A DNA stretch of 64,000 nt, taken from positions 2,954 through 66,953 of the forward strand of contig DURL01000003.1 of the NCBI GenBank assembly GCA_012837345.1, given 5' to 3'. Each line of letters begins with the position of its first letter. Positions within the stretch are counted from its first letter, which is position 1. A program made the translations under genes and the position numbers. The notes below the pieces were generated by a model. It had not been told where the DNA came from and ran no database searches. It saw only the letters and a program-made list of their open reading frames with translations. This DNA comes from Bacteroidales bacterium (GTDB taxonomy: Bacteria; Bacteroidota; Bacteroidia; Bacteroidales; Dysgonomonadaceae). This document shows, piece by piece, positions 1 through 64,000 of this stretch.

Positions 1-869
1 TATGGTTCACCCAGCTTGTTGAGCGGTTTACCCGTGGTGGCATCAACCTGTAGCAGTGCAATGCCGCTATGCCACGATCCATATATCAGGTAATGTTTCC
101 CTTCGGGTGTCACGATATAGGTAGGGTCGATGGCGTTATAGTAGAAGTAGGCATCCCAACTGGAGAGGCTGGTGCGACTGTAGTTCAGTCCCCGATCGGA
201 TGAGGAGGTGGTTACGAAACCCTTATCGGTCCAGGCGGCACCGGCAGGATCGGTCGACTCACACATACCGATAAAGGCACGCTCAGTCCAGCTGCCATCG
301 AAGTTGGCCGACGTGTTGGCTTTTCCCGATTGGATGTAGTTGTCGATGATGATGCTGTAGTACATGCGCAGGACCTCCTGTCCCCCCACATTGACCCGCC
401 TGACGACAGGAGCCCAATAGCCGTACCTGATGTCCTTCGTGGCAATGGGATCGAGGCTCATGCGTGTCCGGATGGCGTTGAGCGAGTCGGCTACCCATGT
501 GGGGGCCTCATAAAAGGGTCCCCCCACCCAGTCCCAGTTGACCAGGTCGGTTGAACGCTTGCCCTGAAAATGACCATGCCCCTCATGCTCGTTTCCATAC
601 GAAGCATCGGTGCCGTACATGTAGTAGTATCCGTTGTAATACGCAACCGACGGGTCATGCACGTTGGCCAGATTCCATTGGCTTCGTTTCGACCAGGAGG
701 CTATCGCCGAATAATCGTCGGCGTAGGTGGGGATAATCCATCCCGTTCCATTTCCGGGCTCAGGCTCCGGCTCCTCCCCCCTGGGTTCAATCTCATCCTC
801 CTTGCTGCACCCTGCCAGCAGTAGTGCGGTTATGCTTATATATAAAAACAACAGATACTTGCGTTTCAT
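1..869 (-). CDS. GH43 endo-alpha-1,5-L-arabinanase lipoprotein, 3' end beyond the window
   Basis: Not in the ORF track. Manual translation from ATG at 869: MKRKYLLFLYISITALLLAGCSKEDEIE...NLANVHDPSV...YGYWAPVV...YNAIDPTY...IYGSWHSG, open to the window edge. Lipobox LAGC; GH43 HDP (base) and AIDP (pKa modulator) motifs. Confidence 0.9.
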   Translation of the reverse strand, partial: MKRKYLLFLYISITALLLAGCSKEDEIEPRGEEPEPEPGNGTGWIIPTYADDYSAIASWSKRSQWNLANVHDPSVAYYNGYYYMYGTDASYGNEHEGHGHFQGKRSTDLVNWDWVGGPFYEAPTWVADSLNAIRTRMSLDPIATKDIRYGYWAPVVRRVNVGGQEVLRMYYSIIIDNYIQSGKANTSANFDGSWTERAFIGMCESTDPAGAAWTDKGFVTTSSSDRGLNYSRTSLSSWDAYFYYNAIDPTYIVTPEGKHYLIYGSWHSGIALLQVDATTGKPLNKLGEP

Positions 870-886
870 CTCTCAAATTTTTTAAG

Positions 887-939
887 TTAGAAACTTCCTT
901 ATCAACATGCAGAAGTGAAGTCAATAAGGAAGTCTCTAA
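887..939 (-). other. Intergenic RNA stem-loop between susD and the GH43 gene
   Basis: Arms 887-902 and 924-939 form a 16-bp stem on the minus-strand RNA with one G-U pair; no U-tract follows. Confidence 0.65.
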
Positions 940-955
940 ATTAAGCAATTAATTC

Positions 956-2710
956 CTATTGTACAACAGGACGAATATTGTATTTCTCCTTGAATACAGG
1001 TCCGTTATCTTCGTTCTTGTTTGCCGAGTTCCCTTCAAGGTTGGGATTGGCATTCAGCGTAGATTGAAAGATCGGGAAATATTCATGTCCCTTGTAGTAA
1101 TAATTGAACGATGAGTCGTCAGCGGTTTCGGCTGTGAGCTCTTCGGTTGAGGCTGTTCCGTCACGCTTGTAATAGCCATGTTCTACCAACTGATTCAGAC
1201 GACCCTGATCGTAGAAGAATCCCCAGCGAAGCAGGTCGATGCCGCGTCCGTTTTCACAACCGAACTCCTTGGGTCGTTCCACATTTGCGATCTGCTCGAA
1301 AAGAGCATCAGCAGAGGGGAAGTCTGAAAGATTAAGGTCCGGGAGTGCCACACGACGGCGTACCTGGTTGATATAATCGATCGCCGTTTGGGTGGGACCG
1401 TTGATCTCATTCTCACACTCGGCAGCACGCAGCAACACATCGCTGTAACGCATCATGCGAAGATTTACACCACAATGCAACCCGTTGGTAATGGAGCTGT
1501 AGATGTTGTTTCTGGCATTGGTGAACTTGGCGATGGAGATACCTCCCTGGGCATTGTTCGACAAGGGTGTTTGGGTAATTTCATTCTGATAGACCACATT
1601 GCTGCGAGGGTCTCCATTCGGATAGGCTGCTGTTTTCTGATCGGTATAGGTGCTGTATTCCTCTTCGTAGGTGACCAGCGTCCAATACAAACGAGGGTCG
1701 AGACGACCATCCGTGGAATTCTCCTTTATAAACAGGTTGTACAACCAGGGTGAGCCGGCAAGGTCACCCCAGCTGCCCAATTCCTGGGAAGCATAATTGC
1801 TCTCAACAGCGTGTCCCTGAGTGGCTTCCGAACTAATGTTTACCGGTGTCCACTCTTCGTCGGTACCCCCTGTTCCATAATCCAGAAATTGCACCTCGAA
1901 GAGGCTCTCTACATTATTCTCATAGGGTGAACCTTCTCTGAAGTTATCGCCATAGTCGGCAGTGAGCGCATAATGTCCGTACTTGCCCCCAATGATATCT
2001 TTCAGGATGGCGTATGCCTCAGAAAATTTATGGCGGAACATCAATGTCCGGGCCATATATCCCGCAGCAGCACCGCTTGTGGCACGCCCCTGTGCCCATT
2101 CACCCCCCTTATCGCGTGAGGGAAGCATCTCCATCGCCAGAGCCAGGTCAACCTCAATCTGGTCAAACACCTCGTCCTGGGTATTGTTGGGTGCATACAT
2201 GGTGTTGATATCGGAATAGGAGGCGTAGTCGGTAATCAAGGGTACCGTCTGATAATATGTAGAGAGGTGATAGTAAGCCAGGGATCTCAGGAAGAGTGCC
2301 TGTCCGGCAATCTGATTGTATGACTCCTGCGACATCTCGACGGCATCCACTTTCGACAACACAAAATTTGTGCGGTTCACCACATGATACCAGTCGCGCC
2401 AGATCCACTGGTCTCCAATCTCAATCGTTCCCGGTGAGTTGAGATTGTCATACTCCAGATACCACTGTTGAGAGGAGTTCCAGACTTCGTCGCCACGCAC
2501 GGCATCCATGGTATAGCCCACACGGGCAAAAGAACCTTCGAGTCGGATACGGTTGTAACAGGCGATGACAGCCTCCTGCAGTTCTGTCTCCGATTCGCCG
2601 AAATCGTAGGTTGTCTGATTGTTCGGGTTTACAACATTGAGCTGGTCGTTGCAGGCTGTCAAGCCTCCAACAAGCGCCAACATCATCAAGAATCTATTTA
2701 AATTTTTCAT
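956..2710 (-). CDS. susD: SusD/RagB-family outer-membrane glycan-binding lipoprotein
   Basis: Lipobox GLTAC; GQALFLRSLAYYHL, FEVQF, RYSDVLLRAAE and ERPKEFGCENGRGIDLLRWG SusD-type motifs; directly downstream of a SusC. Confidence 0.95.
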   Translation of the reverse strand: MKNLNRFLMMLALVGGLTACNDQLNVVNPNNQTTYDFGESETELQEAVIACYNRIRLEGSFARVGYTMDAVRGDEVWNSSQQWYLEYDNLNSPGTIEIGDQWIWRDWYHVVNRTNFVLSKVDAVEMSQESYNQIAGQALFLRSLAYYHLSTYYQTVPLITDYASYSDINTMYAPNNTQDEVFDQIEVDLALAMEMLPSRDKGGEWAQGRATSGAAAGYMARTLMFRHKFSEAYAILKDIIGGKYGHYALTADYGDNFREGSPYENNVESLFEVQFLDYGTGGTDEEWTPVNISSEATQGHAVESNYASQELGSWGDLAGSPWLYNLFIKENSTDGRLDPRLYWTLVTYEEEYSTYTDQKTAAYPNGDPRSNVVYQNEITQTPLSNNAQGGISIAKFTNARNNIYSSITNGLHCGVNLRMMRYSDVLLRAAECENEINGPTQTAIDYINQVRRRVALPDLNLSDFPSADALFEQIANVERPKEFGCENGRGIDLLRWGFFYDQGRLNQLVEHGYYKRDGTASTEELTAETADDSSFNYYYKGHEYFPIFQSTLNANPNLEGNSANKNEDNGPVFKEKYNIRPVVQ

Positions 2711-2736
2711 ATCAATGTCTTATTTTAATTTCAGTA

Positions 2737-5700
2737 TCAGAATGAAAAGTTCACACCAAACATGATAGAGCGTGGGGTTGGGTAGGATGAATAGTTGTAA
2801 CCGGGTGTAAATGTGCCTCCGGCGAAATCCACGTTGTAACCCCTGTATTTGCTCAATGTAGCGAGATTCTGTGCTGTTGCATATATGCGTACATTGTTCA
2901 GATAACTGCCAAACCATTTGTCCGGGAAATTATAACCGAGAGTGATATTGGCAATCTTCAGATAGGTAGCATCCTGCAGGAAGCGTTCGCTGAACATATT
3001 GTTGGTGATGGAACCGGCCGATTTGTATGCCACGCGCGGCACATCGGTGTTCATGTTGTCCGGTGTCCATGCATTCAACATATCCACACTTTTGTTGAGT
3101 GTGCCGTATGAGCTGCGCAATGTCACATCCACAAAATCGACCACCTTGAATCCTGCAGCGCCATAGGTCGACAAGCTGAGGTCAAAACCTTTCCATTCAA
3201 GACGAGCATTCAGTCCAAAATGTACTTTTGGCAAACCACTACCCAGGAATGTCTGGTCTTCGTTGGTGATTTCACCGTCGTTGTTGAGGTCGGCGTATGC
3301 CACATCACCCGGTTGTGCCCCGGCCTGATTGATGTACATTCCTTCGTCGTTCACACGGTTATCAATCTCCTCCTGCGACTGGAAGATTCCCTCGTAGACG
3401 TATCCGTAGAATGAACCCACTTCACGACCTATCTCTGTGCGGCTGTAACTGTCGTTACGCGGTTCTCCTGAAACACCCAGCTTGGTCACCTTGTTGCTGA
3501 GAGTAGAGAAGTTGGCAGTAACATCATACCTGAAATCATTGTGACGATTGCGGTAGGTAACCAGAAACTCAAGTCCGCTGTTTTCCATTGTCGCAGCGTT
3601 CATTGTTACGGTTTCATTGGTAGCACCCGCATTTGCCGGCACCGCAACACTATAGAGCAGATCTTCAGAGATTGCCTTGTACCAGTCGATGTTGAACTCC
3701 AGCTTGTTGTTGAACATGCCAAGGTCGAGGCCTATGTCAAGCATTTTCTTTTTCTCCCACCGGATGGCCGTGTTTACGTAGTCTGAAATGGATGAACCGG
3801 TAACCTTGTTATTTCCAAAGCTATAGGTGTAGTTTCCTCTCGCCATCACAGCCATATACTGGTATTCACCAATGTTCTCATTCCCCAGTTCACCATAGCT
3901 TCCGCGAAGCTTCAGCAGGTTGATGAGATAGGGATCTACAGGAAAGAAGTTTTCACGTTCGATGCGCCAGCCTGCCGACACCGATGGGAACCAGCCCCAG
4001 CGATCCTCAGAAGAGAGACGACTGGAACCATCACGACGCACTGTAGCAGAAAGAAGATACTTTTGATCGAAATTGTAGTTGAGACGACCAATATAGGATG
4101 CCAGCACGTGCTCGCTCTCGAAGCTTGTTGCGGATGTTTCCTCCGCATTGTTTACCTGCAGGTAGTAGGGTTCAGGCAAGTTAACCCCTTTGCCGGTCAG
4201 CGTGTGATAGAGCTCGCGTTGGAAGGTCTGACCAAGCACCACGTTGAAGTGATTACGTCCAAATTTCCCATCATAGGTCAACAGGTTCTCCATCAGTGCA
4301 TCGCTGTAGTTGCGATATCCCTGCGACAGGTTCTCATTGCTCTTTGAGAGGTAATTGGTTGTACTCTGGATAAACGCGGGAACAAAAGTGAAGTCCTTTG
4401 CAAATGTCTTGCTGTAGGAGAGGTTCAGTTTGTAATCAAAGGTGTGATTCTCATTTTTCCTGCCAACCATATCAAAAAGGTCGACCGTTGCCGAACCTGA
4501 TGCAACAATGCGGTCTACAACTGCATTTCTTTCCAGCAGACTGTTGGTGAGCAGCACATTGGTGACACGCAGGTCGCCATGTACATCGTCGTAGTAGGTG
4601 CCATACCCGTAAGAATCATAGCTGTATTGTGATGCAGCCGAGATTTTGTCGTCGAGCACCCAGGTCGATTCATCATAAGCCTTAATGGTTGGAGGTAAAA
4701 TCAGCGCCGAGGCCATCACGGGAAACTGTTCACCATAGAGTCCCTGTACATACTCGTTGGCATTACTGAGTGCCATATTATCCTGGTCGCTGTGGCTATA
4801 GACGATGTTGGTCTGAAGCTTGACGAACTTGGCATCCATGGTATTGTTGATACGCGCCGTGTAACGCTCGAAGTTAGGACCTGCGCCCACCATGGTTCCC
4901 TCCTGTTTGAAATAGTCGAGGCCGATGTTATAGGTGTTGTTGGCACCTCCACCGGAGATGTTGATGTTGTGATTCTGACGGATACCTGTTTTGAACGCTT
5001 CGTTGAACCAGTTTGTGTTCACCACACCGGGATCGATATATTTTTCACTTGCTGGATTGTAGCCGGCAGGGACATCCATGTTGCTGTTTTGGAATGCCAT
5101 GTTGATGTATTGACCATACTGTTTGGAGTCCATCACATCATACACACCACTTCGCACCTTGTCAACACCCATGTAACCGCTGTAATCGATCTTCATGGGT
5201 TTGTTCCTGGCACCCTGCTTGGTGGTGATGATCACCACGCCGTTTGCTGCGCGTGAACCATAGATGGCAGCGGCAGAAGCATCTTTCAGTACCTGCAGCG
5301 TCTCAATATCATTTGGTGAGAAGTCACGGATGGTTGTTCCCATGGGTACACCATCCACAACATATAGCGGAGCGGTGCTGCCAAAGGAGCCGACCCCACG
5401 GATACGTACTGTGGGGTCTGCACCCGGTTGTCCGTCAGTTGTAATCTGAACACCTGCAACTTTACCCTCCAGCATGGTCGAGATATTGGAATGGGAAACC
5501 TTCTTCATCTCATCTGTGTTGACCACAGCCACTGAACCGGTAAGGTCCACCTTGCGTTGTGTACCATAGCCTACTACTACCACCTGGTCGAGAACCTGCA
5601 AATCAGATACCATGGTGATAATTCCCAGCTCATTTCTTCCGGCCACGTTTATTTCTACAGTTTTGGATCCCACAAATGAGATGATCAGCGTAGCATCTGC

Positions 5701-5958
5701 GGGAACAGATAGCGTGAAGCTGCCATCGGCACCGGTCACGGTACCAACGGTTGTACCGGGTTGTTGTATGGTTGCACCCGGAAGCGGATCTCCATACTCA
5801 TCGATCACGATACCTTTAACAGTGATCCTGTCTGCTTGTGTCATCAGTGCCTGTCCGGCATTGTCGTTTCCTTCTGCATAAGCTGCCGGTGCAAGGGCCA
5901 ATAATCCCAACAAGATTATAAATGTGTATTTCATATGATTGTAATATTTTATTTTCAT
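2737..5958 (-). CDS. susC: SusC-family TonB-dependent transporter
   Basis: N-terminal carboxypeptidase-like domain, VVVGYG, plug motif LKDASAAAIYGSRAANGVVIITTK, RYDGSS-like TVRRDGSSR, terminal aromatic NFSF. Start may be 5958 or 5934. Confidence 0.97.
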   Translation of the reverse strand: MKIKYYNHMKYTFIILLGLLALAPAAYAEGNDNAGQALMTQADRITVKGIVIDEYGDPLPGATIQQPGTTVGTVTGADGSFTLSVPADATLIISFVGSKTVEINVAGRNELGIITMVSDLQVLDQVVVVGYGTQRKVDLTGSVAVVNTDEMKKVSHSNISTMLEGKVAGVQITTDGQPGADPTVRIRGVGSFGSTAPLYVVDGVPMGTTIRDFSPNDIETLQVLKDASAAAIYGSRAANGVVIITTKQGARNKPMKIDYSGYMGVDKVRSGVYDVMDSKQYGQYINMAFQNSNMDVPAGYNPASEKYIDPGVVNTNWFNEAFKTGIRQNHNINISGGGANNTYNIGLDYFKQEGTMVGAGPNFERYTARINNTMDAKFVKLQTNIVYSHSDQDNMALSNANEYVQGLYGEQFPVMASALILPPTIKAYDESTWVLDDKISAASQYSYDSYGYGTYYDDVHGDLRVTNVLLTNSLLERNAVVDRIVASGSATVDLFDMVGRKNENHTFDYKLNLSYSKTFAKDFTFVPAFIQSTTNYLSKSNENLSQGYRNYSDALMENLLTYDGKFGRNHFNVVLGQTFQRELYHTLTGKGVNLPEPYYLQVNNAEETSATSFESEHVLASYIGRLNYNFDQKYLLSATVRRDGSSRLSSEDRWGWFPSVSAGWRIERENFFPVDPYLINLLKLRGSYGELGNENIGEYQYMAVMARGNYTYSFGNNKVTGSSISDYVNTAIRWEKKKMLDIGLDLGMFNNKLEFNIDWYKAISEDLLYSVAVPANAGATNETVTMNAATMENSGLEFLVTYRNRHNDFRYDVTANFSTLSNKVTKLGVSGEPRNDSYSRTEIGREVGSFYGYVYEGIFQSQEEIDNRVNDEGMYINQAGAQPGDVAYADLNNDGEITNEDQTFLGSGLPKVHFGLNARLEWKGFDLSLSTYGAAGFKVVDFVDVTLRSSYGTLNKSVDMLNAWTPDNMNTDVPRVAYKSAGSITNNMFSERFLQDATYLKIANITLGYNFPDKWFGSYLNNVRIYATAQNLATLSKYRGYNVDFAGGTFTPGYNYSSYPTPRSIMFGVNFSF

Positions 5959-5963
5959 AATGA

Positions 5964-7679
5964 TTAGTCTACCAGTACAACATAAGCCCCTTCAATTACC
6001 AGTGCACAATTCAGATCGGAGCTGTCCACCGTGAAGCCCTCATACTTCTGGAAGTGGGTCTCGCCGTTCACGTAGGTTACATTGTAAAGCACATCGGCCG
6101 TATCGTCACCATTGTTTGTCACGGTGATCTCCACCCTGGATCCATTGATGCTGGATGTGAATACATCCCAGTTCCAGTTTGAGGTAGCGGTAGCAGTGGC
6201 ATAGCCGTCGCCCCATCCGAAGTTGTCCATACGCACCACCCCATATTCAGTCATGTCGGCTTTACGCAGAATTGTACATGGGCTGTGAAAGGGTTCCCGG
6301 TTGCTGGAGTAGCAATACATGTTGAGCGTCTTGCTCTGGCCCGATGGAATGTGATAGTCATCAGAGAACACGGTCCACCATCCTGTAGAGAAGTCATTGG
6401 CACCCACCTGGGCTGTACCCTTCACCATCGTGACCGGACAGTTTACGGTAACCGTGCTTGTGGCACCCACATAGGTGATTACGGCATTTTGAGTACCTTC
6501 GGCAGCCGGGATCTTACTGAATTTAAGACCTGAGTTGGCCAGGACACCTGATGTACCGTCTGAATAGGTAGCGTTAACCACCAATCCTTTCGGATTGAAC
6601 AGGACTGAGTCGGGACTAAAGAAATAATACTCGGTTAAGTCTGGCATGGCAGTGATCTCCATACTGGCAACCGGATTTGTAACCTCCAGGGTATAGAACG
6701 TTGATACTGCCGGGCCGTATGCCCCTTGTTTTGTTTTGCTGTATGACACAATCACCGTCTTCTCACCGAGAGTAGTCATATCCGGTACAACCGTAAACGA
6801 GATGTCATCAGGATTCACCTGTTCTGACGATCCGTCGGCATAGGTAACTGTGGCGACAGCATCACCCCAGAAATCCTCGTTGCCAAACTCCACAAACTCG
6901 GGAGCACCCTCCACTGAAATGGATACCGGATTCACATCCTCCACAACAGTGACCTTTGAGGGGATGAGGTAAGCTTTCTTCATTTCAAAATAGCTGCCGT
7001 CGCAAACCAGGAAAGCGACGATATTTTTAGCGGCAGAAACCGGTTGCTGGTAAGTCATCACCAGCTCAACCCCATTGGTGCCGACTGCTGTAGCCGTGAC
7101 AAACACATTGCCGGTAGCTGAGTGATCCACCTCCAGTGTGACAGTGGCACCTTGCATGGTGGTGCGGAAGTCGTTCCATATATCGCCATCACCGTCTACG
7201 TCGGGATAGTCGAAGGCGATCATGCCACCATCGTAGGCATAACCCTCGTCGGCCATGGTGCCTCCCCAGCCGTATGCATCGGAACGAAGCACAAAATACT
7301 CCTTATAGCCATCACCGTCACGATCTGCCACTTCATTGGTAACAGCAAGGTTCCAGTTGTTCCAGTTGTTGACACCGGTGCCATGGTTCACAAACTCCAG
7401 ATGCAACAGCTTGTTAACAGGAATAGCAAAATAATCAGAGAAAGCGGTCCACCAACCGGCACTGTTATCTTCAGCCCCTACAATTGCTGTAGCGATGTCA
7501 ATGTAGGTAGTGTCACCGGTTGAGTGTTTAGCCTTTTCGGCAGCAATCGAGTCGATCCTGCTCTGCAGGTCAGAGGGCGCCACAATTGAGTAGGTCTCAA
7601 GTTTCTCGCATCCCATTAAGGCAATCGCTGCCAAAAGCGATGCGAAAAAAGCACCTTTAATCAGTTTTGATGTTTTCAT
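5964..7679 (-). CDS. Surface glycan-binding lipoprotein with two repeated modules flanking Ig-like (Big_3-type) domains
   Basis: Lipobox ALMGC; repeated motif VGAxDxSxGWWTxFSD (twice); Ig-like segments with VTYADG and ATYSDG; lies upstream of susC as in Bacteroides arabinan PULs. Confidence 0.75.
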   Translation of the reverse strand: MKTSKLIKGAFFASLLAAIALMGCEKLETYSIVAPSDLQSRIDSIAAEKAKHSTGDTTYIDIATAIVGAEDNSAGWWTAFSDYFAIPVNKLLHLEFVNHGTGVNNWNNWNLAVTNEVADRDGDGYKEYFVLRSDAYGWGGTMADEGYAYDGGMIAFDYPDVDGDGDIWNDFRTTMQGATVTLEVDHSATGNVFVTATAVGTNGVELVMTYQQPVSAAKNIVAFLVCDGSYFEMKKAYLIPSKVTVVEDVNPVSISVEGAPEFVEFGNEDFWGDAVATVTYADGSSEQVNPDDISFTVVPDMTTLGEKTVIVSYSKTKQGAYGPAVSTFYTLEVTNPVASMEITAMPDLTEYYFFSPDSVLFNPKGLVVNATYSDGTSGVLANSGLKFSKIPAAEGTQNAVITYVGATSTVTVNCPVTMVKGTAQVGANDFSTGWWTVFSDDYHIPSGQSKTLNMYCYSSNREPFHSPCTILRKADMTEYGVVRMDNFGWGDGYATATATSNWNWDVFTSSINGSRVEITVTNNGDDTADVLYNVTYVNGETHFQKYEGFTVDSSDLNCALVIEGAYVVLVD

Positions 7680-7861
7680 ACGGTAATATTTATTTTATAC
7701 ATTAAACTCCTTTGGAATGAATCCAATAAGTGATGAGAAACAGTCTGGCTCTCCTTGATCATCACATTCCGGAGAACGGGTTACACAAATCTGGTTAAGA
7801 TAACATTTTCAGGGCATATCAAAAAATTAAGCAACTTTTGACTAAAAAAACATACTTTAAT

Positions 7862-7921
7862 ATGTGCAAAGATTCGAATTGTTGGGTTAACGAAGGTGGA
7901 CAAAAGGCTAAATTAGGTGGA
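7862..7921 (-). promoter_or_regulatory. PUL transport-operon promoter with direct-repeat operator (TCCACC-N15-TCCACC) and -7 element AATCTTTG
   Basis: Half-sites at 7916-7921 and 7895-7900 (minus strand, 21-bp period); TTTG at 7867-7870, 24 nt after the second half-site. Confidence 0.75.
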
Positions 7922-7998
7922 GAAACGAACAACCCATTTCTTTTAACTATTGGCAGCACATTAAAAGGTTCATCGGGATTTCTTCTATCCCGGAATCA

Positions 7999-10900
7999 CT
8001 ACTTCTCCAGCAGTTTACTTGGCGTGATATTGAACTGACGCGAAAAACAGCGGGTGAAATATTTCGGATCATTGAATCCCACTGCGTAGGCAATATCCGC
8101 AATATTTTTGTTTTTGGTCTTCTTATTCTGAAGTATGATGTTGTAAGCCAGATTAAGCCGGTATATCCTGATGAATTCACCTGCCGACTTACCACTCAAC
8201 GCCTTCAGTTTCTTGTTCATCAGCGACTTGCTCACACCCACCGTATCGGCAAAATCGGACACCTCGAAATAGGAATTGTGGTAATTCTCTTTCATCACCT
8301 CCAACACCTTGTCCATGAATTTTTTGTCGTTCGACTCTTCACTGATTTCCAATGTTTCGATCGACATCTCATCGATAAATTTCTGTTGATATCTCTCACG
8401 TGTCTCCAAAATATTACGGATACGGGTGAGCAGCATGTTTTCATCGAAGGGCTTCACGATATAAGAATCAACGCCCATGCGATAACTGTCGGTACGGGCT
8501 TTTTCTGATGTCTTTGCAGTGAGCATCAAAAATGGAATATGCGACAGGGTGAAATTCTCCTTCACTTTTCTCGAAAGCTCAAGGCCATCCATCTCGGGCA
8601 TCATTAAATCACTGATGATGAAATCCACATTGTAATGCTCCAGGATCTTATATGCTTCCACACCGTTGCCGGCTTCAAGCGTATTGTAATGGGGAGACAA
8701 CAGTGAACAGACGTAGCGGCACATGTCTCTGTTGTCTTCAACAACCAGGAAGGTGAGTCTATCCTTCTGCCATTCCCTCAGGTTCTGCACATTGAGACCT
8801 TTCTCATCAGCGTGAAAGCTCTTTGCATCCTGAGCCACCTGTGATTGCGGGTTGGACGTATGCAATGGCAGAATAATCCGGAAGGAGGTGCCGGCTTTTC
8901 GGTTGTTCTTTATCCAGATATTTCCTCCGAGAGCCTCCACCACCTGTTTGGTCAGATAAAGGCCAATTCCGGTACCGCTCTGCCCGTGCACAGGGTAGAT
9001 CAGATGGTTACGTGACTGATAAAAGCGCCTGAACACTTTCTCCTTATCCTCCTCGGGGATCCCTGTACCACTATCCTTCACAGCAAGGTACAATTTTTCG
9101 TTGTTGGTTGTGCGCTCCCTGAGTGATTTCACATAAACCGTGATCACCCCCCGGTTGGGTGTGTATTTGATGGCATTGGATATCAAGTTGGTCAGGATCT
9201 TGCGTATTCCTTCATCATCGAAATAAAAGTCAGGATTTGACAGATCATACCTCCTCAGCAACTGAATATCCCTGTCACCGGCTTGAAAATCGAAAGGAGT
9301 AACCACCGACTCAATAAAATCCCGGAAATCTCCTTTCCTGTAGCTCACATCCAGCTTATTGGATTCGATTTTGCGGAAATCCATCAGTTGATTGATCAGT
9401 GTCAGCAGATATTTGGAGTTTCTTTCGGCAAAATGCAACTGTTCAATCACGTAGGGATTGGTACTCAATTTAAGTGCTCTTTCTACTGGCCCTGCTATCA
9501 ACGTGATAGGGGTGCGAAACTCATGTGACACATTGGTGAAAAAGTCGAGTCTCTCCGTGGTCATCTTTCGCATTTTCCGCGACATCTCCACCAGTTGTTC
9601 TTTCTGCCGCGTGATCTTCTCATTCTGTTCACTTAAAAGCAGGTTGCGCTGTGACAGCTCATTTTTCTGAGTTGTCAAGACACCCTTCTGCTTCTCAATC
9701 TCCTCGGTACGGTCATCCACGATTTGCTTCAGCACCTTCTGTTGATGCTCGTATGATCGGACCCGCCAGATATGGAGCATGATGATCGCAAGCACAACCA
9801 GCAGGAGCATCAGGGAGATGAACCAGACGGTTTTATAGAAATAGGGTTTGATCCGGAGATTGATCTGTGTCACCTCTCCTGTATCCAGCCTCTCTTTTGG
9901 CACATACTTAACCTGAAACTGATAAGTACCGGCCGGCAGGTTCATATAGGTCACCGTATGGGCATTTTTCTCCAGTTCAATCCAGTTGTCATCATACCCC
10001 ATAAGCCGATAGGCATATACATAATTGCTAATGGCCCGGTAAGTAAGGGCTGAGAAATCGATCGAGAAGGATCGGGTCTTTTCATGCAGGATGATCTCAT
10101 CCGCCACGGAGATGTCTTCTCTGATGATTTTGCCCGGGTTCACTCTTTCGTTGTTCACGTAGAAATCGGTCAATGTAACCCGGAATGCTGCATTATTCGA
10201 TCGTATCATCTCCGGGTCCACAGCCACCAGTCCGTCAAGGGTGCCAAAATAGAGCAGTCCGCTCTTCGCCTTAGCGTATGCGTTCCAGTAAAACTGGCTG
10301 GAGACAAGACCATCTTCCTCGTAATAATTGGTGAAGCTGTTGTTGTTCCTGTTGTAACAGGACAACCCGTTAATCGTACTGATCCACAGATTACCCCTCT
10401 CATCCTCCAGCAGACCCTTCACATTGTTGTTGGCCAGTCCATCGGAGGTTGTGTAGGATTGAAATGTGTATGATCCATCCTCATTGGTCATCCGTTTGTA
10501 AATGCCGAAGCCGTCGCTTCCCAGCCACATAACGCCCTCGGAATCGATGCAAAAACTGGTTATTCGCTCAATCAGCTTCGATTGGGGATCGTCGAGCTTA
10601 TACTTCAGGTGAACATATGAAAAAGTATGGTCCTCCTGCCGGTTCAGATCAATGACATATACCCCTTCCGCACACCCCATCCATAGTTGGTTGTCGTTGT
10701 CGATCACCGAGCCTATGATTCCGTTGATTTGATCCGACAGGTTGTCACGGAAGGGTTTTTCCAGGCTCTCTTTTTCAATATCGTAGCAGAAGAGACCCTG
10801 GTTCGTTCCGATCCACATGGCATTGTTAAGCCTGTCAAAAGTGAGTGCCCCGACGAAATCGACCAGGAATTGGGGATATTGACCGGAATGGATGTACCTC

Positions 10901-12246
10901 ACCGGCCTTTTTCCCGGATCCGTAATGTCGAGCAGGGTCACACCCAGGCCCCAGGTGCCGGTCCACAAACGCTGCTCATCATCCATGCACAATGCACTCA
11001 CTGAATTGTGACTCAACCTTGCGGTTGACGAAGCGGTGTAATGAGTGAAAACCTCCTCCCCTTTTCTCTTCAGATTTAGACCACCCTCAACCGTTCCAAT
11101 CCACAGATTTTCATCTTCATCTTCCAGAATCGCGTTAACAGGGTTTTGCGACATTGAGCCCTCCACGTTTTTGTCGTGCGTATAGTTCCTGATAAACGCA
11201 TTCCTGGGAGTCAATTTGTTGATCCCCCCTGTTTCGGTGCCCAACCATATCATCCCCTCTTCGGTAAAAATCGTATTGATGAAATTGCTGTTCAATCCGA
11301 AACCCTCGCTTGTGTGCGCTGCTACTATCTGGTCGAATGCATCGGATGAGGTGTTATAGATGTTAATCCCTCTCAGTGTGCCGGCGATCAACTGCCTGGA
11401 ATCGGTCAATGCCAGTTCCGAGACATAATCATGCGACAGAGAGTGAGGATCGCCAGCCTGGCTCCTGTATACCTTCAACACATCTTCGTTCCTGTAATAC
11501 CTGTACAAACCACGGTCAGTGCCTATCCATACATCATTCTCCTTGAGCAGGAATTTCATGATCATGGTTTTGGCACCAAACTTCAGCTTCTCAGATACAG
11601 GTATCGCTTTTAACTGGTTTCTTTCTGATGGGAACAACTTGAATATTTGATTGTTGAAACCGGCCCAGACATTTCCATCATTGTCCATATCGGCGAGCGC
11701 CACAAACAGTTCAGCATGCAGATCATCTTCATAAATCAGAACATCCTGGATGTCACCCTCTTCGGAAAGCTGGATCTTATATATCTTACTGGCATACAAC
11801 CAGATGTCACCCTTTGTATCCTTCATGATATTGAACACCGGGTTTTCAAGAAACGACAAGTTGAGTGAATCAATACCCGAAAACAGCTCCACCTTTTGAT
11901 GATGCCATAAATCCATCACATCCAGACCTCCCTCCGAAACAATCCAGAGGCGGTTGAAATCATCTTCACACACCTTGTGTACAAAATTCCCTTTAATGGC
12001 TACAGGAAACGAGTTCATGTTGTAGTGCGCAAACTTGTATCCGTCATACCGGGAGAGTCCTCCTCCGGTTGAGATCCAGAGGTAACCGGTCACATCCTTG
12101 TAAATGTCATCAATATAATGATGCAACAATCCGTCATCCATCGTGACGAATTGAGTGGTATACTCCTCACCGGTTAATCTCTGTGCAGATATAAAGAGAG
12201 AATGAAGAATCAGGATGGCTACTAAATAAAAAAACTTCCTTTTCAT
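7999..12246 (-). CDS. Hybrid two-component system sensor kinase/response regulator with AraC-type HTH
   Basis: Periplasmic beta-propeller repeats (LWIGT..GGL), Y_Y_Y domain, TM helix, HisKA FFTNVSHEFRTP, ATPase DSGTGI/GTGIGL, receiver DFIISDLMMP, C-terminal AVGFNDPKYFTRCF. Confidence 0.97.
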   Translation of the reverse strand: MKRKFFYLVAILILHSLFISAQRLTGEEYTTQFVTMDDGLLHHYIDDIYKDVTGYLWISTGGGLSRYDGYKFAHYNMNSFPVAIKGNFVHKVCEDDFNRLWIVSEGGLDVMDLWHHQKVELFSGIDSLNLSFLENPVFNIMKDTKGDIWLYASKIYKIQLSEEGDIQDVLIYEDDLHAELFVALADMDNDGNVWAGFNNQIFKLFPSERNQLKAIPVSEKLKFGAKTMIMKFLLKENDVWIGTDRGLYRYYRNEDVLKVYRSQAGDPHSLSHDYVSELALTDSRQLIAGTLRGINIYNTSSDAFDQIVAAHTSEGFGLNSNFINTIFTEEGMIWLGTETGGINKLTPRNAFIRNYTHDKNVEGSMSQNPVNAILEDEDENLWIGTVEGGLNLKRKGEEVFTHYTASSTARLSHNSVSALCMDDEQRLWTGTWGLGVTLLDITDPGKRPVRYIHSGQYPQFLVDFVGALTFDRLNNAMWIGTNQGLFCYDIEKESLEKPFRDNLSDQINGIIGSVIDNDNQLWMGCAEGVYVIDLNRQEDHTFSYVHLKYKLDDPQSKLIERITSFCIDSEGVMWLGSDGFGIYKRMTNEDGSYTFQSYTTSDGLANNNVKGLLEDERGNLWISTINGLSCYNRNNNSFTNYYEEDGLVSSQFYWNAYAKAKSGLLYFGTLDGLVAVDPEMIRSNNAAFRVTLTDFYVNNERVNPGKIIREDISVADEIILHEKTRSFSIDFSALTYRAISNYVYAYRLMGYDDNWIELEKNAHTVTYMNLPAGTYQFQVKYVPKERLDTGEVTQINLRIKPYFYKTVWFISLMLLLVVLAIIMLHIWRVRSYEHQQKVLKQIVDDRTEEIEKQKGVLTTQKNELSQRNLLLSEQNEKITRQKEQLVEMSRKMRKMTTERLDFFTNVSHEFRTPITLIAGPVERALKLSTNPYVIEQLHFAERNSKYLLTLINQLMDFRKIESNKLDVSYRKGDFRDFIESVVTPFDFQAGDRDIQLLRRYDLSNPDFYFDDEGIRKILTNLISNAIKYTPNRGVITVYVKSLRERTTNNEKLYLAVKDSGTGIPEEDKEKVFRRFYQSRNHLIYPVHGQSGTGIGLYLTKQVVEALGGNIWIKNNRKAGTSFRIILPLHTSNPQSQVAQDAKSFHADEKGLNVQNLREWQKDRLTFLVVEDNRDMCRYVCSLLSPHYNTLEAGNGVEAYKILEHYNVDFIISDLMMPEMDGLELSRKVKENFTLSHIPFLMLTAKTSEKARTDSYRMGVDSYIVKPFDENMLLTRIRNILETRERYQQKFIDEMSIETLEISEESNDKKFMDKVLEVMKENYHNSYFEVSDFADTVGVSKSLMNKKLKALSGKSAGEFIRIYRLNLAYNIILQNKKTKNKNIADIAYAVGFNDPKYFTRCFSRQFNITPSKLLEK

Positions 12247-12265
12247 GATACCCTTTCACTACACA

Positions 12266-12273
12266 CAAAAGTA
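12266..12273 (-). promoter_or_regulatory. Bacteroidetes sigma-A -7 element for the HTCS gene
   Basis: TACTTTTG matches TAnnTTTG, 20 nt upstream of the ATG at 12246. Confidence 0.65.
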
Positions 12274-12333
12274 AAAATAATAATCAACCTAAATTAGTTA
12301 AAAATAAACCTATTTTGTCAATTCATCCAATAA

Positions 12334-12388
12334 TCCACCATCTGTGTTCATTTCTCTACCTTTTCGTTAAAAAATAACATTTTGTTTG
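12334..12388 (+). promoter_or_regulatory. GH43/GH51 promoter with direct-repeat operator TCCACC-N15-TCTACC
   Basis: Half-sites at 12334-12339 and 12355-12360; TTTG at 12385-12388, 24 nt later. Confidence 0.75.
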
Positions 12389-12417
12389 TAGAAGAATCTC
12401 AAACGGAAAAAGACAAC

Positions 12418-13926
12418 GTGAAAAAAAAACACACCCTGCTGCAGTTCACTTCAATTTTTACTACTTGCCTGTCACTATTCTTGTTTTCCTGCAAACAAGT
12501 GCAACCATCATTTAGCCCGGAGGCGAAAGTGAATCCGTGGATCGATGACTACGCTCCCCTCTCCGCAATGGAACATTACAAAGAATGGGGAACATACAAT
12601 GTACATGATCCGGCAATAAAAAAATTTGGCGATGATTACTACATCTATTCCACTGATGCCATCTTCGCGGAAAACCGGGAGAGAGCCAGGGAGATGAATG
12701 TACCGCTGGGGAACATCCAGATCAGGAAGTCCAAAGATCTTGTTCACTGGGAGTTTGTGGGATGGGCTTTCCCCGGGATCCCGAAAGAGGCTGTTGACTG
12801 GGTACATGCGCACAATGAAGGCAGAGGAGCGACGAACATCTGGGCTCCCTATGTAATGAAACAGGGGGATAGATACAGGCTTTATTATAGTGTATCAGCA
12901 TTCGGCAAAAAAACATCCTGGATTGGCCTGGCTGAGTCCGCCTCTCCGGAAGGACCATGGGAGCAAAAAGGCACAGTAGTGAAAAGCAACAGCCTTACAC
13001 CGGTCAATGCCATTGACCCGAGTGTAATTGAAGATCCGGACAATGGCAGGATATGGATGCATTACGGATCCTATTTTGGGGGATTGTATTGCGTTGAACT
13101 CGACCCGGCCACAGGATTAACCATGAAGAGAGATGACCTGGGACATCTGATAGCCCGAAGAGCCAACTATCGTAAAGATAACCTTGAAGCACCGGAGATC
13201 ATTTACAACCCTGATTTGAAAAAATACTTCCTTTTCGTCTCTTATGATCCACTGATGACCACCTACAATGTGCGTGTGGGTCGATCAGACAAACCGGAAG
13301 GACCTTTTTACGACTATTTCGGTAAGAACATGAACGATACCCTCAACAACTTCCCCATCATTACAGCCCCCTACCGGTTCGACAATCATCCCGGATGGGC
13401 AGGCACGGGACACTGTGGCATCCTGGCAACAGAAGAGGGGCGTTACTATATGGCACACCAGGGTCGTCTTTCACCGGGAAACCACCTGATGGTGCTGCAT
13501 CTCAGGGAGCTCTTCTTCACCCCTGACGGCTGGCCTGTAGTATCTCCCCAAAGATATGCCGGTGACGCAGAACGGGTGGTTTCGACACAGGATGTTGCCG
13601 GTGAATGGGAGTTGATCCGCATCCGGGAATCGACCTACGATCGGCAGCTGGCAGCAGGGCAGATATTGTGGGGAGAGGGCAGCCTGAAAGAGGAGGAGTG
13701 GAACAATTCATTTCATTTGAATCTGAACGCAGACGGCACCACAGGCGACAACGGTTCCTGGACCTTTGCTAAAAAAAACCAAACATTATCATTATCTTTG
13801 GGCAGGGATACCATCCGTAATTTGTTTATCTTTACCGGACAGGACTGGGAAAACCAGAAGCATACACTCCTTTTTACCGGACTGGATGATGAGGGTCGTT
13901 CGGTGTGGGGAAAACGCATAAAATAA
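12418..13926 (+). CDS. GH43 endo-arabinanase lipoprotein with C-terminal beta-domain
   Basis: NVHDP, WAPYV, NAIDPS and LEAPEI catalytic motifs; lipobox FLFSC. GTG at 12418 preferred because the track's TTG start (12382) overlaps the promoter. Confidence 0.92.
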   Translation: MKKKHTLLQFTSIFTTCLSLFLFSCKQVQPSFSPEAKVNPWIDDYAPLSAMEHYKEWGTYNVHDPAIKKFGDDYYIYSTDAIFAENRERAREMNVPLGNIQIRKSKDLVHWEFVGWAFPGIPKEAVDWVHAHNEGRGATNIWAPYVMKQGDRYRLYYSVSAFGKKTSWIGLAESASPEGPWEQKGTVVKSNSLTPVNAIDPSVIEDPDNGRIWMHYGSYFGGLYCVELDPATGLTMKRDDLGHLIARRANYRKDNLEAPEIIYNPDLKKYFLFVSYDPLMTTYNVRVGRSDKPEGPFYDYFGKNMNDTLNNFPIITAPYRFDNHPGWAGTGHCGILATEEGRYYMAHQGRLSPGNHLMVLHLRELFFTPDGWPVVSPQRYAGDAERVVSTQDVAGEWELIRIRESTYDRQLAAGQILWGEGSLKEEEWNNSFHLNLNADGTTGDNGSWTFAKKNQTLSLSLGRDTIRNLFIFTGQDWENQKHTLLFTGLDDEGRSVWGKRIK

Positions 13927-13948
13927 CCACCACATAAAATAATCAGAC

Positions 13949-15925
13949 ATGAAGAATTGTACGATTTTATTCGCTGCCTTGCTGGCACTCTCTTTTGGCT
14001 TCGCCCTCCATGCACAGACCAACGAAATGACGATCCAGGCAAACAGGAAGGGGGCTGAAATTCAACCCACCATGTACGGTTTGTTTTTTGAGGATATCAA
14101 TTATGCAGCCGACGGGGGTCTCTATGCCGAATTAATCAAGAACCGCTCCTTTGAGTTTCCGCAAAATTTTATGGGATGGGAAACATATGGAAAGGTGACA
14201 TTGAAGGATGACGGTCCCTTTGAACGAAACCCGCACTATGTACGTCTCGATGATCCCGGACATGCTCACAAACGCACCGGACTACAAAACGAGGGTTTTT
14301 TCGGAATTGGAATAGAAGAAGGGAAAGAGTATCGTTTCTCTGTATGGGCCCGCGTACCGGGTGAAGCAAGTGAGATCAGGGTGCAGCTAATTCACTACTC
14401 TTCGATGGGTGAACATCAGGCACTGGTATCAGAGGCGCTTGTCGTCGATTCAAAAGAGTGGAAGAAATATCAATTGGTATTCAAATCACCGGAAACACAA
14501 CCCAAGGCGATGTTACGTATCTTCCTGGAATCAGGAAACAGTGTTGATCTGGAGCATATCTCGCTCTTTCCCGTTGACACATGGAACGGACATGAAAATG
14601 GACTGCGTAAGGATCTGGCACAGGCCCTTTATGACATCCGTCCGGGCGTCTTCCGTTTCCCGGGAGGATGTATTGTAGAGGGTACAGACCTGGCAACACG
14701 CTATGACTGGAAAAAAAGTGTGGGGCCGGTTGAGAACAGGCCATTGAACGAAAACCGCTGGCACTATACATTCCCTCATCGTTTTTTTCCTGACTATTTC
14801 CAGAGCTACGGACTGGGTTTCTACGAGTATTTCCTTCTTTCGGAAGAACTGGGTGCCGAGCCGCTACCGGTACTGAGTGTGGGACTGGCATGTCAGTTTC
14901 AGAATGAGGAAGAGCATGCACATGTGGCTGTATGTGATCTGGATGGATACATCCGTGATGCGCTCGACCTGATTGAGTTCGCCAACGGCAGCCCTGATAG
15001 CGAATGGGGCAAGGTGCGGGCAGAAATGGGTCACGCAGAGCCCTTTAACCTCAAATTTATCGCTATTGGAAACGAACAATGGGGAGAGGAATATGTGGTA
15101 CGACTGAAACCCTTCGTAGAAGCAATCCGCAAGCAATACCCCGAAATGATGATTATTGGCGGTTCCGGCCCCGGCTCGGAAGGTGAACAGTTTGAATACC
15201 TCTGGCCTGAGATGAAAAAGCTGAATGTCGACCTGGTGGATGAACATTTCTATCGCCCTGAAAGCTGGTTCCTCAGCGAGGGAGCACGTTACGACAATTA
15301 CGACCGCAAGGGACCCAAAGTGTTCGCCGGCGAGTATGCCTGCCACGGAAAAGGAAAGAAATGGAACCACTTCTACACCTCACTCCTGGAGGCAGCTTTC
15401 ATGACCGGAATGGAGCGTAATGCCGACATCGTTCACATGGCCACCTACGCACCTCTCTTCGCGCATGTGGAAGGGTGGCAGTGGCGTCCCGACATGATCT
15501 GGTTTGACAACCTGCACAGTGTGAAAACCGTAAGCTACTACGTGCAGCAGTTGTTCTCGCTGAACAAAGGAACCCATGTGCTGCCGCTGACGATGAACGG
15601 AATAGCGATTACCGGTGCGGATGGACAAAACGGACTCTTCGCGAGCGCCGTATGGGACAACGATCAGAGCGAGGTGATTGTGAAAATCGTAAACACATCG
15701 GAGAAGAGACAACCGCTTCAGATAAACGTCAATGGATTAAAAAAGAGTGAGAATCTCACTAACGGCAGGGTCATACAGTTGAAATCGGATGAGCCGGATG
15801 CTGAAAACACCATCGCCAACCCCACGCTGATTGTCCCCGTTGAAAGTGAAATCGTGATCGACGGCCATAAGCTGGAGTCAGCGATTGATCCCCACACATT
15901 CAATATTTACAAGATCAAATTGTAA
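13949..15925 (+). CDS. GH51 alpha-L-arabinofuranosidase with N-terminal CBM-like domain
   Basis: Signal peptide; FFEDINYAADGGLYAELIKNRSFE, FRFPGGC, IGNEQWG (acid/base) and AGEYA (nucleophile). Confidence 0.95.
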   Translation: MKNCTILFAALLALSFGFALHAQTNEMTIQANRKGAEIQPTMYGLFFEDINYAADGGLYAELIKNRSFEFPQNFMGWETYGKVTLKDDGPFERNPHYVRLDDPGHAHKRTGLQNEGFFGIGIEEGKEYRFSVWARVPGEASEIRVQLIHYSSMGEHQALVSEALVVDSKEWKKYQLVFKSPETQPKAMLRIFLESGNSVDLEHISLFPVDTWNGHENGLRKDLAQALYDIRPGVFRFPGGCIVEGTDLATRYDWKKSVGPVENRPLNENRWHYTFPHRFFPDYFQSYGLGFYEYFLLSEELGAEPLPVLSVGLACQFQNEEEHAHVAVCDLDGYIRDALDLIEFANGSPDSEWGKVRAEMGHAEPFNLKFIAIGNEQWGEEYVVRLKPFVEAIRKQYPEMMIIGGSGPGSEGEQFEYLWPEMKKLNVDLVDEHFYRPESWFLSEGARYDNYDRKGPKVFAGEYACHGKGKKWNHFYTSLLEAAFMTGMERNADIVHMATYAPLFAHVEGWQWRPDMIWFDNLHSVKTVSYYVQQLFSLNKGTHVLPLTMNGIAITGADGQNGLFASAVWDNDQSEVIVKIVNTSEKRQPLQINVNGLKKSENLTNGRVIQLKSDEPDAENTIANPTLIVPVESEIVIDGHKLESAIDPHTFNIYKIKL

Positions 15926-15966
15926 TAACAGGATAACATTCCCGTCATAAAAGCTGGAGAGTCAAC

Positions 15967-16002
15967 ACAAAAGCTGGATGAGCACGCTCATCCAGCTTTT
16001 GT
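15967..16002 (+). terminator. Intrinsic terminator after the first GH51
   Basis: Perfect 17-bp inverted repeat ACAAAAGCTGGATGAGC-AC-GCTCATCCAGCTTTTGT including a T-run. Confidence 0.85.
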
Positions 16003-16010
16003 TGAATAAA

Positions 16011-16065
16011 TCCACCATCTGTACTCATTTCTCTACCTGTTAGTTGGATAAATATGTTATTTTTG
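16011..16065 (+). promoter_or_regulatory. GH97 promoter with direct-repeat operator TCCACC-N15-TCTACC and -7 element TATTTTTG
   Basis: Half-sites at 16011-16016 and 16032-16037; consensus TATTTTTG at 16058-16065, with TTTG 24 nt after the second half-site. Confidence 0.8.
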
Positions 16066-16088
16066 TGCAGATATCAACATATGAACCG

Positions 16089-18029
16089 ATGAAAAGATTT
16101 ATACTGAGTCTCTTCTTGTTTTCGTTTCTGATTCCGCTCTCTTCAGAGAACATAAAGATCAGCAGCCCCGACAATAAGCTGCAGGCAGATATCAATTTGG
16201 AGAATGGAGAGCTCACATACAGCGTCCGTTACAAGGAAAGGATTATACTGGAAGATTCGCCCCTGGGACTGATCACCAATGTAAGCGATTTCAGTCGTAA
16301 CCTGATACTGGTAGAAACGAATGAGACAACCATACAACACTCCTATCAGGAACCAAAGATCAAACAAAGCAGGGTGGATTACCTGGCCAACGAAGTGACC
16401 TGCACCTATGAGACAACAGAGAAGGAACAGTTCAGCATCACCTTCCGGGTGAGCAACCACGACATCGCATTCCGCTATTCACTGGCACAGAACGGAGAGA
16501 CTGCCCGTTGCATCATCGAAAAAGAACTGACCGGGTTCAACTTCCCCTCTTTCACCACTACCTTCCTCACCCCGCAGGCGACACCCATGATCGGCTGGAT
16601 GAGAACCAAACCCAGCTACGAAGAAGAATATCTGCCTGATGAACCAATCGGCACACCTTCCAGATATGGCCTGGGATACACCTTCCCCGGACTGTTCCAT
16701 GTGGGCGACAATGGCTGGGCATTGCTCTCCGAGACTGGTGTCGACAGCCGTTACTGCGGCTCAAAGCTGAGTGAGGGTACTGCTGAGGGTCTTTACACCA
16801 TCGCCTACCCGGAAGAGGGAGAGAACAACAGTATCGGCAACGCCAATCCTGCTATCCCATTACCGGGGGTGACTCCCTGGCGCACCATCACCGTGGGTGA
16901 CAACCTGAAACCAATTGTCGAGACCACCATCGCATTCGACCTGGTTGAACCACTTTATGAACCCTCAAGGGAGTACCGGTTCGGTCGCTCCACCTGGAGC
17001 TGGCTCCTCTGGCAGGACGGAAGCATCAACTACGACGACCAGAAATCATTCATCGACCTCTCGGCAGAGATGGGTTATGAACTGGTACTCATCGACAACT
17101 GGTGGGAGAGCCGTATCGGCAAGGAAAAGATTGAACAATTGGCACAATATGCCGCTTCCAAAAATGTAGGGATTGCCCTCTGGTACAACTCCAACGGCTT
17201 TTGGAGCGACGCACCACAGGGACCCAAGAACCGCATGAACCGATCTGTTGTCCGCAAAAAGGAGATGGCATGGATGCAAAGCATCGGTGTGAAAGGGATC
17301 AAAGTCGATTTCTTTGGCGGGGACAAGCAGGAGACCATGAAGCTCTATGAAGAGATCCTGTCGGACGCCAACGATTACGGGCTGACGGTTATCTTTCATG
17401 GATGCACCCTCCCCCGCGGATGGGAACGGATGTATCCCAACTTTGCCGGCAGCGAGGCGGTACTGGCATCTGAAAACCTGATCTTCACACAGCACGCCAA
17501 CGATCACGAAGCATACAACGCAGCGTTGCACCCCTTCATCCGGAACAGCGTGGCATCGATGGACTTCGGTCCCGTGCTGCTCAACAAACGACACAACCGT
17601 AACAACGACGGGGGAACCACCCGCAGGACAACGGAGACCTTCCAGATGGCAACAGCTGTACTGTTTCAGTCGCCCATCCAGAATTTCGGTATCACTCCCA
17701 ACAACCTGACGGAGCAACCCTCGTTCGTGATCGACTTCATGAAAAAGATCCCCACCCTTTGGGATGAGACTCTCCTCATCGACGGGTATCCGGGTAAATA
17801 TGTGGTGCTGGCCAGGCGTCATGGAGAACAATGGTACGTGGCGGGCATCAATGCCGGGAAAGAAGAAAAAATGATCACCCTCAGACTGCCGATGTTGACC
17901 GGAAAGAGTCTGCTTCTCTATAACGACAGGAATGACAGAACTGCACAGCTCCTGCAACAGAAACTAACTGCAAAGGGAGAACTGGTGGTGACACTGCAAC
18001 CGGAGGGTGGATTCATCGTAACAAATTGA
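16089..18029 (+). CDS. GH97 glycoside hydrolase, retaining-type signature
   Basis: Signal peptide MKRFILSLFLFSFLIPLSS; SPDNKL, TPWRTI, GIKVDFFGGD, FHGCTLPRGWERMYPN and VVLARRHG GH97 motifs. Start reassigned from TTG 16044, which overlaps the promoter. Confidence 0.92.
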   Translation: MKRFILSLFLFSFLIPLSSENIKISSPDNKLQADINLENGELTYSVRYKERIILEDSPLGLITNVSDFSRNLILVETNETTIQHSYQEPKIKQSRVDYLANEVTCTYETTEKEQFSITFRVSNHDIAFRYSLAQNGETARCIIEKELTGFNFPSFTTTFLTPQATPMIGWMRTKPSYEEEYLPDEPIGTPSRYGLGYTFPGLFHVGDNGWALLSETGVDSRYCGSKLSEGTAEGLYTIAYPEEGENNSIGNANPAIPLPGVTPWRTITVGDNLKPIVETTIAFDLVEPLYEPSREYRFGRSTWSWLLWQDGSINYDDQKSFIDLSAEMGYELVLIDNWWESRIGKEKIEQLAQYAASKNVGIALWYNSNGFWSDAPQGPKNRMNRSVVRKKEMAWMQSIGVKGIKVDFFGGDKQETMKLYEEILSDANDYGLTVIFHGCTLPRGWERMYPNFAGSEAVLASENLIFTQHANDHEAYNAALHPFIRNSVASMDFGPVLLNKRHNRNNDGGTTRRTTETFQMATAVLFQSPIQNFGITPNNLTEQPSFVIDFMKKIPTLWDETLLIDGYPGKYVVLARRHGEQWYVAGINAGKEEKMITLRLPMLTGKSLLLYNDRNDRTAQLLQQKLTAKGELVVTLQPEGGFIVTN

Positions 18030-18054
18030 GGCTCCTGTAGGATCTGAATAAAAT

Positions 18055-18075
18055 AAGTATTAACTTTACACTCAT
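18055..18075 (+). promoter_or_regulatory. Imperfect palindromic operator overlapping the ara operon promoter (AraR-like)
   Basis: AGTATTAACTTTACACT (18056-18072) has 12 of 16 arm positions symmetric and overlaps a near-consensus -7 element TAACTTTA (18061-18068). Confidence 0.6.
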
Positions 18076-18175
18076 TAATTGGCCATTGAGGGTAAACCCT
18101 CATCTGATCCCGGAAATGTTTGTCGATCGCAATATTCCAATTGAAATTCAATCATTCAACATAAAACTGAAACCC

Positions 18176-19717
18176 ATGAAACTGAAAAGAACTCTCCAGA
18201 TTTTGACACTGCTGTTGATCGGCAGCACTGCCCTTAATGCACAGAACCGATTGATCATTGAAGCCGACCGTGGAGCAAACACCATCAACCGCCACATTTA
18301 CGGCCATTTTTCCGAACACCTCGGACGCTGTATATACGGCGGGTACTGGGTGGGTGAAGATTCCTCCACACCCAACACACGCGGTATCCGCAACGATGTG
18401 GTGGCAGCGCTGAAAGAGATCCAGATACCCAACCTGCGATGGCCGGGAGGGTGCTTTGCCGACGAGTATCACTGGATGGACGGCATCGGACCGCGTGATC
18501 AAAGACCCAAGATGATCAACACCCACTGGGGTGGCGTGGTGGAAGACAACAGCTTCGGCACCCATGAGTTCCTTGACCTGTGCGAACAGCTGGGTACCGA
18601 GCCCTATATCAGCGCCAACGTGGGTAGCGGCACGGTGGAAGAGATGTCGAAATGGGTCGAATATGTCACCTTCGATGGTGAGAGCCCGATGGCCAACCTG
18701 CGGCGCCAGAACGGTCGTGAAGAGCCCTGGAAGGTGAAGTTCTGGGGAATAGGCAATGAGAGCTGGGGCTGCGGTGGCAACATGGAACCCGATTATTACG
18801 CCAACCTCTACCGTCATTATGCCACCTTCGCCAGGAACTATGGCGACAATCGGGTATACAAGATTGCCTGCGGCGCCAACGGGGGCGACTACAACTGGAC
18901 CGAAACCGTGATGAAGAATGCGGGACGTCACATGCAGGGTCTCTCGCTTCACTACTACACCGTTCCAAGAGACTGGAGCGACAAGGGATCGGCCCTTCAG
19001 TTCGACGAAGCGGAATATTTCACCACCATCGAAAAGACCCTCTTCATGGATGAACTGATCACTAAGCATGGGGCCATCATGGACCGCTACGATCCGCAGA
19101 AGAGAGTGGGCCTGATCATCGACGAGTGGGGTACCTGGTACAATGTGGAGCCGGGCACCAACCCGGGGTTCCTCTATCAGCAGAACACCCTGCGCGATGC
19201 CATCGTGGCAGGCATCAACCTCAACATCTTCAACAGGCACAGTGACCGCGTGCAGATGGCCAACCTGGCACAGACCGTGAATGTGCTTCAGTCGGTGATC
19301 CTGACCGACGAGGAAAAGATGTTACGTACCCCCACCTATTGGGTATTCTACCTCTACAAGGTACACCAGAATGCGACCCTTCTTCCCATCTCCTTCACCA
19401 GCACCAAGTACCGACAGAGTAACAGGGAGATTGATGCTGTCAGCGTCTCCGCATCAAAAGATGCCAACGGCAAGATTCACATCACACTGGTGAATGCTGA
19501 TCCCAGCAACGAACAGCAGATCAGCACCCAGTTGATAGGTGCATCAGTAAAAAAAGTGAGCGGTCAGATGCTCACCTCGGCAAAGATTGATGACCACAAC
19601 ACATTTGAACAACCGGACAAGGTAAGCATAACTGACTTCAGGGGAGCAACCCTGAAGAACGGTGACCTCTCGGTGGTATTACCTCCGAAGTCAGTGGTGA
19701 TGCTGGAAATACTATAA
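18176..19717 (+). CDS. GH51 alpha-L-arabinofuranosidase (AbfA type)
   Basis: Signal peptide from ATG 18176; [30 protein letters not shown] and [15 protein letters not shown]. Confidence 0.95.
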
Positions 19718-19727
19718 AACAAATGAT

Positions 19728-20417
19728 ATGAGCATAGAAGAACTGAAACAACAGGTGTTCCGTGCCAACCTCGATCTGGTGGAGCATGGACTGGTCATCT
19801 TCACCTGGGGCAATGTGAGCGGCATCGACCGCGAACGTGGAGTGGTGGTGATCAAACCCTCCGGTGTCGCCTACGAAGGGATGAAGGCTGACGACATGGT
19901 CGTGGTCGACATGGAGGGAAACAGGGTAGAGGGCAATTACAAACCCTCCTCCGACACTGCCACCCACCTGGAGCTCTACAAGGCTTTCCCCGAAACAGGA
20001 GGGGTAGTACACACCCACTCCACCTATGCCACAGCCTGGGCACAGGCAGGCTGCGATATTCCAAATATCGGCACCACCCATGCTGACTATTTCAGCGATG
20101 ACATCCCCTGCACCCGTGATATGACAAAGGATGAGATCATGGGTGATTATGAAAAAGATACCGGTAGCGTGATCATTGAACGCTTCACAGGGTTGAATCC
20201 GGCGCATATACCGGGTGTTCTGGTGAAAAATCATGGTCCCTTTGCCTGGGGTAAAGATCCGCATGATGCGGTTCACAATGCCGTGGTGATGGAGCAGGTG
20301 GCCAAGATGGCCTTTATCTCCCGCCAGGTGAACCCGCAGCTCACCATGAACCGGTGGCTCATCGAGAAACATTTCTCCCGCAAGCATGGGCCCAACGCCT
20401 ACTACGGACAGAAATAA
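19728..20417 (+). CDS. araD: L-ribulose-5-phosphate 4-epimerase
   Basis: [30 protein letters not shown] and HGPFAWG class II aldolase-fold motifs. Confidence 0.96.
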
Positions 20418-20451
20418 AAAAAGATACATCAACAATAAAAAAAAAGAGAAT

Positions 20452-21960
20452 ATGGATTTCTACAACAACCAGGAAGTATGGTTTGTCACCGGGGCACAGC
20501 TCCTTTACGGAGGTGATGCGGTGATCACCGTGAATGCACACTCGGAAGAGATCGTGAAACAACTGAATGAAGCCGGGACACTCCCCGTGAAAGTGGTTTA
20601 CAAAGGGACCGCCAACTCATCTCCCGAAGTGGAAAAGATTTTCAAGGAGGCCAACAGTGATGCAAGCTGCATCGGCATCATCACCTGGATGCACACCTTC
20701 TCACCGGCAAAGATGTGGATCAAGGGACTGCAAAATTACCACAAGCCGCTGCTCCACCTACACACGCAGTTCAACAAGGAGATACCCTGGAGTGAGATCG
20801 ACATGGACTTCATGAACCTGAACCAGTCGGCACACGGCGACCGTGAGTTTGGCCACATGGTAACCCGCATGCGCAAAAACCGGAAAGTGGTGGTGGGTCA
20901 CTGGTCAGAACAAAACGTGCAGGAGAAAATTGCCGTCTGGATGCGTGTGGCAGCGGCGTGGGCCGATGCTCAGGAGATGGTGATCGTACGTTTCGGTGAC
21001 AACATGAACAACGTGGCGGTTACTGACGGCGATCGTCTGGAGGCCGAACTGCGGCTGGGGTACCATGTGGATTACTACTCCATCGGTGATCTGGTGGCCT
21101 ACCAGGACAAGGTGACTGAACAGGAGGTGGATCAGCTGGTTGCCGAATTTGAGCAGCTCTATATTTTCGCCGACAACTGCAGGAAAGGCGCGAAGGATCA
21201 CGGGCAGGTACGCGAGGCAGCACGGATCGAGATTGCCCTGCGTCGTTTTCTGAAGGATAAGAACGCAAAGGCATTCACCACCAACTTCGATGCCCTTCAC
21301 GGGTTGAACCAGTTGCCTGGACTGGCCAGCCAGCGCCTGATGGCAGAGGGCTACGGCTTCGGCGCGGAAGGCGACTGGAAGACCGCTGCGCTGTTGCGTA
21401 CCATCTGGGTGATGTCGAGAGGATTGAAGGGTGGATGTTCCTTCCTGGAGGATTACACCTACCACTTCAAGGGTGAGCAGAGTGCCATCCTCCAGTCGCA
21501 CATGCTGGAGGTATCACCCGATATCACCTCTCAGAAACCCCGCCTGGAGGTTCACCCCCTCGGTATAGGAGGCAAAGCCGACCCGGCACGTCTGGTCTTC
21601 ACTGCCGACCCTGGCACCGGTATCGCTTCCACCATCATCGACATGGGCAACCGCTTCCGTATGGTGGTCAACAACGTGGATGTGAAGGAACCGGAGGCTG
21701 CATTGCCAAAACTGCCGGTAGCCAGCTCCCTCTGGATTCCGCAGCCCAACCTGGAGATCGGGGCCGCAGCCTGGATCTATGCGGGCGGTACACACCACTC
21801 CGCCTTCAGCTATGCCCTCACCAACGAATATTTTGAAGATTATGCCGATATCGCCGGTATCGAGCTGGTGACCATCGACAAGGATACCACCATCAAGAAC
21901 TTCAAGTTCGAACTGAGGGTGAATGAGGTCTATTATCTACTGAACAAATCACTTCAGTAA
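20452..21960 (+). CDS. araA: L-arabinose isomerase
   Basis: EVWFVTGAQLLYG, WMHTFSPAKMW, MNLNQSAHGDREFG, GFGAEGDWK and GGTHH. ATG 20452 preferred over 20386. Confidence 0.96.
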   Translation: MDFYNNQEVWFVTGAQLLYGGDAVITVNAHSEEIVKQLNEAGTLPVKVVYKGTANSSPEVEKIFKEANSDASCIGIITWMHTFSPAKMWIKGLQNYHKPLLHLHTQFNKEIPWSEIDMDFMNLNQSAHGDREFGHMVTRMRKNRKVVVGHWSEQNVQEKIAVWMRVAAAWADAQEMVIVRFGDNMNNVAVTDGDRLEAELRLGYHVDYYSIGDLVAYQDKVTEQEVDQLVAEFEQLYIFADNCRKGAKDHGQVREAARIEIALRRFLKDKNAKAFTTNFDALHGLNQLPGLASQRLMAEGYGFGAEGDWKTAALLRTIWVMSRGLKGGCSFLEDYTYHFKGEQSAILQSHMLEVSPDITSQKPRLEVHPLGIGGKADPARLVFTADPGTGIASTIIDMGNRFRMVVNNVDVKEPEAALPKLPVASSLWIPQPNLEIGAAAWIYAGGTHHSAFSYALTNEYFEDYADIAGIELVTIDKDTTIKNFKFELRVNEVYYLLNKSLQ

Positions 21961-22017
21961 GCATCCGCCGATCACAGAAGCAATGAAACGGGATACGAAT
22001 AACGAAATCAAAAGAGT

Positions 22018-23691
22018 ATGACTGAATATGTAATTGGACTGGATTACGGCTCTGATTCATGCCGTGCCATCATCGTCGATGCCGCCAATGGCAATGAGAT
22101 TGCCTCCTCGGTGAAATATTACCCCCGCTGGATGAAGGGAAGCTATTGCGATCCGCAGAGCAACCGCTACCGTCAACACCCGCTCGACTACATCGAAGTG
22201 TTGGAGGAGAGCATCCGTGAGGCACTTTCCAAATCGCCGGAAGGTACCGCCGGGAAGGTGGTGGGAATGGGGTTCGACACCACCGGATCTACCCCTGTGT
22301 TGACCGATCAGCAGGGCACCCCGCTGGCACTGCTCCCTGCATTCGCGGAGAACCCCAACGCCATGTTCGTGCTCTGGAAAGATCATACCGCCATCAAAGA
22401 GGCTGATGAGATCAACAAGCTGGCAAAGGTGTGGGAGATCGATTACACCGCTTACGAGGGAGGGATCTACTCCTCCGAATGGGTATGGGCCAAGATGCTG
22501 CACATCCTGCGCGAAGATGAAGCGGTACGCAAAGCCGCCTACTCCTGGGTAGAGCATTGCGACTGGCTGCCAGGGCTGATCACCGGAAACAGTAAACCGG
22601 AGACCATGCCAAGAAGCCGCTGTGCGGCAGGCCATAAGGCGATGTGGCACGAAGGGTGGGAAGGATTGCCCTCGGAGGTGTTCCTCACCACCCTCGACCC
22701 CCTGCTGGCCGGTTACCGCTCACGGCTCTATCGTGACACCTATCCAAGTAACACAAAGGTGGGCTACCTGTCGCAGGAGTGGGCTCATAGACTGGGGCTA
22801 ACGACCAACGTGGCAGTGGCAGTGGGTGCCTTCGACTGCCACATGGGTGCCGTGGGGGTGGAAATCAAGCCGGGTGACTTTGTCAGGGTGATCGGCACCT
22901 CTACCTGCGATATCATGGCGGTGCCTTACGAGGAGATGGGTGACAAGCTGGTACCCGGCATCTGCGGACAGGTAGACGGATCGGTTATCCCCGGCATGAT
23001 CGGCCTGGAAGCAGGGCAGTCCGGCTTCGGTGATATCTACGCATGGTTCAGAAGAGTATTGGAGTGGCCCATTCGCAACATCATCGGCAAGAGCGAGTTG
23101 ATTGATGCAGAGACACGGGAGAAGCTGATCGCTGAGGCGACAGATGCCCTTATCCCCGCGTTGACCAAAGAGGCAGAGAAGATACCGGTGAGCGAGAGCA
23201 CCATCCTGGCTACCGACTGGATGAACGGCCGCCGCACACCCGATGCGAACCAGCTGTTGCAGGGCTCCATCACGGGGCTGACGCTGGGCAGCTCAGCACC
23301 CCTGATCTTCAGGGCTCTGGTGGAGGCTACTGCCTTCGGGTCGAAAGCCATCGTGGACCGCATTCTCGAAAACGGTGTGGAAATCAAGCAGGTGGTCGGC
23401 ATAGGCGGCATCTCCCTCAAATCGCCCTTTGTGATGCAAACCATGGCCGACGTGCTGGGCATGTCGATCAAGGTGGCTCGCACGGAACAATCGTGTGCCT
23501 TTGGCAGCGCCATGTTCGGGGCAGTGGTGGCCGGTATCTACGAAAAGGTGGAAGAGGCGCAGGATGCCATGGGACAAGGCTTTGTCATCACCTATCACCC
23601 TAACAAGGAGAACCATGCATGCTACAGCGAGCTCTACAAGAAATATCAAAAGTTGGGACAATTCACGGAAGAGAAGATGACTCCTTCCTAA
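22018..23691 (+). CDS. araB: Ribulokinase (FGGY family)
   Basis: IGLDYGSDS, DTTGSTP, LWKDHTA, YSSEW, GAFDCH, GLEAGQS and DWMNGRRTP. Confidence 0.95.
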   Translation: MTEYVIGLDYGSDSCRAIIVDAANGNEIASSVKYYPRWMKGSYCDPQSNRYRQHPLDYIEVLEESIREALSKSPEGTAGKVVGMGFDTTGSTPVLTDQQGTPLALLPAFAENPNAMFVLWKDHTAIKEADEINKLAKVWEIDYTAYEGGIYSSEWVWAKMLHILREDEAVRKAAYSWVEHCDWLPGLITGNSKPETMPRSRCAAGHKAMWHEGWEGLPSEVFLTTLDPLLAGYRSRLYRDTYPSNTKVGYLSQEWAHRLGLTTNVAVAVGAFDCHMGAVGVEIKPGDFVRVIGTSTCDIMAVPYEEMGDKLVPGICGQVDGSVIPGMIGLEAGQSGFGDIYAWFRRVLEWPIRNIIGKSELIDAETREKLIAEATDALIPALTKEAEKIPVSESTILATDWMNGRRTPDANQLLQGSITGLTLGSSAPLIFRALVEATAFGSKAIVDRILENGVEIKQVVGIGGISLKSPFVMQTMADVLGMSIKVARTEQSCAFGSAMFGAVVAGIYEKVEEAQDAMGQGFVITYHPNKENHACYSELYKKYQKLGQFTEEKMTPS

Positions 23692-23698
23692 ACCTGCG

Positions 23699-26065
23699 AT
23701 GATGAGAAACCTATTTTTGCCGGTTTTCATACTCTTTGTTACCTCTGCCACCCTCATGCAGGCGCAGGTAAACAGGTCGGTGTCCTATTTCCATTTACGG
23801 GATGTAAGACTGCTGGAGAGTCCCTTCAGGCATGCAGAAGAGTTGAACAAAGCCTACCTGCTGGAGATGAGTGCCGACAGGCTGCTGGCACCCTTCCACA
23901 GGGAGGCGGGACTGACACCCAAAGCCGGGAGTTACACCAACTGGGAGAACAGCGGTCTCGACGGTCATATCGGCGGTCATTACCTGTCGGCCCTCTCGCT
24001 GATGGCTGCCTCCACCGGTGACCGCGAGATTGAATCACGCCTCGATTATATGCTCAGCGAGCTGAAGCGATGCCAACAGGCCAACGGCAATGGTTACATC
24101 GGAGGTGTCCCGGGCAGCAAAGCCGTGTGGGATGAGATTGCTTCGGGTAAGATCGACGCCGGGGGGTTCAGCCTCAATGGCAGATGGGTACCACTCTACA
24201 ATATCCACAAGACCTTTGCGGGACTGAGGGATGCCTACCTGGTCGCCGGCAAGAAAGAAGCCCGTGAGATGCTGGTGGCGATGAGCGACTGGGCCATTGA
24301 GCTGACAGCGGAGCTGACCGACGAGCAGATGCAGGAGATGCTCCGCAGTGAGCATGGGGGACTCAACGAAGTGTTTGCCGATGTGGCGGCCATCACCGGT
24401 GAGGAGAAATACCTGAAGCTGGCACACAGGTTCTCACATCTCCTCCTGCTGGAGCCGCTGATGGCAGGGCGTGACGTGCTCACCGGCATGCATGCCAACA
24501 CACAGATACCCAAGGTGATCGGCTTCAAGCGAATTGCCGACCTGGAGGCAAACGAATCATGGGACAATGCCGCACGCTTTTTCTGGGAGGGTGTGGTGAC
24601 CAATCGTTCGGTATCGATCGGTGGCAACAGCGTATCGGAGCACTTCAACCATGTGGAGGACTTCTCTCGTATGGTCACCTCAATTGAGGGACCGGAGACC
24701 TGCAACACCCACAACATGCTGCGACTCACGCGCATGCTCTACCACACTGATCCGCAGCCCGGGTACATCGATTACTACGAACGTGCCCTCTACAACCACA
24801 TCCTCTCTTCACAAAACCCCCACACGGGGGGATTGGTCTACTTCACCCAGATGCGCCCCGGACATTACCGGGTATACTCACAGCCCCACACCAGCATGTG
24901 GTGCTGTGTAGGCTCCGGCATTGAGAACCATTCCAAGTATGGGGAGATGATCTACGCCCATACTGAAGAGGCACTCTATGTCAATCTCTTTATCCCCTCC
25001 CGGCTGCAATGGAAAGCACAACAAACCGAGATCCTGCAGGAGAACAATTTCCCTTATGAAGAGAGTACGGCCATCACCATCAACCCGCGCGGCAGAAAAC
25101 AGTTCACACTGATGCTCCGTCATCCCGAATGGGCAAAGGAGGGAACCATACGTATTACAGTCAACGGAAGAGAGTACACGGCAGAGGAAAAAGAGGGCTA
25201 TCTGGCCATCAACAGGCGGTGGCGTAAGGGCGATCGCGTGGTGATGGAGATGCCTATGAGGGTGAGGACGGAACAACTTCCCGACCACTCCAACTACTAC
25301 TCCTTCGCCTATGGCCCCATCGTGCTGGCTGCCAGGACATCAGAAGAAGAACAGACAGGGCTCTTCGCCGATGACAGTCGCGGCGGACACATTGCACACG
25401 GACCACAGATCCCGCTGAAGAGCATGCCACTGGTAGTAGGTGAAGCCGGAGAGCTGGCATCACTCCTGCAGCCTGTAAAAGGGAAACCGCTCACCTTCCG
25501 CCTCACAAGCCTCTACCCTGATAGATACACCGGGGGCATGGAGCTGACTCCCTTCTTCAGCCTGCATGAATCACGCTACATCATCTACTGGCCGCAGGCC
25601 ACCCGGGGAGAAGCAGAAAAAATGCACCGGGCAATAGAGAAGGAAGAGACCCGACGCAATGAGCTGAACAGTAAAACCGTCGACCTGGTTGTCAGCGGCG
25701 AACAGCAGCCCGAATCAGATCATTTCATCGCTTCTGAAGAGTCCCGCACAGGTGTCTTTGAAGACATCCACTGGCGGGAAGCAAGTGGCTGGTTCAGCTA
25801 CGGGATGAGAAACGAGAAACAAAACGCACGTTATCTCTACATCAGCTACTTCGACATCGACCGGTCGCGCAATTTCGACATACTGGTCAACGACCGGCAT
25901 CTGGAGTCGTTCTCACTCACCGGTCAAAAGGGGATGGAGAAGCAGGAGCTGCTGATCTCACTCCCGGAGGAACAACATCAGGAGAAGCAGTTGATCGTGA
26001 AATTCTCAGCTCACCCGGGTAGCACCACAGGTAAGATTGCAGAGGTACGCCTCCTCAGTGACTAA
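23699..26065 (+). CDS. Beta-L-arabinofuranosidase, GH127/GH146 clan (length and C-terminal domains favour GH146)
   Basis: GHIGGHYLSA, EHGGLNE, HANTQIPK, PETCNTHNML and MWCCVGSG motifs; signal peptide. Confidence 0.88.
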   Translation: MMRNLFLPVFILFVTSATLMQAQVNRSVSYFHLRDVRLLESPFRHAEELNKAYLLEMSADRLLAPFHREAGLTPKAGSYTNWENSGLDGHIGGHYLSALSLMAASTGDREIESRLDYMLSELKRCQQANGNGYIGGVPGSKAVWDEIASGKIDAGGFSLNGRWVPLYNIHKTFAGLRDAYLVAGKKEAREMLVAMSDWAIELTAELTDEQMQEMLRSEHGGLNEVFADVAAITGEEKYLKLAHRFSHLLLLEPLMAGRDVLTGMHANTQIPKVIGFKRIADLEANESWDNAARFFWEGVVTNRSVSIGGNSVSEHFNHVEDFSRMVTSIEGPETCNTHNMLRLTRMLYHTDPQPGYIDYYERALYNHILSSQNPHTGGLVYFTQMRPGHYRVYSQPHTSMWCCVGSGIENHSKYGEMIYAHTEEALYVNLFIPSRLQWKAQQTEILQENNFPYEESTAITINPRGRKQFTLMLRHPEWAKEGTIRITVNGREYTAEEKEGYLAINRRWRKGDRVVMEMPMRVRTEQLPDHSNYYSFAYGPIVLAARTSEEEQTGLFADDSRGGHIAHGPQIPLKSMPLVVGEAGELASLLQPVKGKPLTFRLTSLYPDRYTGGMELTPFFSLHESRYIIYWPQATRGEAEKMHRAIEKEETRRNELNSKTVDLVVSGEQQPESDHFIASEESRTGVFEDIHWREASGWFSYGMRNEKQNARYLYISYFDIDRSRNFDILVNDRHLESFSLTGQKGMEKQELLISLPEEQHQEKQLIVKFSAHPGSTTGKIAEVRLLSD

Positions 26066-26079
26066 CGGGTGACAGTTAC

Positions 26080-27162
26080 CTACACATATTCGTCTCCATA
26101 TCGGAATTTGACATCGGTAACAAAATGCTTGATGCGTTGCTCCTCGCTCTTTTTGCAGATCAGCAACACATTGTCCGATTCTGCCACGATGTAGTCATCC
26201 AGTCCCTGGATCACTACCAGCTTATCGTCGCTCATGGCTACCACATTGTCATTGCTCTCAACGAAAAGTGCCTTGCACTGTAGATTGGCATTGTTGTTCT
26301 CGTCACGATCGGAGATCTCATGCAGGGCGCCCCAAGTCCCCAGGTCACTCCATCCGAAATCGGAGATGTTGACAAAGACATTGTCAGCTTTCTCAAGGAT
26401 ACCGTAATCAATTGAAATGTTGGCACAGAAAGGGAAGGTCTCATCCACAAACTGTTTCTCCCGGGGGGTATTAAAGTATTCTCTGCCTTCATCAAACTTC
26501 TGTACGATATCAGGCAGGTAACTGCTGAAAGCCTCCAGAATACTGTTCACATTCCAAAGAAAGATGCCCGAGTTCCACATAAACTCACCGCTTTCCACAA
26601 ATTTCTTCGCCAGCTCCAGGTCCGGTTTCTCGGTAAATGCTTTCACCCGGCCGATTCCCTGACCGTCATTGCCATCCACCTGAATGTAACCATAACCGGT
26701 CTCGGGTCTGCTTGGCCTGATTCCTAACGTGAGAAGTACCGGATTCGCTGCCACAAAATCCAGTCCGCTGTGCATATCAGATGCAAACTGATCTTCCCGC
26801 AGGATCAGGTGATCAGAGGGTGCCACGATGATGTTGGCGTTCGGATCAACCGCAAATATACGGTAAGAAGCGAAGGCGATGGCGGGAGCAGTATTGCGAC
26901 GTAACGGCTCCAACAGCAACTGATGATCCTTAAGCTCGGGAAGCTGTTGTTTGGTCATCGCGGCATAGGCATCATTGGTGACAATAAAGATGTGCTCAGG
27001 GGGAACAATCTTTTTAAACCTGTCGTAGGTACTCTGTAACAGGGAACGGCCGGTACCGAAAAAATCAAGAAACTGTTTGGGTTTGTCTTCTTTGCTGAAT
27101 GGCCAGAAGCGACTTCCCACACCGCCGCTCATGATCACACAATAATTATGGTTGTTTCTCAT
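26080..27162 (-). CDS. Mannose-1-phosphate guanylyltransferase
   Basis: VIMSGGVGSRFWP, PKQF, EPLRRNTAPAI, PSDH, ETGYGYI, WNSGIF and WSDLGTW. ATG 27162 preferred. Confidence 0.93.
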   Translation of the reverse strand: MRNNHNYCVIMSGGVGSRFWPFSKEDKPKQFLDFFGTGRSLLQSTYDRFKKIVPPEHIFIVTNDAYAAMTKQQLPELKDHQLLLEPLRRNTAPAIAFASYRIFAVDPNANIIVAPSDHLILREDQFASDMHSGLDFVAANPVLLTLGIRPSRPETGYGYIQVDGNDGQGIGRVKAFTEKPDLELAKKFVESGEFMWNSGIFLWNVNSILEAFSSYLPDIVQKFDEGREYFNTPREKQFVDETFPFCANISIDYGILEKADNVFVNISDFGWSDLGTWGALHEISDRDENNNANLQCKALFVESNDNVVAMSDDKLVVIQGLDDYIVAESDNVLLICKKSEEQRIKHFVTDVKFRYGDEYV

Positions 27163-27383
27163 TTCCAAGATGGTATATGTTATTAAAAAAAGGGAGATCT
27201 CATACGTTTGGTCCAACCTCCATGCAGGTTCAAATCTCTATCATTAACACCTTTTCGTGACATTTTGTTTTCTCAATATCCAATTGTACCTATAAAGATA
27301 GCAAACAATTCCGGACGAAAATAGAAATCAGGAATCGAATCGAAAAAAAAGAGCGATCACTTTTATTATCTCAAAAATATATG

Positions 27384-27391
27384 TACTTTTG
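27384..27391 (+). promoter_or_regulatory. Sigma-A -7 element for tRNA-Leu
   Basis: TACTTTTG, 19 nt before the tRNA. Confidence 0.7.
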
Positions 27392-27410
27392 CACTCACTT
27401 TTTGGCAGAT

Positions 27411-27494
27411 GCCCAGATGGCGGAATTGGTAGACGCGCTGGTCTCAAACACCAGTGGATTCACTTCCATGCCGGTTCGATCCCGGCTCTGGGTA
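27411..27494 (+). tRNA. tRNA-Leu(CAA)
   Basis: Acceptor stem GCCCAGA/TCTGGGT, D-loop with TGGTA, anticodon loop CTCAAAC, long variable arm, GGTTCGATCCC T-arm. Confidence 0.95.
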
Positions 27495-27605
27495 CTTGAT
27501 AATCAAAACCCTAATTGATAATTAATCGGTTAGGGTTTAAATTTTCGATTTGTTCCCAAATTGTTCCCAAACAGCATTTGTTTTATTAATCAATCTGTAT
27601 AACCA

Positions 27606-27838
27606 TTGATCACAACCGAAAAATTTATTGAAGTTTTCTGTATTGCCGACGTTTTTTGTGCAGAATATGAGAATGAAATCCGGAATCATCAACTTCAAGC
27701 AGGTGACATGACGAAAAGGGTGAATTGCTGCATTGGTGGCATTTTGTTGCTTTTCCAAAAAGCCTTCAATCAAATTTGAAGTGGAGAAGTCAACTCAATT
27801 AACCAATTGGGGATAAATTGTTATCCCGAACTCACGTT
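27606..27838 (+). pseudogene. Internally deleted IS982-family transposase remnant with right terminal repeat
   Basis: Manual translation: LITTEKFIEVFCIADVFCAEYENEIRNHQL (N-terminus) joined to IAALVAFCCFS/KPSIKFEVEKSTQLT (C-terminus, frameshifted), then TTATCCCGAACTCACGTT. Family assignment is by recognition, not by search. Confidence 0.7.
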
Positions 27839-27847
27839 AATCGTTTT

Positions 27848-28669
27848 TTACTGAAATTTTACCATGTCCGCTAACTGTAAAAAGTAGTCGTTAGACCAAA
27901 TCTCCAACTCTTTCGTACTTTTTAGGAATCGGGCTACATCTTCTTTAACCATCTCAATATCTGTTGTGGCAAGTCGCTCTTTTAGTTGATGGATAAACTC
28001 TTCTTTACTCATTTCGATACCGTCAAATTGCTTGATTCGCTCTTGCAAGTGACTGAAGTTCAGTTTTACGCCACGTCTTACATACCATTCAAAATCGCAC
28101 CAGTCACGCCCTTTTACCCGTTGTTTCCATTTTCTGAATACTAAAGCGTGCATTTTACCGGCATACAAATCCGATAAAACAAAGCAGCGTGTCATAAATG
28201 AGTATGGGAGCAACAATAATTTTTGTTCGGTATCAAATTTCATTGGTGGGTCAATATCCACTTCTATTTTGATTTTGACAGATTTATCGGTTTGAAATTT
28301 CAGATCGTAAACCGCTGTATTGTCTTTTAAAAAAGCAGATTCCACCCGCCCGAATGTTCTTTTTTCTTTCTTTGAAATAACAACATCCTTTCCCGTGGCA
28401 CTGAATTCATTGATGATTGACGGAAAAAACTCTTCGAGTCGAAAATCGTTATTTGGAGCGATAAGTGAAAAATCCATATCTTCCGAAAAACGCTCCATCC
28501 CATGGAAAATACGCAAACAAGTACCACCGTAAAACGCAGCTTTATTGAAAAATCCGCCGCGATAAAGCCCTGCAAGTGTAATTTCCTGCATCACTTCATA
28601 AGTGGCATTTGTCAGTTCGCTTTGTTTATTTATCTCATAACGAGCCAACATTTGGTCGAATATACTCAT
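27848..28669 (-). CDS. abiEii: AbiEii-family nucleotidyltransferase toxin (type IV TA)
   Basis: AAFYGGTCLRIFHGMERFSEDMDFS, KIKIEVD, AGKMHA and KGRDWCD. Confidence 0.88.
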   Translation of the reverse strand: MSIFDQMLARYEINKQSELTNATYEVMQEITLAGLYRGGFFNKAAFYGGTCLRIFHGMERFSEDMDFSLIAPNNDFRLEEFFPSIINEFSATGKDVVISKKEKRTFGRVESAFLKDNTAVYDLKFQTDKSVKIKIEVDIDPPMKFDTEQKLLLLPYSFMTRCFVLSDLYAGKMHALVFRKWKQRVKGRDWCDFEWYVRRGVKLNFSHLQERIKQFDGIEMSKEEFIHQLKERLATTDIEMVKEDVARFLKSTKELEIWSNDYFLQLADMVKFQ

Positions 28670-29289
28670 CGCTTCAGCAGTTTTATAAGGTTATTTATCT
28701 CGGATTTTTTCTTACTTACATGGGCACATTGCTCAAAAACAGTTGCATCCATTTTATAAAATTCGTCCATATCAAAGCGTATATCTTCCTCTAAGTAGAC
28801 TTCGATATTTTTTACATACCTGAGCCGCAATTGGGGCGTGTAAACAATTAAATCACACAGTGCTTTTTCGGGCGAAGCTATCAGATAAGCACAGTCATTA
28901 TCCACTACTTGACGAACACCGATTGAATAATAATCGGAAGTACAATGTATGTATTCAAATCGTCCGATGCTATTATTGTATATTTTCGCCGTCTTAAATG
29001 TAAGTGAAGTTGTGGTATGAACGCTTTCGGGGATAAGTCCATAATGACGAAGCGCGGCTTGCATCGACACATAAGAAGGTCCATAAAGATGGTTAGCGAT
29101 TAACTCCACAGAAAGTAATTGATTGGAAACCATTGGGGAAACAACGTATAAACCCTTTTTCAGCCTTATCAAACTACCTTTCTGTTCAAGATTTGCAATC
29201 TTCTTTTGGGGATATTTATAAGAGGTAAAAAGAGTTTCCAAGACTCCCACATCAACCGGTACTGTTCCAAATTGCTTTAGTGCTTCCAT
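28666..29289 (-). CDS. abiEi: AbiEi-family antitoxin / transcriptional regulator (type IV TA)
   Basis: N-terminal wHTH-like LIRLKKGLY, PSYVSMQAALRHYGLIPE, IASPEKALCD; 4-bp ATGA overlap with the toxin gene. Confidence 0.82.
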   Translation of the reverse strand: MEALKQFGTVPVDVGVLETLFTSYKYPQKKIANLEQKGSLIRLKKGLYVVSPMVSNQLLSVELIANHLYGPSYVSMQAALRHYGLIPESVHTTTSLTFKTAKIYNNSIGRFEYIHCTSDYYSIGVRQVVDNDCAYLIASPEKALCDLIVYTPQLRLRYVKNIEVYLEEDIRFDMDEFYKMDATVFEQCAHVSKKKSEINNLIKLLKR

Positions 29290-29620
29290 TTTGCAAAAAT
29301 AGTCATTATTTCGATAGATAACGCATTTTTTATTCGTTTTCTACTAGAAATGTGTCGGTTTTGCCTTTTAGTCATTCTTCCTGGCAGATTTTATGATAAA
29401 TGCAGAAACCTTCATATCTTTATGAAATTGAATTACTCGGAAAAGACAATGACTGTTCTCAAATTGTTCCCACAAGGTGAACCACAAAGTTAGCCGAAAT
29501 CCATAAAAATCAACTCCGATAATTGTGGGAGTTGATATATGGGTACAATAAAGGTAGAGACACCGAGGAGCTGTCTCGTCCTGAAATAGGGGGTTCCTCT
29601 AAAAGTAAATTTAAAAACAG

Positions 29621-29659
29621 AAAAAAGGCCATCTCATGTTGTATGAGACGGCCTCTTTT
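29621..29659 (-). terminator. Intrinsic terminator of eno
   Basis: AGGCC-ATCTCAT / ATGAGA-C-GGCCT stem with A/T runs on both sides. Confidence 0.75.
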
Positions 29660-29681
29660 GAATAGGGTTGAAAAAAACTAT

Positions 29682-30977
<1,296 letters not shown>

Positions 30978-31163
30978 TTATATAGTAATTAGTTGCTAAG
31001 ACGCTAAACAATTGCCTGACAGGCTGATACCTAAAAAAAGATCTTTCGCAAAATCTACATGCAAATATACAGATTTTTTTTGCGAATCATCCGGTTTGTA
31101 ATAGGAAAGTTAGGTTAAAGGATAATAACATATCGGCAACCTCACTGCCCGATGAGTAACTGA

Positions 31164-31772
31164 TCAGAGAGCTCCTCCGTTTACTGTGGCAATCAGGACG
31201 CTCAGGTTTGAAGTGAGCAGTTTCACCGAAATGGCCATCAGGATTACCCCGAAAAACTTGCGGAGGATATAGGCACCGCTTTCCCCGAGCATCTTTTTCA
31301 CCAAATCGAGGTAACGCAGCACCAGGTAAACAATTACCAGGTTGAGGAAGACCGCCACGATAATATTGATAATGTGAAACTCGGCCCGCATGGAGAGAAG
31401 GGTGGTAAAACTACCGGGACCGGCAATCAATGGGAAGACCACCGGAAAGAGTGTCGATGAATTGTCGGAATTGGTACTGTCATTCTTGAATATCTCCACA
31501 CCAAAAATCATCTCGATCGAGAGGATCAGCAGCACAATGGCACCAGCGACAGCAAAAGCCGAGATATCGAGTTGAAAAAGCTTCAGGATCCATTCCCCAA
31601 CAAAGAGAAACCCAATCAGAATGGCAAGCGAATAGGAAGCCGCTTTTTCCGGATGTATCGTCTTGTTTTGACTCCTCAGGTTCAGGAAGATGGGAACCGA
31701 ACCCGTGACATCAATGATCGCAAACAACACCAAAAAAGCACTGACTATCTCAACTCCATCAAAAAACATCAT
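31164..31772 (-). CDS. MarC-family inner-membrane protein
   Basis: LFAIIDVTGSVP, FAVAGAIVL, PLIAGPGS and ILMAISV; six hydrophobic segments. Confidence 0.88.
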   Translation of the reverse strand: MMFFDGVEIVSAFLVLFAIIDVTGSVPIFLNLRSQNKTIHPEKAASYSLAILIGFLFVGEWILKLFQLDISAFAVAGAIVLLILSIEMIFGVEIFKNDSTNSDNSSTLFPVVFPLIAGPGSFTTLLSMRAEFHIINIIVAVFLNLVIVYLVLRYLDLVKKMLGESGAYILRKFFGVILMAISVKLLTSNLSVLIATVNGGAL

Positions 31773-31863
31773 GACCAATCCGAATTAGAATTATGAAAGG
31801 AACAGCTTACATTTTGCTACAAAATTACACAATGAGGCTCAATTTTCCAAATCATGCCGCAAA

Positions 31864-33033
31864 TTATCCCGTCACTTCCGTGATTTTCTCAAAGGCGAAA
31901 GGGTAAGGATGCACGTGGTTCAGATATTTGATGATCCGGAAGGCATTGAAATGATGAAAGAAACGTTTTCTGAATGTGGTGAGCGTGGCGCTGTTGCGTT
32001 TACAGTCAGCCAGCATCTCCATAATATTGTTTTCATACAGAAATTCGACCAGCGTTGGGTTTAACACATCCAGGGCGGCAATGATTTGCTGATTGCTCAT
32101 CCGGAAGAAATGATCGATAAGAGAAAAAAGAACTGTGAGCTCCCGGAACGATCTGCGTGAATAAACCTTCATCACCTTGTCAGGCTCCTCCAGAATCTTC
32201 TGCAGTGCGGGACCGGTTCCAAAAGGGATGCGATCTGAGAAACGCGCCAGAGGATAGACCTTAGCATCCGGCAATTCCTTGATATGACCCAGCGCAAATA
32301 CCTTCTGAAGAAAATAAAAATCCTCACCACCTTGTTGTCTGCCCATCCCTCCTGTTTTCACATATGCTTTGGCGGAGACGGCAAAAGTGGACCCAATGGT
32401 ATGCCAATACCATGGAAATCCTGATTGTTGCAGCATCCGGCTGAAATAAGTGAGGTAGGATTCATATTGTCTTATGGCGTACTCCATTTCGGGATCATCA
32501 CCACGTGTGCGGTGTGCAAATCCATGCAGGGTGGCATTCAACTGTTTACTGGTCGAAAAGGCATCCTGAATGGCAGTAAGAAAATGTGGCGATACGGTAC
32601 AATCGGCATCGAGAGAGACAATCACACCATGCTCCTTCTCATGGGTCAGGAAATGTTGAATGGCCAGGTCCATGCCGATCTTTCGCGCAAGACCCACACC
32701 TGCATGCTTGCGGGGTAGTTGTTCAAACAGAAGAGGACAAAGGGTCATCCCTTTTTCATCAAGCGATTGAGCTAAAAGAAGCGTCTGTTGATAGGTGATC
32801 CTGTTTTGCATGACACTCTCTTTTGCCACATCTTCTCCTGCATTACAGATCACTGCAACCAGCACCTCTGCATCGGGACGGTCACAAGCTAAAAGGGAGT
32901 GGATCGTTTCGTGCAGGTCAGGTTCATCGAGACAGGGAATCACCACGATCATATCTGCAGAGACAGAGGAGGGATACAGGCTTTGCATATACTCCTGTGG
33001 TTGTCTGTTGATATATTGTCTCCAGTGTTGCAT
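31864..33033 (-). CDS. GT-A fold (GT2-like) glycosyltransferase
   Basis: VVIPCLDE, GVGLARKIGMD, SLDAD (DxD) and GGEDFYFLQK. Confidence 0.7.
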   Translation of the reverse strand: MQHWRQYINRQPQEYMQSLYPSSVSADMIVVIPCLDEPDLHETIHSLLACDRPDAEVLVAVICNAGEDVAKESVMQNRITYQQTLLLAQSLDEKGMTLCPLLFEQLPRKHAGVGLARKIGMDLAIQHFLTHEKEHGVIVSLDADCTVSPHFLTAIQDAFSTSKQLNATLHGFAHRTRGDDPEMEYAIRQYESYLTYFSRMLQQSGFPWYWHTIGSTFAVSAKAYVKTGGMGRQQGGEDFYFLQKVFALGHIKELPDAKVYPLARFSDRIPFGTGPALQKILEEPDKVMKVYSRRSFRELTVLFSLIDHFFRMSNQQIIAALDVLNPTLVEFLYENNIMEMLADCKRNSATLTTFRKRFFHHFNAFRIIKYLNHVHPYPFAFEKITEVTG

Positions 33034-33117
33034 GGCTGAACGGTGTAAAGAGATGCATAGAGGTAAAAAAAGGCTCTTTTTACAAAGAACCTTTTTTTTA
33101 TCATCGGGTCGATTGGA

Positions 33118-33762
33118 TCATTTCTTTTCTTCAGCCGATCCGGCAGCAGCAGTGGCTGGTCCATACCGGTTGTTCAGAAAGGTGATCACATCATTCGTGA
33201 TATCATACTTCACATCTGAGTAGAGCACGGTGCTGGTGGTACGGTTGCTGAAAATGATCTCATAGGGCTTACCCTTGCTGAACTCAACCATACGCGCTTT
33301 AATGGTATCTTCCATTTGGATATTCAGTTTCTCCTGCTCGAGCATGAACTCCTGCGTGAGACGTTCTGCCAGCTGCTGATACTCCTGGTTCATCTGTAAT
33401 ATCCGTTCCTGCTCCTGTTGTGCTCTCTCCTGACTCAGAAAAGCGTTGTTACGCAGTTTGCGCTCAAATTCCTGGGCTGCCGAATTAATCTGGTTTTGCC
33501 GCTGATTAAGTGTGGCACGGGTGCTTTCTTCTTTCCGGAGCAAAGATTCATTGAGATCCTTCGCAAAGTTGTAGTTCATCAGCAGGGAATCCACATTCAC
33601 GAAAGCAATCGGCAACGTAACCGAAGAATCGTTCAGCAAGAGGGAGAGGTCATTGCCTGAAGTGTTGGTCCCTGATTTGCCGGCAGTGAAGTGCAGGATG
33701 TAAAGAACAATAAGGGCAATCGCCAGCACACCGCTGACGATGTAAGGAGTAGAATTCTTCAT
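33118..33762 (-). CDS. OmpH/Skp-family periplasmic chaperone with N-terminal membrane anchor
   Basis: IAFVNVDSLL, coiled-coil body, YDITNDVITFLN. Confidence 0.85.
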   Translation of the reverse strand: MKNSTPYIVSGVLAIALIVLYILHFTAGKSGTNTSGNDLSLLLNDSSVTLPIAFVNVDSLLMNYNFAKDLNESLLRKEESTRATLNQRQNQINSAAQEFERKLRNNAFLSQERAQQEQERILQMNQEYQQLAERLTQEFMLEQEKLNIQMEDTIKARMVEFSKGKPYEIIFSNRTTSTVLYSDVKYDITNDVITFLNNRYGPATAAAGSAEEKK

Positions 33763-33772
33763 TGTAACGGAT

Positions 33773-33994
33773 TTATAAATTTTCTGATTTCAATATTTTC
33801 ACGATCGGACTCTCTCTTCTGTTCATTTCAGCATCCTGCGAGGTTGCACAATGAATCCCCCTGTCCTGCATCGCTTGACATTCACCAATGTGGAGGCTTG
33901 GAAAAGCACCCTTACGGGAGAAGAAGACGCGCACCCCCATCAGCAGGATGGCGATGAACAGGAGGACGATACCTATCAGTACGACTTTTATCAT
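33773..33994 (-). CDS. Small single-pass membrane protein (73 aa)
   Basis: MIKVVLIGIVLLFIAILLMGVRVFF...FPSLHIG...RGIHCATSQD; consensus TATCTTTG promoter at 34015-34022. Confidence 0.7.
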   Translation of the reverse strand: MIKVVLIGIVLLFIAILLMGVRVFFSRKGAFPSLHIGECQAMQDRGIHCATSQDAEMNRRESPIVKILKSENL

Positions 33995-34139
33995 ATTGTC
34001 TGGTTTTAATGCCGCAAAGATAGTCCAATTAGCCAATTAAACAGCATTTTTTCGCATTAAAGATGCTAAAAATTTTGTCTACACGCCATTTTTCTTGTAT
34101 TTTTATCGACTGCAAAACCATCAAACAAAACAGTATAAG

Positions 34140-35594
34140 ATGACAACGATTAAAGAACTGCAACCAGCTGCTGTCTGGGGTTACTTCCACGACATTACAC
34201 AGATTCCAAGACCCTCCAAGAAAGAGGAGAAGATACTGGCCTATCTGCTCGCCTTTGCCCGTGACCACAACCTGGATGCCAAACAGGACCATGCAGGCAA
34301 CATACTGATCACCAAGCCGGCAACTCCCGGAAGAGAGGAGGCTCCCACGGTGATCCTGCAATCACACGTGGACATGGTCTGTGAGAAGAATGCCGGGGTG
34401 GAGCATGATTTCGACAACGATCCCATCGAGACCATCATCGATGGCGACTGGATCAGGGCAAACGGCACCACCCTGGGCGCCGACAATGGCATCGGTGTCG
34501 CTGCACAGCTGGCATTGCTGGCGGCCAATGACATTGCACACGGCAAGATCGAAGCACTCTTCACGGTTGATGAAGAGACCGGTCTCACGGGTGCCTACTC
34601 ACTGGGAAAGGAGTTCCTCAGTGGCAACATCCTGCTCAACCTCGATACGGAAGAGGAGGGTGAGATCTACATCGGTTGCGCCGGCGGCAAGGGGACGCGT
34701 GCCTATTTCAAATATAAGGAAAAGGAAACCCCAAAAGGATATTTCTGGTTTCGTACAGAGGTAAAAGGGCTCCGCGGTGGTCATTCCGGCAGTGACATCG
34801 ACAAAGGGTTCGGCAATGCCAATAAGATCCTGGCCCGCTTTCTGCACTCCCTCACCCGCAAGAAATATGGGATGGTTCTCGCTGAGATTGGCGGTGGCAA
34901 CCTGCACAACGCCATCCCGCGTGAAGCTCACGCACTGGTGGGGGTGAAGGCGAAGTACAAAGAAGAGATACGGGTCAAAATCAACACCTTCCTGGCAGAT
35001 CTGCATGATGAATACAAGCACACTGAACCGAACCTGGAGCTGCTGCTTGAGTCGGCACCCATCCCGTCGAAGGTGATCAACCGGAAAACAGCCGAAAAGC
35101 TTCTCCTCTCACTCTGTGCCTGTCCGCATGGGGTGATTGGCATGAGCAGTGATATCGAGGGACTGGTTGAGACCTCCACAAACCTCGCATCGGTGAAGAT
35201 GCTACCCGACCTTCGGATTGAAGTAGGCACCAGTCAACGCAGTTCGGTGGAATCACAGAAACGGTACGTGGTGGAGATGGTCTCGTCGGTCTTCACGCTG
35301 GCGGGTGCCAGGGTGACCCACAGCGAAGGATACCCCGGGTGGAAACCGAACCCTGAGTCGGCGATCCTGGAGTTGGCAAAAGAGGAATACCGGAAGCTTT
35401 ACAACAGAGATGCAAAGGTGAAGGCCATACATGCCGGACTGGAATGTGGTCTCTTCCTGGAGAAGTACCCCACACTCGACATGATCTCCATTGGACCGGA
35501 CATGACCGATGTACACTCTCCCGATGAGAAGATGAAAATCTCCTCGGTAGGCAAGTTCTGGGATTACCTGGTGAAGATTCTGGAAGCGGTCTGA
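34140..35594 (+). CDS. pepD: Aminoacyl-histidine dipeptidase (M20C)
   Basis: LQSHVDMV, TTLGADNGIG, VDEETGL, GGHSG, IHAGLECG and SIGP. Confidence 0.95.
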   Translation: MTTIKELQPAAVWGYFHDITQIPRPSKKEEKILAYLLAFARDHNLDAKQDHAGNILITKPATPGREEAPTVILQSHVDMVCEKNAGVEHDFDNDPIETIIDGDWIRANGTTLGADNGIGVAAQLALLAANDIAHGKIEALFTVDEETGLTGAYSLGKEFLSGNILLNLDTEEEGEIYIGCAGGKGTRAYFKYKEKETPKGYFWFRTEVKGLRGGHSGSDIDKGFGNANKILARFLHSLTRKKYGMVLAEIGGGNLHNAIPREAHALVGVKAKYKEEIRVKINTFLADLHDEYKHTEPNLELLLESAPIPSKVINRKTAEKLLLSLCACPHGVIGMSSDIEGLVETSTNLASVKMLPDLRIEVGTSQRSSVESQKRYVVEMVSSVFTLAGARVTHSEGYPGWKPNPESAILELAKEEYRKLYNRDAKVKAIHAGLECGLFLEKYPTLDMISIGPDMTDVHSPDEKMKISSVGKFWDYLVKILEAV

Positions 35595-35627
35595 TCGGAA
35601 TCATCTCCCATCCACGGCTATGAGACA

Positions 35628-36662
35628 ATGAAAAGGATACTTATCTGCTGTTGTTGTTGTTGGCTGTTGTCAGCTACCACGCTGATGTCGCAGCAGCCTT
35701 TTCGTGTGATGTTCTACAATGTGGAGAACCTGTTCGACACCCGGAATGACACACTGAAAGAGGATGAGCAGTTCCTGCCGGACGGGTTTATGCACTGGAC
35801 ACCCTATAAATATTGGGAGAAGCTGCGCAACATCACACGGGTGATCACCGCTGTGGGTGGGATGTACTCACCGGCAGTGGTGGGACTGTGCGAGGTGGAG
35901 AACGACAGCGTTCTGACGGACCTTACCCTACGTTCCCCGTTACGGGTGCAGGGCTACAGATACATTGTCACCGACTCACCCGATGAACGGGGGATTGATG
36001 TGGCACTGCTCTATCAACCGCATCAGTTTCGCCTGCTTGATGCGAGCGAGTACAGGATCTCCTTCCGTCATCCTGAACGACGCCCCACACGCAATATCCT
36101 GCATGCAGTAGGAACAGTGGTCAGCGGTGACACCCTCGATCTGTTTGTCTGCCATTTCCCTTCACGCAGTGAGGGACAACAGGAGACAGAACCGGCACGT
36201 ATCGACGCTGCATCCCTGTTGCGTGAAAAATGTGACAGCATTATCTCTCTGCGCGAATACCCTCACATCCTGATCATGGGCGATTTCAACGACCACCCTG
36301 ACGACAAGAGTCTCTCCCGGGTACTGGGAGCGTTGAGGGCAGATGCATCTCCTGAAAGAGATAAGCTGTATAACCTCTTTCATGGTGACCGGAAAAATGG
36401 AGCAACGGGTACCTATAAATACCGTGGCCGATGGGAGATACTGGATCAGTTTATCGTCAGCGGCAATCTGATGATGCCGGGTAGCCGCATTCGCATCGGG
36501 GGGGACAGTGCGGAGATCTTCCGGGCACCGTTCCTGTTGGAAGAAGATGAACGCTATTACGGATTAAAACCCTACCGCACCAACCTGGGACCTCGTTATC
36601 TCGGGGGCTTCAGTGATCATCTCCCTATCCGGATGGAGCTGATGATCGGTCACACAGAATAG
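35628..36662 (+). CDS. Secreted endonuclease/exonuclease/phosphatase-family protein
   Basis: FYNVENLFD, GLCEVEN, RGIDVALLY, HFPSR, MGDFND and GFSDHLP. Confidence 0.88.
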   Translation: MKRILICCCCCWLLSATTLMSQQPFRVMFYNVENLFDTRNDTLKEDEQFLPDGFMHWTPYKYWEKLRNITRVITAVGGMYSPAVVGLCEVENDSVLTDLTLRSPLRVQGYRYIVTDSPDERGIDVALLYQPHQFRLLDASEYRISFRHPERRPTRNILHAVGTVVSGDTLDLFVCHFPSRSEGQQETEPARIDAASLLREKCDSIISLREYPHILIMGDFNDHPDDKSLSRVLGALRADASPERDKLYNLFHGDRKNGATGTYKYRGRWEILDQFIVSGNLMMPGSRIRIGGDSAEIFRAPFLLEEDERYYGLKPYRTNLGPRYLGGFSDHLPIRMELMIGHTE

Positions 36663-36782
36663 TCACCCCGGAACGGTCCGTTATCAAACTTTATCTTAAA
36701 AAGAAACATTCTCACGCAAATTAATTATACATTTGCACTGAATTTACATCTGATCATACAACAAAACAAATATGCAAGACCT

Positions 36783-36989
36783 ATGAATCCACTACTGATC
36801 AACCTGAACGGATGGGAGATACCCATCATTGTAATAGTGATACTCATCCTTTTCGGAGGGAAAAAGATACCCGAATTCATGAAAGGACTGGGAAAAGGGA
36901 TCAATAGCTTCAAGAAGGGGTTGAACGATATCGAAGAAGATATCAAGGCTGACCCCAGTGACAGCAATTCAACGACCGAAAAGAAGTAA
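36783..36989 (+). CDS. tatA: Twin-arginine translocase TatA
   Basis: [25 protein letters not shown]; TACATTTG promoter at 36728-36735. Confidence 0.93.
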
Positions 36990-36997
36990 CTTCCCCC

Positions 36998-37021
36998 GGT
37001 ATCTCGTTTAGGATACCTTTT
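36998..37021 (+). terminator. Terminator-like hairpin after tatA
   Basis: GGTATC-N8-GATACC followed by TTTT. Confidence 0.55.
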
Positions 37022-37108
37022 ACAACATTGTCAATTATACTTTTTCGGGTATGACCTTTTTATGCATTTGGTTGTACCCGAAAAAATGAATCTATAGCGC
37101 AGGGTTAC

Positions 37109-37939
37109 ATGGCAGAGAAAGAAATGTCCTTTTGGGATCATCTGGAGGAGTTCAGGTGGACCTTGATACGTACCATTGGCGCAGTATTGGTCTTCTCCAT
37201 CATCGGGTTCATCATCATCCCCTACATCTTCGACTCTGTGATCCTGGCTGCCAAATCATCCGATTTTGTCACTTATCGATTTCTGGACAAGGCGAGTCAG
37301 TTAATACCCTTCCTACCCGATTTCTCTGCTGATGCATTCGAGGTTCAGATCCTCAATATCAACATGACCACACAGTTCATGACCTACATCTCCACATCAC
37401 TCTCCTTTGGTGTGCTCTGCACGATTCCCTACATACTATATGAATTGTGGAAATTCATCAGTCCTGCCCTTTATGATAACGAGGCAAAAGGGGTTAAAAC
37501 AGCTTTCGGGTTTGGAGGTTTCATGTTTGTGGTTGGTTGCCTGGTTGGCTACTTCGTGGTCTTCCCACTGATCTTCCGCTTCCTCATCACCTTCGAGCTC
37601 AGCGATTCGATTGAGAACATGCTCTCTCTCGACTCCTACATGAGCAATTTCTACACGCTGATCCTGATCATGGGGCTTGTCTTTGAGCTGCCCCTGGTAT
37701 TCTGGCTGTTATCCAACCTGGGACTGATCTACAGGCCTTTCTTCCGAAAGTACCGCCGCCATGCAGTGGTGGGATCACTCCTGGCAGCTGCCTTGATCAC
37801 ACCCTCGGGCGACCCCTTCTCTCTCATCGTGGTCACCGTTCCCATCTACATGCTCTGGGAGATCAGCGCCTTTATGGTCAAGAAGGAACCGCCTCTTGAG
37901 GAAGAGGAGGATGAGGATTTACCGGCTGCCCTGGACTAA
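37109..37939 (+). CDS. tatC: Twin-arginine translocase TatC
   Basis: MSFWDHLEEFR, LWKFISPALY, GLVFELP and ALITPSGDP. Confidence 0.96.
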   Translation: MAEKEMSFWDHLEEFRWTLIRTIGAVLVFSIIGFIIIPYIFDSVILAAKSSDFVTYRFLDKASQLIPFLPDFSADAFEVQILNINMTTQFMTYISTSLSFGVLCTIPYILYELWKFISPALYDNEAKGVKTAFGFGGFMFVVGCLVGYFVVFPLIFRFLITFELSDSIENMLSLDSYMSNFYTLILIMGLVFELPLVFWLLSNLGLIYRPFFRKYRRHAVVGSLLAAALITPSGDPFSLIVVTVPIYMLWEISAFMVKKEPPLEEEEDEDLPAALD

Positions 37940-37960
37940 AGGCAGAGGACGATTGATTCA

Positions 37961-38335
37961 TCAGCTGTTGACAATCTCTTTGCCGAAAGGAGTCAGCGCC
38001 AGCCTCATCAGCTTAAAGTGCTGATTGCCAAACGGTATACCAATGATGGTGATGTAGAAGAGTAGACCAAACAACAGGTGGGTCAGCATAATAGGGAATC
38101 CTCCTACAAAGAGCCAGATCACGTTCATCAGCAGGGAGAGACAGCCCGATGTGGACTCCCGGTGCTTCACCTTCTTCCCAAACGGCCAGAGTGCTACTTC
38201 AGCCAGCTTCAGTGATTGCAACCCAAAAGGGATGCCGATGATGGTAATCATCAGTGCTACGCTACCCAGCACATATTCAATGGCAATAAAGATGCCTCCG
38301 AACACAACCCAAATAATGTTTCCCAGCGTTTTCAT
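37961..38335 (-). CDS. YccF-domain inner-membrane protein
   Basis: Duplicated GNIIW...IIGIPFG...LxPFGK module. Confidence 0.9.
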   Translation of the reverse strand: MKTLGNIIWVVFGGIFIAIEYVLGSVALMITIIGIPFGLQSLKLAEVALWPFGKKVKHRESTSGCLSLLMNVIWLFVGGFPIMLTHLLFGLLFYITIIGIPFGNQHFKLMRLALTPFGKEIVNS

Positions 38336-38712
38336 CTCACCGCGATCACCTCAATTTCCACCAATGCCTGCTTAGGCAACTCTTTCACTGCAAATGCCGA
38401 ACGGGCAGGGAAGCTGCCATTAAACTGAGCTGCATAGACCTCGTTCATCTCACCAAAGAGTGACATATCCTGCAGGAAGACGGTGGTCTTGACAATCTGT
38501 TCCGTCGTCACCCCTGCCACCGCAAGCACAGCACGGATGTTGGTAAAGATCTGTGTGGTCTGCTCGCTGACACCTCCCGCAACAAGGTCACCCTTTGCCG
38601 GATCAATTGCCAGCATACCCGAAAGGAAGAGCATGCCATTGACTTCAACCGCCTGACTGTATGGTCCTATCGCTGCCGGGGCGTTCTCAGTGGAAATAAT
38701 TTTCTTTTTCAT
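38332..38712 (-). CDS. ridA: RidA/YjgF family imine deaminase
   Basis: APAAIGPYSQA, KTTVFL, FPARSA and VEIEVIA. Confidence 0.93.
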   Translation of the reverse strand: MKKKIISTENAPAAIGPYSQAVEVNGMLFLSGMLAIDPAKGDLVAGGVSEQTTQIFTNIRAVLAVAGVTTEQIVKTTVFLQDMSLFGEMNEVYAAQFNGSFPARSAFAVKELPKQALVEIEVIAVR

Positions 38713-38720
38713 GATTCTCT

Positions 38721-38755
38721 TAGCATTTAGCCGTCAGCGATCAGCTGTCAGCTCA
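38721..38755 (-). repeat. Five degenerate heptamer repeats upstream of ridA
   Basis: Plus strand TAGCATT TAGCCGT CAGCGAT CAGCTGT CAGCTCA. Confidence 0.6.
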
Positions 38756-38782
38756 TTATTGTAATTTATTCATTGATCATTT

Positions 38783-39526
38783 TTAGGATATCCCCCGTTG
38801 CCTGATCACCTCGTAGATCAAGACACCGGCAGCCACAGAGACATTGAGCGATTGTATGGTGCCGAACTGCGGGATCCTCACCAGTTCATCGCTCACCCTC
38901 AGATGATCAGCGGCAACACCGGTATCCTCGGCACCCATCACGATAGCCACCGGCAGGGTGAGATCGCTCTCGGTATAATAGGCAGAGGCCTTCTCTGTTG
39001 CCGTCACCACCTTCACCCCGCTGTTCTTCAAAAAGATGATCGCCTCCCTCAGGCTCTGCTCACGGCAAACAGGAATCGAATGAAGCGCTCCGGCGGAGGT
39101 CTTCACCGCATCAGCGTTGACGGTAACGCTTCCCTTCGAAGGGATCACGATGGCATCAACGCCAGCAACCTCGCAGGTGCGGGCGATCGCTCCAAAGTTT
39201 CGTACATCGGTGAGCCCGTCGAGCACCAGGATCAGCGGGTTTTTCCCTTGCTCGTAGAGCAGCGGGATGATATGTTCCAGCTTCTGGTAAGCTACCGCCG
39301 AGGTGAAGGCAATCACTCCCTGGTGGTTCTTGCGGGTGACACGGTCGATGCGTTCCAGCGGTACCCGCTGCATCGGGATCTCGCGCTCACGCAACAACTG
39401 CTGCAACTCCATGAACAGCTCGCCCGAGAGCTCACGCTTCACCAGCACCTTGTCAATATCTTTCCCGGCTTCAATCGCCTCTATCACGGCACGGATGCCG
39501 AAGATCATCTCTTTCTCTTTCATCAT
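38783..39526 (-). CDS. rlmB: 23S rRNA (guanosine-2'-O)-methyltransferase RlmB (SPOUT)
   Basis: NHQGVIA, LDGLTDVRNFGAIART, KTSAGA, MGAEDTG and SLNVSVAAG. Confidence 0.92.
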   Translation of the reverse strand: MMKEKEMIFGIRAVIEAIEAGKDIDKVLVKRELSGELFMELQQLLREREIPMQRVPLERIDRVTRKNHQGVIAFTSAVAYQKLEHIIPLLYEQGKNPLILVLDGLTDVRNFGAIARTCEVAGVDAIVIPSKGSVTVNADAVKTSAGALHSIPVCREQSLREAIIFLKNSGVKVVTATEKASAYYTESDLTLPVAIVMGAEDTGVAADHLRVSDELVRIPQFGTIQSLNVSVAAGVLIYEVIRQRGIS

Positions 39527-39527
39527 T

Positions 39528-41189
39528 TCATTTTGTTTTTAGCATCACCCTGGCATTCTCCACAGCCTGCTCAGTTACTTCGGCACCACTCAGCATGCGG
39601 GCGATCTCTCCCACCCGCTCCTTACCGGTCAGCTTCCTGATACCGGTTGCCACATGGCTCCCCTGTTCTTCCTTATATACAACGTAATGTGTCTCTCCCT
39701 TCGAAGCAATCTGTGGCAGATGGGTGATGCCGATCACCTGCATCTCCCGGCTCATCTCATGCATCACCGCCCCCACACGATCGGCCACCTCACCTGATGT
39801 GCCGGTATCGATCTCATCGAAGATGATGGCGGGCAGTGCCGTAGCACCGGCAATCATCGCCTTGAGTGACAACATCAGTCGCGAGATCTCTCCACCTGAG
39901 GCTATTTGCGAGACAGGCTGCAACGACCTGTTTTTGTTGGCTGAGAAGAGGAACTCCACCTGATCGGCTCCGGTGATGTCTGGCTCTTTTCGGGGTGTGA
40001 TCTTACAATGAAAACGTGTGTGGGGCATCTTCAGATAGTCCAGCTTCTCGATGAGCTGCAGCTCTATACCGGCGGTGGCAGCAGCACGCTTCTCACTCAA
40101 CCGGGCGGCATTCTCCAGCATTATCCTCTTCCTGTCAGCAACACTCTTCTCCTGAGCAGCCAGTTGCTCATCAAGCGAATCGATCTGCTGTAACTTTGAT
40201 GCTATCTCATCACGCAGGGTGATCAACTCTTCTACACCATTGAGTCCATACTTCTTTTCCAGATCATAGAGCATGCCAAGACGATCCTCCACAAGCTGCT
40301 GACGTCCAGGATCAAACTCCACCTGTTCAAACAGGCGGGAAGCCTCCTCACGCACATCTTTCAAATCGAGGTATGCCGAGTCCACCCTCTCCGAGAGACT
40401 GCTCACCTTCGGGAAAACTGCTTGCAATGATAGCAGGGTATCTCTTACCGTGCGTAACATCGCCTCAATATTCTGTGTATCTCCTGAAAGAAGATTGGTG
40501 GCAGTAAAGAGCCCCGACTTGATCTCCTCTGAATGTGTCAACGCTTCCAGCTCCTCTTCCAGACGCAGCTGCTCTCCTTCTTCCAGTGCCGCTTCCGTCA
40601 GTGCCGTATGCTGAAAACGGAGGTAATCCTCCTCCTCTCTGTTGCGACGGTATTGTTCCCTCAATTCAAGCAAAACCTTCTCTTCGGCACGAAACAGAGT
40701 GTGGGCATCCCTATAGCTCTCCAGCTCTTTCCGGGTGTCAGCCAGCAGATCCACAACACTGAGTTGAAACAGGTTGTCATTCAGTGCGAGGTTCTGATGC
40801 TGGGAGTGTATATCGATCAAACGTTCACCCAGCAACTTCAGGTCGCTCAGATTTACCGGTGAGTCATTGATAAAGGCACGTGACCTGCCGGTAGCCCATA
40901 TCTCACGTCGCAGGATGCACTCATCACCGTCGTAGAACCATTCATGCTCATCGAAGAGTGGCTTCAGCCGGTAAGCTGATATGTTGAAGAGACCTTCAAT
41001 CACACATTTGTTCTCATCCTGCTTCACATACCGCAAATCGGCACGCTGCCCCAGAATAAGGGAGAGGGCACCCAGGATTATGGATTTGCCGGCACCCGTC
41101 TCGCCAGTGATCACCGTGAACCCTTTCTCGAAGTCGATCTGCAACGAATCGATCAGTGCATAATTCTCTATGGATAGTCTCTTTAACAT
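39528..41189 (-). CDS. recN: DNA repair protein RecN
   Basis: TGETGAGKS Walker A, IHSQHQ, ASGGEISRLML, IFDEIDTG and ITHLPQIA. Confidence 0.97.
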   Translation of the reverse strand: MLKRLSIENYALIDSLQIDFEKGFTVITGETGAGKSIILGALSLILGQRADLRYVKQDENKCVIEGLFNISAYRLKPLFDEHEWFYDGDECILRREIWATGRSRAFINDSPVNLSDLKLLGERLIDIHSQHQNLALNDNLFQLSVVDLLADTRKELESYRDAHTLFRAEEKVLLELREQYRRNREEEDYLRFQHTALTEAALEEGEQLRLEEELEALTHSEEIKSGLFTATNLLSGDTQNIEAMLRTVRDTLLSLQAVFPKVSSLSERVDSAYLDLKDVREEASRLFEQVEFDPGRQQLVEDRLGMLYDLEKKYGLNGVEELITLRDEIASKLQQIDSLDEQLAAQEKSVADRKRIMLENAARLSEKRAAATAGIELQLIEKLDYLKMPHTRFHCKITPRKEPDITGADQVEFLFSANKNRSLQPVSQIASGGEISRLMLSLKAMIAGATALPAIIFDEIDTGTSGEVADRVGAVMHEMSREMQVIGITHLPQIASKGETHYVVYKEEQGSHVATGIRKLTGKERVGEIARMLSGAEVTEQAVENARVMLKTK

Positions 41190-41195
41190 AAACAG

Positions 41196-42071
41196 TTATT
41201 CTCTCAGCATTTCTAGCATATCGGCGCGTGTGGGGTAGATCTCCTGCAACAGGTGCGACCAGTGTTCTCTGTCTGAACTGTCACCCTGTACGAGGATAGT
41301 CACCAACTCAGGCAGCCGGGCATCACCAAAAAGGGTAAGCAAGATATGTCCGGGGCGGTCACGATGAAGCGAGTAAAGCACCTCCACGGCTTCTGCTGCT
41401 GTCGTCAGTCGGGGTTCGGAATGAAAACGGTACCACATCAGCCGGTACTGTTCCAGCGAGCCCTCGTTGAAAGCCACTGCGATAGCTGTGCGGTTGCTCT
41501 GCCTCTGGTTCATCTCCCACCCCTTCCATCCGTAGGGTTGCACAGCCGAGGCTATCTGTTCCATCTTCCGAAAAAAAGCGCTTCCTCCCAGCGGTGCGCT
41601 GGCATCCGCATCCAAGCCGAGGATCAGACAGGCATAGTAGGCAACCAGCGCAGTCAGGTTATCGCGGATGTTATATAAATCAAAGTAGAGTGGCTGATAG
41701 GCGGAATAGGTGAAACCCGCCTCCCTGTCGCGCACCACCAGCAGGGTGGATCCCGGTCTGCCTCCTTCACCAGCCCTGGTTGAGTGCACATAGAGCTCAC
41801 CTCCAAACGACTCGTCAGTAACCTGCTCCGTGATGAGCAGGTTAAAGGAACATCTGATCTTACGATCTGACGGTGTGAAGCGGTCGCTCCATCGTTGACC
41901 GTTGAGGAGTGTTTGCAACGACTCTTCCAGGGAGCGAAACAACTCCCTGCTGCTTCCCTGCACTGCTGAGCTGTTCACGGTCACCGCCGCATGGAGCTCC
42001 TGAGCTGACAGGGTAAACAGACCCGTCATGCAACTCCACAGCAAGAAGACACCAGTAACAATCCCTCTCAT
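41196..42071 (-). CDS. DUF4835-family exported protein (often annotated as T9SS PorD)
   Basis: Signal peptide ending AQEL, VTVNS, NLTALVAYYACLILGLDAD; adjacent to recN. Confidence 0.7.
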   Translation of the reverse strand: MRGIVTGVFLLWSCMTGLFTLSAQELHAAVTVNSSAVQGSSRELFRSLEESLQTLLNGQRWSDRFTPSDRKIRCSFNLLITEQVTDESFGGELYVHSTRAGEGGRPGSTLLVVRDREAGFTYSAYQPLYFDLYNIRDNLTALVAYYACLILGLDADASAPLGGSAFFRKMEQIASAVQPYGWKGWEMNQRQSNRTAIAVAFNEGSLEQYRLMWYRFHSEPRLTTAAEAVEVLYSLHRDRPGHILLTLFGDARLPELVTILVQGDSSDREHWSHLLQEIYPTRADMLEMLRE

Positions 42072-42148
42072 CTCATACAGTTTGAGGCACCCGGAAACAA
42101 TTCTATCAACCGGTTATCCTCCACAAAAATACACATAATTCCGGATAA

Positions 42149-44188
42149 TCACTTATTTTCAGATGTGATAAGAGGATGCGGCAGCACCCTGAACTCAGTC
42201 CGACGGTTCAGCTGATCAGCAACGGCCTGTTGTGAGGGAAGAAGCTCGCCGATGTAATCTTCCGTAAGAGAGGCTCCCTCAAGCAGAAAAGGATGATCCT
42301 GTGCGACCACAGTGTCAACAACCCTTGGCTTCCACTTTCCGCAACCCACAGCGGTGAGACGTGCCGGATCGATCCCTGCCGCTGTGAGATAATCGATCAC
42401 CGAGCGGGCTCGCTGCAGCGAAAGGGACTCATTGTAACGGGTAGATCCTATCCGGTCGGTATGGGCAGAGAGCTCCACCCTGATCTCCGGATGCTCCTGC
42501 ATAAGGTGAATCAGCCTGCCAAGCTCCTCTTTCGATTCCGGACGGAGTATAGCCCTGTCAAAGTCGTAGTATATATGTTTCAAGACTACCGGTTTGTTGT
42601 AGGGTGTCATCTCAAAATCCACAAAACAGATCGTATCGTTGCCGGTGTTGACAGGGGCAAGCGAATGCTGCTGATTCAGGAATCCTTCCACCTGTGCGAG
42701 GAATAGATAAGCTACCCCCATTTCCGCGCTGAACCGGTAGGTGCCATTCCTGTCGGTCACCAGACGCTTCAAAGCACCATTGCTCCCCACCACATCGATC
42801 ACCGCACCCCCTATCAGCTGATCCTGCCTGTCAACCACAAATCCCTCCACGCGAATCACCGGTTTCATCTGTTCAAAAGACCAGATGTGATCATACCCTC
42901 TTGCATCCTCTCGATTGGAACTGAAAAAACCCCTCTCCTTTCCTTTCTCAAAAGTAATTCCGAAATCGTCGGCTGGTGAATTCAGTGGGGGTGGAAGATG
43001 GTGCAATCGCCACTGGTGTGTAGCATTGCTCTTCACCGCACGGAAGAGATCGAGGCCACCCCTTCCGGGGTGACCATCGGAAGAAAAGTAGAGGGTCGTG
43101 TCGTTGCGCAACATTGGAAACATCTCATTGCCGGGCGTGTTGATTGCAGGCCCGGCATTCTCTATCCTTATCACCTCTTGCTTATGATTGAGGTGTGCCA
43201 GCCAGATATCCAACCCCCCTATCCCTCCGGGCATGTCAGAGACAAAAAAAAGAAGATGTCCCGAGGCTGACACAGCGGGATGGGCAAACAGCGAGAGGGA
43301 ATCTCCGGCATGGATAGAAAAGCGGATACCCGCAGACCAGACACCATCCACCTTCCGGGAGAGAGAGAGAGAGGGAAGAGCAGGATGATCGGACCCGGCA
43401 GCCATGAAGCTGTAAAACATCAGTTCTCCGTCGGCAGTTACGGAAGCTGTTCCTTCGTCGTATTGGGTGTTGAGGGTCGATTCGATTCTCTTCGGTTTCT
43501 GCCAGACGCCCTGGCTGTTCCTCACGGTGAGGTACAGATCATGATACTTGGTCCCCGTAACGGGACTCCTCTCCTCACCCGGAATCTCCTCCCTCGAAGA
43601 GGTGAAAAAAAGGTGATTGTCCTCATTTGTCAGCATGGGGGAGAAATCGCCGCGGGATGAGTTGAAGAGTTCCATCCGTTCGATCTGATAACGGGTTGAT
43701 CCATTATCCTGTAGTCCTCTCTCATCCATGGCCTGCACGGCACCCCGCAATCCGATCATTCCATCCCTGTCACCAGGCATGTATGCAAGATACTCCCGGT
43801 ATGTATCCACTGCTTTGGGGTAGTGACCCTCACGGTGTAGCATCTGTGCCAGACGAAGAAACGCAATGCTGTCAGGATAACCAAAACGAATGGCATTGCC
43901 GTAGGCAGTGGCAGCATGTGCCGAACGGTTCAGCAGGCGATAGTTCTCGGCCATCTCAAAGGCAATCACGCCTCGCAATGCGTCTATCTCGCGGGGCGTT
44001 TGCCGGTAGAGCCGGCGGTAGGCAGTGACCGCTTCGTGGTATTCACCCCGGACGTAATGTTCCCTGGCATCACTCAGTCGTACCCTGTTGCAGGAGATGG
44101 TAAGCAACAGCGTCAACAACAGCAGGTATGGATGAAATCGCTTCAAAAGAAAAATCCGTTTTGGATCTAAACGGATTTTTCGGGTCAT
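42149..44188 (-). CDS. porE: PorE-like lipoprotein: TPR, PD40 beta-propeller, carboxypeptidase-regulatory and OmpA_C domains
   Basis: Lipobox LTISC, TPR helices, FSSDGHPGRGGLDLF, IYYDFD, LSAHTD and NRRTEF. Confidence 0.78.
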   Translation of the reverse strand: MTRKIRLDPKRIFLLKRFHPYLLLLTLLLTISCNRVRLSDAREHYVRGEYHEAVTAYRRLYRQTPREIDALRGVIAFEMAENYRLLNRSAHAATAYGNAIRFGYPDSIAFLRLAQMLHREGHYPKAVDTYREYLAYMPGDRDGMIGLRGAVQAMDERGLQDNGSTRYQIERMELFNSSRGDFSPMLTNEDNHLFFTSSREEIPGEERSPVTGTKYHDLYLTVRNSQGVWQKPKRIESTLNTQYDEGTASVTADGELMFYSFMAAGSDHPALPSLSLSRKVDGVWSAGIRFSIHAGDSLSLFAHPAVSASGHLLFFVSDMPGGIGGLDIWLAHLNHKQEVIRIENAGPAINTPGNEMFPMLRNDTTLYFSSDGHPGRGGLDLFRAVKSNATHQWRLHHLPPPLNSPADDFGITFEKGKERGFFSSNREDARGYDHIWSFEQMKPVIRVEGFVVDRQDQLIGGAVIDVVGSNGALKRLVTDRNGTYRFSAEMGVAYLFLAQVEGFLNQQHSLAPVNTGNDTICFVDFEMTPYNKPVVLKHIYYDFDRAILRPESKEELGRLIHLMQEHPEIRVELSAHTDRIGSTRYNESLSLQRARSVIDYLTAAGIDPARLTAVGCGKWKPRVVDTVVAQDHPFLLEGASLTEDYIGELLPSQQAVADQLNRRTEFRVLPHPLITSENK

Positions 44189-44240
44189 TATTGCATGTCA
44201 GTTTGCTTTTTGAAAACACTTACCTGGAGGCATTCTCATG

Positions 44241-45767
44241 CTAACCCTTTTGCTGGTGCTCCGGCCGTAGCAGGTCGTTCACGGTCTTCACCGGGTTGAA
44301 GGTGGATACAGGCACCTCCACAAAGAGGGTGTTCCAGTCACTCATGGCGCCGTTCCATAGTCCCGGCAGTTCAAGAGCCTTTAACTCCTTTCCGCTTTTC
44401 GACTTATGAGAGATAAACCCGGTATTGGGATCCACGAATTTGGTCAGGTCGAACTTATTTCCCTGATAACACTTCACGCCACACACCAGATCCACCGGAT
44501 TGAAATGAGAACCGTTTCGGAATGCTTCCATAGCCCGTGCATCGTTCCGGTTGATCTGCGAACTCTCCAGGACCTGCAGGGATGCTGTTCCGTCCGGGTT
44601 GACAACAATGAAAGGTCCCCCACCGGGCTCTCCCTGGTTCTTCACCATTCCACACACCCGGAAGGGTCTGTCGAGCTTTCGCTTCAAATAGTCTCTGAGA
44701 TTATCATCGGTCTCGAATATCTCGTTATGGGTGATGCACAACTCGTTCTCGGTAAAGGCAAGCATCTCCTCCAGTTCATCGGAGGTAACCCTGCCGGAAT
44801 CCAGTTTATCAAGATAGCCAAAAGCACGCTGTTGAGTGGTGACCAGTATCCCGGCCAGCAGCTTCTTATAATGTGCCTCTTCCTCTTTCAGCCGGTCAGG
44901 TACTACATTGTCAATATTTTTGATAAAGATGATATCCGAGTCAATGTCATTCAGATTTTCAATCAGAGCTCCATGTCCGCCGGGACGGAACAGCAGGCTC
45001 CCATCTTCTTCACGGAAGGGTTCGTTCTCCAAATCCACAGCCAGGGTGTCTGTCGACGGCTTTTGAATACTGTAGGAAACAGAAAAACGAGCACCCAGCT
45101 TGATCTCATAACTAAGCTTGCGGGCAGCCACCAGCAACTCGAATAGTTCTTTATGCTCCTCCGACACAGTGAAATGCACTTTCACCAACCCATCTGAGCG
45201 ACGGGCATAAAGAGCACCTTCATGCAAGTGCTCGCCCACCGCTGTCCGGTTTCCCTCTGAGTAGGAATGAAATAAGAGCAACCCCTTGGGCAGGTTGCCA
45301 TAATCAAGCCCTTCAGGATGCAACAGGGCTGCCACCACCTCTTTGTATCTCCCTTCATCGCAAAGTGCTGAGACGCCCTTCCCATAAAGGTCGCGACAGG
45401 CTTCATCGAGGGATATTACAAAGGCGAACTGACGGATATGAGTGAAGAATGTCTTCTCAAAGCTGGTGGTTGGCACATCATAGTCGGCATCCAAAAACGC
45501 ATATAAGTCTTTGAACATACGACTGGCAGCACCCGATGCCGGGACAAATTTGGTTACGCTTCTGTCCTCTTTCAGGTAGGTCTGCCAGCTCTTCAGGTAA
45601 GCTTTCTGCTCCTGCTCATCAACCCGCATGATCCCTTTGAAATAGGAAGCGGGTGCCACGATCTGCAGAAAAGGAAAGCCTGTACTGAAATATGCAAGCT
45701 GTCTATTGACCTGTTCTTGTGTGATCCCTTTTTCTCTGAGCTGACTTAGGTCCTGTTGTGTAAGCAT
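44241..45767 (-). CDS. DUF4301-family protein, probable nucleotidyltransferase fold
   Basis: KFVPASGAASRMFK, FRPGGHGALIENL, FIKNIDNV, GEPGGGPF, HFNPVD and LPGLWNG. Confidence 0.8.
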   Translation of the reverse strand: MLTQQDLSQLREKGITQEQVNRQLAYFSTGFPFLQIVAPASYFKGIMRVDEQEQKAYLKSWQTYLKEDRSVTKFVPASGAASRMFKDLYAFLDADYDVPTTSFEKTFFTHIRQFAFVISLDEACRDLYGKGVSALCDEGRYKEVVAALLHPEGLDYGNLPKGLLLFHSYSEGNRTAVGEHLHEGALYARRSDGLVKVHFTVSEEHKELFELLVAARKLSYEIKLGARFSVSYSIQKPSTDTLAVDLENEPFREEDGSLLFRPGGHGALIENLNDIDSDIIFIKNIDNVVPDRLKEEEAHYKKLLAGILVTTQQRAFGYLDKLDSGRVTSDELEEMLAFTENELCITHNEIFETDDNLRDYLKRKLDRPFRVCGMVKNQGEPGGGPFIVVNPDGTASLQVLESSQINRNDARAMEAFRNGSHFNPVDLVCGVKCYQGNKFDLTKFVDPNTGFISHKSKSGKELKALELPGLWNGAMSDWNTLFVEVPVSTFNPVKTVNDLLRPEHQQKG

Positions 45768-45921
45768 ATCGGTGGTCTATTTATGATTGTACAAAATAAG
45801 TGAATATGAGATGTCCCTCTCAGAAACATCAACGGCGAAAGCATTCGTCTCACCAAAGATAAAGAAATCTTACGACACCGATGCATCCTCAGTAAAAAAA
45901 CCAATAACCCCTAAATAAAAA

Positions 45922-45974
45922 CCGACAGATTGGCAGACAGTGATTACCGCAAAATCTTTGGCACAGGTTTTGAA
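45922..45974 (+). promoter_or_regulatory. dnaK promoter: sigma54-like TTGGCACAGGTTTTGA plus an upstream imperfect palindrome
   Basis: TGGCAC-N5-TTG at 45959-45972; CCGACAGATTGGCAG at 45922-45936. Confidence 0.55.
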
Positions 45975-46080
45975 AAGAGAAGGATGTAACATGGTCTGAC
46001 CCTCCAAAAAAAAACAGAAGTGACTGTCAGATCATAGACTGAATCAGGAAATTTCAAATTTAAACAATATCAGAACAATT

Positions 46081-47991
46081 ATGGGAAAAATTATCGGAAT
46101 AGACTTGGGAACAACCAACTCGTGTGTCTCCGTCATGGAAGGAAACGAGCCTGTTGTAATCCCCAACAACGAAGGTAAACGTACTACTCCTTCGGTTGTC
46201 GCTTTTATGGATAACGGTGAACGTAAAGTAGGTGATCCGGCAAAGCGCCAGGCAATCACCAACCCAAATAACACCATCTCCTCCATCAAGACCTTCATGG
46301 GCGAGACCTATGACCGGGTGCAGAAAGAGATAGGACGTGTACCTTACAAGGTGGCACATGGTGACAATAACACCCCCCGGGTGGATATCAACGGCCATCT
46401 ATACTCACCACAGGAGATATCGGCTATCATCTTGCAGAAGATGAAGAAGACTGCCGAAGATCACCTGGGACAGGAGGTGAAAGAGGCTGTGATCACCGTG
46501 CCGGCATACTTCAGTGATGCACAGCGTCAGGCTACCAAAGAGGCAGGTGAGATTGCCGGCCTTACTGTTCGCCGCATCGTGAATGAGCCGACAGCGGCAG
46601 CACTGGCCTATGGACTGGACAAACAGAACAAGGACTCCAAGATCGCGGTCTTTGACCTGGGTGGTGGTACCTTCGACATCTCCATCCTGGAGCTGGGTGA
46701 TGGCGTCTTCGAAGTGAAGTCAACCAATGGGGACACACACCTGGGAGGTGATGACTTCGATCATCGCATCATTGACTGGCTAGCACAGGAATTCATGAAC
46801 GAGGAGGGAATCGATCTGCGTAAGGATCCGATGGCACTCCAGCGACTCAAGGAAGCTGCCGAGAAAGCAAAGATCGAGCTCTCCAGCTCTACCTCAACCG
46901 AGATCAACCTGCCCTATATCATGCCGGTGAACGGGATACCCAAGCACCTTGTCAAGACATTGTCACGCGCCAAGTTTGAGCAGTTGATCGACGATCTGTT
47001 ACAAAAATGCGTGGGTCCCTGTCAGACCGCGATGAAGGATGCAGGTCTCTCCAACTCCGATATTGATGAGGTGATTCTGGTGGGTGGCTCAACCCGCATC
47101 CCCGCGGTACAGGAACTGGTGGAGAAACTTTTCGGCAAAAAACCACACAAAGGGGTGAACCCCGATGAAGTGGTGGCTATCGGCGCCGCCATCCAGGGAG
47201 CAGTGCTCACCGGAGAGGTGAAGGATGTGCTGTTACTCGACGTGACTCCGCTCTCACTCGGGATTGAGACACTGGGAGGGGTGATGACCAAGCTGATCGA
47301 AGCCAACACCACCATCCCGACAAAGAAAAGCGAGACCTTCTCCACGGCCAGCGACAGCCAGCCTTCGGTGCAGATCAACGTGCTGCAGGGTGAACGCTCA
47401 ATGGCTCGTGACAACAAACAGATCGGCGTCTTTAACCTCGACGGGATACCACCCGCACCGCGTGGTGTACCGCAGATTGAAGTGACATTCGACATCGACG
47501 CCAACGGAATCCTGAATGTCTCCGCCAAAGACAAGGCAACCGGCAAGGAGCAGAAAATCCGTATCGAAGCATCCTCCGGCCTGAGCGAGGATGAGATCAA
47601 ACGGATGAAGGAGGAGGCTGCAGCCAATGCCGAAGCCGATATGAAAGAGAAGGAGCGGATCGACAAACTGAACCAGGCTGACTCAACCATCTTCCAGACA
47701 GAGAAGCAACTGAAAGACCTGGGCGACAAGATCCCGGCAGACAAGAAGGCTCCTATTGAGGCAGCCCTCAGCAAACTGAAAGAGGCCCACAAGGCACAGG
47801 ATCTATCCGCCATCGATGCGGCATCCACAGAGCTGAACAACGCCTTCCAGGCCGCTTCACAGGATATGTACAACGCATCGAACGCCCAACCGGGAGCACA
47901 GCCCGGCACCGATGAAGGGCAGCAGACGGCGTCAGACAACGGCCAGTCGGCAGACGATGTGACCGACGTGGACTTTGAGGAGGTGAAATAA
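46081..47991 (+). CDS. dnaK: Chaperone DnaK
   Basis: [36 protein letters not shown] and GVNPDE; ends DVDFEEVK. Confidence 0.99.
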
Positions 47992-48031
47992 AGGTTCAAC
48001 CTGCCAACAGACCTCTTTTATAGAAGCAATG

Positions 48032-48068
48032 ACCCCGCCACTGAACCGTGCGCGGGGTTGTTCATTTA
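48032..48068 (+). terminator. Intrinsic terminator after dnaK
   Basis: ACCCCGC/GCGGGGT stem followed by TTGTTCATTT. Confidence 0.65.
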
Positions 48069-48113
48069 TTAAAAAAACAGACCCCACAGTATTGATATGT
48101 AGAATTTTATTTC

Positions 48114-48121
48114 TACCTTTG
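48114..48121 (+). promoter_or_regulatory. Sigma-A -7 element for the rpsU-xerC-hpf region
   Basis: TACCTTTG, about 190 nt upstream of the rpsU ATG. Confidence 0.65.
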
Positions 48122-48250
48122 CAGCCCAAACAGAAGGGAGGTTATTGATTACCCGGAAAAGGAAACAGTAGACACATCAGACAACCAGATTATTTCCGGC
48201 ACATGGAACACTATTTTCATGTGCAAAAAGATCAATACTCAATATCCAAA

Positions 48251-48285
48251 AGCTGAATGCTGAAAGCTGACAGCCAATAGCCAGT
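48251..48285 (+). repeat. Five degenerate heptamer repeats upstream of rpsU
   Basis: AGCTGAA TGCTGAA AGCTGAC AGCCAAT AGCCAGT. Confidence 0.6.
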
Positions 48286-48310
48286 AAAACAATAAAAAAA
48301 TCAAATAACA

Positions 48311-48502
48311 ATGATCGTAGTACAACTCAAAGAGGGCGAGAACATTGAAAGAGCCCTGAAGAAATTCAAACGCAAATATGAGAAGACCGGAGTGGTAAAA
48401 GAACTTCGCAGCCGTCAGGCGTTCACCAAGCCGTCGGTGGAGAAACGCAAGAAGAAACAACACGCCGTCTACGTACAACAGCTGCATCAAAACGAAGAAT
48501 GA
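48311..48502 (+). CDS. rpsU: 30S ribosomal protein bS21
   Basis: GENIERALKKFKRK and FTKPSV. Confidence 0.96.
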   Translation: MIVVQLKEGENIERALKKFKRKYEKTGVVKELRSRQAFTKPSVEKRKKKQHAVYVQQLHQNEE

Positions 48503-48572
48503 TAAAATAATTTCGTTTTTGCAAAGTTTTTTCCTATCTTCGTAACACCATCAACTGAACGGTCGCGGTGCT

Positions 48573-49475
48573 ATGTGGAAAGAAAAATTCATAGACTATC
48601 TCCGTTATGAGAAGAACTACTCTCCTCAAACGGAGATTTCTTATTTTAGGGATATCACCCAGTTTGAGGATTTCATCACTGGTGAATGCGGATCATATGA
48701 CCCGGCAATGGTGGAGACCGATCAGATCCGAAACTGGATGATCCGGCTCATGGAACTGGGAGTGAAACCTCGCTCCGTAAACAGAAAGTTAAGCGCTGTT
48801 CGATCCTATTTCCGCTTCCTGAAACGAAAAGAAGTTGTCAGCCGCAACCCTGCAGAAGGGATCAACGGCCCCAAAACACCCAGGGTACTGCCCGGTTTTG
48901 TAAAAGACCGTGAACTGTCTGAGATCATTGATACGGCTGACGCCTACCCCGATGACTTTTGCGGACATCGGGACCGCTTTCTGATTGAGTTACTCTATCT
49001 CACCGGAATGCGCCGTGCAGAACTGATAGCCTTGCGCGACAGTGATGTCGATTTTGACACATCGACACTCCGGGTTACGGGTAAGCGAAACAAACAACGC
49101 ATCATCCCCTTCTCCCACAGCACGAAAGGAAAAATAAGGGATTACATGAGCAAAAGAGATGCAGAAGTGGAAAACAAATCACCTTTTCTCTTTGTTAAGA
49201 ATGATGGAAACCCTTTATACCCAAAATTAGTGTACAACATTATCCACACACACCTTAGCAGCATCCCCACCCTTTCCAAAAAAAGCCCTCACGTGCTGCG
49301 GCACTCATTTGCGACTGAGATGCTCAACAACGGAGCCGATATCAACGCAGTGAAAGAGCTATTAGGACACACCAGTCTTGCATCCACCCAGATCTACACA
49401 CATGTGACACTCGAAGAGATAAAAAAAACATATGATCACGCCCACCCAAGGGCACAAAAAATGAAGGAGGAATAG
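48573..49475 (+). CDS. xerC: Chromosomal tyrosine recombinase XerC/XerD type
   Basis: Complete catalytic set: TGMRRAEL (R), GKRNKQR (K), HVLRH (HxxR), LGH, TQIYTH (Y); conserved rpsU-xer-hpf-tRNA-tuf context. Confidence 0.85.
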   Translation: MWKEKFIDYLRYEKNYSPQTEISYFRDITQFEDFITGECGSYDPAMVETDQIRNWMIRLMELGVKPRSVNRKLSAVRSYFRFLKRKEVVSRNPAEGINGPKTPRVLPGFVKDRELSEIIDTADAYPDDFCGHRDRFLIELLYLTGMRRAELIALRDSDVDFDTSTLRVTGKRNKQRIIPFSHSTKGKIRDYMSKRDAEVENKSPFLFVKNDGNPLYPKLVYNIIHTHLSSIPTLSKKSPHVLRHSFATEMLNNGADINAVKELLGHTSLASTQIYTHVTLEEIKKTYDHAHPRAQKMKEE

Positions 49476-49476
49476 T

Positions 49477-49773
49477 ATGGAAATGACAATTCAATCTGTA
49501 AACTTTGACGCCACAGAACAACTGAAATCTTTTGTTGAGAAGAAGGTAAAAAAACTGGAACGTTTTTCCGATGATATCATCCTGGCTGAGGTAATTCTGA
49601 AAGTGGTAAAACCGGAAACAGCCAACAACAAAGAGGCCGCGGTAAAGCTAAACATCAGACACAAAGAGGCGTTCGCCAGCAAGATTGCCAACACTTTCGA
49701 GGAGGCTGTCGATCTTTGTATGGTAGCACTGGAAAAACAGATCCAGAAAACAAAAGAAAAAAAGGATCGGTAA
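49477..49773 (+). CDS. hpf: Ribosome hibernation promoting factor (short HPF/RaiA)
   Basis: IQSVNFDATEQLKSFVEKKV and TFEEAVD. Confidence 0.9.
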   Translation: MEMTIQSVNFDATEQLKSFVEKKVKKLERFSDDIILAEVILKVVKPETANNKEAAVKLNIRHKEAFASKIANTFEEAVDLCMVALEKQIQKTKEKKDR

Positions 49774-49794
49774 TCCAAAAAACCGAATAAATAT

Positions 49795-49825
49795 TTTGGC
49801 ATCAAAAAAAATATCACTACCTTTG
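49795..49825 (+). promoter_or_regulatory. Sigma-A promoter of the tRNA-tuf operon
   Basis: TTTG (49795-49798), 19-nt spacer, TACCTTTG (49818-49825). Confidence 0.8.
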
Positions 49826-49877
49826 CGACCGTTTCTCTCTCAATCTGGGGGAGGAGCGGTTAAAAGTAAGTAAATAA

Positions 49878-49951
49878 GCCTCTTTAGCTCAGTTGGCCAG
49901 AGCACGTGATTTGTAATCTCGGGGTCGTTGGTTCGAATCCGACAAGAGGCT
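49878..49951 (+). tRNA. tRNA-Thr(TGT)
   Basis: GCCTCTT/AAGAGGC acceptor stem, anticodon loop TTTGTAA, GGTTCGAATCC. Confidence 0.93.
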
Positions 49952-49963
49952 CAAAAACATGAA

Positions 49964-50046
49964 GGGCAGTTACCAGAGTGGCCAAATGGGGCTGACTGTA
50001 ACTCAGCTGGCTTACGCCTTCGGTGGTTCGAATCCATCACTGCCCA
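49964..50046 (+). tRNA. tRNA-Tyr(GTA)
   Basis: GGGCAGT/ACTGCCC acceptor stem, loop CTGTAAC, long variable arm. Confidence 0.95.
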
Positions 50047-50053
50047 CGGTTTC

Positions 50054-50126
50054 GATTTGATGATTTGATGATTTGCTGATTCGATCCAATCATCAGCTAG
50101 TTTGCTAATCAACACATCACCGAATC
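50054..50126. repeat. Inverted arrays of GATTTGAT-like octamers in the tRNA-Tyr/tRNA-Gly spacer
   Basis: GATTTGAT GATTTGAT GATTTGCT GATTCGAT, followed by GAT-phased octamers on the opposite strand. Confidence 0.6.
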
Positions 50127-50132
50127 AGTTTT

Positions 50133-50205
50133 GCGGAAGTAGCTCAGTTGATAGAGCATTAGCCTTCCAAGCTGAGGGTCGCGGGTTTGAGTCCCGTCTT
50201 CCGCT
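50133..50205 (+). tRNA. tRNA-Gly(TCC)
   Basis: GCGGAAG/CTTCCGC acceptor stem, loop CTTCCAA; CCA encoded at 50206-50208; A19 and T56 replace G19/C56. Confidence 0.93.
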
Positions 50206-50214
50206 CCAGTTATT

Positions 50215-50286
<72 letters not shown>

Positions 50287-50414
50287 CAACGACAGATCGC
50301 GCAATGCTTCATCAAGACAAAAGGCCGGGTGCCGGGTGTCTTGAGTTTCACTGTTTACAAACGAAAGAATCAGAAATACAATTTTTTATTTTACACTAAT
50401 TAATAGGACATTTT

Positions 50415-51602
<1,188 letters not shown>

Positions 51603-51612
51603 TCTCTCCCTA

Positions 51613-51689
51613 TTCCCCTGAAGGGGAACAGTGGGTGCTTATAGATAATCCTGCTCCAGACAGCCTCCCTTTCACAGGGAGGCTTGGAG
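51613..51689. repeat. Two GC-rich hairpins (REP-like) between tuf and tRNA-Trp
   Basis: TTCCCC-TGAA-GGGGAA and CTCCA-GAC-AGCCTCCCT-N5-AGGGAGGCT-TGGAG. Confidence 0.5.
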
Positions 51690-51700
51690 GGGCAGGGAAT

Positions 51701-51773
51701 ACGGGTCTAGCTCAGTTGGTAGAGCACTGGTCTCCAAAACCAGGTGTCGGGAGTTCGAGTCTCTCGACCCGTG
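51701..51773 (+). tRNA. tRNA-Trp(CCA)
   Basis: ACGGGTC/GACCCGT acceptor stem, loop CTCCAAA, AGTTCGAGTCT. Confidence 0.95.
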
Positions 51774-51792
51774 CACATACGATCCGAATTAA

Positions 51793-51984
51793 ATGAAAAA
51801 AATAGTTGCATATCTCAGGGATGCTTATAACGAATTGGTTTATAAGGTATCCTGGCCATCCAAAGAAGAACTCTCCGGCAGTACGGTAATTGTATTGATT
51901 GCTTCCCTTATCATTGCCCTAATCGTGTTCGGAATGGATTCTTTATTTGAGTGGGTATTAAAACTCCTCTACGGTATTTTGTAA
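51793..51984 (+). CDS. secE: Preprotein translocase SecE
   Basis: ELVYKVSWPS followed by one TM helix; position before nusG. Confidence 0.93.
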   Translation: MKKIVAYLRDAYNELVYKVSWPSKEELSGSTVIVLIASLIIALIVFGMDSLFEWVLKLLYGIL

Positions 51985-52003
51985 TTTCTGAACAAAAGAG
52001 ACT

Positions 52004-52546
52004 ATGACTGAAGAGAGAAAAAAATGGTACGTATTGCGTTCCGTTAGTGGAAAAGAAAACAAAGTCAAAGAGTATCTTGAGTCAGAAATCAAAAAAACCG
52101 ATTTAGGAAAGTACATTTCTCAAGTTCTCATCCCCACGGAAAAGACTTATACGGTCCGGAACGGAAAGAAAGTGATGAAAGAACGCGCTTATCTTCCCGG
52201 TTACGTACTCATTGAGGCTGAACTGACGGGTGAGGTGATTCACGAACTGAAGAATATCAATTACGTGGCTGGCTTTCTGCCCAACACCACTGACCCCCAG
52301 CCTTTGCGGGAGTCGGAAGTGAAACGCATCCTCGGTACGATGGATGAACTGGAAGAGGCCGGTGACGAGATGGATATGAAATACTACGTGGGTGAAAACG
52401 TGAAGGTGATCGGCGGTCCCTTCAGCAGCTTCTCCGGTGTAGTAGAAGAGGTGAACGACGAGAGAAAGAAACTCAAAGTGATGGTGAAGATCTTCGGGAG
52501 GAAACAGCTCCTGGAGCTGAGCTATATGCAAGTAGAGAAGGAATAG
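52004..52546 (+). CDS. nusG: Transcription factor NusG
   Basis: KWYVLR, LPGYVLIE, KOW GENVKVIGGPF and KIFGR. Confidence 0.97.
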   Translation: MTEERKKWYVLRSVSGKENKVKEYLESEIKKTDLGKYISQVLIPTEKTYTVRNGKKVMKERAYLPGYVLIEAELTGEVIHELKNINYVAGFLPNTTDPQPLRESEVKRILGTMDELEEAGDEMDMKYYVGENVKVIGGPFSSFSGVVEEVNDERKKLKVMVKIFGRKQLLELSYMQVEKE

Positions 52547-52621
52547 TCAGCAATTTGGTTACGCAGATTCTGTAAATTCTTCAATGTGTTTCGAAAACCG
52601 TAATTTATTAAAATCAAAAAA

Positions 52622-53071
52622 ATGGCTAAAGAAGTTGCCGGACAACTAAAATTACAAATCAAAGGAGGAGCTGCAAATCCATCTCCCCCGGTAGGACCCG
52701 CATTGGGTTCCAAAGGGATCAACATCATGGAGTTTTGCAAGCAATTCAACGCCAGAACTCAGGACAAAGCCGGTAAAGTGTTGCCAGTGGTAATCACTTA
52801 CTATACCGACAAGTCTTTTGATTTTATTGTTAAAACACCACCGGTTGCGATTCAGTTATTAGAAGCCACGAAGCTAAAGAGCGGTTCGGCAGAACCCAAC
52901 CGTAAGAAGGTTGCCGAGGTCACCTGGGAACAGGTCAAGACCATTGCCGAAGAGAAAATGACCGACTTGAACTGCTTCACGGTTGAATCCGCAATGCACA
53001 TGGTAGCGGGAACGGCTCGAAGCATGGGTATCACAGTGAAAGGGGATTTCCCGGAAATAAATCATAATTAA
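52622..53071 (+). CDS. rplK: 50S ribosomal protein uL11
   Basis: [21 protein letters not shown] and GTARSMGI. Confidence 0.98.
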
Positions 53072-53087
53072 AAACTTCAATTGAGAC

Positions 53088-53786
53088 ATGAGTAAACTGA
53101 CAAAGAATCAAAAGTTGGCTTTGAGCAAGATTGAAGTGGGTAAGACCTATACACTGAAAGAAGCATCGACGCTGGTGAAGGAAATCTCCAACACCAAATT
53201 TGATGCCTCAGTAGATATCGATGTACGCCTCGGCGTAGATCCGCGCAAAGCTAACCAGATGGTAAGGGGCGTTGTCTCATTACCACACGGAACAGGTAAA
53301 CAAGTAAGAGTTCTTGTATTGTGTTCTCCAGATGCTGAGGCCGATGCGAAAGCAGCGGGCGCAGACTATGTGGGACTCGATGAATATATCGACAAGATTA
53401 AAGGAGGATGGACCGATGTGGATGTGATCATCACACAGCCGCAAATCATGGGTAAAATTGGAGCACTGGGTCGTATATTGGGCCCGCGTGGACTGATGCC
53501 AAACCCCAAGAGCGGTACTGTTACCCCCGACGTGGCGAAAGCCGTACAGGAGGTGAAACAGGGGAAAATCGACTTTAAAGTAGACAAAGCCGGTATCATT
53601 CACACCTCGATTGGAAAAGTATCTTTTTCGCCGGAACAAATTCGAGACAACGCAAAAGAATTTATTCAAACGTTGATCAAACTGAAACCGACTGCGGCAA
53701 AAGGCACCTATGTGAAGAGTATTTATCTTTCCAGTACGATGAGTCCAGGAATCAAAGTGGACCCCAAATCGGCAGAAGAAATCTAA
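53088..53786 (+). CDS. rplA: 50S ribosomal protein uL1
   Basis: [35 protein letters not shown] and STMSPG. Confidence 0.98.
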
Positions 53787-53804
53787 TGAACGAAACAGAA
53801 ATCT

Positions 53805-54326
53805 ATGAAAAAGGAAGATAAACAACGAGTAATCGCACAGATCGCAGCCAGTCTTCAGGAGTATGAAAACTTTTACCTTGCTGATATTGCCACGCTCAAC
53901 GCGGCAAAAACCAGCAAGCTTAGAAGAGAGTGCTCCAAGGAGGATATCAAGCTGATGGTGGTGAAGAATACCTTGCTACAGAAAGCTTTCGAATCGCTCG
54001 AAGGAAACTATGAAGAGCTGTACCCCATACTTAAGGGCAATACCGCCATCATGTTCTCCAACGCAGCGAATGCTCCTGCAAAACTGATTGACAAGTATAA
54101 AGCCGACAAAGTACCCGCATTCAAGGGAGCCTACGTTCAGGAAAGCTTCTTTGTAGGTGCCGGTGCCCTGAAGGACCTTATCAACATCAAGAGCAAGACA
54201 GAGCTTATTGGCGATGTGATCGCACTGCTGCAGTCACCTGCAAAGAATGTGATCTCAGCACTCCAGTCGGGCGGCACGCTGCTCCACGGGGTACTCAAAA
54301 CATTGTCGGAAAAGGAAGAAGCCTGA
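53805..54326 (+). CDS. rplJ: 50S ribosomal protein uL10
   Basis: VVKNTLL and LLQSPA; operon position. Confidence 0.95.
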   Translation: MKKEDKQRVIAQIAASLQEYENFYLADIATLNAAKTSKLRRECSKEDIKLMVVKNTLLQKAFESLEGNYEELYPILKGNTAIMFSNAANAPAKLIDKYKADKVPAFKGAYVQESFFVGAGALKDLINIKSKTELIGDVIALLQSPAKNVISALQSGGTLLHGVLKTLSEKEEA

Positions 54327-54441
54327 TAACGGCGATCCTTTTCCAGATGACCACTGCCCATGGCAGTACGGAGGAGATCACCTTCCCAAAAAATCAACAT
54401 CAACAAACAGAATTAGTAATCAATTTTAAACAAATACAACA

Positions 54442-54819
54442 ATGGCAGACTTAAAAAAATTTGCTGAAGAATTAGTGAACTTGACCGTAAAAGAGGTGAA
54501 CGAACTGGCTGAAATCCTGAAAACGGAATACGGCATCGAACCGGCTGCTGCCGCTGTAGCTGTTGCTGCAGGTCCCGCTGCCGCAGGCGAAGCCGCAGCA
54601 GAAGAGCAAACCGCTTTCGACGTGATTCTGAAGAGTGCAGGTTCCGCCAAACTGGCTGTAGTGAAGGCAGTGAAAGAACTTACCGGACTCGGCCTGAAAG
54701 AAGCCAAAGACTTAGTGGACGGAGCTCCCAGCGAATTGAAGAAAGGTGTAACAAAAGACGAAGCAGATGCTTTGAAAAAACAACTTGAAGAGGCTGGAGC
54801 AGAAGTTGAGCTTAAATAA
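54442..54819 (+). CDS. rplL: 50S ribosomal protein bL12
   Basis: Ala-rich hinge, [17 protein letters not shown] and [11 protein letters not shown]. Confidence 0.98.
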
Positions 54820-54843
54820 CATTACCCTAAATTAGGTTAATAT

Positions 54844-54880
54844 GGTTAGGAATCTTCTACCGGAAGATTCTTAACCTTTT
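54844..54880 (+). terminator. Terminator/attenuator between rplL and rpoB
   Basis: GGTTAGGAATCTTC / GAAGATTCTTAACC stem followed by TTTT. Confidence 0.8.
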
Positions 54881-54915
54881 GTGTCAATATATATTAGGTT
54901 CAAAAACTCATTTCC

Positions 54916-57900
54916 ATGTCTTCAAATAACGCCAACCCAAGAATCAATTTTGCGTCGATTAAAAATCCGCTTGATTTCCCCGATTTCCTGGAAGTACAGT
55001 TGAAATCATTTCAGGATTTTCTCCAGCTGGACGCACCTCCCGAAAGCAGAAAAAACGAAGGATTGTATAAGGTTTTTACGGAGAACTTCCCCATCGCGGA
55101 CACCCGTAACAATTTTGTCCTTGAGTTTTTAGATTACTACGTAGATCCCCCGCGCTATACCATCGATGAGTGTGTCGACAGAGGGCTCACCTACAGCGTT
55201 CCGCTCAAGGCCAAGCTCTATTTGTACTGCACCGATCCCGACCATGAAGACTTCACCCCGGTGATTCAGGATGTCTACCTGGGTACCATCCCCTATATGA
55301 CCGACAAGGGCACCTTCGTGATCAACGGTGCAGAACGGGTTATCGTATCACAGCTGCACCGTTCACCCGGCGTTTTCTTCGGTCAAAGCATGCATGCCAA
55401 CGGTACTATCCTCTACTCAGCGCGCATCATACCGTTCAAGGGATCATGGATTGAGTTTGCCACTGACATCAACAGTGTGATGTATGCTTACATCGACCGT
55501 AAAAAGAAATTACCCGTCACCACCCTGTTGCGTGCCATAGGATTCGAGAGTGACAAGGATATCCTTGAGATCTTCGACCTGGCAGAAGAGGTAAAGGTGA
55601 ACAAAACCAACCTGAAAAAGGTTGCCGGTCGTAAGCTGGCAGCCCGTGTTCTGAAGTCATGGATGGAAGACTTCGTCGACGAAGATACCGGCGAGGTCAC
55701 CTCCATTGAGCGAAATGAGGTGGTCATTGAACGTGAAACGGTTCTGGAACCGGAACACATGGATGATATCCTCGAATCGGGTGTCTCTTCCATCCTGTTG
55801 CACAAGGAGACCGCCAACACATCGGACTACTCCATCATCTACAACACCCTGCAGAAAGACCCCAGTAACTCTGAGATCGATGCCATCAGGCATATCTACC
55901 GCCAGCTGCGCAGTGCCGAGCCGGCGGATGACTCGAGTGCACGCGAGGTGATCAATAACCTCTTCTTCTCGGAGAAACGTTATGACCTGGGGGATGTGGG
56001 TCGTTACCGTATCAACAAGAAACTGAATCTCAACATTGATGTCGACACCCGTGTACTCACCAAGGAAGACATCATCGAGATCATCAAATACCTGATCGAG
56101 CTGATCAACTCCAAGGCGGTGGTCGATGATATTGACCACCTTAGCAACCGTCGTGTGCGTACCGTGGGGGAACAGCTCTACACCCAGTTTGGTGTAGGTC
56201 TCAACCGTATGGCACGCATCATCCGCGAACGGATGAATGTGCGCGACAACGAGGTGTTCACTCCGATCGACCTGATCAACGCGAAGACCATCTCGTCGGT
56301 GATCAATACCTTCTTCGGCACCAATGCCCTCTCGCAATTCATGGATCAGACCAACCCGCTGGCAGAGATCACCCACAAGCGACGTCTCTCGGCGCTCGGT
56401 CCCGGAGGTCTCTCGCGTGAGCGTGCCGGCTTCGAAGTACGTGACGTGCACTTCACCCATTATGGGCGTCTCTGTCCCATCGAAACACCCGAGGGACCCA
56501 ATATCGGTCTGATCTCCTCACTTTGCGTCTATGCCAAAATCAACGATCTGGGCTTCATTGAAACCCCCTATCGTAAAGTGGAGAATGGCAAAGTGAACAT
56601 TAAAAACGACGAGGTGATCTACCTGGCTGCCGAAGAGGAGGAAAAAAAGCTGATTGCACAGGGCAACGCCCCCCTCGATGAGAAGGGCAAGTTTACCAAT
56701 ACCCGTGTAAAGGCCCGTAAGGATGCCGACTACCCGGTAATCGCACCGGAAGAGGTGGAGCTGATGGATGTATCCCCCATGCAGATCGCCTCCATTGCCG
56801 CCTCACTCATCCCCTTCCTGGAGCACGATGACGCCAACCGTGCGCTGATGGGATCCAACATGATGCGCCAGGCGGTACCGCTCATGCGTACCGAGGCACC
56901 CATCGTGGGTACCGGTATTGAAGGTCAACTGATCCATGACTCGCGCACGCAGATCATGGCAGAAGGTAACGGTGAGATCATCTATGTGGATGCCACCACC
57001 ATCAGAATCAAATATGACCGCAGCGAGGAGGAGGAATTCACCAGCTTCGACGAAGCGGTGAAGAGCTACATAATCCCAAAGTTCCGGAAAACCAACCAGA
57101 ATACAACCATTGACCTGCGACCCATCTGTAAGGTGGGACAGAAGGTGAAAGCAGGCGACATTCTCACTGAAGGATATGCGACTGAAAACGGGGAGCTGGC
57201 CATCGGCAGGAACCTGAAAGTGGCCTTTATGCCCTGGAAAGGATATAACTTTGAAGATGCCATCGTGCTCAACGAACGGATGGTGAAAGACGACGTCTTC
57301 ACCTCAGTACATGTGGAGGAGTTCTCCCTCGAGGTACGCGAGACCAAACGCGGACTGGAAGAACTCACCTCCGACATCCCCAACGTGAGCGAAGAGGCCA
57401 CCAAGGACCTCGATGAGAAAGGGATCGTACGTGTGGGTGCGCGTATCAAGCCGGGTGACATCATGATTGGTAAGATCACACCCAAGGGTGAATCGGATCC
57501 CTCACCTGAAGAGAAGCTGTTGCGCGCCATCTTCGGCGACAAAGCCGGTGATGTGAAAGATGCCTCACTGAAGGCATCCCCCTCGCTGAAGGGTGTGGTG
57601 ATCAGCACCAACCTCTTCTCCAAGGCTTCCAAGAAAGGGAAGACACGGCTTTCCAGCAAAGCCCTCTTGCCCAAGCTCGACGAAGAGTATGAGAACAAAA
57701 TGGAGGAACTGAAGAAGGTCCTGATCGAAAAGCTGTTACAGCTCACCGAAGGCAAATCTTCAGCCGGGGTCAAGGACTATACCAACATGGACATTGTCCC
57801 GAAGGGTGCCAAGTTCACCCACAAGGTGCTGAATGAGATTGATTTCCAGTCGGTACAACTTAACAAGTGGACCGCTGACACCAATAGGAACGAACTGATC

Positions 57901-58728
57901 CGCGCTACGGTGATCAACTACCTGCGCCGCTTCAAGGAGCTCGATGCCGAGCTGAAGCGCAAGCGGTTCGACTTCACCATCGGCGATGAGCTGCCCTCCG
58001 GCATCATGCAGATCGCAAAGGTCTATGTGGCCAAGAAACGGAAGATACAGGTGGGTGACAAGATGGCCGGCCGTCATGGTAACAAAGGTATCGTCTCGCG
58101 TATCGTACGCCAGGAGGATATGCCTTTCCTTGCCGACGGAACACCGGTCGACATCGTGCTCAACCCGCTGGGTGTGCCTTCCCGTATGAACCTGGGACAG
58201 ATCTTTGAGACTGTGCTCGGATGGGCTGGCAAGGAGCTGGGCATCAAGTTCGCAACCCCCATCTTCGACGGGGCATCACTTGATGACCTGAACAAGTGGA
58301 CCGACCAGGCAAAGGTGCCTGCTTATGGTAAATCATACCTTTACGATGGGGGTACCGGTGAGCGCTTCGACCAGCCGGCAACGGTCGGTATCATCTACAT
58401 GCTGAAACTCGGCCACATGGTGGAGGACAAGATGCATGCCCGCTCCATCGGTCCCTACTCGCTCATTACGCAGCAGCCATTGGGCGGTAAAGCCCAGTTT
58501 GGTGGACAGCGTTTCGGTGAGATGGAGGTGTGGGCACTCGAAGCATTTGGTGCCTCCCATATCCTGCAGGAGATCCTCACGGTGAAATCAGACGACGTGG
58601 TAGGACGCTCCAAGGCTTACGAAGCAATCGTGAAAGGGGAGGCGATGCCATCGGCAGGTATTCCTGAATCACTCAACGTGTTGCTGCACGAGCTGAAGGG
58701 TCTGGGTCTGAACATCAGCCTGGATTAA
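54916..58728 (+). CDS. rpoB: RNA polymerase beta subunit
   Basis: [44 protein letters not shown] and [14 protein letters not shown]. Confidence 0.99.
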
Positions 58729-58833
58729 ATCACTCCCGTACATACCCGGGGGAGCAGCCTCAGGCTGTTCCTGCAAGGGGAAGATCAGGAGATACAAATA
58801 ACATTCCGATAACTCTTTATATACACAAGATAT

Positions 58834-61800
58834 ATGGCATTTAGAAAAGACAACAAGATAAAGAGTAGCTTTTCAAAGATCACGATTGGGCTGGCTTCGC
58901 CGGAACAGATACTGGAAAACTCTTTCGGGGAGGTGCTCAAACCCGAGACCATCAACTACCGAACCTACAAGCCTGAGCGCGACGGTCTGTTCTGTGAACG
59001 GATCTTTGGACCGGTAAAAGACTACGAATGTCATTGCGGCAAGTACAAGCGTATCCGCTATAAGGGCATCGTCTGCGACCGATGCGGTGTGGAGGTCACC
59101 GAGAAGAAAGTGCGCCGCGAGCGTACCGGCCACATCCACCTGGTGGTGCCCGTGGCTCACATCTGGTACTTCCGCTCACTGCCCAATAAAATTGGGTATC
59201 TGTTGGGCATCCCTACCAAGAAGCTCGACTCCATCATCTATTATGAGCGCTATGTGGTGATCCAGGCAGGTGCACTGGAAGAGAAGGTGAGCGAGAGAGA
59301 TCTGCTCACCGAAGAAGAGTACCTCGATCTGCTGGAGACCCTCCCGCGTGAGAACCAGCTGCTGGAAGAGAGTGATCCCAACAAGTTCATCGCCAAGATG
59401 GGTGCCGAGGCTATCCTCGACCTGCTGGAGCGGCTTAACCTCGACAAGCTGGCCAACCAGCTGCGTCACCGCGCCAACACCGACACCTCGCAACAGCGTA
59501 AAAACGAAGCGTTGAAACAACTGCAGGTGGTGGAGGCATTCCGTGGCTCGAAGAATATCAACAAGCCGGAGTGGATGATCATGAAGGTGATCCCGGTGAT
59601 CCCGCCCGATTTGCGGCCGCTGGTGCCGCTCGATGGCGGCCGTTTCGCCACCTCCGACCTGAATGACCTCTACCGCAGGGTGATCATCCGCAACAACCGA
59701 CTGAAACGACTGATTGACATCAAGGCTCCCGATGTGATCCTGCGCAACGAAAAGCGTATGCTCCAGGAGGCTGTGGACTCGCTGTTCGACAACTCCCGCA
59801 AGTCGAGCGCAATCAAAACCGAGTCGAACCGTCCCCTCAAATCACTCTCCGACAGCCTGAAGGGAAAACAGGGCCGCTTCCGTCAGAACCTGCTCGGTAA
59901 GCGTGTCGATTACTCCGCCCGCTCGGTGATCGTGGTGGGTCCGGAGCTCAAGATGCACGAATGCGGTCTGCCCAAGGATATGGCAGCCGAACTCTATAAA
60001 CCGTTTATCATCCGCAAGCTGATTGAAAGAGGCATCGTGAAAACGGTGAAATCGGCCAAGAAGATTGTAGACCGTAAGGAACCGGTGGTGTATGACATCC
60101 TCGAACATGTGATGAAGGGACACCCGGTGATGCTCAACAGAGCCCCTACCCTCCACCGCCTCGGTATCCAGGCGTTCCAGCCTAAACTGATTGAAGGGAA
60201 GGCCATCCAGCTGCACCCGCTTGCCTGTACGGCTTTCAATGCCGACTTCGACGGGGACCAGATGGCTGTCCACCTCCCGCTGGGCAATGAAGCGATCCTG
60301 GAAGCACAGCTGCTGATGCTCGCATCACACAACATCCTCAACCCTGCAAATGGTGCCCCTATCACCGTACCTTCTCAGGACATGGTGCTCGGACTCTATT
60401 ACATCACCAAGATCCGTCCGGGAGCAAAGGGTGAAGGAATGACTTTCTACGGTGAGGAGGAAGCGATCATCGCCTATAACGAGAAAAAGGTGCAATTACA
60501 CGCACTGATCAACGTGATCGTCGATGACATCGACGAGAACGGTGATCCCATACGCAAGATGCACGAGACCACCGTGGGCCGTGTGATCGCCAACGAGGCG
60601 ATCCCGAAAGAGGTGGGGTACATCAATGAGCTGCTCTCAAAGAAATCACTGCGTGACATCATCGGCAAGGTGATCAAGACCTGCGGCGTGGCCCGCACGG
60701 CACAGTACCTCGACGACATCAAGGACCTGGGGTATACTGCTGCCTTCAAGGGAGGCCTCTCCTTCAACCTGGAGGATGTGATCATCCCCGAGGAAAAGGA
60801 GAAGCTGATCCAGGATGGATATGCCGAAGTGGAGGAGATCGTGGAGAACTGGAAGATGGGTTTCATCACCTACAACGAGCGTTACAACCAGATCATTGAC
60901 ACCTGGACCCACATCAACTCCAAGCTCTCCAACATCCTGATGAAGCAGCTGGCAGAAGATGACCAGGGATTTAACTCGGTATACATGATGCTCGATTCAG
61001 GAGCCCGTGGATCACGTGAACAGATCCGTCAGCTCTCCGGTATGCGTGGACTGATGGCCAAGCCGCAGAAGAGTGGTGCCGAAGGAGCGCAGATCATCGA
61101 GAACCCGATTCTTGCCAACTTCAAGGAGGGCCTCTCGGTACTCGAGTACTTCATCTCCACCCATGGTGCCCGTAAGGGTCTGGCCGATACCGCCCTCAAG
61201 ACCGCCGATGCCGGGTACCTCACCCGTCGTCTGGTCGATGTATCACAGGATGTGATCATCAACGAGGAGGACTGCGGTACGCTCCGTGGTCTGGCAGCCA
61301 CCGCCATCAAGAACAATGACGAGGTGATCGCCTCTCTCTACGAGCGCATCCTGGGCCGCGTGTCGGTACACGACGTGCAACACCCCAACACCGGTGAGGT
61401 ATTGGTGAATGCGGGTGATGAGATCACCGAGGATATCGCCAGGAAAATTGACGAGTCACCCATCGAACGGGTCGAGATCCGTTCCGTACTCACCTGTGAG
61501 TCACACCAGGGTGTATGTGCCAAGTGCTATGGCCGCAACCTGGCCACCGGCCGGATGGTACAGAAGGGCGAAGCAGTGGGTGTCATCGCCGCCCAATCCA
61601 TCGGTGAGCCGGGTACACAGCTCACACTGCGTACCTTCCACGTGGGAGGTATCGCCTCCAACATCGCAACAGAGAACAGTATCGTCACCAAGTACGATGG
61701 TATTCTGGAGTTCGACGAGCTCCGCTTCGTGGAGAGCACCGACACTGAAGGCAAGAGCTACAAGGTGGTGGTGAGCCGTCTGGTTGATATGCGTATCGTG

Positions 61801-63120
61801 GATCCCAACACCAAGATCGTGCTGCTGTCACACAACATCCCCTATGGCTCGAAGCTATTCTTCGGTGAAGGTGACAAGATACAGAAGGGCGATCTGATCT
61901 GCGAGTGGGACCCGTTCAATGCTGTGATCGTCTCGGAAGCAACGGGTAAGATCCGCTTCGAGAACTTCACCGAGAACATGACCTACAAGGTGGAATCGGA
62001 TGAGCAGACCGGCCTGAAGGAGAAGGTGATCATCGAATCACGCGACAAGACACGTGCTCCCTCTGCCCATATAGTGAATGAGAACGATGACATCCTCCGT
62101 ACCTATACCCTGCCCCTCGGCTCGCACATCGTGAAGAATGAGAACGACGAGATCAAGGCGGGTGATGTACTGGTGAAGATCCCCCGTGCCGTAGGCAAGG
62201 CAGGTGACATCACCGGGGGTCTGCCACGCGTCACCGAGCTGTTCGAAGCCCGTAACCCCTCCAACCCGGCGGTGGTTTCCGAGATCGACGGCGAGGTATC
62301 ATTCGGCAAGATCAAACGAGGCAATCAGGAGATCTCCGTTACCTCCAAGACAGGTGAACAGAAGAAATACATGGTACCTCTCTCCAAGCAGATCCTGGTA
62401 CAGGAGAACGACTATATCCGTGCCGGTATGCCCCTCTCCGACGGCGCCACGACACCGGCCGACATCCTCGCGATCATGGGGCCGACAGCCGTGCAGGAGT
62501 ACATCGTGAACGAAGTGCAGGATGTATACCGTCTGCAGGGCGTGAAGATCAACGACAAGCACTTTGAGGTGATCGTGCGTCAGATGATGCGCAAGGTGGA
62601 AGTGGTGGATCCGGGAGATACCCGCTTCCTCGAGCAGCAGCTGGTCGACAAGCATGAGATGATGGAAGAGAACGACCGCATCTGGGGCAAGAAGGTGATC
62701 GTCGATGCCGGCGACTCCCAGATCTTCGAGCCGGGACAGATCGTCACCGTGCGTAAGTTGCGCGACGAGAACAGCTCGCTGAAACGACGCGACCTGAAAC
62801 CGGTGGAGGCACGCGATGCCGTGCCGGCCACTGCCAACCAGGTGCTGCAGGGTATCACCCGTGCCGCGCTGCAGACCACCAGCTTCATGTCGGCCGCCTC
62901 ATTCCAGGAGACCACCAAGGTGCTGAACGACGCCGCCATCAACGGCAAGACCGACACACTGGAAGGGCTCAAGGAGAACGTGATCGTAGGTCACCTCATC
63001 CCTGCCGGTACCGGACAGCGTGAGTTTGAGAAGCTGATTGTCGGTTCACGGGAGGACTTTGAGAAGCTGAATGCCAGCAAGCGCAACAACCTGTTCCAGG
63101 AAGCCGCTGTTGAAGAATAA
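58834..63120 (+). CDS. rpoC: RNA polymerase beta-prime subunit
   Basis: Zn finger CHCGKYK...[30 protein letters not shown] and GHLIPAGTG. Confidence 0.99.
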
Positions 63121-63143
63121 TAGCTTTTAAATAACTTTTTTTT

Positions 63144-63176
63144 AAACCCGTGTCGGATTGCCGGCACGGGTTTTTT
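63144..63176 (+). terminator. Intrinsic terminator after rpoC
   Basis: AAACCCGTGTCGG-ATTG-CCGGCACGGGTTTTTT. Confidence 0.9.
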
Positions 63177-63183
63177 GTTGTGC

Positions 63184-63307
63184 TATGCTCGTTTCATGCA
63201 TCCATAAACCTGCACGTTCGTTTTGCATGATAGAACAAAGCGTAACTTTAGATTTTCATGATATATCAAAGTACATCTTTAGATATTCATGAGAAATGCA
63301 TATCTTA
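63184..63307 (+). repeat. Degenerate tandem repeat with 31-bp period
   Basis: CATG at 63195, 63226, 63257 and 63288; CTTTAGATTTTCATGA (63246) and CTTTAGATATTCATGA (63277). Confidence 0.6.
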
Positions 63308-63317
63308 GTAAGGTTAA

Positions 63318-63887
63318 ATGCTAATATTCACGAAAATTGTAAATTACAACAACATTGCCACGGAATGCGGCATCAGTGCTCCGACTGTGAAGGAATATTT
63401 CTCCATTCTTGAAGAGACACTCATCGGATACATGATTCCGGCATTTACCCAAAAAGTAAAACGCAGGGTGATCCAGTCACCCAGGTTTTATTATTCCGAT
63501 GTGGGTATCGCCAATTTCCTGCTCCAAAGAACTGTGCTAAATCCGGGGTCACCGGAATTTGGGCACGCTTTCGAACACTTTATCTTACAGGAAATCATTG
63601 CCTACATCGGGTATTTCAGGCCGTTGTTAAGTTTGGCGTATTGGCGTACCACATCGGGTTACGAAGTAGATGCCATCATTGGCAATGCCGATTTTGCCAT
63701 TGAAGTTAAATCTTCCACCGAAGTACAATCACATCATACGAAAGGATTAAAAGCATTCTCGGAGGAATTTCCCGACGCCCGGCTCATCATCGTTTCATTG
63801 GATAAATATCCACGACGGACAAACAATGTGGATATCTATCCTGCCACACAATTCCTTTCAAAGATGTGGAACGGCGATTTCTTTTGA
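63318..63887 (+). pseudogene. 5'-truncated AAA+ ATPase/DUF4143 gene (C-terminal half only)
   Basis: IVNYNNIATECGISAPTVKEYF, FYYSDVG, FEHFI, YWRT..GYEVD and IEVKS are C-terminal motifs; no Walker A/B and no upstream room for them after the rpoC terminator. Confidence 0.7.
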
Positions 63888-64000
63888 TATTCCACCAGAT
63901 GATGCTTCGGCATATTATTTGTCAAATCCGCATTTTCAACTAATTTAGCGCCAAATAACAATCGAATGAAAGCTGCGCGCAATTCTCACCTCCCGGTGTG

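Follow-up and report, generated by a model that had tools for sequence, protein, structure and literature searches.

Regulation of arabinan utilisation in Bacteroides and class II promoters

The closest described system is the arabinan locus of Bacteroides thetaiotaomicron and its regulator, the HTCS BT0366. The corresponding motif HTCS_Ara-1, TGTCCACC...CCACCT, was predicted in silico ahead of BT0367 (Ravcheev et al. 2013, RegPrecise, PMC3878776). A fragment of BT0366 comprising its receiver domain and its DNA-binding domain gel-shifts both B. thetaiotaomicron fragments that contain the motif, namely the BT0365 and BT0366-67 promoters, and the more than 1,500-fold induction of BT0364 and BT0367 by arabinan requires BT0366 (Schwalm et al. 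2016, PMC5061871). The arabinan promoters are co-regulated by AraR and BT4338, which also control the arabinose genes of this organism, whose promoter was not shifted by BT0366 (PMC5061871). For another HTCS, BT4124, footprinting with a fragment made up of receiver and DNA-binding region showed two half-sites about 21-22 bp apart, and a constitutively active form, BT4124R, was reported to lower the expression of local target genes (Gao et al. 2026, PMC13292587). An earlier sequence-only reading of the DNA described here took the binding of HTCSs to direct repeats two helical turns apart as established; in 2013 this was a prediction, and footprints exist for one other HTCS, BT4124. A general rule of 21-bp direct repeats for HTCSs has also been published.

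The class II promoters of Proteobacteria, such as those activated by AraC at araBAD I1-I2, XylS, RhaS and MelR, have a comparable architecture. Their direct repeats, 21 bp from centre to centre, are read by two AraC-type domains with two HTH motifs each, the proximal unit overlaps the upstream promoter element, and the promoters are weak without the activator.

The window, a 64-kb stretch of DNA analysed here as a whole, carries three copies of such a repeat which, judging from the sequence, are very probably operators of the adjacent arabinan-sensing HTCS, a Proteiniphilum-type ortholog of BT0366. The repeat is not new in kind: it corresponds to a site that had been predicted in B. thetaiotaomicron and, in part, tested there.

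The HTCS of the window

7999..12246, minus strand: HTCS gene encoding a propeller/Y_Y_Y sensor, HisKA, HATPase, receiver and AraC-type HTH domains (Pfam)
12266..12273, minus strand: consensus -7 box of the HTCS gene's own promoter, TACTTTTG, 20 nt ahead of the ATG, with operator A about 60 nt away

The HTCS shares 49-51% identity, across 98-100% of its length, with many HTCSs of 1,380-1,470 aa, some of which are labelled Bacteroides. The HTCS encoded by the B. thetaiotaomicron-like locus L019, which fits the published upstream sequences of BT0365 and BT0367 with 0-2 mismatches, is 51% identical to that of the window over the full length, and the neighbouring GH43 and GH51 genes are shared; by sequence, the window HTCS is the ortholog of BT0366. 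The window itself comes from a different family-level lineage, with best matches in Proteiniphilum and Bacteroidales genomes from digesters. The receiver and DNA-binding part of the HTCS matches PDB entry 12aw, annotated as 'hybrid two-component system protein' (E 4e-49), which is probably the BT4124 receiver plus DNA-binding structure of Gao et al. 2026.

Operons flanking the HTCS gene

956..7679, minus strand: operon C, consisting of a binding-protein-like gene (5964-7679), susC (2737-5958) and susD (956-2710) (Pfam)
12418..15925, plus strand: operon A, consisting of GH43 and GH51 (13949-15925) genes (Pfam)
15967..16002, plus strand: hairpin resembling an intrinsic terminator, its 16-bp stem perfectly paired (fold -30 kcal/mol, z -5.74)
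16089..26065, plus strand: operon B, encoding GH97, a GH51-like protein, AraD, AraA, an FGGY kinase (AraB) and a GH127 beta-L-arabinofuranosidase (Pfam)

The genes had been correctly assigned from the letters alone: the Pfam hits agree for the HTCS, the binding-protein-like, susC and susD genes after operator C, GH43 and GH51 after operator A, and GH97 after operator B. The gene order of operon C is unchanged in relatives, and its leader of about 180 nt folds with a stability not above that of shuffled sequences (z +1.14). The likely start of the GH43 gene is the GTG at 12418, which, as read from the sequence, is followed by a lipoprotein-like signal peptide. Operon B, with the likely GH97 start at ATG 16089, has intergenic gaps of no more than 58 nt by ORF spacing, and an identical order is found in L011.

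The hairpin closes operon A immediately ahead of operator B. Since such a strong terminator sits between the two, operator B needs its own promoter. In public RNA runs the locus is present only as sparse contigs (four runs, depth 2-10) from compost and digester communities; some of them run across intergenic regions, those of two runs stop at 16011, near the hairpin, and no start sites can be called. A sigma-70-type promoter and terminator scan, which is uninformative for Bacteroidota, overlooked this hairpin, and an Rfam scan of the window returned tRNAs only.

Three copies of the repeat

7895..7921, minus strand: operator C, TCCACC-N15-TCCACC with family-consensus half-sites; extended form GTTTCTCCACC...TTTTGTCCACC; exact match, with the best matrix score
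12334..12360, plus strand: operator A, TCCACC-N15-TCTACC, between the divergent HTCS and GH43 genes; exact match
16011..16037, plus strand: operator B, TCCACC-N15-TCTACC; exact match

The pattern TCYACC-N15-TCYACC has exactly these three matches in the 64-kb window, all intergenic and each oriented towards an operon. Shuffled windows contained on average 0.03 matches, and three were reached in none of 100 shuffles. A weight matrix trained on 35 sites from distant loci only, and scored over the whole window, placed the same sites at the top: operator C with 39.2 bits, A with 17.4 and B with 16.4, compared with 9.1 for the next position in the window and 11.2 for the highest of 10 shuffles. The scores of A and B are far below that of C, and their proximal half-site is the non-consensus TCTACC.

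Operators A and B are identical at 25 of the 27 matched positions, spacer included, which suggests duplication; the three sites could thus be a relic, with A and B as copies of one promoter cassette, C as a coincidence, and none of them having a regulatory role. The similarity of A and B stops beyond the operator borders, however, and chance matches as rare as those in the shuffles do not favour this reading. The half-sites are moreover fixed while their flanks have diverged, in loci down to 49% HTCS identity and also in kinase-less relatives. This cross-species conservation already contradicts the relic, which is scarcely credible.

Comparison of the operators with HTCS_Ara-1 and AraR sites

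The TCYACC half-site fits the core of the in-silico HTCS_Ara-1 motif. Common to both systems are the CCACC core arranged as a direct repeat and two promoter positions, one preceding the binding-protein/susC operon and the other between the divergent HTCS and GH43 genes; the 21-bp period and the distance of 24-25 nt from the half-site to the -7 TTTG recur in the B. thetaiotaomicron-like L019. The window shows directly repeated half-sites about 21 bp apart at arabinan-locus promoters beside a BT0366 ortholog, kept while the flanks diverge. It differs from B. thetaiotaomicron in the TCTACC proximal half-site at two promoters and in a third operator, ahead of the operon with araD, araA and araB. 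The resemblance to BT4124 lies in the tandem half-sites about 21-22 bp apart, footprinted for BT4124 and known from sequence in the window; the half-site sequence and the glycan (homogalacturonan) are different, and the BT4124 sites are further from the start codon.

The AraR (NrtR-family) operator GTGT-N7-ACAC has no match in the 64-kb window, nor in the Proteiniphilum-type loci. Operators of this type, as at BT0356 and BT0365, are present in L019 and L017, and in L019 the AraR element is separate from the repeat and located upstream of it. Given the third site ahead of the araD-araA-araB operon, the HTCS thus appears, from the sequence, to have direct control of L-arabinose catabolism, in a window where the AraR-type operator is missing; this goes beyond the literature consulted.

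Conservation and link to a clade of DNA-binding domains

Distant orthologs were obtained from a protein search with contig look-ups and from a metagenome scan, while a single-protein scan of genome contigs gave close relatives only. The metagenome scan yielded mostly paralogs, which served as negative controls for the clade test below.

In every checked full-length locus with an HTCS of 49-86% identity, the repeat is found at homologous promoters: past the HTCS stop, where it precedes the binding-protein/susC operon, and between the divergent HTCS and GH43 genes. These loci keep the 21-bp period and have the TTTG 24-25 nt downstream, whereas the sequence between the elements diverges. An alignment of eight promoters leaves only the half-sites and the -7 TTTG as invariant blocks, and the half-sites of operator C are invariant across eight related loci. 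Operator A is kept in L001, L002 and L011, and appears as TCCACC...TCCACC in Bacteroides-type loci; counterparts of operator B precede GH97 in L002 and L011, and one-mismatch variants of the repeat occur in L012 and L018. From 40 related sites the consensus TTT.TCCACC-N11-TTTgTCCACC emerges.

The presence of the motif tracks one clade of AraC-type DNA-binding domains: it was found in 32 of the 43 loci with an FTRCF signature in the DNA-binding domain versus one of the 47 loci without it (Fisher p ~6e-14). Kinase-less propeller-AraC regulators, which adjoin non-arabinan genes, have the same operator in the same register, and by sequence this sharing of the operator goes beyond the literature consulted. 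Separately, a quick, unsystematic search for in-register 21-bp repeats near other HTCS paralogs gave a few suggestive cases.

The repeats might be bound by a different factor, such as an ECF sigma factor, an AraR-like repressor or a global Crp-like regulator, the adjacency of the HTCS gene being incidental; the co-regulation of the B. thetaiotaomicron arabinan promoters by AraR and BT4338 implies that extra factors do act there. Against this, the AraR-type operator has no match in the window and is an element distinct from the repeat in L019, and the motif follows the clade of the HTCS DNA-binding domain over 90 loci. The 21-bp direct-repeat form is, in addition, the one predicted and footprinted for HTCSs, and orthologous promoter fragments are shifted by the BT0366 protein. 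Binding by another factor is therefore highly improbable. The original proposal that the repeat is the operator of the adjacent HTCS is backed by its conservation at related loci, by the association with the domain clade and by the published HTCS_Ara-1 motif.

Position of the operators relative to the -7 box

7867..7874, minus strand: predicted -7 box of promoter C, AATCTTTG, deviating from TAnnTTTG; its TTTG is invariant among the aligned related promoters
12381..12388, plus strand: predicted -7 region of promoter A, TTTGTTTG, off-consensus; the second TTTG lies 24 nt past the half-site
16058..16065, plus strand: -7 box of promoter B, TATTTTTG, consensus TAnnTTTG

At each promoter exactly 24 nt separate the proximal half-site from the TTTG (7870-7867 on the minus strand, 12385-12388 and 16062-16065 on the plus strand), and the shared 21-bp-period repeat with this spacer, the central observation of the sequence-only reading, can be read directly in the sequence. 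Its further remarks that two of the three -7 elements are off-consensus and that the second half-site occupies the -33 position are likewise accurate: only B fits TAnnTTTG, A and C deviate, and the proximal half-site does sit where the -33 TTTG would be. The -7 region of promoter A is retained in L001, L002 and L011, and related Bacteroides-type promoters mostly have a consensus TAnnTTTG. The 1.28 Mb of loci contain 58 unique CYACC-N16-CYACC repeats; 40 of them have a TTTG beginning at +24 and 6 have one at +25, with no more than five repeats at any other offset. This near-invariant register goes beyond the literature consulted.

None of the three promoters has a -33 TTTG in register. Since -33 elements are weak or poorly conserved in Bacteroidota generally (PMC7366714), this absence is only weak evidence of activator dependence. 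The near-invariant register to the -7 box suggests class II-like activation by the HTCS, as deduced from the position of the site. As at the AraC and XylS promoters, a 21-bp direct repeat has its proximal unit at the upstream promoter element, here in a fixed register relative to the predicted -7 box. In contrast to those systems, the Bacteroidales polymerase carries sigma-ABfr, which reads a -7 TAnnTTTG and a -33 TTTG, and the window regulator is a membrane-embedded hybrid kinase/response regulator rather than a soluble ligand-binding protein.

A site near a promoter is in itself no proof of activation, because constitutively active BT4124 was reported to down-regulate its targets. With a site that overlaps the promoter, the HTCS might bind and merely repress by occluding the -33 region. 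Yet the ortholog BT0366 is needed for the strong arabinan induction of BT0364 and BT0367, and two off-consensus -7 boxes in three, without an in-register -33 TTTG, are what fits activator-dependent promoters. A strict 24-25 nt register is also expected of stereospecific recruitment, whereas occlusion would allow varied spacing. Repression without activation is thus very unlikely.

Proposed mechanism

In each operator an extended unit of about 13 bp, with the consensus yC-n-TTT-r-TCCACC, is directly repeated with a 21-bp period. For activation by the HTCS, we propose that this period places both AraC-type DNA-binding domains of the HTCS, a dimer anchored in the membrane, on the same face of the DNA. 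The proximal unit ends 24, rarely 25, nt upstream of the sigma-ABfr -7 TTTG, in place of the -33 TTTG. A periplasmic arabino-oligosaccharide would trigger phosphotransfer, by which the DNA-binding domains may be freed, and the promoter-proximal domain would most likely recruit or stabilise RNA polymerase in a class II-like manner, as with AraC at I1-I2 or XylS. HTCS binding in the window organism, the start sites and a polymerase contact, through sigma region 4 or the alpha C-terminal domain, are what we infer here. Three operons would be switched on as a result: binding protein/susC/susD, GH43/GH51, and GH97/GH51/araD/araA/araB/GH127.

Implications for Bacteroidales

The regulon known from Bacteroides is extended by these predictions to a Bacteroidales lineage of biogas plants and digesters, and the three precisely positioned predicted operators are possible arabinan-inducible promoter parts. 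The conserved -7 register provides a concrete geometry for studying how membrane-tethered HTCSs activate the sigma-ABfr polymerase, a process for which no characterisation was found in the literature consulted. A further proposal, tentative and on balance slightly doubtful, is that the AraC-type clade obligatorily takes the place of -33 recognition by sigma-ABfr, and that the Proteiniphilum switch has also captured araD, araA and araB, replacing the AraR layer. If the substitution is true, Bacteroidota would have a defined geometry of activator and polymerase that can be tested. Judging by the third operator, polysaccharide sensing may be coupled directly to pentose catabolism in the lineage of the window, whereas in B. 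thetaiotaomicron this coupling is indirect, via AraR.

Operator sites and gene organisation

A scan of the window for TCYACC-N15-TCYACC returned exactly three matches, termed operators C, A and B, against a chance mean of 0.03 in dinucleotide-preserving shuffles, none of 100 of which reached three. All are intergenic and oriented towards an operon, and exactly 24 nt separate the half-site proximal to the promoter TTTG from that element. The sequence-only reading had proposed three such sites at this spacing, and the scan, the shuffles and the sequence itself confirm them; the genes that it placed beside them, namely the HTCS, the binding protein/susC/susD genes, GH43/GH51 and GH97, were all found.

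Operators and neighbouring genes
7921-7895, minus: operator C, exact match; TTTG 7870-7867
12334-12360, plus: operator A, exact match; TTTG 12385-12388
16011-16037, plus: operator B, exact match; TTTG 16062-16065
956-2710, minus: susD
2737-5958, minus: susC
5964-7679, minus: binding-protein-like gene, downstream of C
7999-12246, minus: HTCS, complete (propeller and Y_Y_Y sensor, HisKA, HATPase, receiver, AraC-type HTH)
12382-13926, plus: GH43, mechanical ORF, downstream of A
13949-15925, plus: GH51
16044-18029, plus: GH97, mechanical ORF, downstream of B
18086-19717, plus: GH51-like
19728-20417, plus: araD
20386-21960, plus: araA
22018-23691, plus: FGGY kinase (araB)
23699-26065, plus: GH127

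With a weight matrix trained on 35 sites, none of them from the window or its close relatives, C scored 39.2, A 17.4 and B 16.4, above every other window position; the runner-up reached 9.1 and the best shuffle 11.2. The score marks C as a consensus site; the lower values of A and B follow from TCTACC as the proximal half-site, a variant common to Proteiniphilum-type relatives. A and B are identical at 25 of 27 positions, a likeness that ends beyond the operator. The octamers around TTTG are AATCTTTG (C), TTTGTTTG (A) and TATTTTTG (B); only B fits TAnnTTTG, so that two of the three -7 elements are off-consensus, as had been noticed.

The mechanical ORF starts TTG 12382 (GH43) and TTG 16044 (GH97) overlap promoters A and B; the true starts are likely GTG 12418 and ATG 16089, each followed by signal-peptide-like sequence. 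A hairpin at 15967-16002 (perfect 16-bp stem, -30 kcal/mol, z -5.74), missed by the pattern scan because its T-run lies inside the stem, parts GH51 from site B, so that operon B, with intergenic gaps of at most 58 nt, needs its own promoter. RNA runs with window DNA gave only contigs of low depth, some spanning intergenic regions; those from two runs stop at 16011, just past the hairpin. The leader of operon C (7680-7866, minus; about 180 nt) begins with some 45 nt kept in related loci (CAnnTATTAAAGTATGTTTTT.TAGTCAAAAGTTG.TTAATTT); shuffled sequences are predicted to fold just as well (z +1.14), and Rfam gives no match to it.

The predicted -7 box of the HTCS gene is the consensus TACTTTTG (12273-12266, minus), 20 nt before the ATG. 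Operator A is some 60 nt off and points away from this gene, but may also mediate autoregulation; BT0366, the B. thetaiotaomicron ortholog, is reported to have 15-fold higher mRNA upon induction.

Elsewhere in the window (27848-29289, minus), a gene for an AbiEii-family nucleotidyltransferase toxin (27848-28669) and the 207-aa ORF upstream of it, which has no Pfam match, overlap and probably form a type IV toxin-antitoxin pair; a tRNA gene (27411-27494) adjoins them.

Conservation of the operator and its probable regulator

The closest genome matches are metagenome-assembled Proteiniphilum and unclassified Bacteroidales genomes, and window DNA occurs in anaerobic-digester and bioreactor metagenomes. 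The comparison set comprised loci with HTCSs of 86% down to 49% identity and 80 metagenome loci, mostly paralogs. In every full-length locus checked whose HTCS is 49-86% identical, one or both homologous promoters have the repeat, and its period is always 21 bp; the apparent exceptions, L012 and L018, have variants with one half-site mismatch. Among 58 unique CYACC-N16-CYACC repeats in 1.28 Mb of loci, TTTG starts at +24 in 40 and at +25 in 6, any other offset occurring at most five times. Twelve lack TTTG at +24/+25, and those placeable in called genes (e.g. L011 3571, L016 10012) are coding. The 40 in-register sites give the consensus c.TTT.TCCACC tt.tata.tc.TTTgTCCACC, 18 variable nt, TA.tTTTG, hence a repeat unit of about 13 bp (yC-n-TTT-r-TCCACC), plausibly the footprint of a two-HTH AraC-type domain. 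Eight aligned C-type promoters (those before the binding-protein/susC operon) share both half-sites and the -7 TTTG as their invariant blocks.

When the C-terminal DNA-binding domain was extracted from all loci, the motif with in-register TTTG was present in 32 of the 43 loci whose domain has the FTRCF signature and in 1 of the 47 others (p 6e-14); of the 11 FTRCF loci that lack it, several are truncated contigs or have a one-mismatch variant. Such co-occurrence supports the HTCS DNA-binding domain as reader of the site. The receiver and DNA-binding region of the window HTCS matches a PDB entry, 'hybrid two-component system protein' (E 4e-49).

Published motifs point the same way. The window sites correspond to the HTCS_Ara-1 (BT0366) motif TGTCCACC...CCACCT, predicted before BT0367 and its orthologs (Ravcheev et al. 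2013, PMC3878776). L019, a B. thetaiotaomicron-like locus, differs by 0-2 mismatches from the sequences published for the regions upstream of BT0367 and BT0365 and has the repeat at both promoters, tying the window sites to this regulon. In gel shifts, a BT0366 fragment made up of receiver and DNA-binding parts retarded both B. thetaiotaomicron promoter fragments with the motif, and arabinan induces BT0364 and BT0367 >1,500-fold in a manner that requires BT0366 (Schwalm et al., PMC5061871). Assignment of the sites to the adjacent HTCS is thus supported by cross-locus conservation, domain co-occurrence and the regulon match. Binding of HTCS domains to direct repeats two helical turns apart had been called established; in 2013 it was a prediction, direct repeats with a mean spacing of 21 bp being proposed for all 16 HTCSs with motifs (PMC3878776), and two half-sites about 21 bp apart were footprinted for another HTCS, BT4124 (Gao et al. 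2026, PMC13292587). Given these precedents, the window operators belong to a known kind.

Regulators of about 990 aa, with propeller, Y_Y_Y and AraC-HTH but no histidine kinase or receiver, have the same DNA-binding-domain type and adjoin the operator TGTCCACC-N13-TGTCCACC, with TTTG 24 nt on (L033-L038, L040, L041, L044-L046, L054). The regulator of L034 (6001-8961; site 9030-9055) lies beside GH51 and GH43 genes, that of L040 (5959-8949; site 9129-9154) beside alpha-amylase and pullulanase-type genes, so the operator is common to sensors of apparently different glycans.

Promoter architecture

Promoters read by sigma-ABfr have two elements, TAnnTTTG at -7 and TTTG near -33 (PMC7366714). This model puts the proximal half-site at about -38 to -33 and its distal partner at about -59 to -54 relative to the predicted start site, so that the operator occupies the -33 position. 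At class II AraC-family promoters the activator makes stereospecific contact with polymerase. The near-invariant register argues that the proximal HTCS domain would do likewise, and the class II-like activation proposed earlier is probable, its occupied -33 position and register being observed and the rest inferred. Caution comes from the weakness of -33 elements in Bacteroidota (PMC7366714) and from BT4124R, which lowered expression of BT4124 targets.

Other HTCS paralog loci have their own direct repeats of 21-22-bp period, e.g. ATTCTTACA...TTTCTTACA, 20-32 nt upstream of TAnnTTTG (L083, ~5870-5936; L074, ~3235-3300; L052, ~15175-15245; L084, ~3610-3683), a hint that HTCS operators in general may keep a fixed register close to the promoter.

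The 24-nt spacer of C contains an imperfect palindrome of TTGTT-N5-AACAA type (7894-7878, minus; TTCGTT-AACCC-AACAAT), found at equivalent positions in the Proteiniphilum-like loci L001, L004 (ATAGTT-AACCG-AACTAT), L011, L013 (CATTG-N9-CAATG), L014 and L018, and absent from Bacteroides-type loci. Its arms vary between loci in partly complementary fashion; a second, dimeric regulator may use it as operator, or it may reflect limited divergence.

Possible control of arabinose catabolism by the HTCS

BT0366 does not shift the promoter of the B. thetaiotaomicron arabinose operon, which AraR and BT4338 control (PMC5061871). L019 has the experimentally defined AraR operator AGTGTAAAAAAGACACT at 10349-10365, and the distal HTCS unit follows about 10 nt downstream (10349-10406 in all), an arrangement suggesting that AraR would interfere with the activator and not act as a roadblock. 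In contrast, GTGT-N7-ACAC, the AraR operator type, has no match in the window or in the Proteiniphilum-type loci, and the annotated ORFs of window 956-33762 include no Nudix/NrtR-type regulator. Here araD, araA and araB, with two further arabinofuranosidase genes, lie behind a promoter with an HTCS site. Since operator B heads an operon (16011-26065) joining GH97, GH51-like and GH127 genes to araD, araA and araB, L-arabinose catabolism seems, from this gene arrangement, to be wired directly to the HTCS.

What the first reader, a model, noticed from the sequence alone, without database searches (positions are those of the whole stretch)
27489..29546. Integrase-less 2 kb defence islet at tRNA-Leu with att-like architecture at both ends
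Seen, left end: tRNA 3' end TGGGTAC, a hairpin AAACCCTAA..GATAATT..TTAGGGTTT, then tandem 11-mers TTGTTCCCAAA (27550-27571). Right end: AAATTGTTCCCA (29461), a hairpin ATCAACTCC-GATAATT..-GGAGTTGAT (29509-29536), then TGGGTAC (29540-29546). G+C spot counts are 22/60 (line 27901) and 18/60 (line 28681). Established: Bacteroidetes tyrosine integrases target tRNA 3' ends and use short cores plus arm-type repeats. Inference: a minimal element, either decayed or mobilised in trans, and retained by TA addiction or phage defence.
Basis: partly seen in the sequence, partly recalled or inferred. Interest (0 to 1): 0.65.

Follow-up and report, generated by a model that had tools for sequence, protein, structure and literature searches.

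The report
Decayed tRNA-Leu mobile element keeping AbiE
The 2 kb between tRNA-Leu and the enolase gene is the worn-down remnant of a mobile element that once inserted at the tRNA's end: it has lost its integrase and transfer genes but keeps both attachment-site ends and an intact AbiE toxin-antitoxin / phage-defence pair, which is a known kind of relic and not a new system.

Summary
Window 27496-29546 (2051 bp, 36.8% G+C against 50% for the window) is an insertion at the 3' end of tRNA-Leu(CAA). The four closest sister species have an empty site of 119-135 bp. The window has 135 bp between the right-hand TGGGTAC and the eno stop.

Both ends match intact elements at this tRNA. The left end is core, then an element-borne tRNA terminator hairpin, then a tandem 11-mer pair 55 nt from the tRNA end. 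The right end is the same tandem pair (18/19), then the core. New evidence:
- A 5' stump of the lost integrase gene (MKVSAFIIKSARKND*) lies beside the right repeat.
- An IS982-family transposase fragment lies beside the left repeat.
- Relatives carry a closely related AbiE pair (AbiEii 88% identical) directly after an intact integrase of the same family.

The element looks decayed, not mobile. Its right arm is about 78 nt shorter than in about 20 intact relatives. The core copy is 7 nt instead of 12 or more. It is fixed and colinear in all 15 same-species contigs. No empty junction or excision joint was found. AbiE is intact and probably explains retention. This is a CIME-like relic, a new member of a known kind.

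The parts
27411..27495 (+). tRNA-Leu(CAA), the integration target. Its last 7 nt, TGGGTAC (27489-27495), are the left core/crossover copy.
   Evidence: ARAGORN; Rfam tRNA 54.9 bits. Relatives carry elements or empty sites at exactly this end.
27496..27549 (+). P' arm of attL. It holds the element-borne terminator hairpin for the tRNA (stem 27506-27538).
   Evidence: Fold -19.9 kcal/mol, z -5.1. In L037 each element of a tandem pair starts with its own hairpin after a 12-nt core copy. One hairpin-plus-repeat module is near-identical in six species whose ManC is only 73-90% identical.
27550..27571 (+). Left tandem 11-mer pair TTGTTCCCAAA x2, an arm-type protein-binding site 55 nt from the tRNA end.
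   Evidence: A strict period-11 tandem at +54 to +59 is present in 14 of 36 relatives, against 0.1% of control windows. The same 19-mer sits 55-59 nt after tRNA-Leu in metagenome attL loci.
27607..27841 (+). Two-piece remnant of an IS982-family insertion sequence (about 27607-27719 and 27723-27841). The transposase N-terminus is FIEVFCIADVFCAEYE...
   Evidence: All four weak tblastn hits in plasmids fall on annotated IS982-family transposases. Depth is up to about 30-fold higher than its neighbours in metagenome contigs, with break points at 27719/27723 and 27841.
27848..28669 (-). abiEii, the DUF1814 nucleotidyltransferase toxin (273 aa), intact.
   Evidence: Pfam PF08843 1.5e-28; PADLOC AbiEii 2.1e-112. 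Motifs I-IV of Dy et al. 2014 can be read in the sequence: YGG..RFSEDMD, K..7..R, RDWCD.
28666..29289 (-). abiEi, the antitoxin and autorepressor (207 aa). It overlaps abiEii by 4 nt.
   Evidence: PADLOC AbiEi 7.6e-74. Pfam AbiEi_4 and NCBIfam TAA_AbiEi both score below their cut-offs. The 4-nt overlap matches the S. agalactiae operon.
29290..29349 (-). The AbiE cassette's own promoter region. The 5' edge of the cassette is conserved in other genomic contexts.
   Evidence: The alignable stretch upstream of abiEi in L108, L110 and L113 starts at the same 'TAGAAAAC..' point. It contains TATTTTTG, a Bacteroidetes -7-like motif (the motif assignment is from memory).
29350..29417 (-). 5' stump of the lost tyrosine integrase gene: MKVSAFIIKSARKND* followed by a few more alignable codons.
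   Evidence: 38 of 45 nt and 13 of 15 codons match the integrase start of L131. It lies in the same position relative to the tandem repeat as in 37 intact loci.
29454..29472 (+). Right tandem 11-mer pair TGTTCTCAAATTGTTCCCA, the arm-type site of the P arm.
   Evidence: Matches the left pair 18/19; 0 of 300 shuffles reach this.
29473..29539 (+). Shortened P arm with hairpin 29509-29536. On the minus strand the hairpin is followed by UUUUUA.
   Evidence: Fold z -6.1 on the plus strand and -5.4 on the minus strand. The arm is 67 nt here against about 145 nt in intact relatives whose integrases are 61-100% identical to one another.
29540..29546 (+). Right core copy TGGGTAC, the attR crossover remnant.
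   Evidence: From here to the eno stop is 135 nt, matching the 119-135 nt empty-site interval of sister species. Intact relatives carry 12-16 nt of the tRNA end at this position.
29547..29681 (.). Native chromosomal DNA (B' side): a weak hairpin, then the eno terminator at 29616-29654.
   Evidence: The eno terminator folds at -24.3 kcal/mol, z -7. The layout parallels the empty sites L023, L025, L026 and L027.

Best explanation
Window 27496-29546 is the decayed remnant of an integrative, probably mobilizable, element of a Bacteroidota family. The family inserts by tyrosine-integrase site-specific recombination at the very 3' end of tRNA-Leu(CAA).

Shown:
- The segment is an insertion relative to sister species.
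- Both of its ends have the family's attL and attR layout.
- A stump of the integrase gene remains at the right end.
- An IS982-family fragment lies between abiEii and the left repeat.
- The only intact genes are abiEi and abiEii.

Inferred history:
1. The ancestor looked like the L110-L112 elements: attR, integrase, abiEi, abiEii, excisionase-like HTH_17, VapE/primase, MobC, relaxase, cargo, attL.
2. One deletion removed the integrase from about codon 23 to its stop.
3. A second loss, probably linked to the IS982 insertion just after the abiEii stop, removed everything between abiEii and the left arm site.
4. About 78 nt of the right arm, and all but 7 nt of the core copy, are also gone or diverged. 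The relic therefore probably cannot be excised any more.

Inferred function:
- The element-borne hairpin now terminates the tRNA transcript.
- AbiE acts as described for the family. AbiEi represses the operon and neutralises AbiEii. AbiEii is a GTP-binding nucleotidyltransferase whose relatives (MenT) block tRNA acceptor stems.
- This gives abortive-infection phage defence and addiction, which would favour keeping the segment while the rest decayed.
For: Insertion:
- L023, L025, L026 and L027 (ManC 86-90% identical) have tRNA-Leu, one hairpin and the eno terminator in 119-135 bp.
- The window has 135 bp from 29547 to the eno stop.
- G+C is 36.8% against 49.9%.

Family architecture:
- L037 has the same order of parts with an intact Arm-DNA-bind_5/SAM_5/Phage_integrase protein.
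- Period-11 tandems at +54 to +59 occur in 14 of 36 relatives, against 0.1% of controls.
- The exact 19-mer lies next to the integrase start in 37 loci and after tRNA-Leu in 13 or more.
- In those loci attR ends in GCGGGTCTGGGTAC or CCCCGGCTCTGGGTAC.

Integrase stump.

AbiE as cargo next to the integrase: in L110-L112, AbiEii is 88% identical and the integrase is 59-65% identical to the L101/L131 family. A 12-nt core copy is followed by a native hairpin.

IS982 fragment.

Fixation: 15 distinct same-species contigs plus L210 all carry a gap-free 2051-bp islet at 99.4-99.9% identity, the same as the flanks.

AbiE intact.
Against: - The core copy at the right end is only 7 nt, and TGGGTAC alone is not rare. 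The case for it rests on its position.
- The intergenic DNA of sister species is too diverged to show the breakpoints base by base.
- No same-species empty site was found, so the insertion is inferred from other species.
- The right arm could be naturally short in an unsampled subfamily and not deleted.
- Hairpins resembling the left one also occur at sites that look empty (L024, L025). The assignment of that hairpin to the element is therefore inference.
- The order of the deletions and the role of the IS are inferred.
- AbiE activity is not tested.
Confidence: 0.8

Rival explanations
1. The islet is a still-functional minimal element (a true CIME or satellite). An incoming relative carrying the cognate TGTTCCCA-type integrase could excise and re-integrate it in trans or in cis.
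For: - Both tandem arm sites survive (18/19), and a 7-nt identical core flanks the segment. Seven nt is the size of a typical tyrosine-recombinase overlap (overlap size from memory).
- Cognate integrases exist in the same habitats. Elements with the same repeats sit at tRNA-Leu in L060, L081 and L086.
- A landfill run holds a contig running from a stretch that matches the islet's integrase stump, through 33 unmatched letters, into the tandem repeat, at about 1/30 of the species depth.
Against: - The right arm is 67 nt against about 145 nt in intact relatives spanning 61-100% integrase identity.
- The conserved ..TTCAAATGCGG.. core-proximal block is absent.
- The exact attB junction has 0 hits in metagenome contigs.
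- No skip or back joints at the proposed ends were seen in 8 runs, though contigs hide rare forms.
- The exact AbiEii protein was found only at this locus.
- Divergence equals that of the flanks.
Confidence: 0.1
2. The integrase was not simply deleted. The AbiE pair is itself a portable cassette that landed in, or recombined into, the integrase gene and destroyed it.
For: - The cassette has the same 5' edge and ends at the abiEii stop in four unrelated contexts.
- In L113/L114 the abiEii stop is followed directly by the last 11 codons of an integrase (NMKKELVNLLD*).
- In the window the cassette follows integrase codon ~22.
- In L108 it sits between chromosomal genes with no element around it.
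Against: - In L110-L112 the cassette sits right after an intact integrase stop. A single 1.3-kb deletion from that arrangement gives the window's layout.
- No repeats, transposase or recombinase were found that could move the cassette.
Confidence: 0.2
3. The 19-nt direct repeats are the true insertion boundaries, as a target duplication or homologous-recombination substrate. On this reading the TGGGTAC match is chance and the left hairpin is native.
For: - The repeat is the strongest one in the region.
- L024 has a degenerate TTTATTCCCCAATTG after a similar hairpin.
- TGGGTAC is not rare.
Against: - The repeat is a family-wide motif next to integrase genes and after tRNAs, not a local duplication.
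- Boundaries at the repeats would leave a 283-bp interval, against 119-135 bp in the empty sites.
- Intact relatives place the tRNA-end copy beyond the repeat.
Confidence: 0.04

Closest known systems
CIMEs (cis-mobilizable elements) of streptococcal ICE/IME families, as defined in PMC5704250
   Same: [quoted passage not shown] It arose by decay of an integrated element. Tandem accretion with other elements occurs at the same site (seen here in L037).
   Different: - The host is Bacteroidota (a Proteiniphilum-like Dysgonomonadaceae), not Firmicutes.
- The right att site appears truncated, so mobilisability is doubtful.
- The cargo is one AbiE pair, and an integrase stump is still readable.
NBU1 and MTnPi4, Bacteroidota mobilizable elements that integrate in the 3' end of tRNA-Leu (listed in PMC5704250)
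   Same: The same target type (tRNA-Leu 3' end) and a tyrosine integrase. Relatives of the islet carry a primase and a relaxase, as NBU1 does (L086, L110). The review lists a TA module on NBU1.
   Different: - The islet has no integrase, relaxase or oriT.
- Details of NBU1's att site (14-bp common core, arm-type direct repeats) are from memory. The primary papers were not held.
AbiE type IV toxin-antitoxin / abortive infection system of Lactococcus pNP40 and Streptococcus agalactiae (PMC3985639); MenT/MenA relatives (PMC7450476, PMC11375011)
   Same: A bicistronic operon with a 4-nt overlap. The toxin is a DUF1814 nucleotidyltransferase with motifs I-IV. The antitoxin has two domains. The system is known to stabilise mobile DNA and to resist phage.
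   Different: A Bacteroidota variant. AbiEi scores below the Pfam and NCBIfam cut-offs and is recognised only by a PADLOC subfamily model. Its activity, target and phage range are untested.
Uncharacterised IMEs L110-L112 (wastewater and digester metagenomes)
   Same: The same integrase family (59-65% identity to L101/L131), the same tRNA-Leu core (12-nt copy), and AbiEii 88% identical sitting directly after the integrase gene.
   Different: They are intact, with integrase, HTH_17, VapE, Toprim, MobC and relaxase. Their arm repeats differ (TTTTCCAACA/TTTTCCCCACA type, read by eye).

Membership tests
CIME (decayed ICE/IME retaining att sites; PMC5704250) | [quoted passage not shown] | tested here: met
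   The only intact ORFs are abiEi and abiEii. The integrase is reduced to about 22 codons with a stop at codon 16. There is no relaxase or primase.
CIME (decayed ICE/IME retaining att sites; PMC5704250) | Retains attL and attR | tested here: inconclusive
   Both tandem arm sites and a 7-nt core copy are present. However, the P arm is 67 nt against about 145 nt, and the core copy is 7 nt against 12-16 nt in intact relatives.
CIME (decayed ICE/IME retaining att sites; PMC5704250) | Derived from an element integrated site-specifically in the 3' end of a target gene | tested here: met
   Sister species have empty sites. Intact elements of the same design sit at the same tRNA-Leu.
CIME (decayed ICE/IME retaining att sites; PMC5704250) | Can be excised or transferred with, or by, an incoming related element | not testable with these tools
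   Only negative hints: no attB junction in metagenome contigs and no joints at the proposed att ends in Logan contigs.
AbiE type IV TA / Abi system | Toxin is a DUF1814 (PF08843) nucleotidyltransferase with motifs I-IV | tested here: met
   PF08843 100.8 bits against a cut-off of 22.5. PADLOC 373 bits. The motifs were read against Dy et al..
AbiE type IV TA / Abi system | Upstream AbiEi antitoxin gene in one operon, overlapping the toxin gene | tested here: met
   PADLOC AbiEi 7.6e-74. 4-nt overlap at 28666-28669. Pfam (20.3 against 25) and NCBIfam (46 against 150) score below their cut-offs.
AbiE type IV TA / Abi system | Toxicity neutralised by the antitoxin; phage resistance | not testable with these tools
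   Needs expression and phage challenge.
NBU1-type integrative mobilizable element | Encodes its own tyrosine integrase | tested here: not met
   Only a 5' stump remains. The only tyrosine recombinase in the window (48573-49475) is XerC/D-like and has no arm-binding domain.
NBU1-type integrative mobilizable element | Encodes a relaxase and oriT | tested here: not met
   The islet has no such ORF. Relatives L086 and L110 have Mob_Pre or Relaxase proteins.
NBU1-type integrative mobilizable element | Integrated in the 3' end of tRNA-Leu | tested here: met
IS982 family insertion sequence | DDE transposase flanked by terminal inverted repeats | tested here: not met
   Only about 235 nt in two pieces remain. 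The N-terminal 40 aa give weak hits to IS982 transposases. There is no DDE domain and no left inverted repeat.

The most novel reading that the evidence does not exclude
The tandem 11-mer pair may be more than a private arm site.

At this one tRNA-Leu, related elements keep the same geometry: a pair 54-59 nt from the tRNA end and a second pair next to the integrase gene. Yet they use at least eight unrelated 11-mer sequences. That suggests arm-site specificity diversifies so that co-resident elements do not cross-excise.

Conversely, the exact 19-mer TGTTCCCAAATTGTTCCCA recurs beside several unrelated tyrosine-integrase lineages and beside tRNA fragments, in contigs of 31-64% G+C.

If a shared, portable DNA-binding module reads this site, the islet could still be handled by many incoming elements. 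It would then act as a defence-carrying hitchhiker.
Probability: 0.1. Interest if true: 0.6.

Novelty: new member of a known kind. Interest (0 to 1): 0.33.

Why it matters
It is a clean, well-bounded example of how a phage-defence / addiction module outlives the mobile element that delivered it and becomes a fixed chromosomal islet. The host is a Proteiniphilum-like organism of anaerobic digesters.

It also defines the attachment-site layout of a large, so far uncharacterised family of tRNA-Leu-targeting elements in Bacteroidota: core, terminator hairpin, and tandem 11-mers at fixed distances. That layout can be used to delimit such elements and their relics in genomes and MAGs. Many MAG contigs break at this tRNA.

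The finding does not reveal a new mechanism.

Tried and rejected
- **Repeat as target duplication.** I first thought the 19-nt repeat might be a target duplication and the left hairpin native, because L024 and L025 have similar hairpins. I rejected this once L037, L110 and the metagenome loci showed the repeat is a family motif placed inside the tRNA-end copy.
- **Empty junction.** A search for GGCTCTGGGTACAATAAAGGTAG in metagenome contigs gave 0 hits.
- **Excision joints.** I looked for excision or circle joints in Logan contigs of 8 runs and found none at the proposed ends. One single-contig joint, 27495 to 29681 in X17, has only 29 nt on one side and is unexplained. All runs were contigs, not raw reads, so rare forms would be missed.
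- **In-window integrase.** The one tyrosine recombinase in the window (48573-49475) is XerC/D-like, not a candidate helper.
- **Small ORFs.** Pfam and NCBIfam found nothing for 27606-27779 and Pfam nothing for 29350-29493.
- **Non-coding RNA.** Rfam shows only the tRNA in 27300-29800.
- **Other copies.** Neither non-coding end of the islet has another copy in the window.
- **NBU1 att-site papers.** The primary papers were not held.
Full report
**What is there.**
- The window carries tRNA-Leu(CAA) at 27411-27495 on the plus strand.
- On the minus strand it carries a ManC-like nucleotidyltransferase gene (26080-27132), abiEii (27848-28669), abiEi (28666-29289) and eno (29682-30965).
- The two hairpins are stable, with z -5.1 and -6.1 against shuffles.
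- TGGGTAC alone is uninformative: 9 copies against 5 expected.
Both ends carry the tandem pair, as a 19-nt direct repeat matching 18/19 at 27551-27569 and 29454-29472. No shuffle out of 300 reached that.
- The segment 27496-29546 has 36.8% G+C, against 49.9% for the window and 49-54% for the flanks.

**It is an insertion.**
- A scan of one genome per species with the ManC protein returned 80 loci from Proteiniphilum, Fermentimonas, Petrimonas and other Dysgonomonadaceae.
- In the closest relatives (ManC 86-90% identical: L023, L025, L026, L027), eno lies directly beside tRNA-Leu. Between them are 119-135 bp holding one terminator hairpin for the tRNA and the eno terminator.
- In the window the distance from just after the right-hand TGGGTAC (29547) to the eno stop is 135 bp, with the same layout. 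This places the right boundary at or very near 29546.
- It also makes a 7-nt match at that spot unlikely by chance, roughly 0.002 for a +/-15 nt target (my estimate).
- Boundaries at the 19-nt repeats would leave 283 bp instead.
- L024 has 253 bp with a degenerate copy of the repeat motif. L030 has a different 1082-bp integrase-less insert.

**The ends are real attachment-site architecture.**
- Directly after tRNA-Leu, many relatives have a hairpin and then a tandem pair of 11-mers.
- The pair starts 54-59 nt from the tRNA end in 14 of 36 loci under a strict test, against 0.1% of control windows.
- The 11-mer sequence differs between loci: TTGTTCCCAAA, TGTCCGCAATT, TTGCACCAC, TTTCCCCA, TTACAGGCA, GTGTACTAAA, ACTTGGTATAG and others.
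- One hairpin-plus-repeat module is nearly identical in six species whose ManC is only 73-90% identical. It therefore travels horizontally.
- L037 shows a whole 6.3-kb element: tRNA, hairpin, tandem GTGTACTAAA pair, replication and other genes, a 393-aa integrase (Arm-DNA-bind_5, SAM_5, Phage_integrase), the same tandem pair, 120 nt, a 12-nt copy of the tRNA end (GGCTCTGGGTAC), and then the hairpin of a second element.

**The window's own repeat type.**
- The window's 19-mer was searched in public collections.
- In 37 of 120 metagenome loci it lies 36-48 nt from the start codon of a 445-456 aa tyrosine integrase. (A few read 1-2 nt, where the query integrase carries an upstream-extended start.)
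- At least 17 loci have it after a tRNA, 13 of them 55-59 nt after tRNA-Leu(CAA).
- In the integrase-side loci the repeat is followed, after 144-147 nt, by a copy of the tRNA-Leu end (GCGGGTCTGGGTAC or CCCCGGCTCTGGGTAC) and then an unrelated hairpin.
- The window islet has the same order of parts at both ends.

**Relics of the lost genes.**
- Next to the right repeat, on the minus strand at 29417-29350, is the start of an integrase gene: MKVSAFIIKSARKND, then a stop, then a few more alignable codons.
- It matches the L131 integrase start in 13 of 15 codons and 38 of 45 nt. It lies at the same distance from the repeat as in intact loci.
- About 60 nt upstream of abiEi the similarity switches to the upstream region of AbiE cassettes from other contexts.
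- Between the left repeat and the abiEii stop lies a two-piece fragment (about 27607-27719 and 27723-27841).
  - Its ORF gives four weak tblastn hits, all to annotated IS982-family transposases.
  - Its depth in metagenome contigs is up to about 30-fold that of the neighbouring DNA.
  - Contigs run on into other sequence at 27719, 27723 and 27841.

**Where AbiE came from.**
- AbiEii has many relatives in Bacteroidota.
- In L110-L112 (88% identity) the pair sits immediately after an intact integrase of the same family (59-65% identical to L101 and L131).
- Those elements also carry DUF6043, HTH_17, VapE, Toprim, MobC and relaxase genes. They end with a 12-nt tRNA-Leu copy followed by a native-type hairpin.
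- A deletion of the integrase body from such an arrangement gives the window's right half.
- In Petrimonas (L113, L114; 83%) the pair lies at the far end of an element at the same tRNA-Leu/ManC locus. There it is followed by the last 11 codons of an integrase. In L108 (89%) it lies between chromosomal genes.
- The cassette's edges are the same in all four contexts. A cassette-exchange origin therefore remains a secondary possibility.

**Decayed or mobile?**
- The right arm is 67 nt long, against about 145 nt in about 20 intact relatives whose integrases span 61-100% identity. It lacks their conserved core-proximal block, and the core copy is 7 nt instead of 12-16.
- All 15 distinct same-species contigs, from digesters, manure, landfill and wastewater, plus L210, carry the islet without a single gap. 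Identity is 99.4-99.9%, the same as for the flanks.
- The exact AbiEii sequence was found only in this context.
- The predicted empty junction has no match in metagenome contigs. No joint at the proposed att ends appears in the contigs of 8 runs, although contigs hide rare variants.
- I conclude that the element is an immobile relic, with about 10% left for trans-mobilisation.

**Function.**
- AbiEii has the four motifs shown by mutagenesis to be needed for GTP binding and toxicity (PMC3985639).
- The genes overlap by 4 nt, as in the S. agalactiae operon.
- AbiE gives phage resistance and stabilises plasmids (PMC3985639). DUF1814 relatives inactivate tRNA acceptor stems (PMC7450476).
- Retention by addiction and/or defence is therefore plausible, but it is not tested here.
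- The element-borne hairpin now serves as the tRNA terminator. The right hairpin followed by U5 on the minus strand could insulate the operon from eno read-through. Both points are inference.

**Comparison and novelty.**
- The relic fits the published notion of a CIME: a decayed ICE or IME that keeps its att sites (PMC5704250). Its parent family resembles NBU1-type mobilizable elements, which target the tRNA-Leu 3' end (same review).
- It fails the membership tests for an IME (no integrase, no relaxase). It meets those for AbiE.
- It is a new member of a known kind.
- The more unusual by-products are:
  - the fixed geometry with highly variable 11-mer sequences at one tRNA;
  - the recurrence of the exact 19-mer beside several unrelated integrase lineages in contigs of 31-64% G+C. 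I could not explain this.

Noticed in passing
L117-L236 (metagenome loci); window 27551-27569: The exact 19-mer TGTTCCCAAATTGTTCCCA occurs in more than 30 clusters of unrelated flanking sequence, with G+C from 31% to 64%. It lies beside several tyrosine integrases that share no detectable similarity with the L101 family (L142, L152/L158, L211, L223, L133). In a 15-locus G+C-rich cluster it lies about 95 nt from a reverse-strand tRNA 3' half. In L136 two copies are inverted 775 nt apart. Why one arm-type sequence is shared so widely is unexplained.
   Followed up: partly
L021-L100, 54-59 nt after the tRNA-Leu 3' end: Related elements at the same tRNA-Leu keep the position and 11-bp period of the tandem pair. 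They use at least eight unrelated 11-mer sequences. Members of one integrase family (59-65% identical) differ in repeat sequence, for example L110 against L131.
   Followed up: partly
window 27607-27841: Two-piece IS982-family remnant directly after the abiEii stop. It is multi-copy in the source communities, with depth up to about 30-fold that of the neighbouring islet DNA. Its left end is truncated at 27607.
   Followed up: partly
L030:6557-7639: A sister species (ManC 83%) has a different integrase-less 1082-bp insert at the same site. It comprises a hairpin, a tandem ACTTGGTATAG pair at +93, and one lipoprotein-like gene. Its right end, TTGATATCTGGGCAC, resembles the window's GTTGATATATGGGTAC.
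   Followed up: partly
L024, interval after tRNA-Leu (253 bp): This otherwise empty site holds a hairpin like the window's left hairpin plus a degenerate TTTATTCCCCAATTG. It may be the scar of an older element of the same type.
   Followed up: no
L022, L032, L034, L035, L042, L056, L058, L059, L069, L080: Many MAG contigs end at or inside tRNA-Leu, several near tRNA position 50-60. Assemblies appear to break here, as expected for a variable or repeated integration hot spot.
   Followed up: no
L108:6900-7380 and L110:8838-8870: Upstream of abiEi in L108 there are three tandem copies of a ~33-bp unit (ATTTGCCGATTTCCCTAAAATCTTTTAGG..). Just after abiEii in L110 there are three 11-bp tandem units (TTATTTGA..). 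Their function is unknown.
   Followed up: no
L113/L114:8822-8860: In Petrimonas the abiEii stop codon is followed immediately by the last 11 codons of an integrase gene (NMKKELVNLLD*). This suggests the AbiE cassette replaced most of an integrase there.
   Followed up: partly
window 27495/29681 (run X17); window 29322-29394 (runs X1, X13); run X10: A single Logan contig joins 27495 to 29681 with only 29 nt on one side. The integrase-stump region has 2-3 times the neighbouring depth, with variant unitigs. One X10 contig runs from a match to the islet's integrase stump (up to 29416), through 33 unmatched letters, into the tandem repeat, at about 1/30 of the species depth.
   Followed up: no
window 48573-49475: A XerC/XerD-type tyrosine recombinase gene (SAM_1 plus Phage_integrase, no arm-binding domain) lies upstream of a cluster of four tRNA genes at 49878-50287. 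It is unrelated to the islet.
   Followed up: yes
L008, L010 (same-species contigs), tRNA-proximal end: In two same-species contigs the DNA on the ManC side of the tRNA matches the window at only 92-94%, over short stretches near the contig end. This hints at strain variation or recombination on that side.
   Followed up: no
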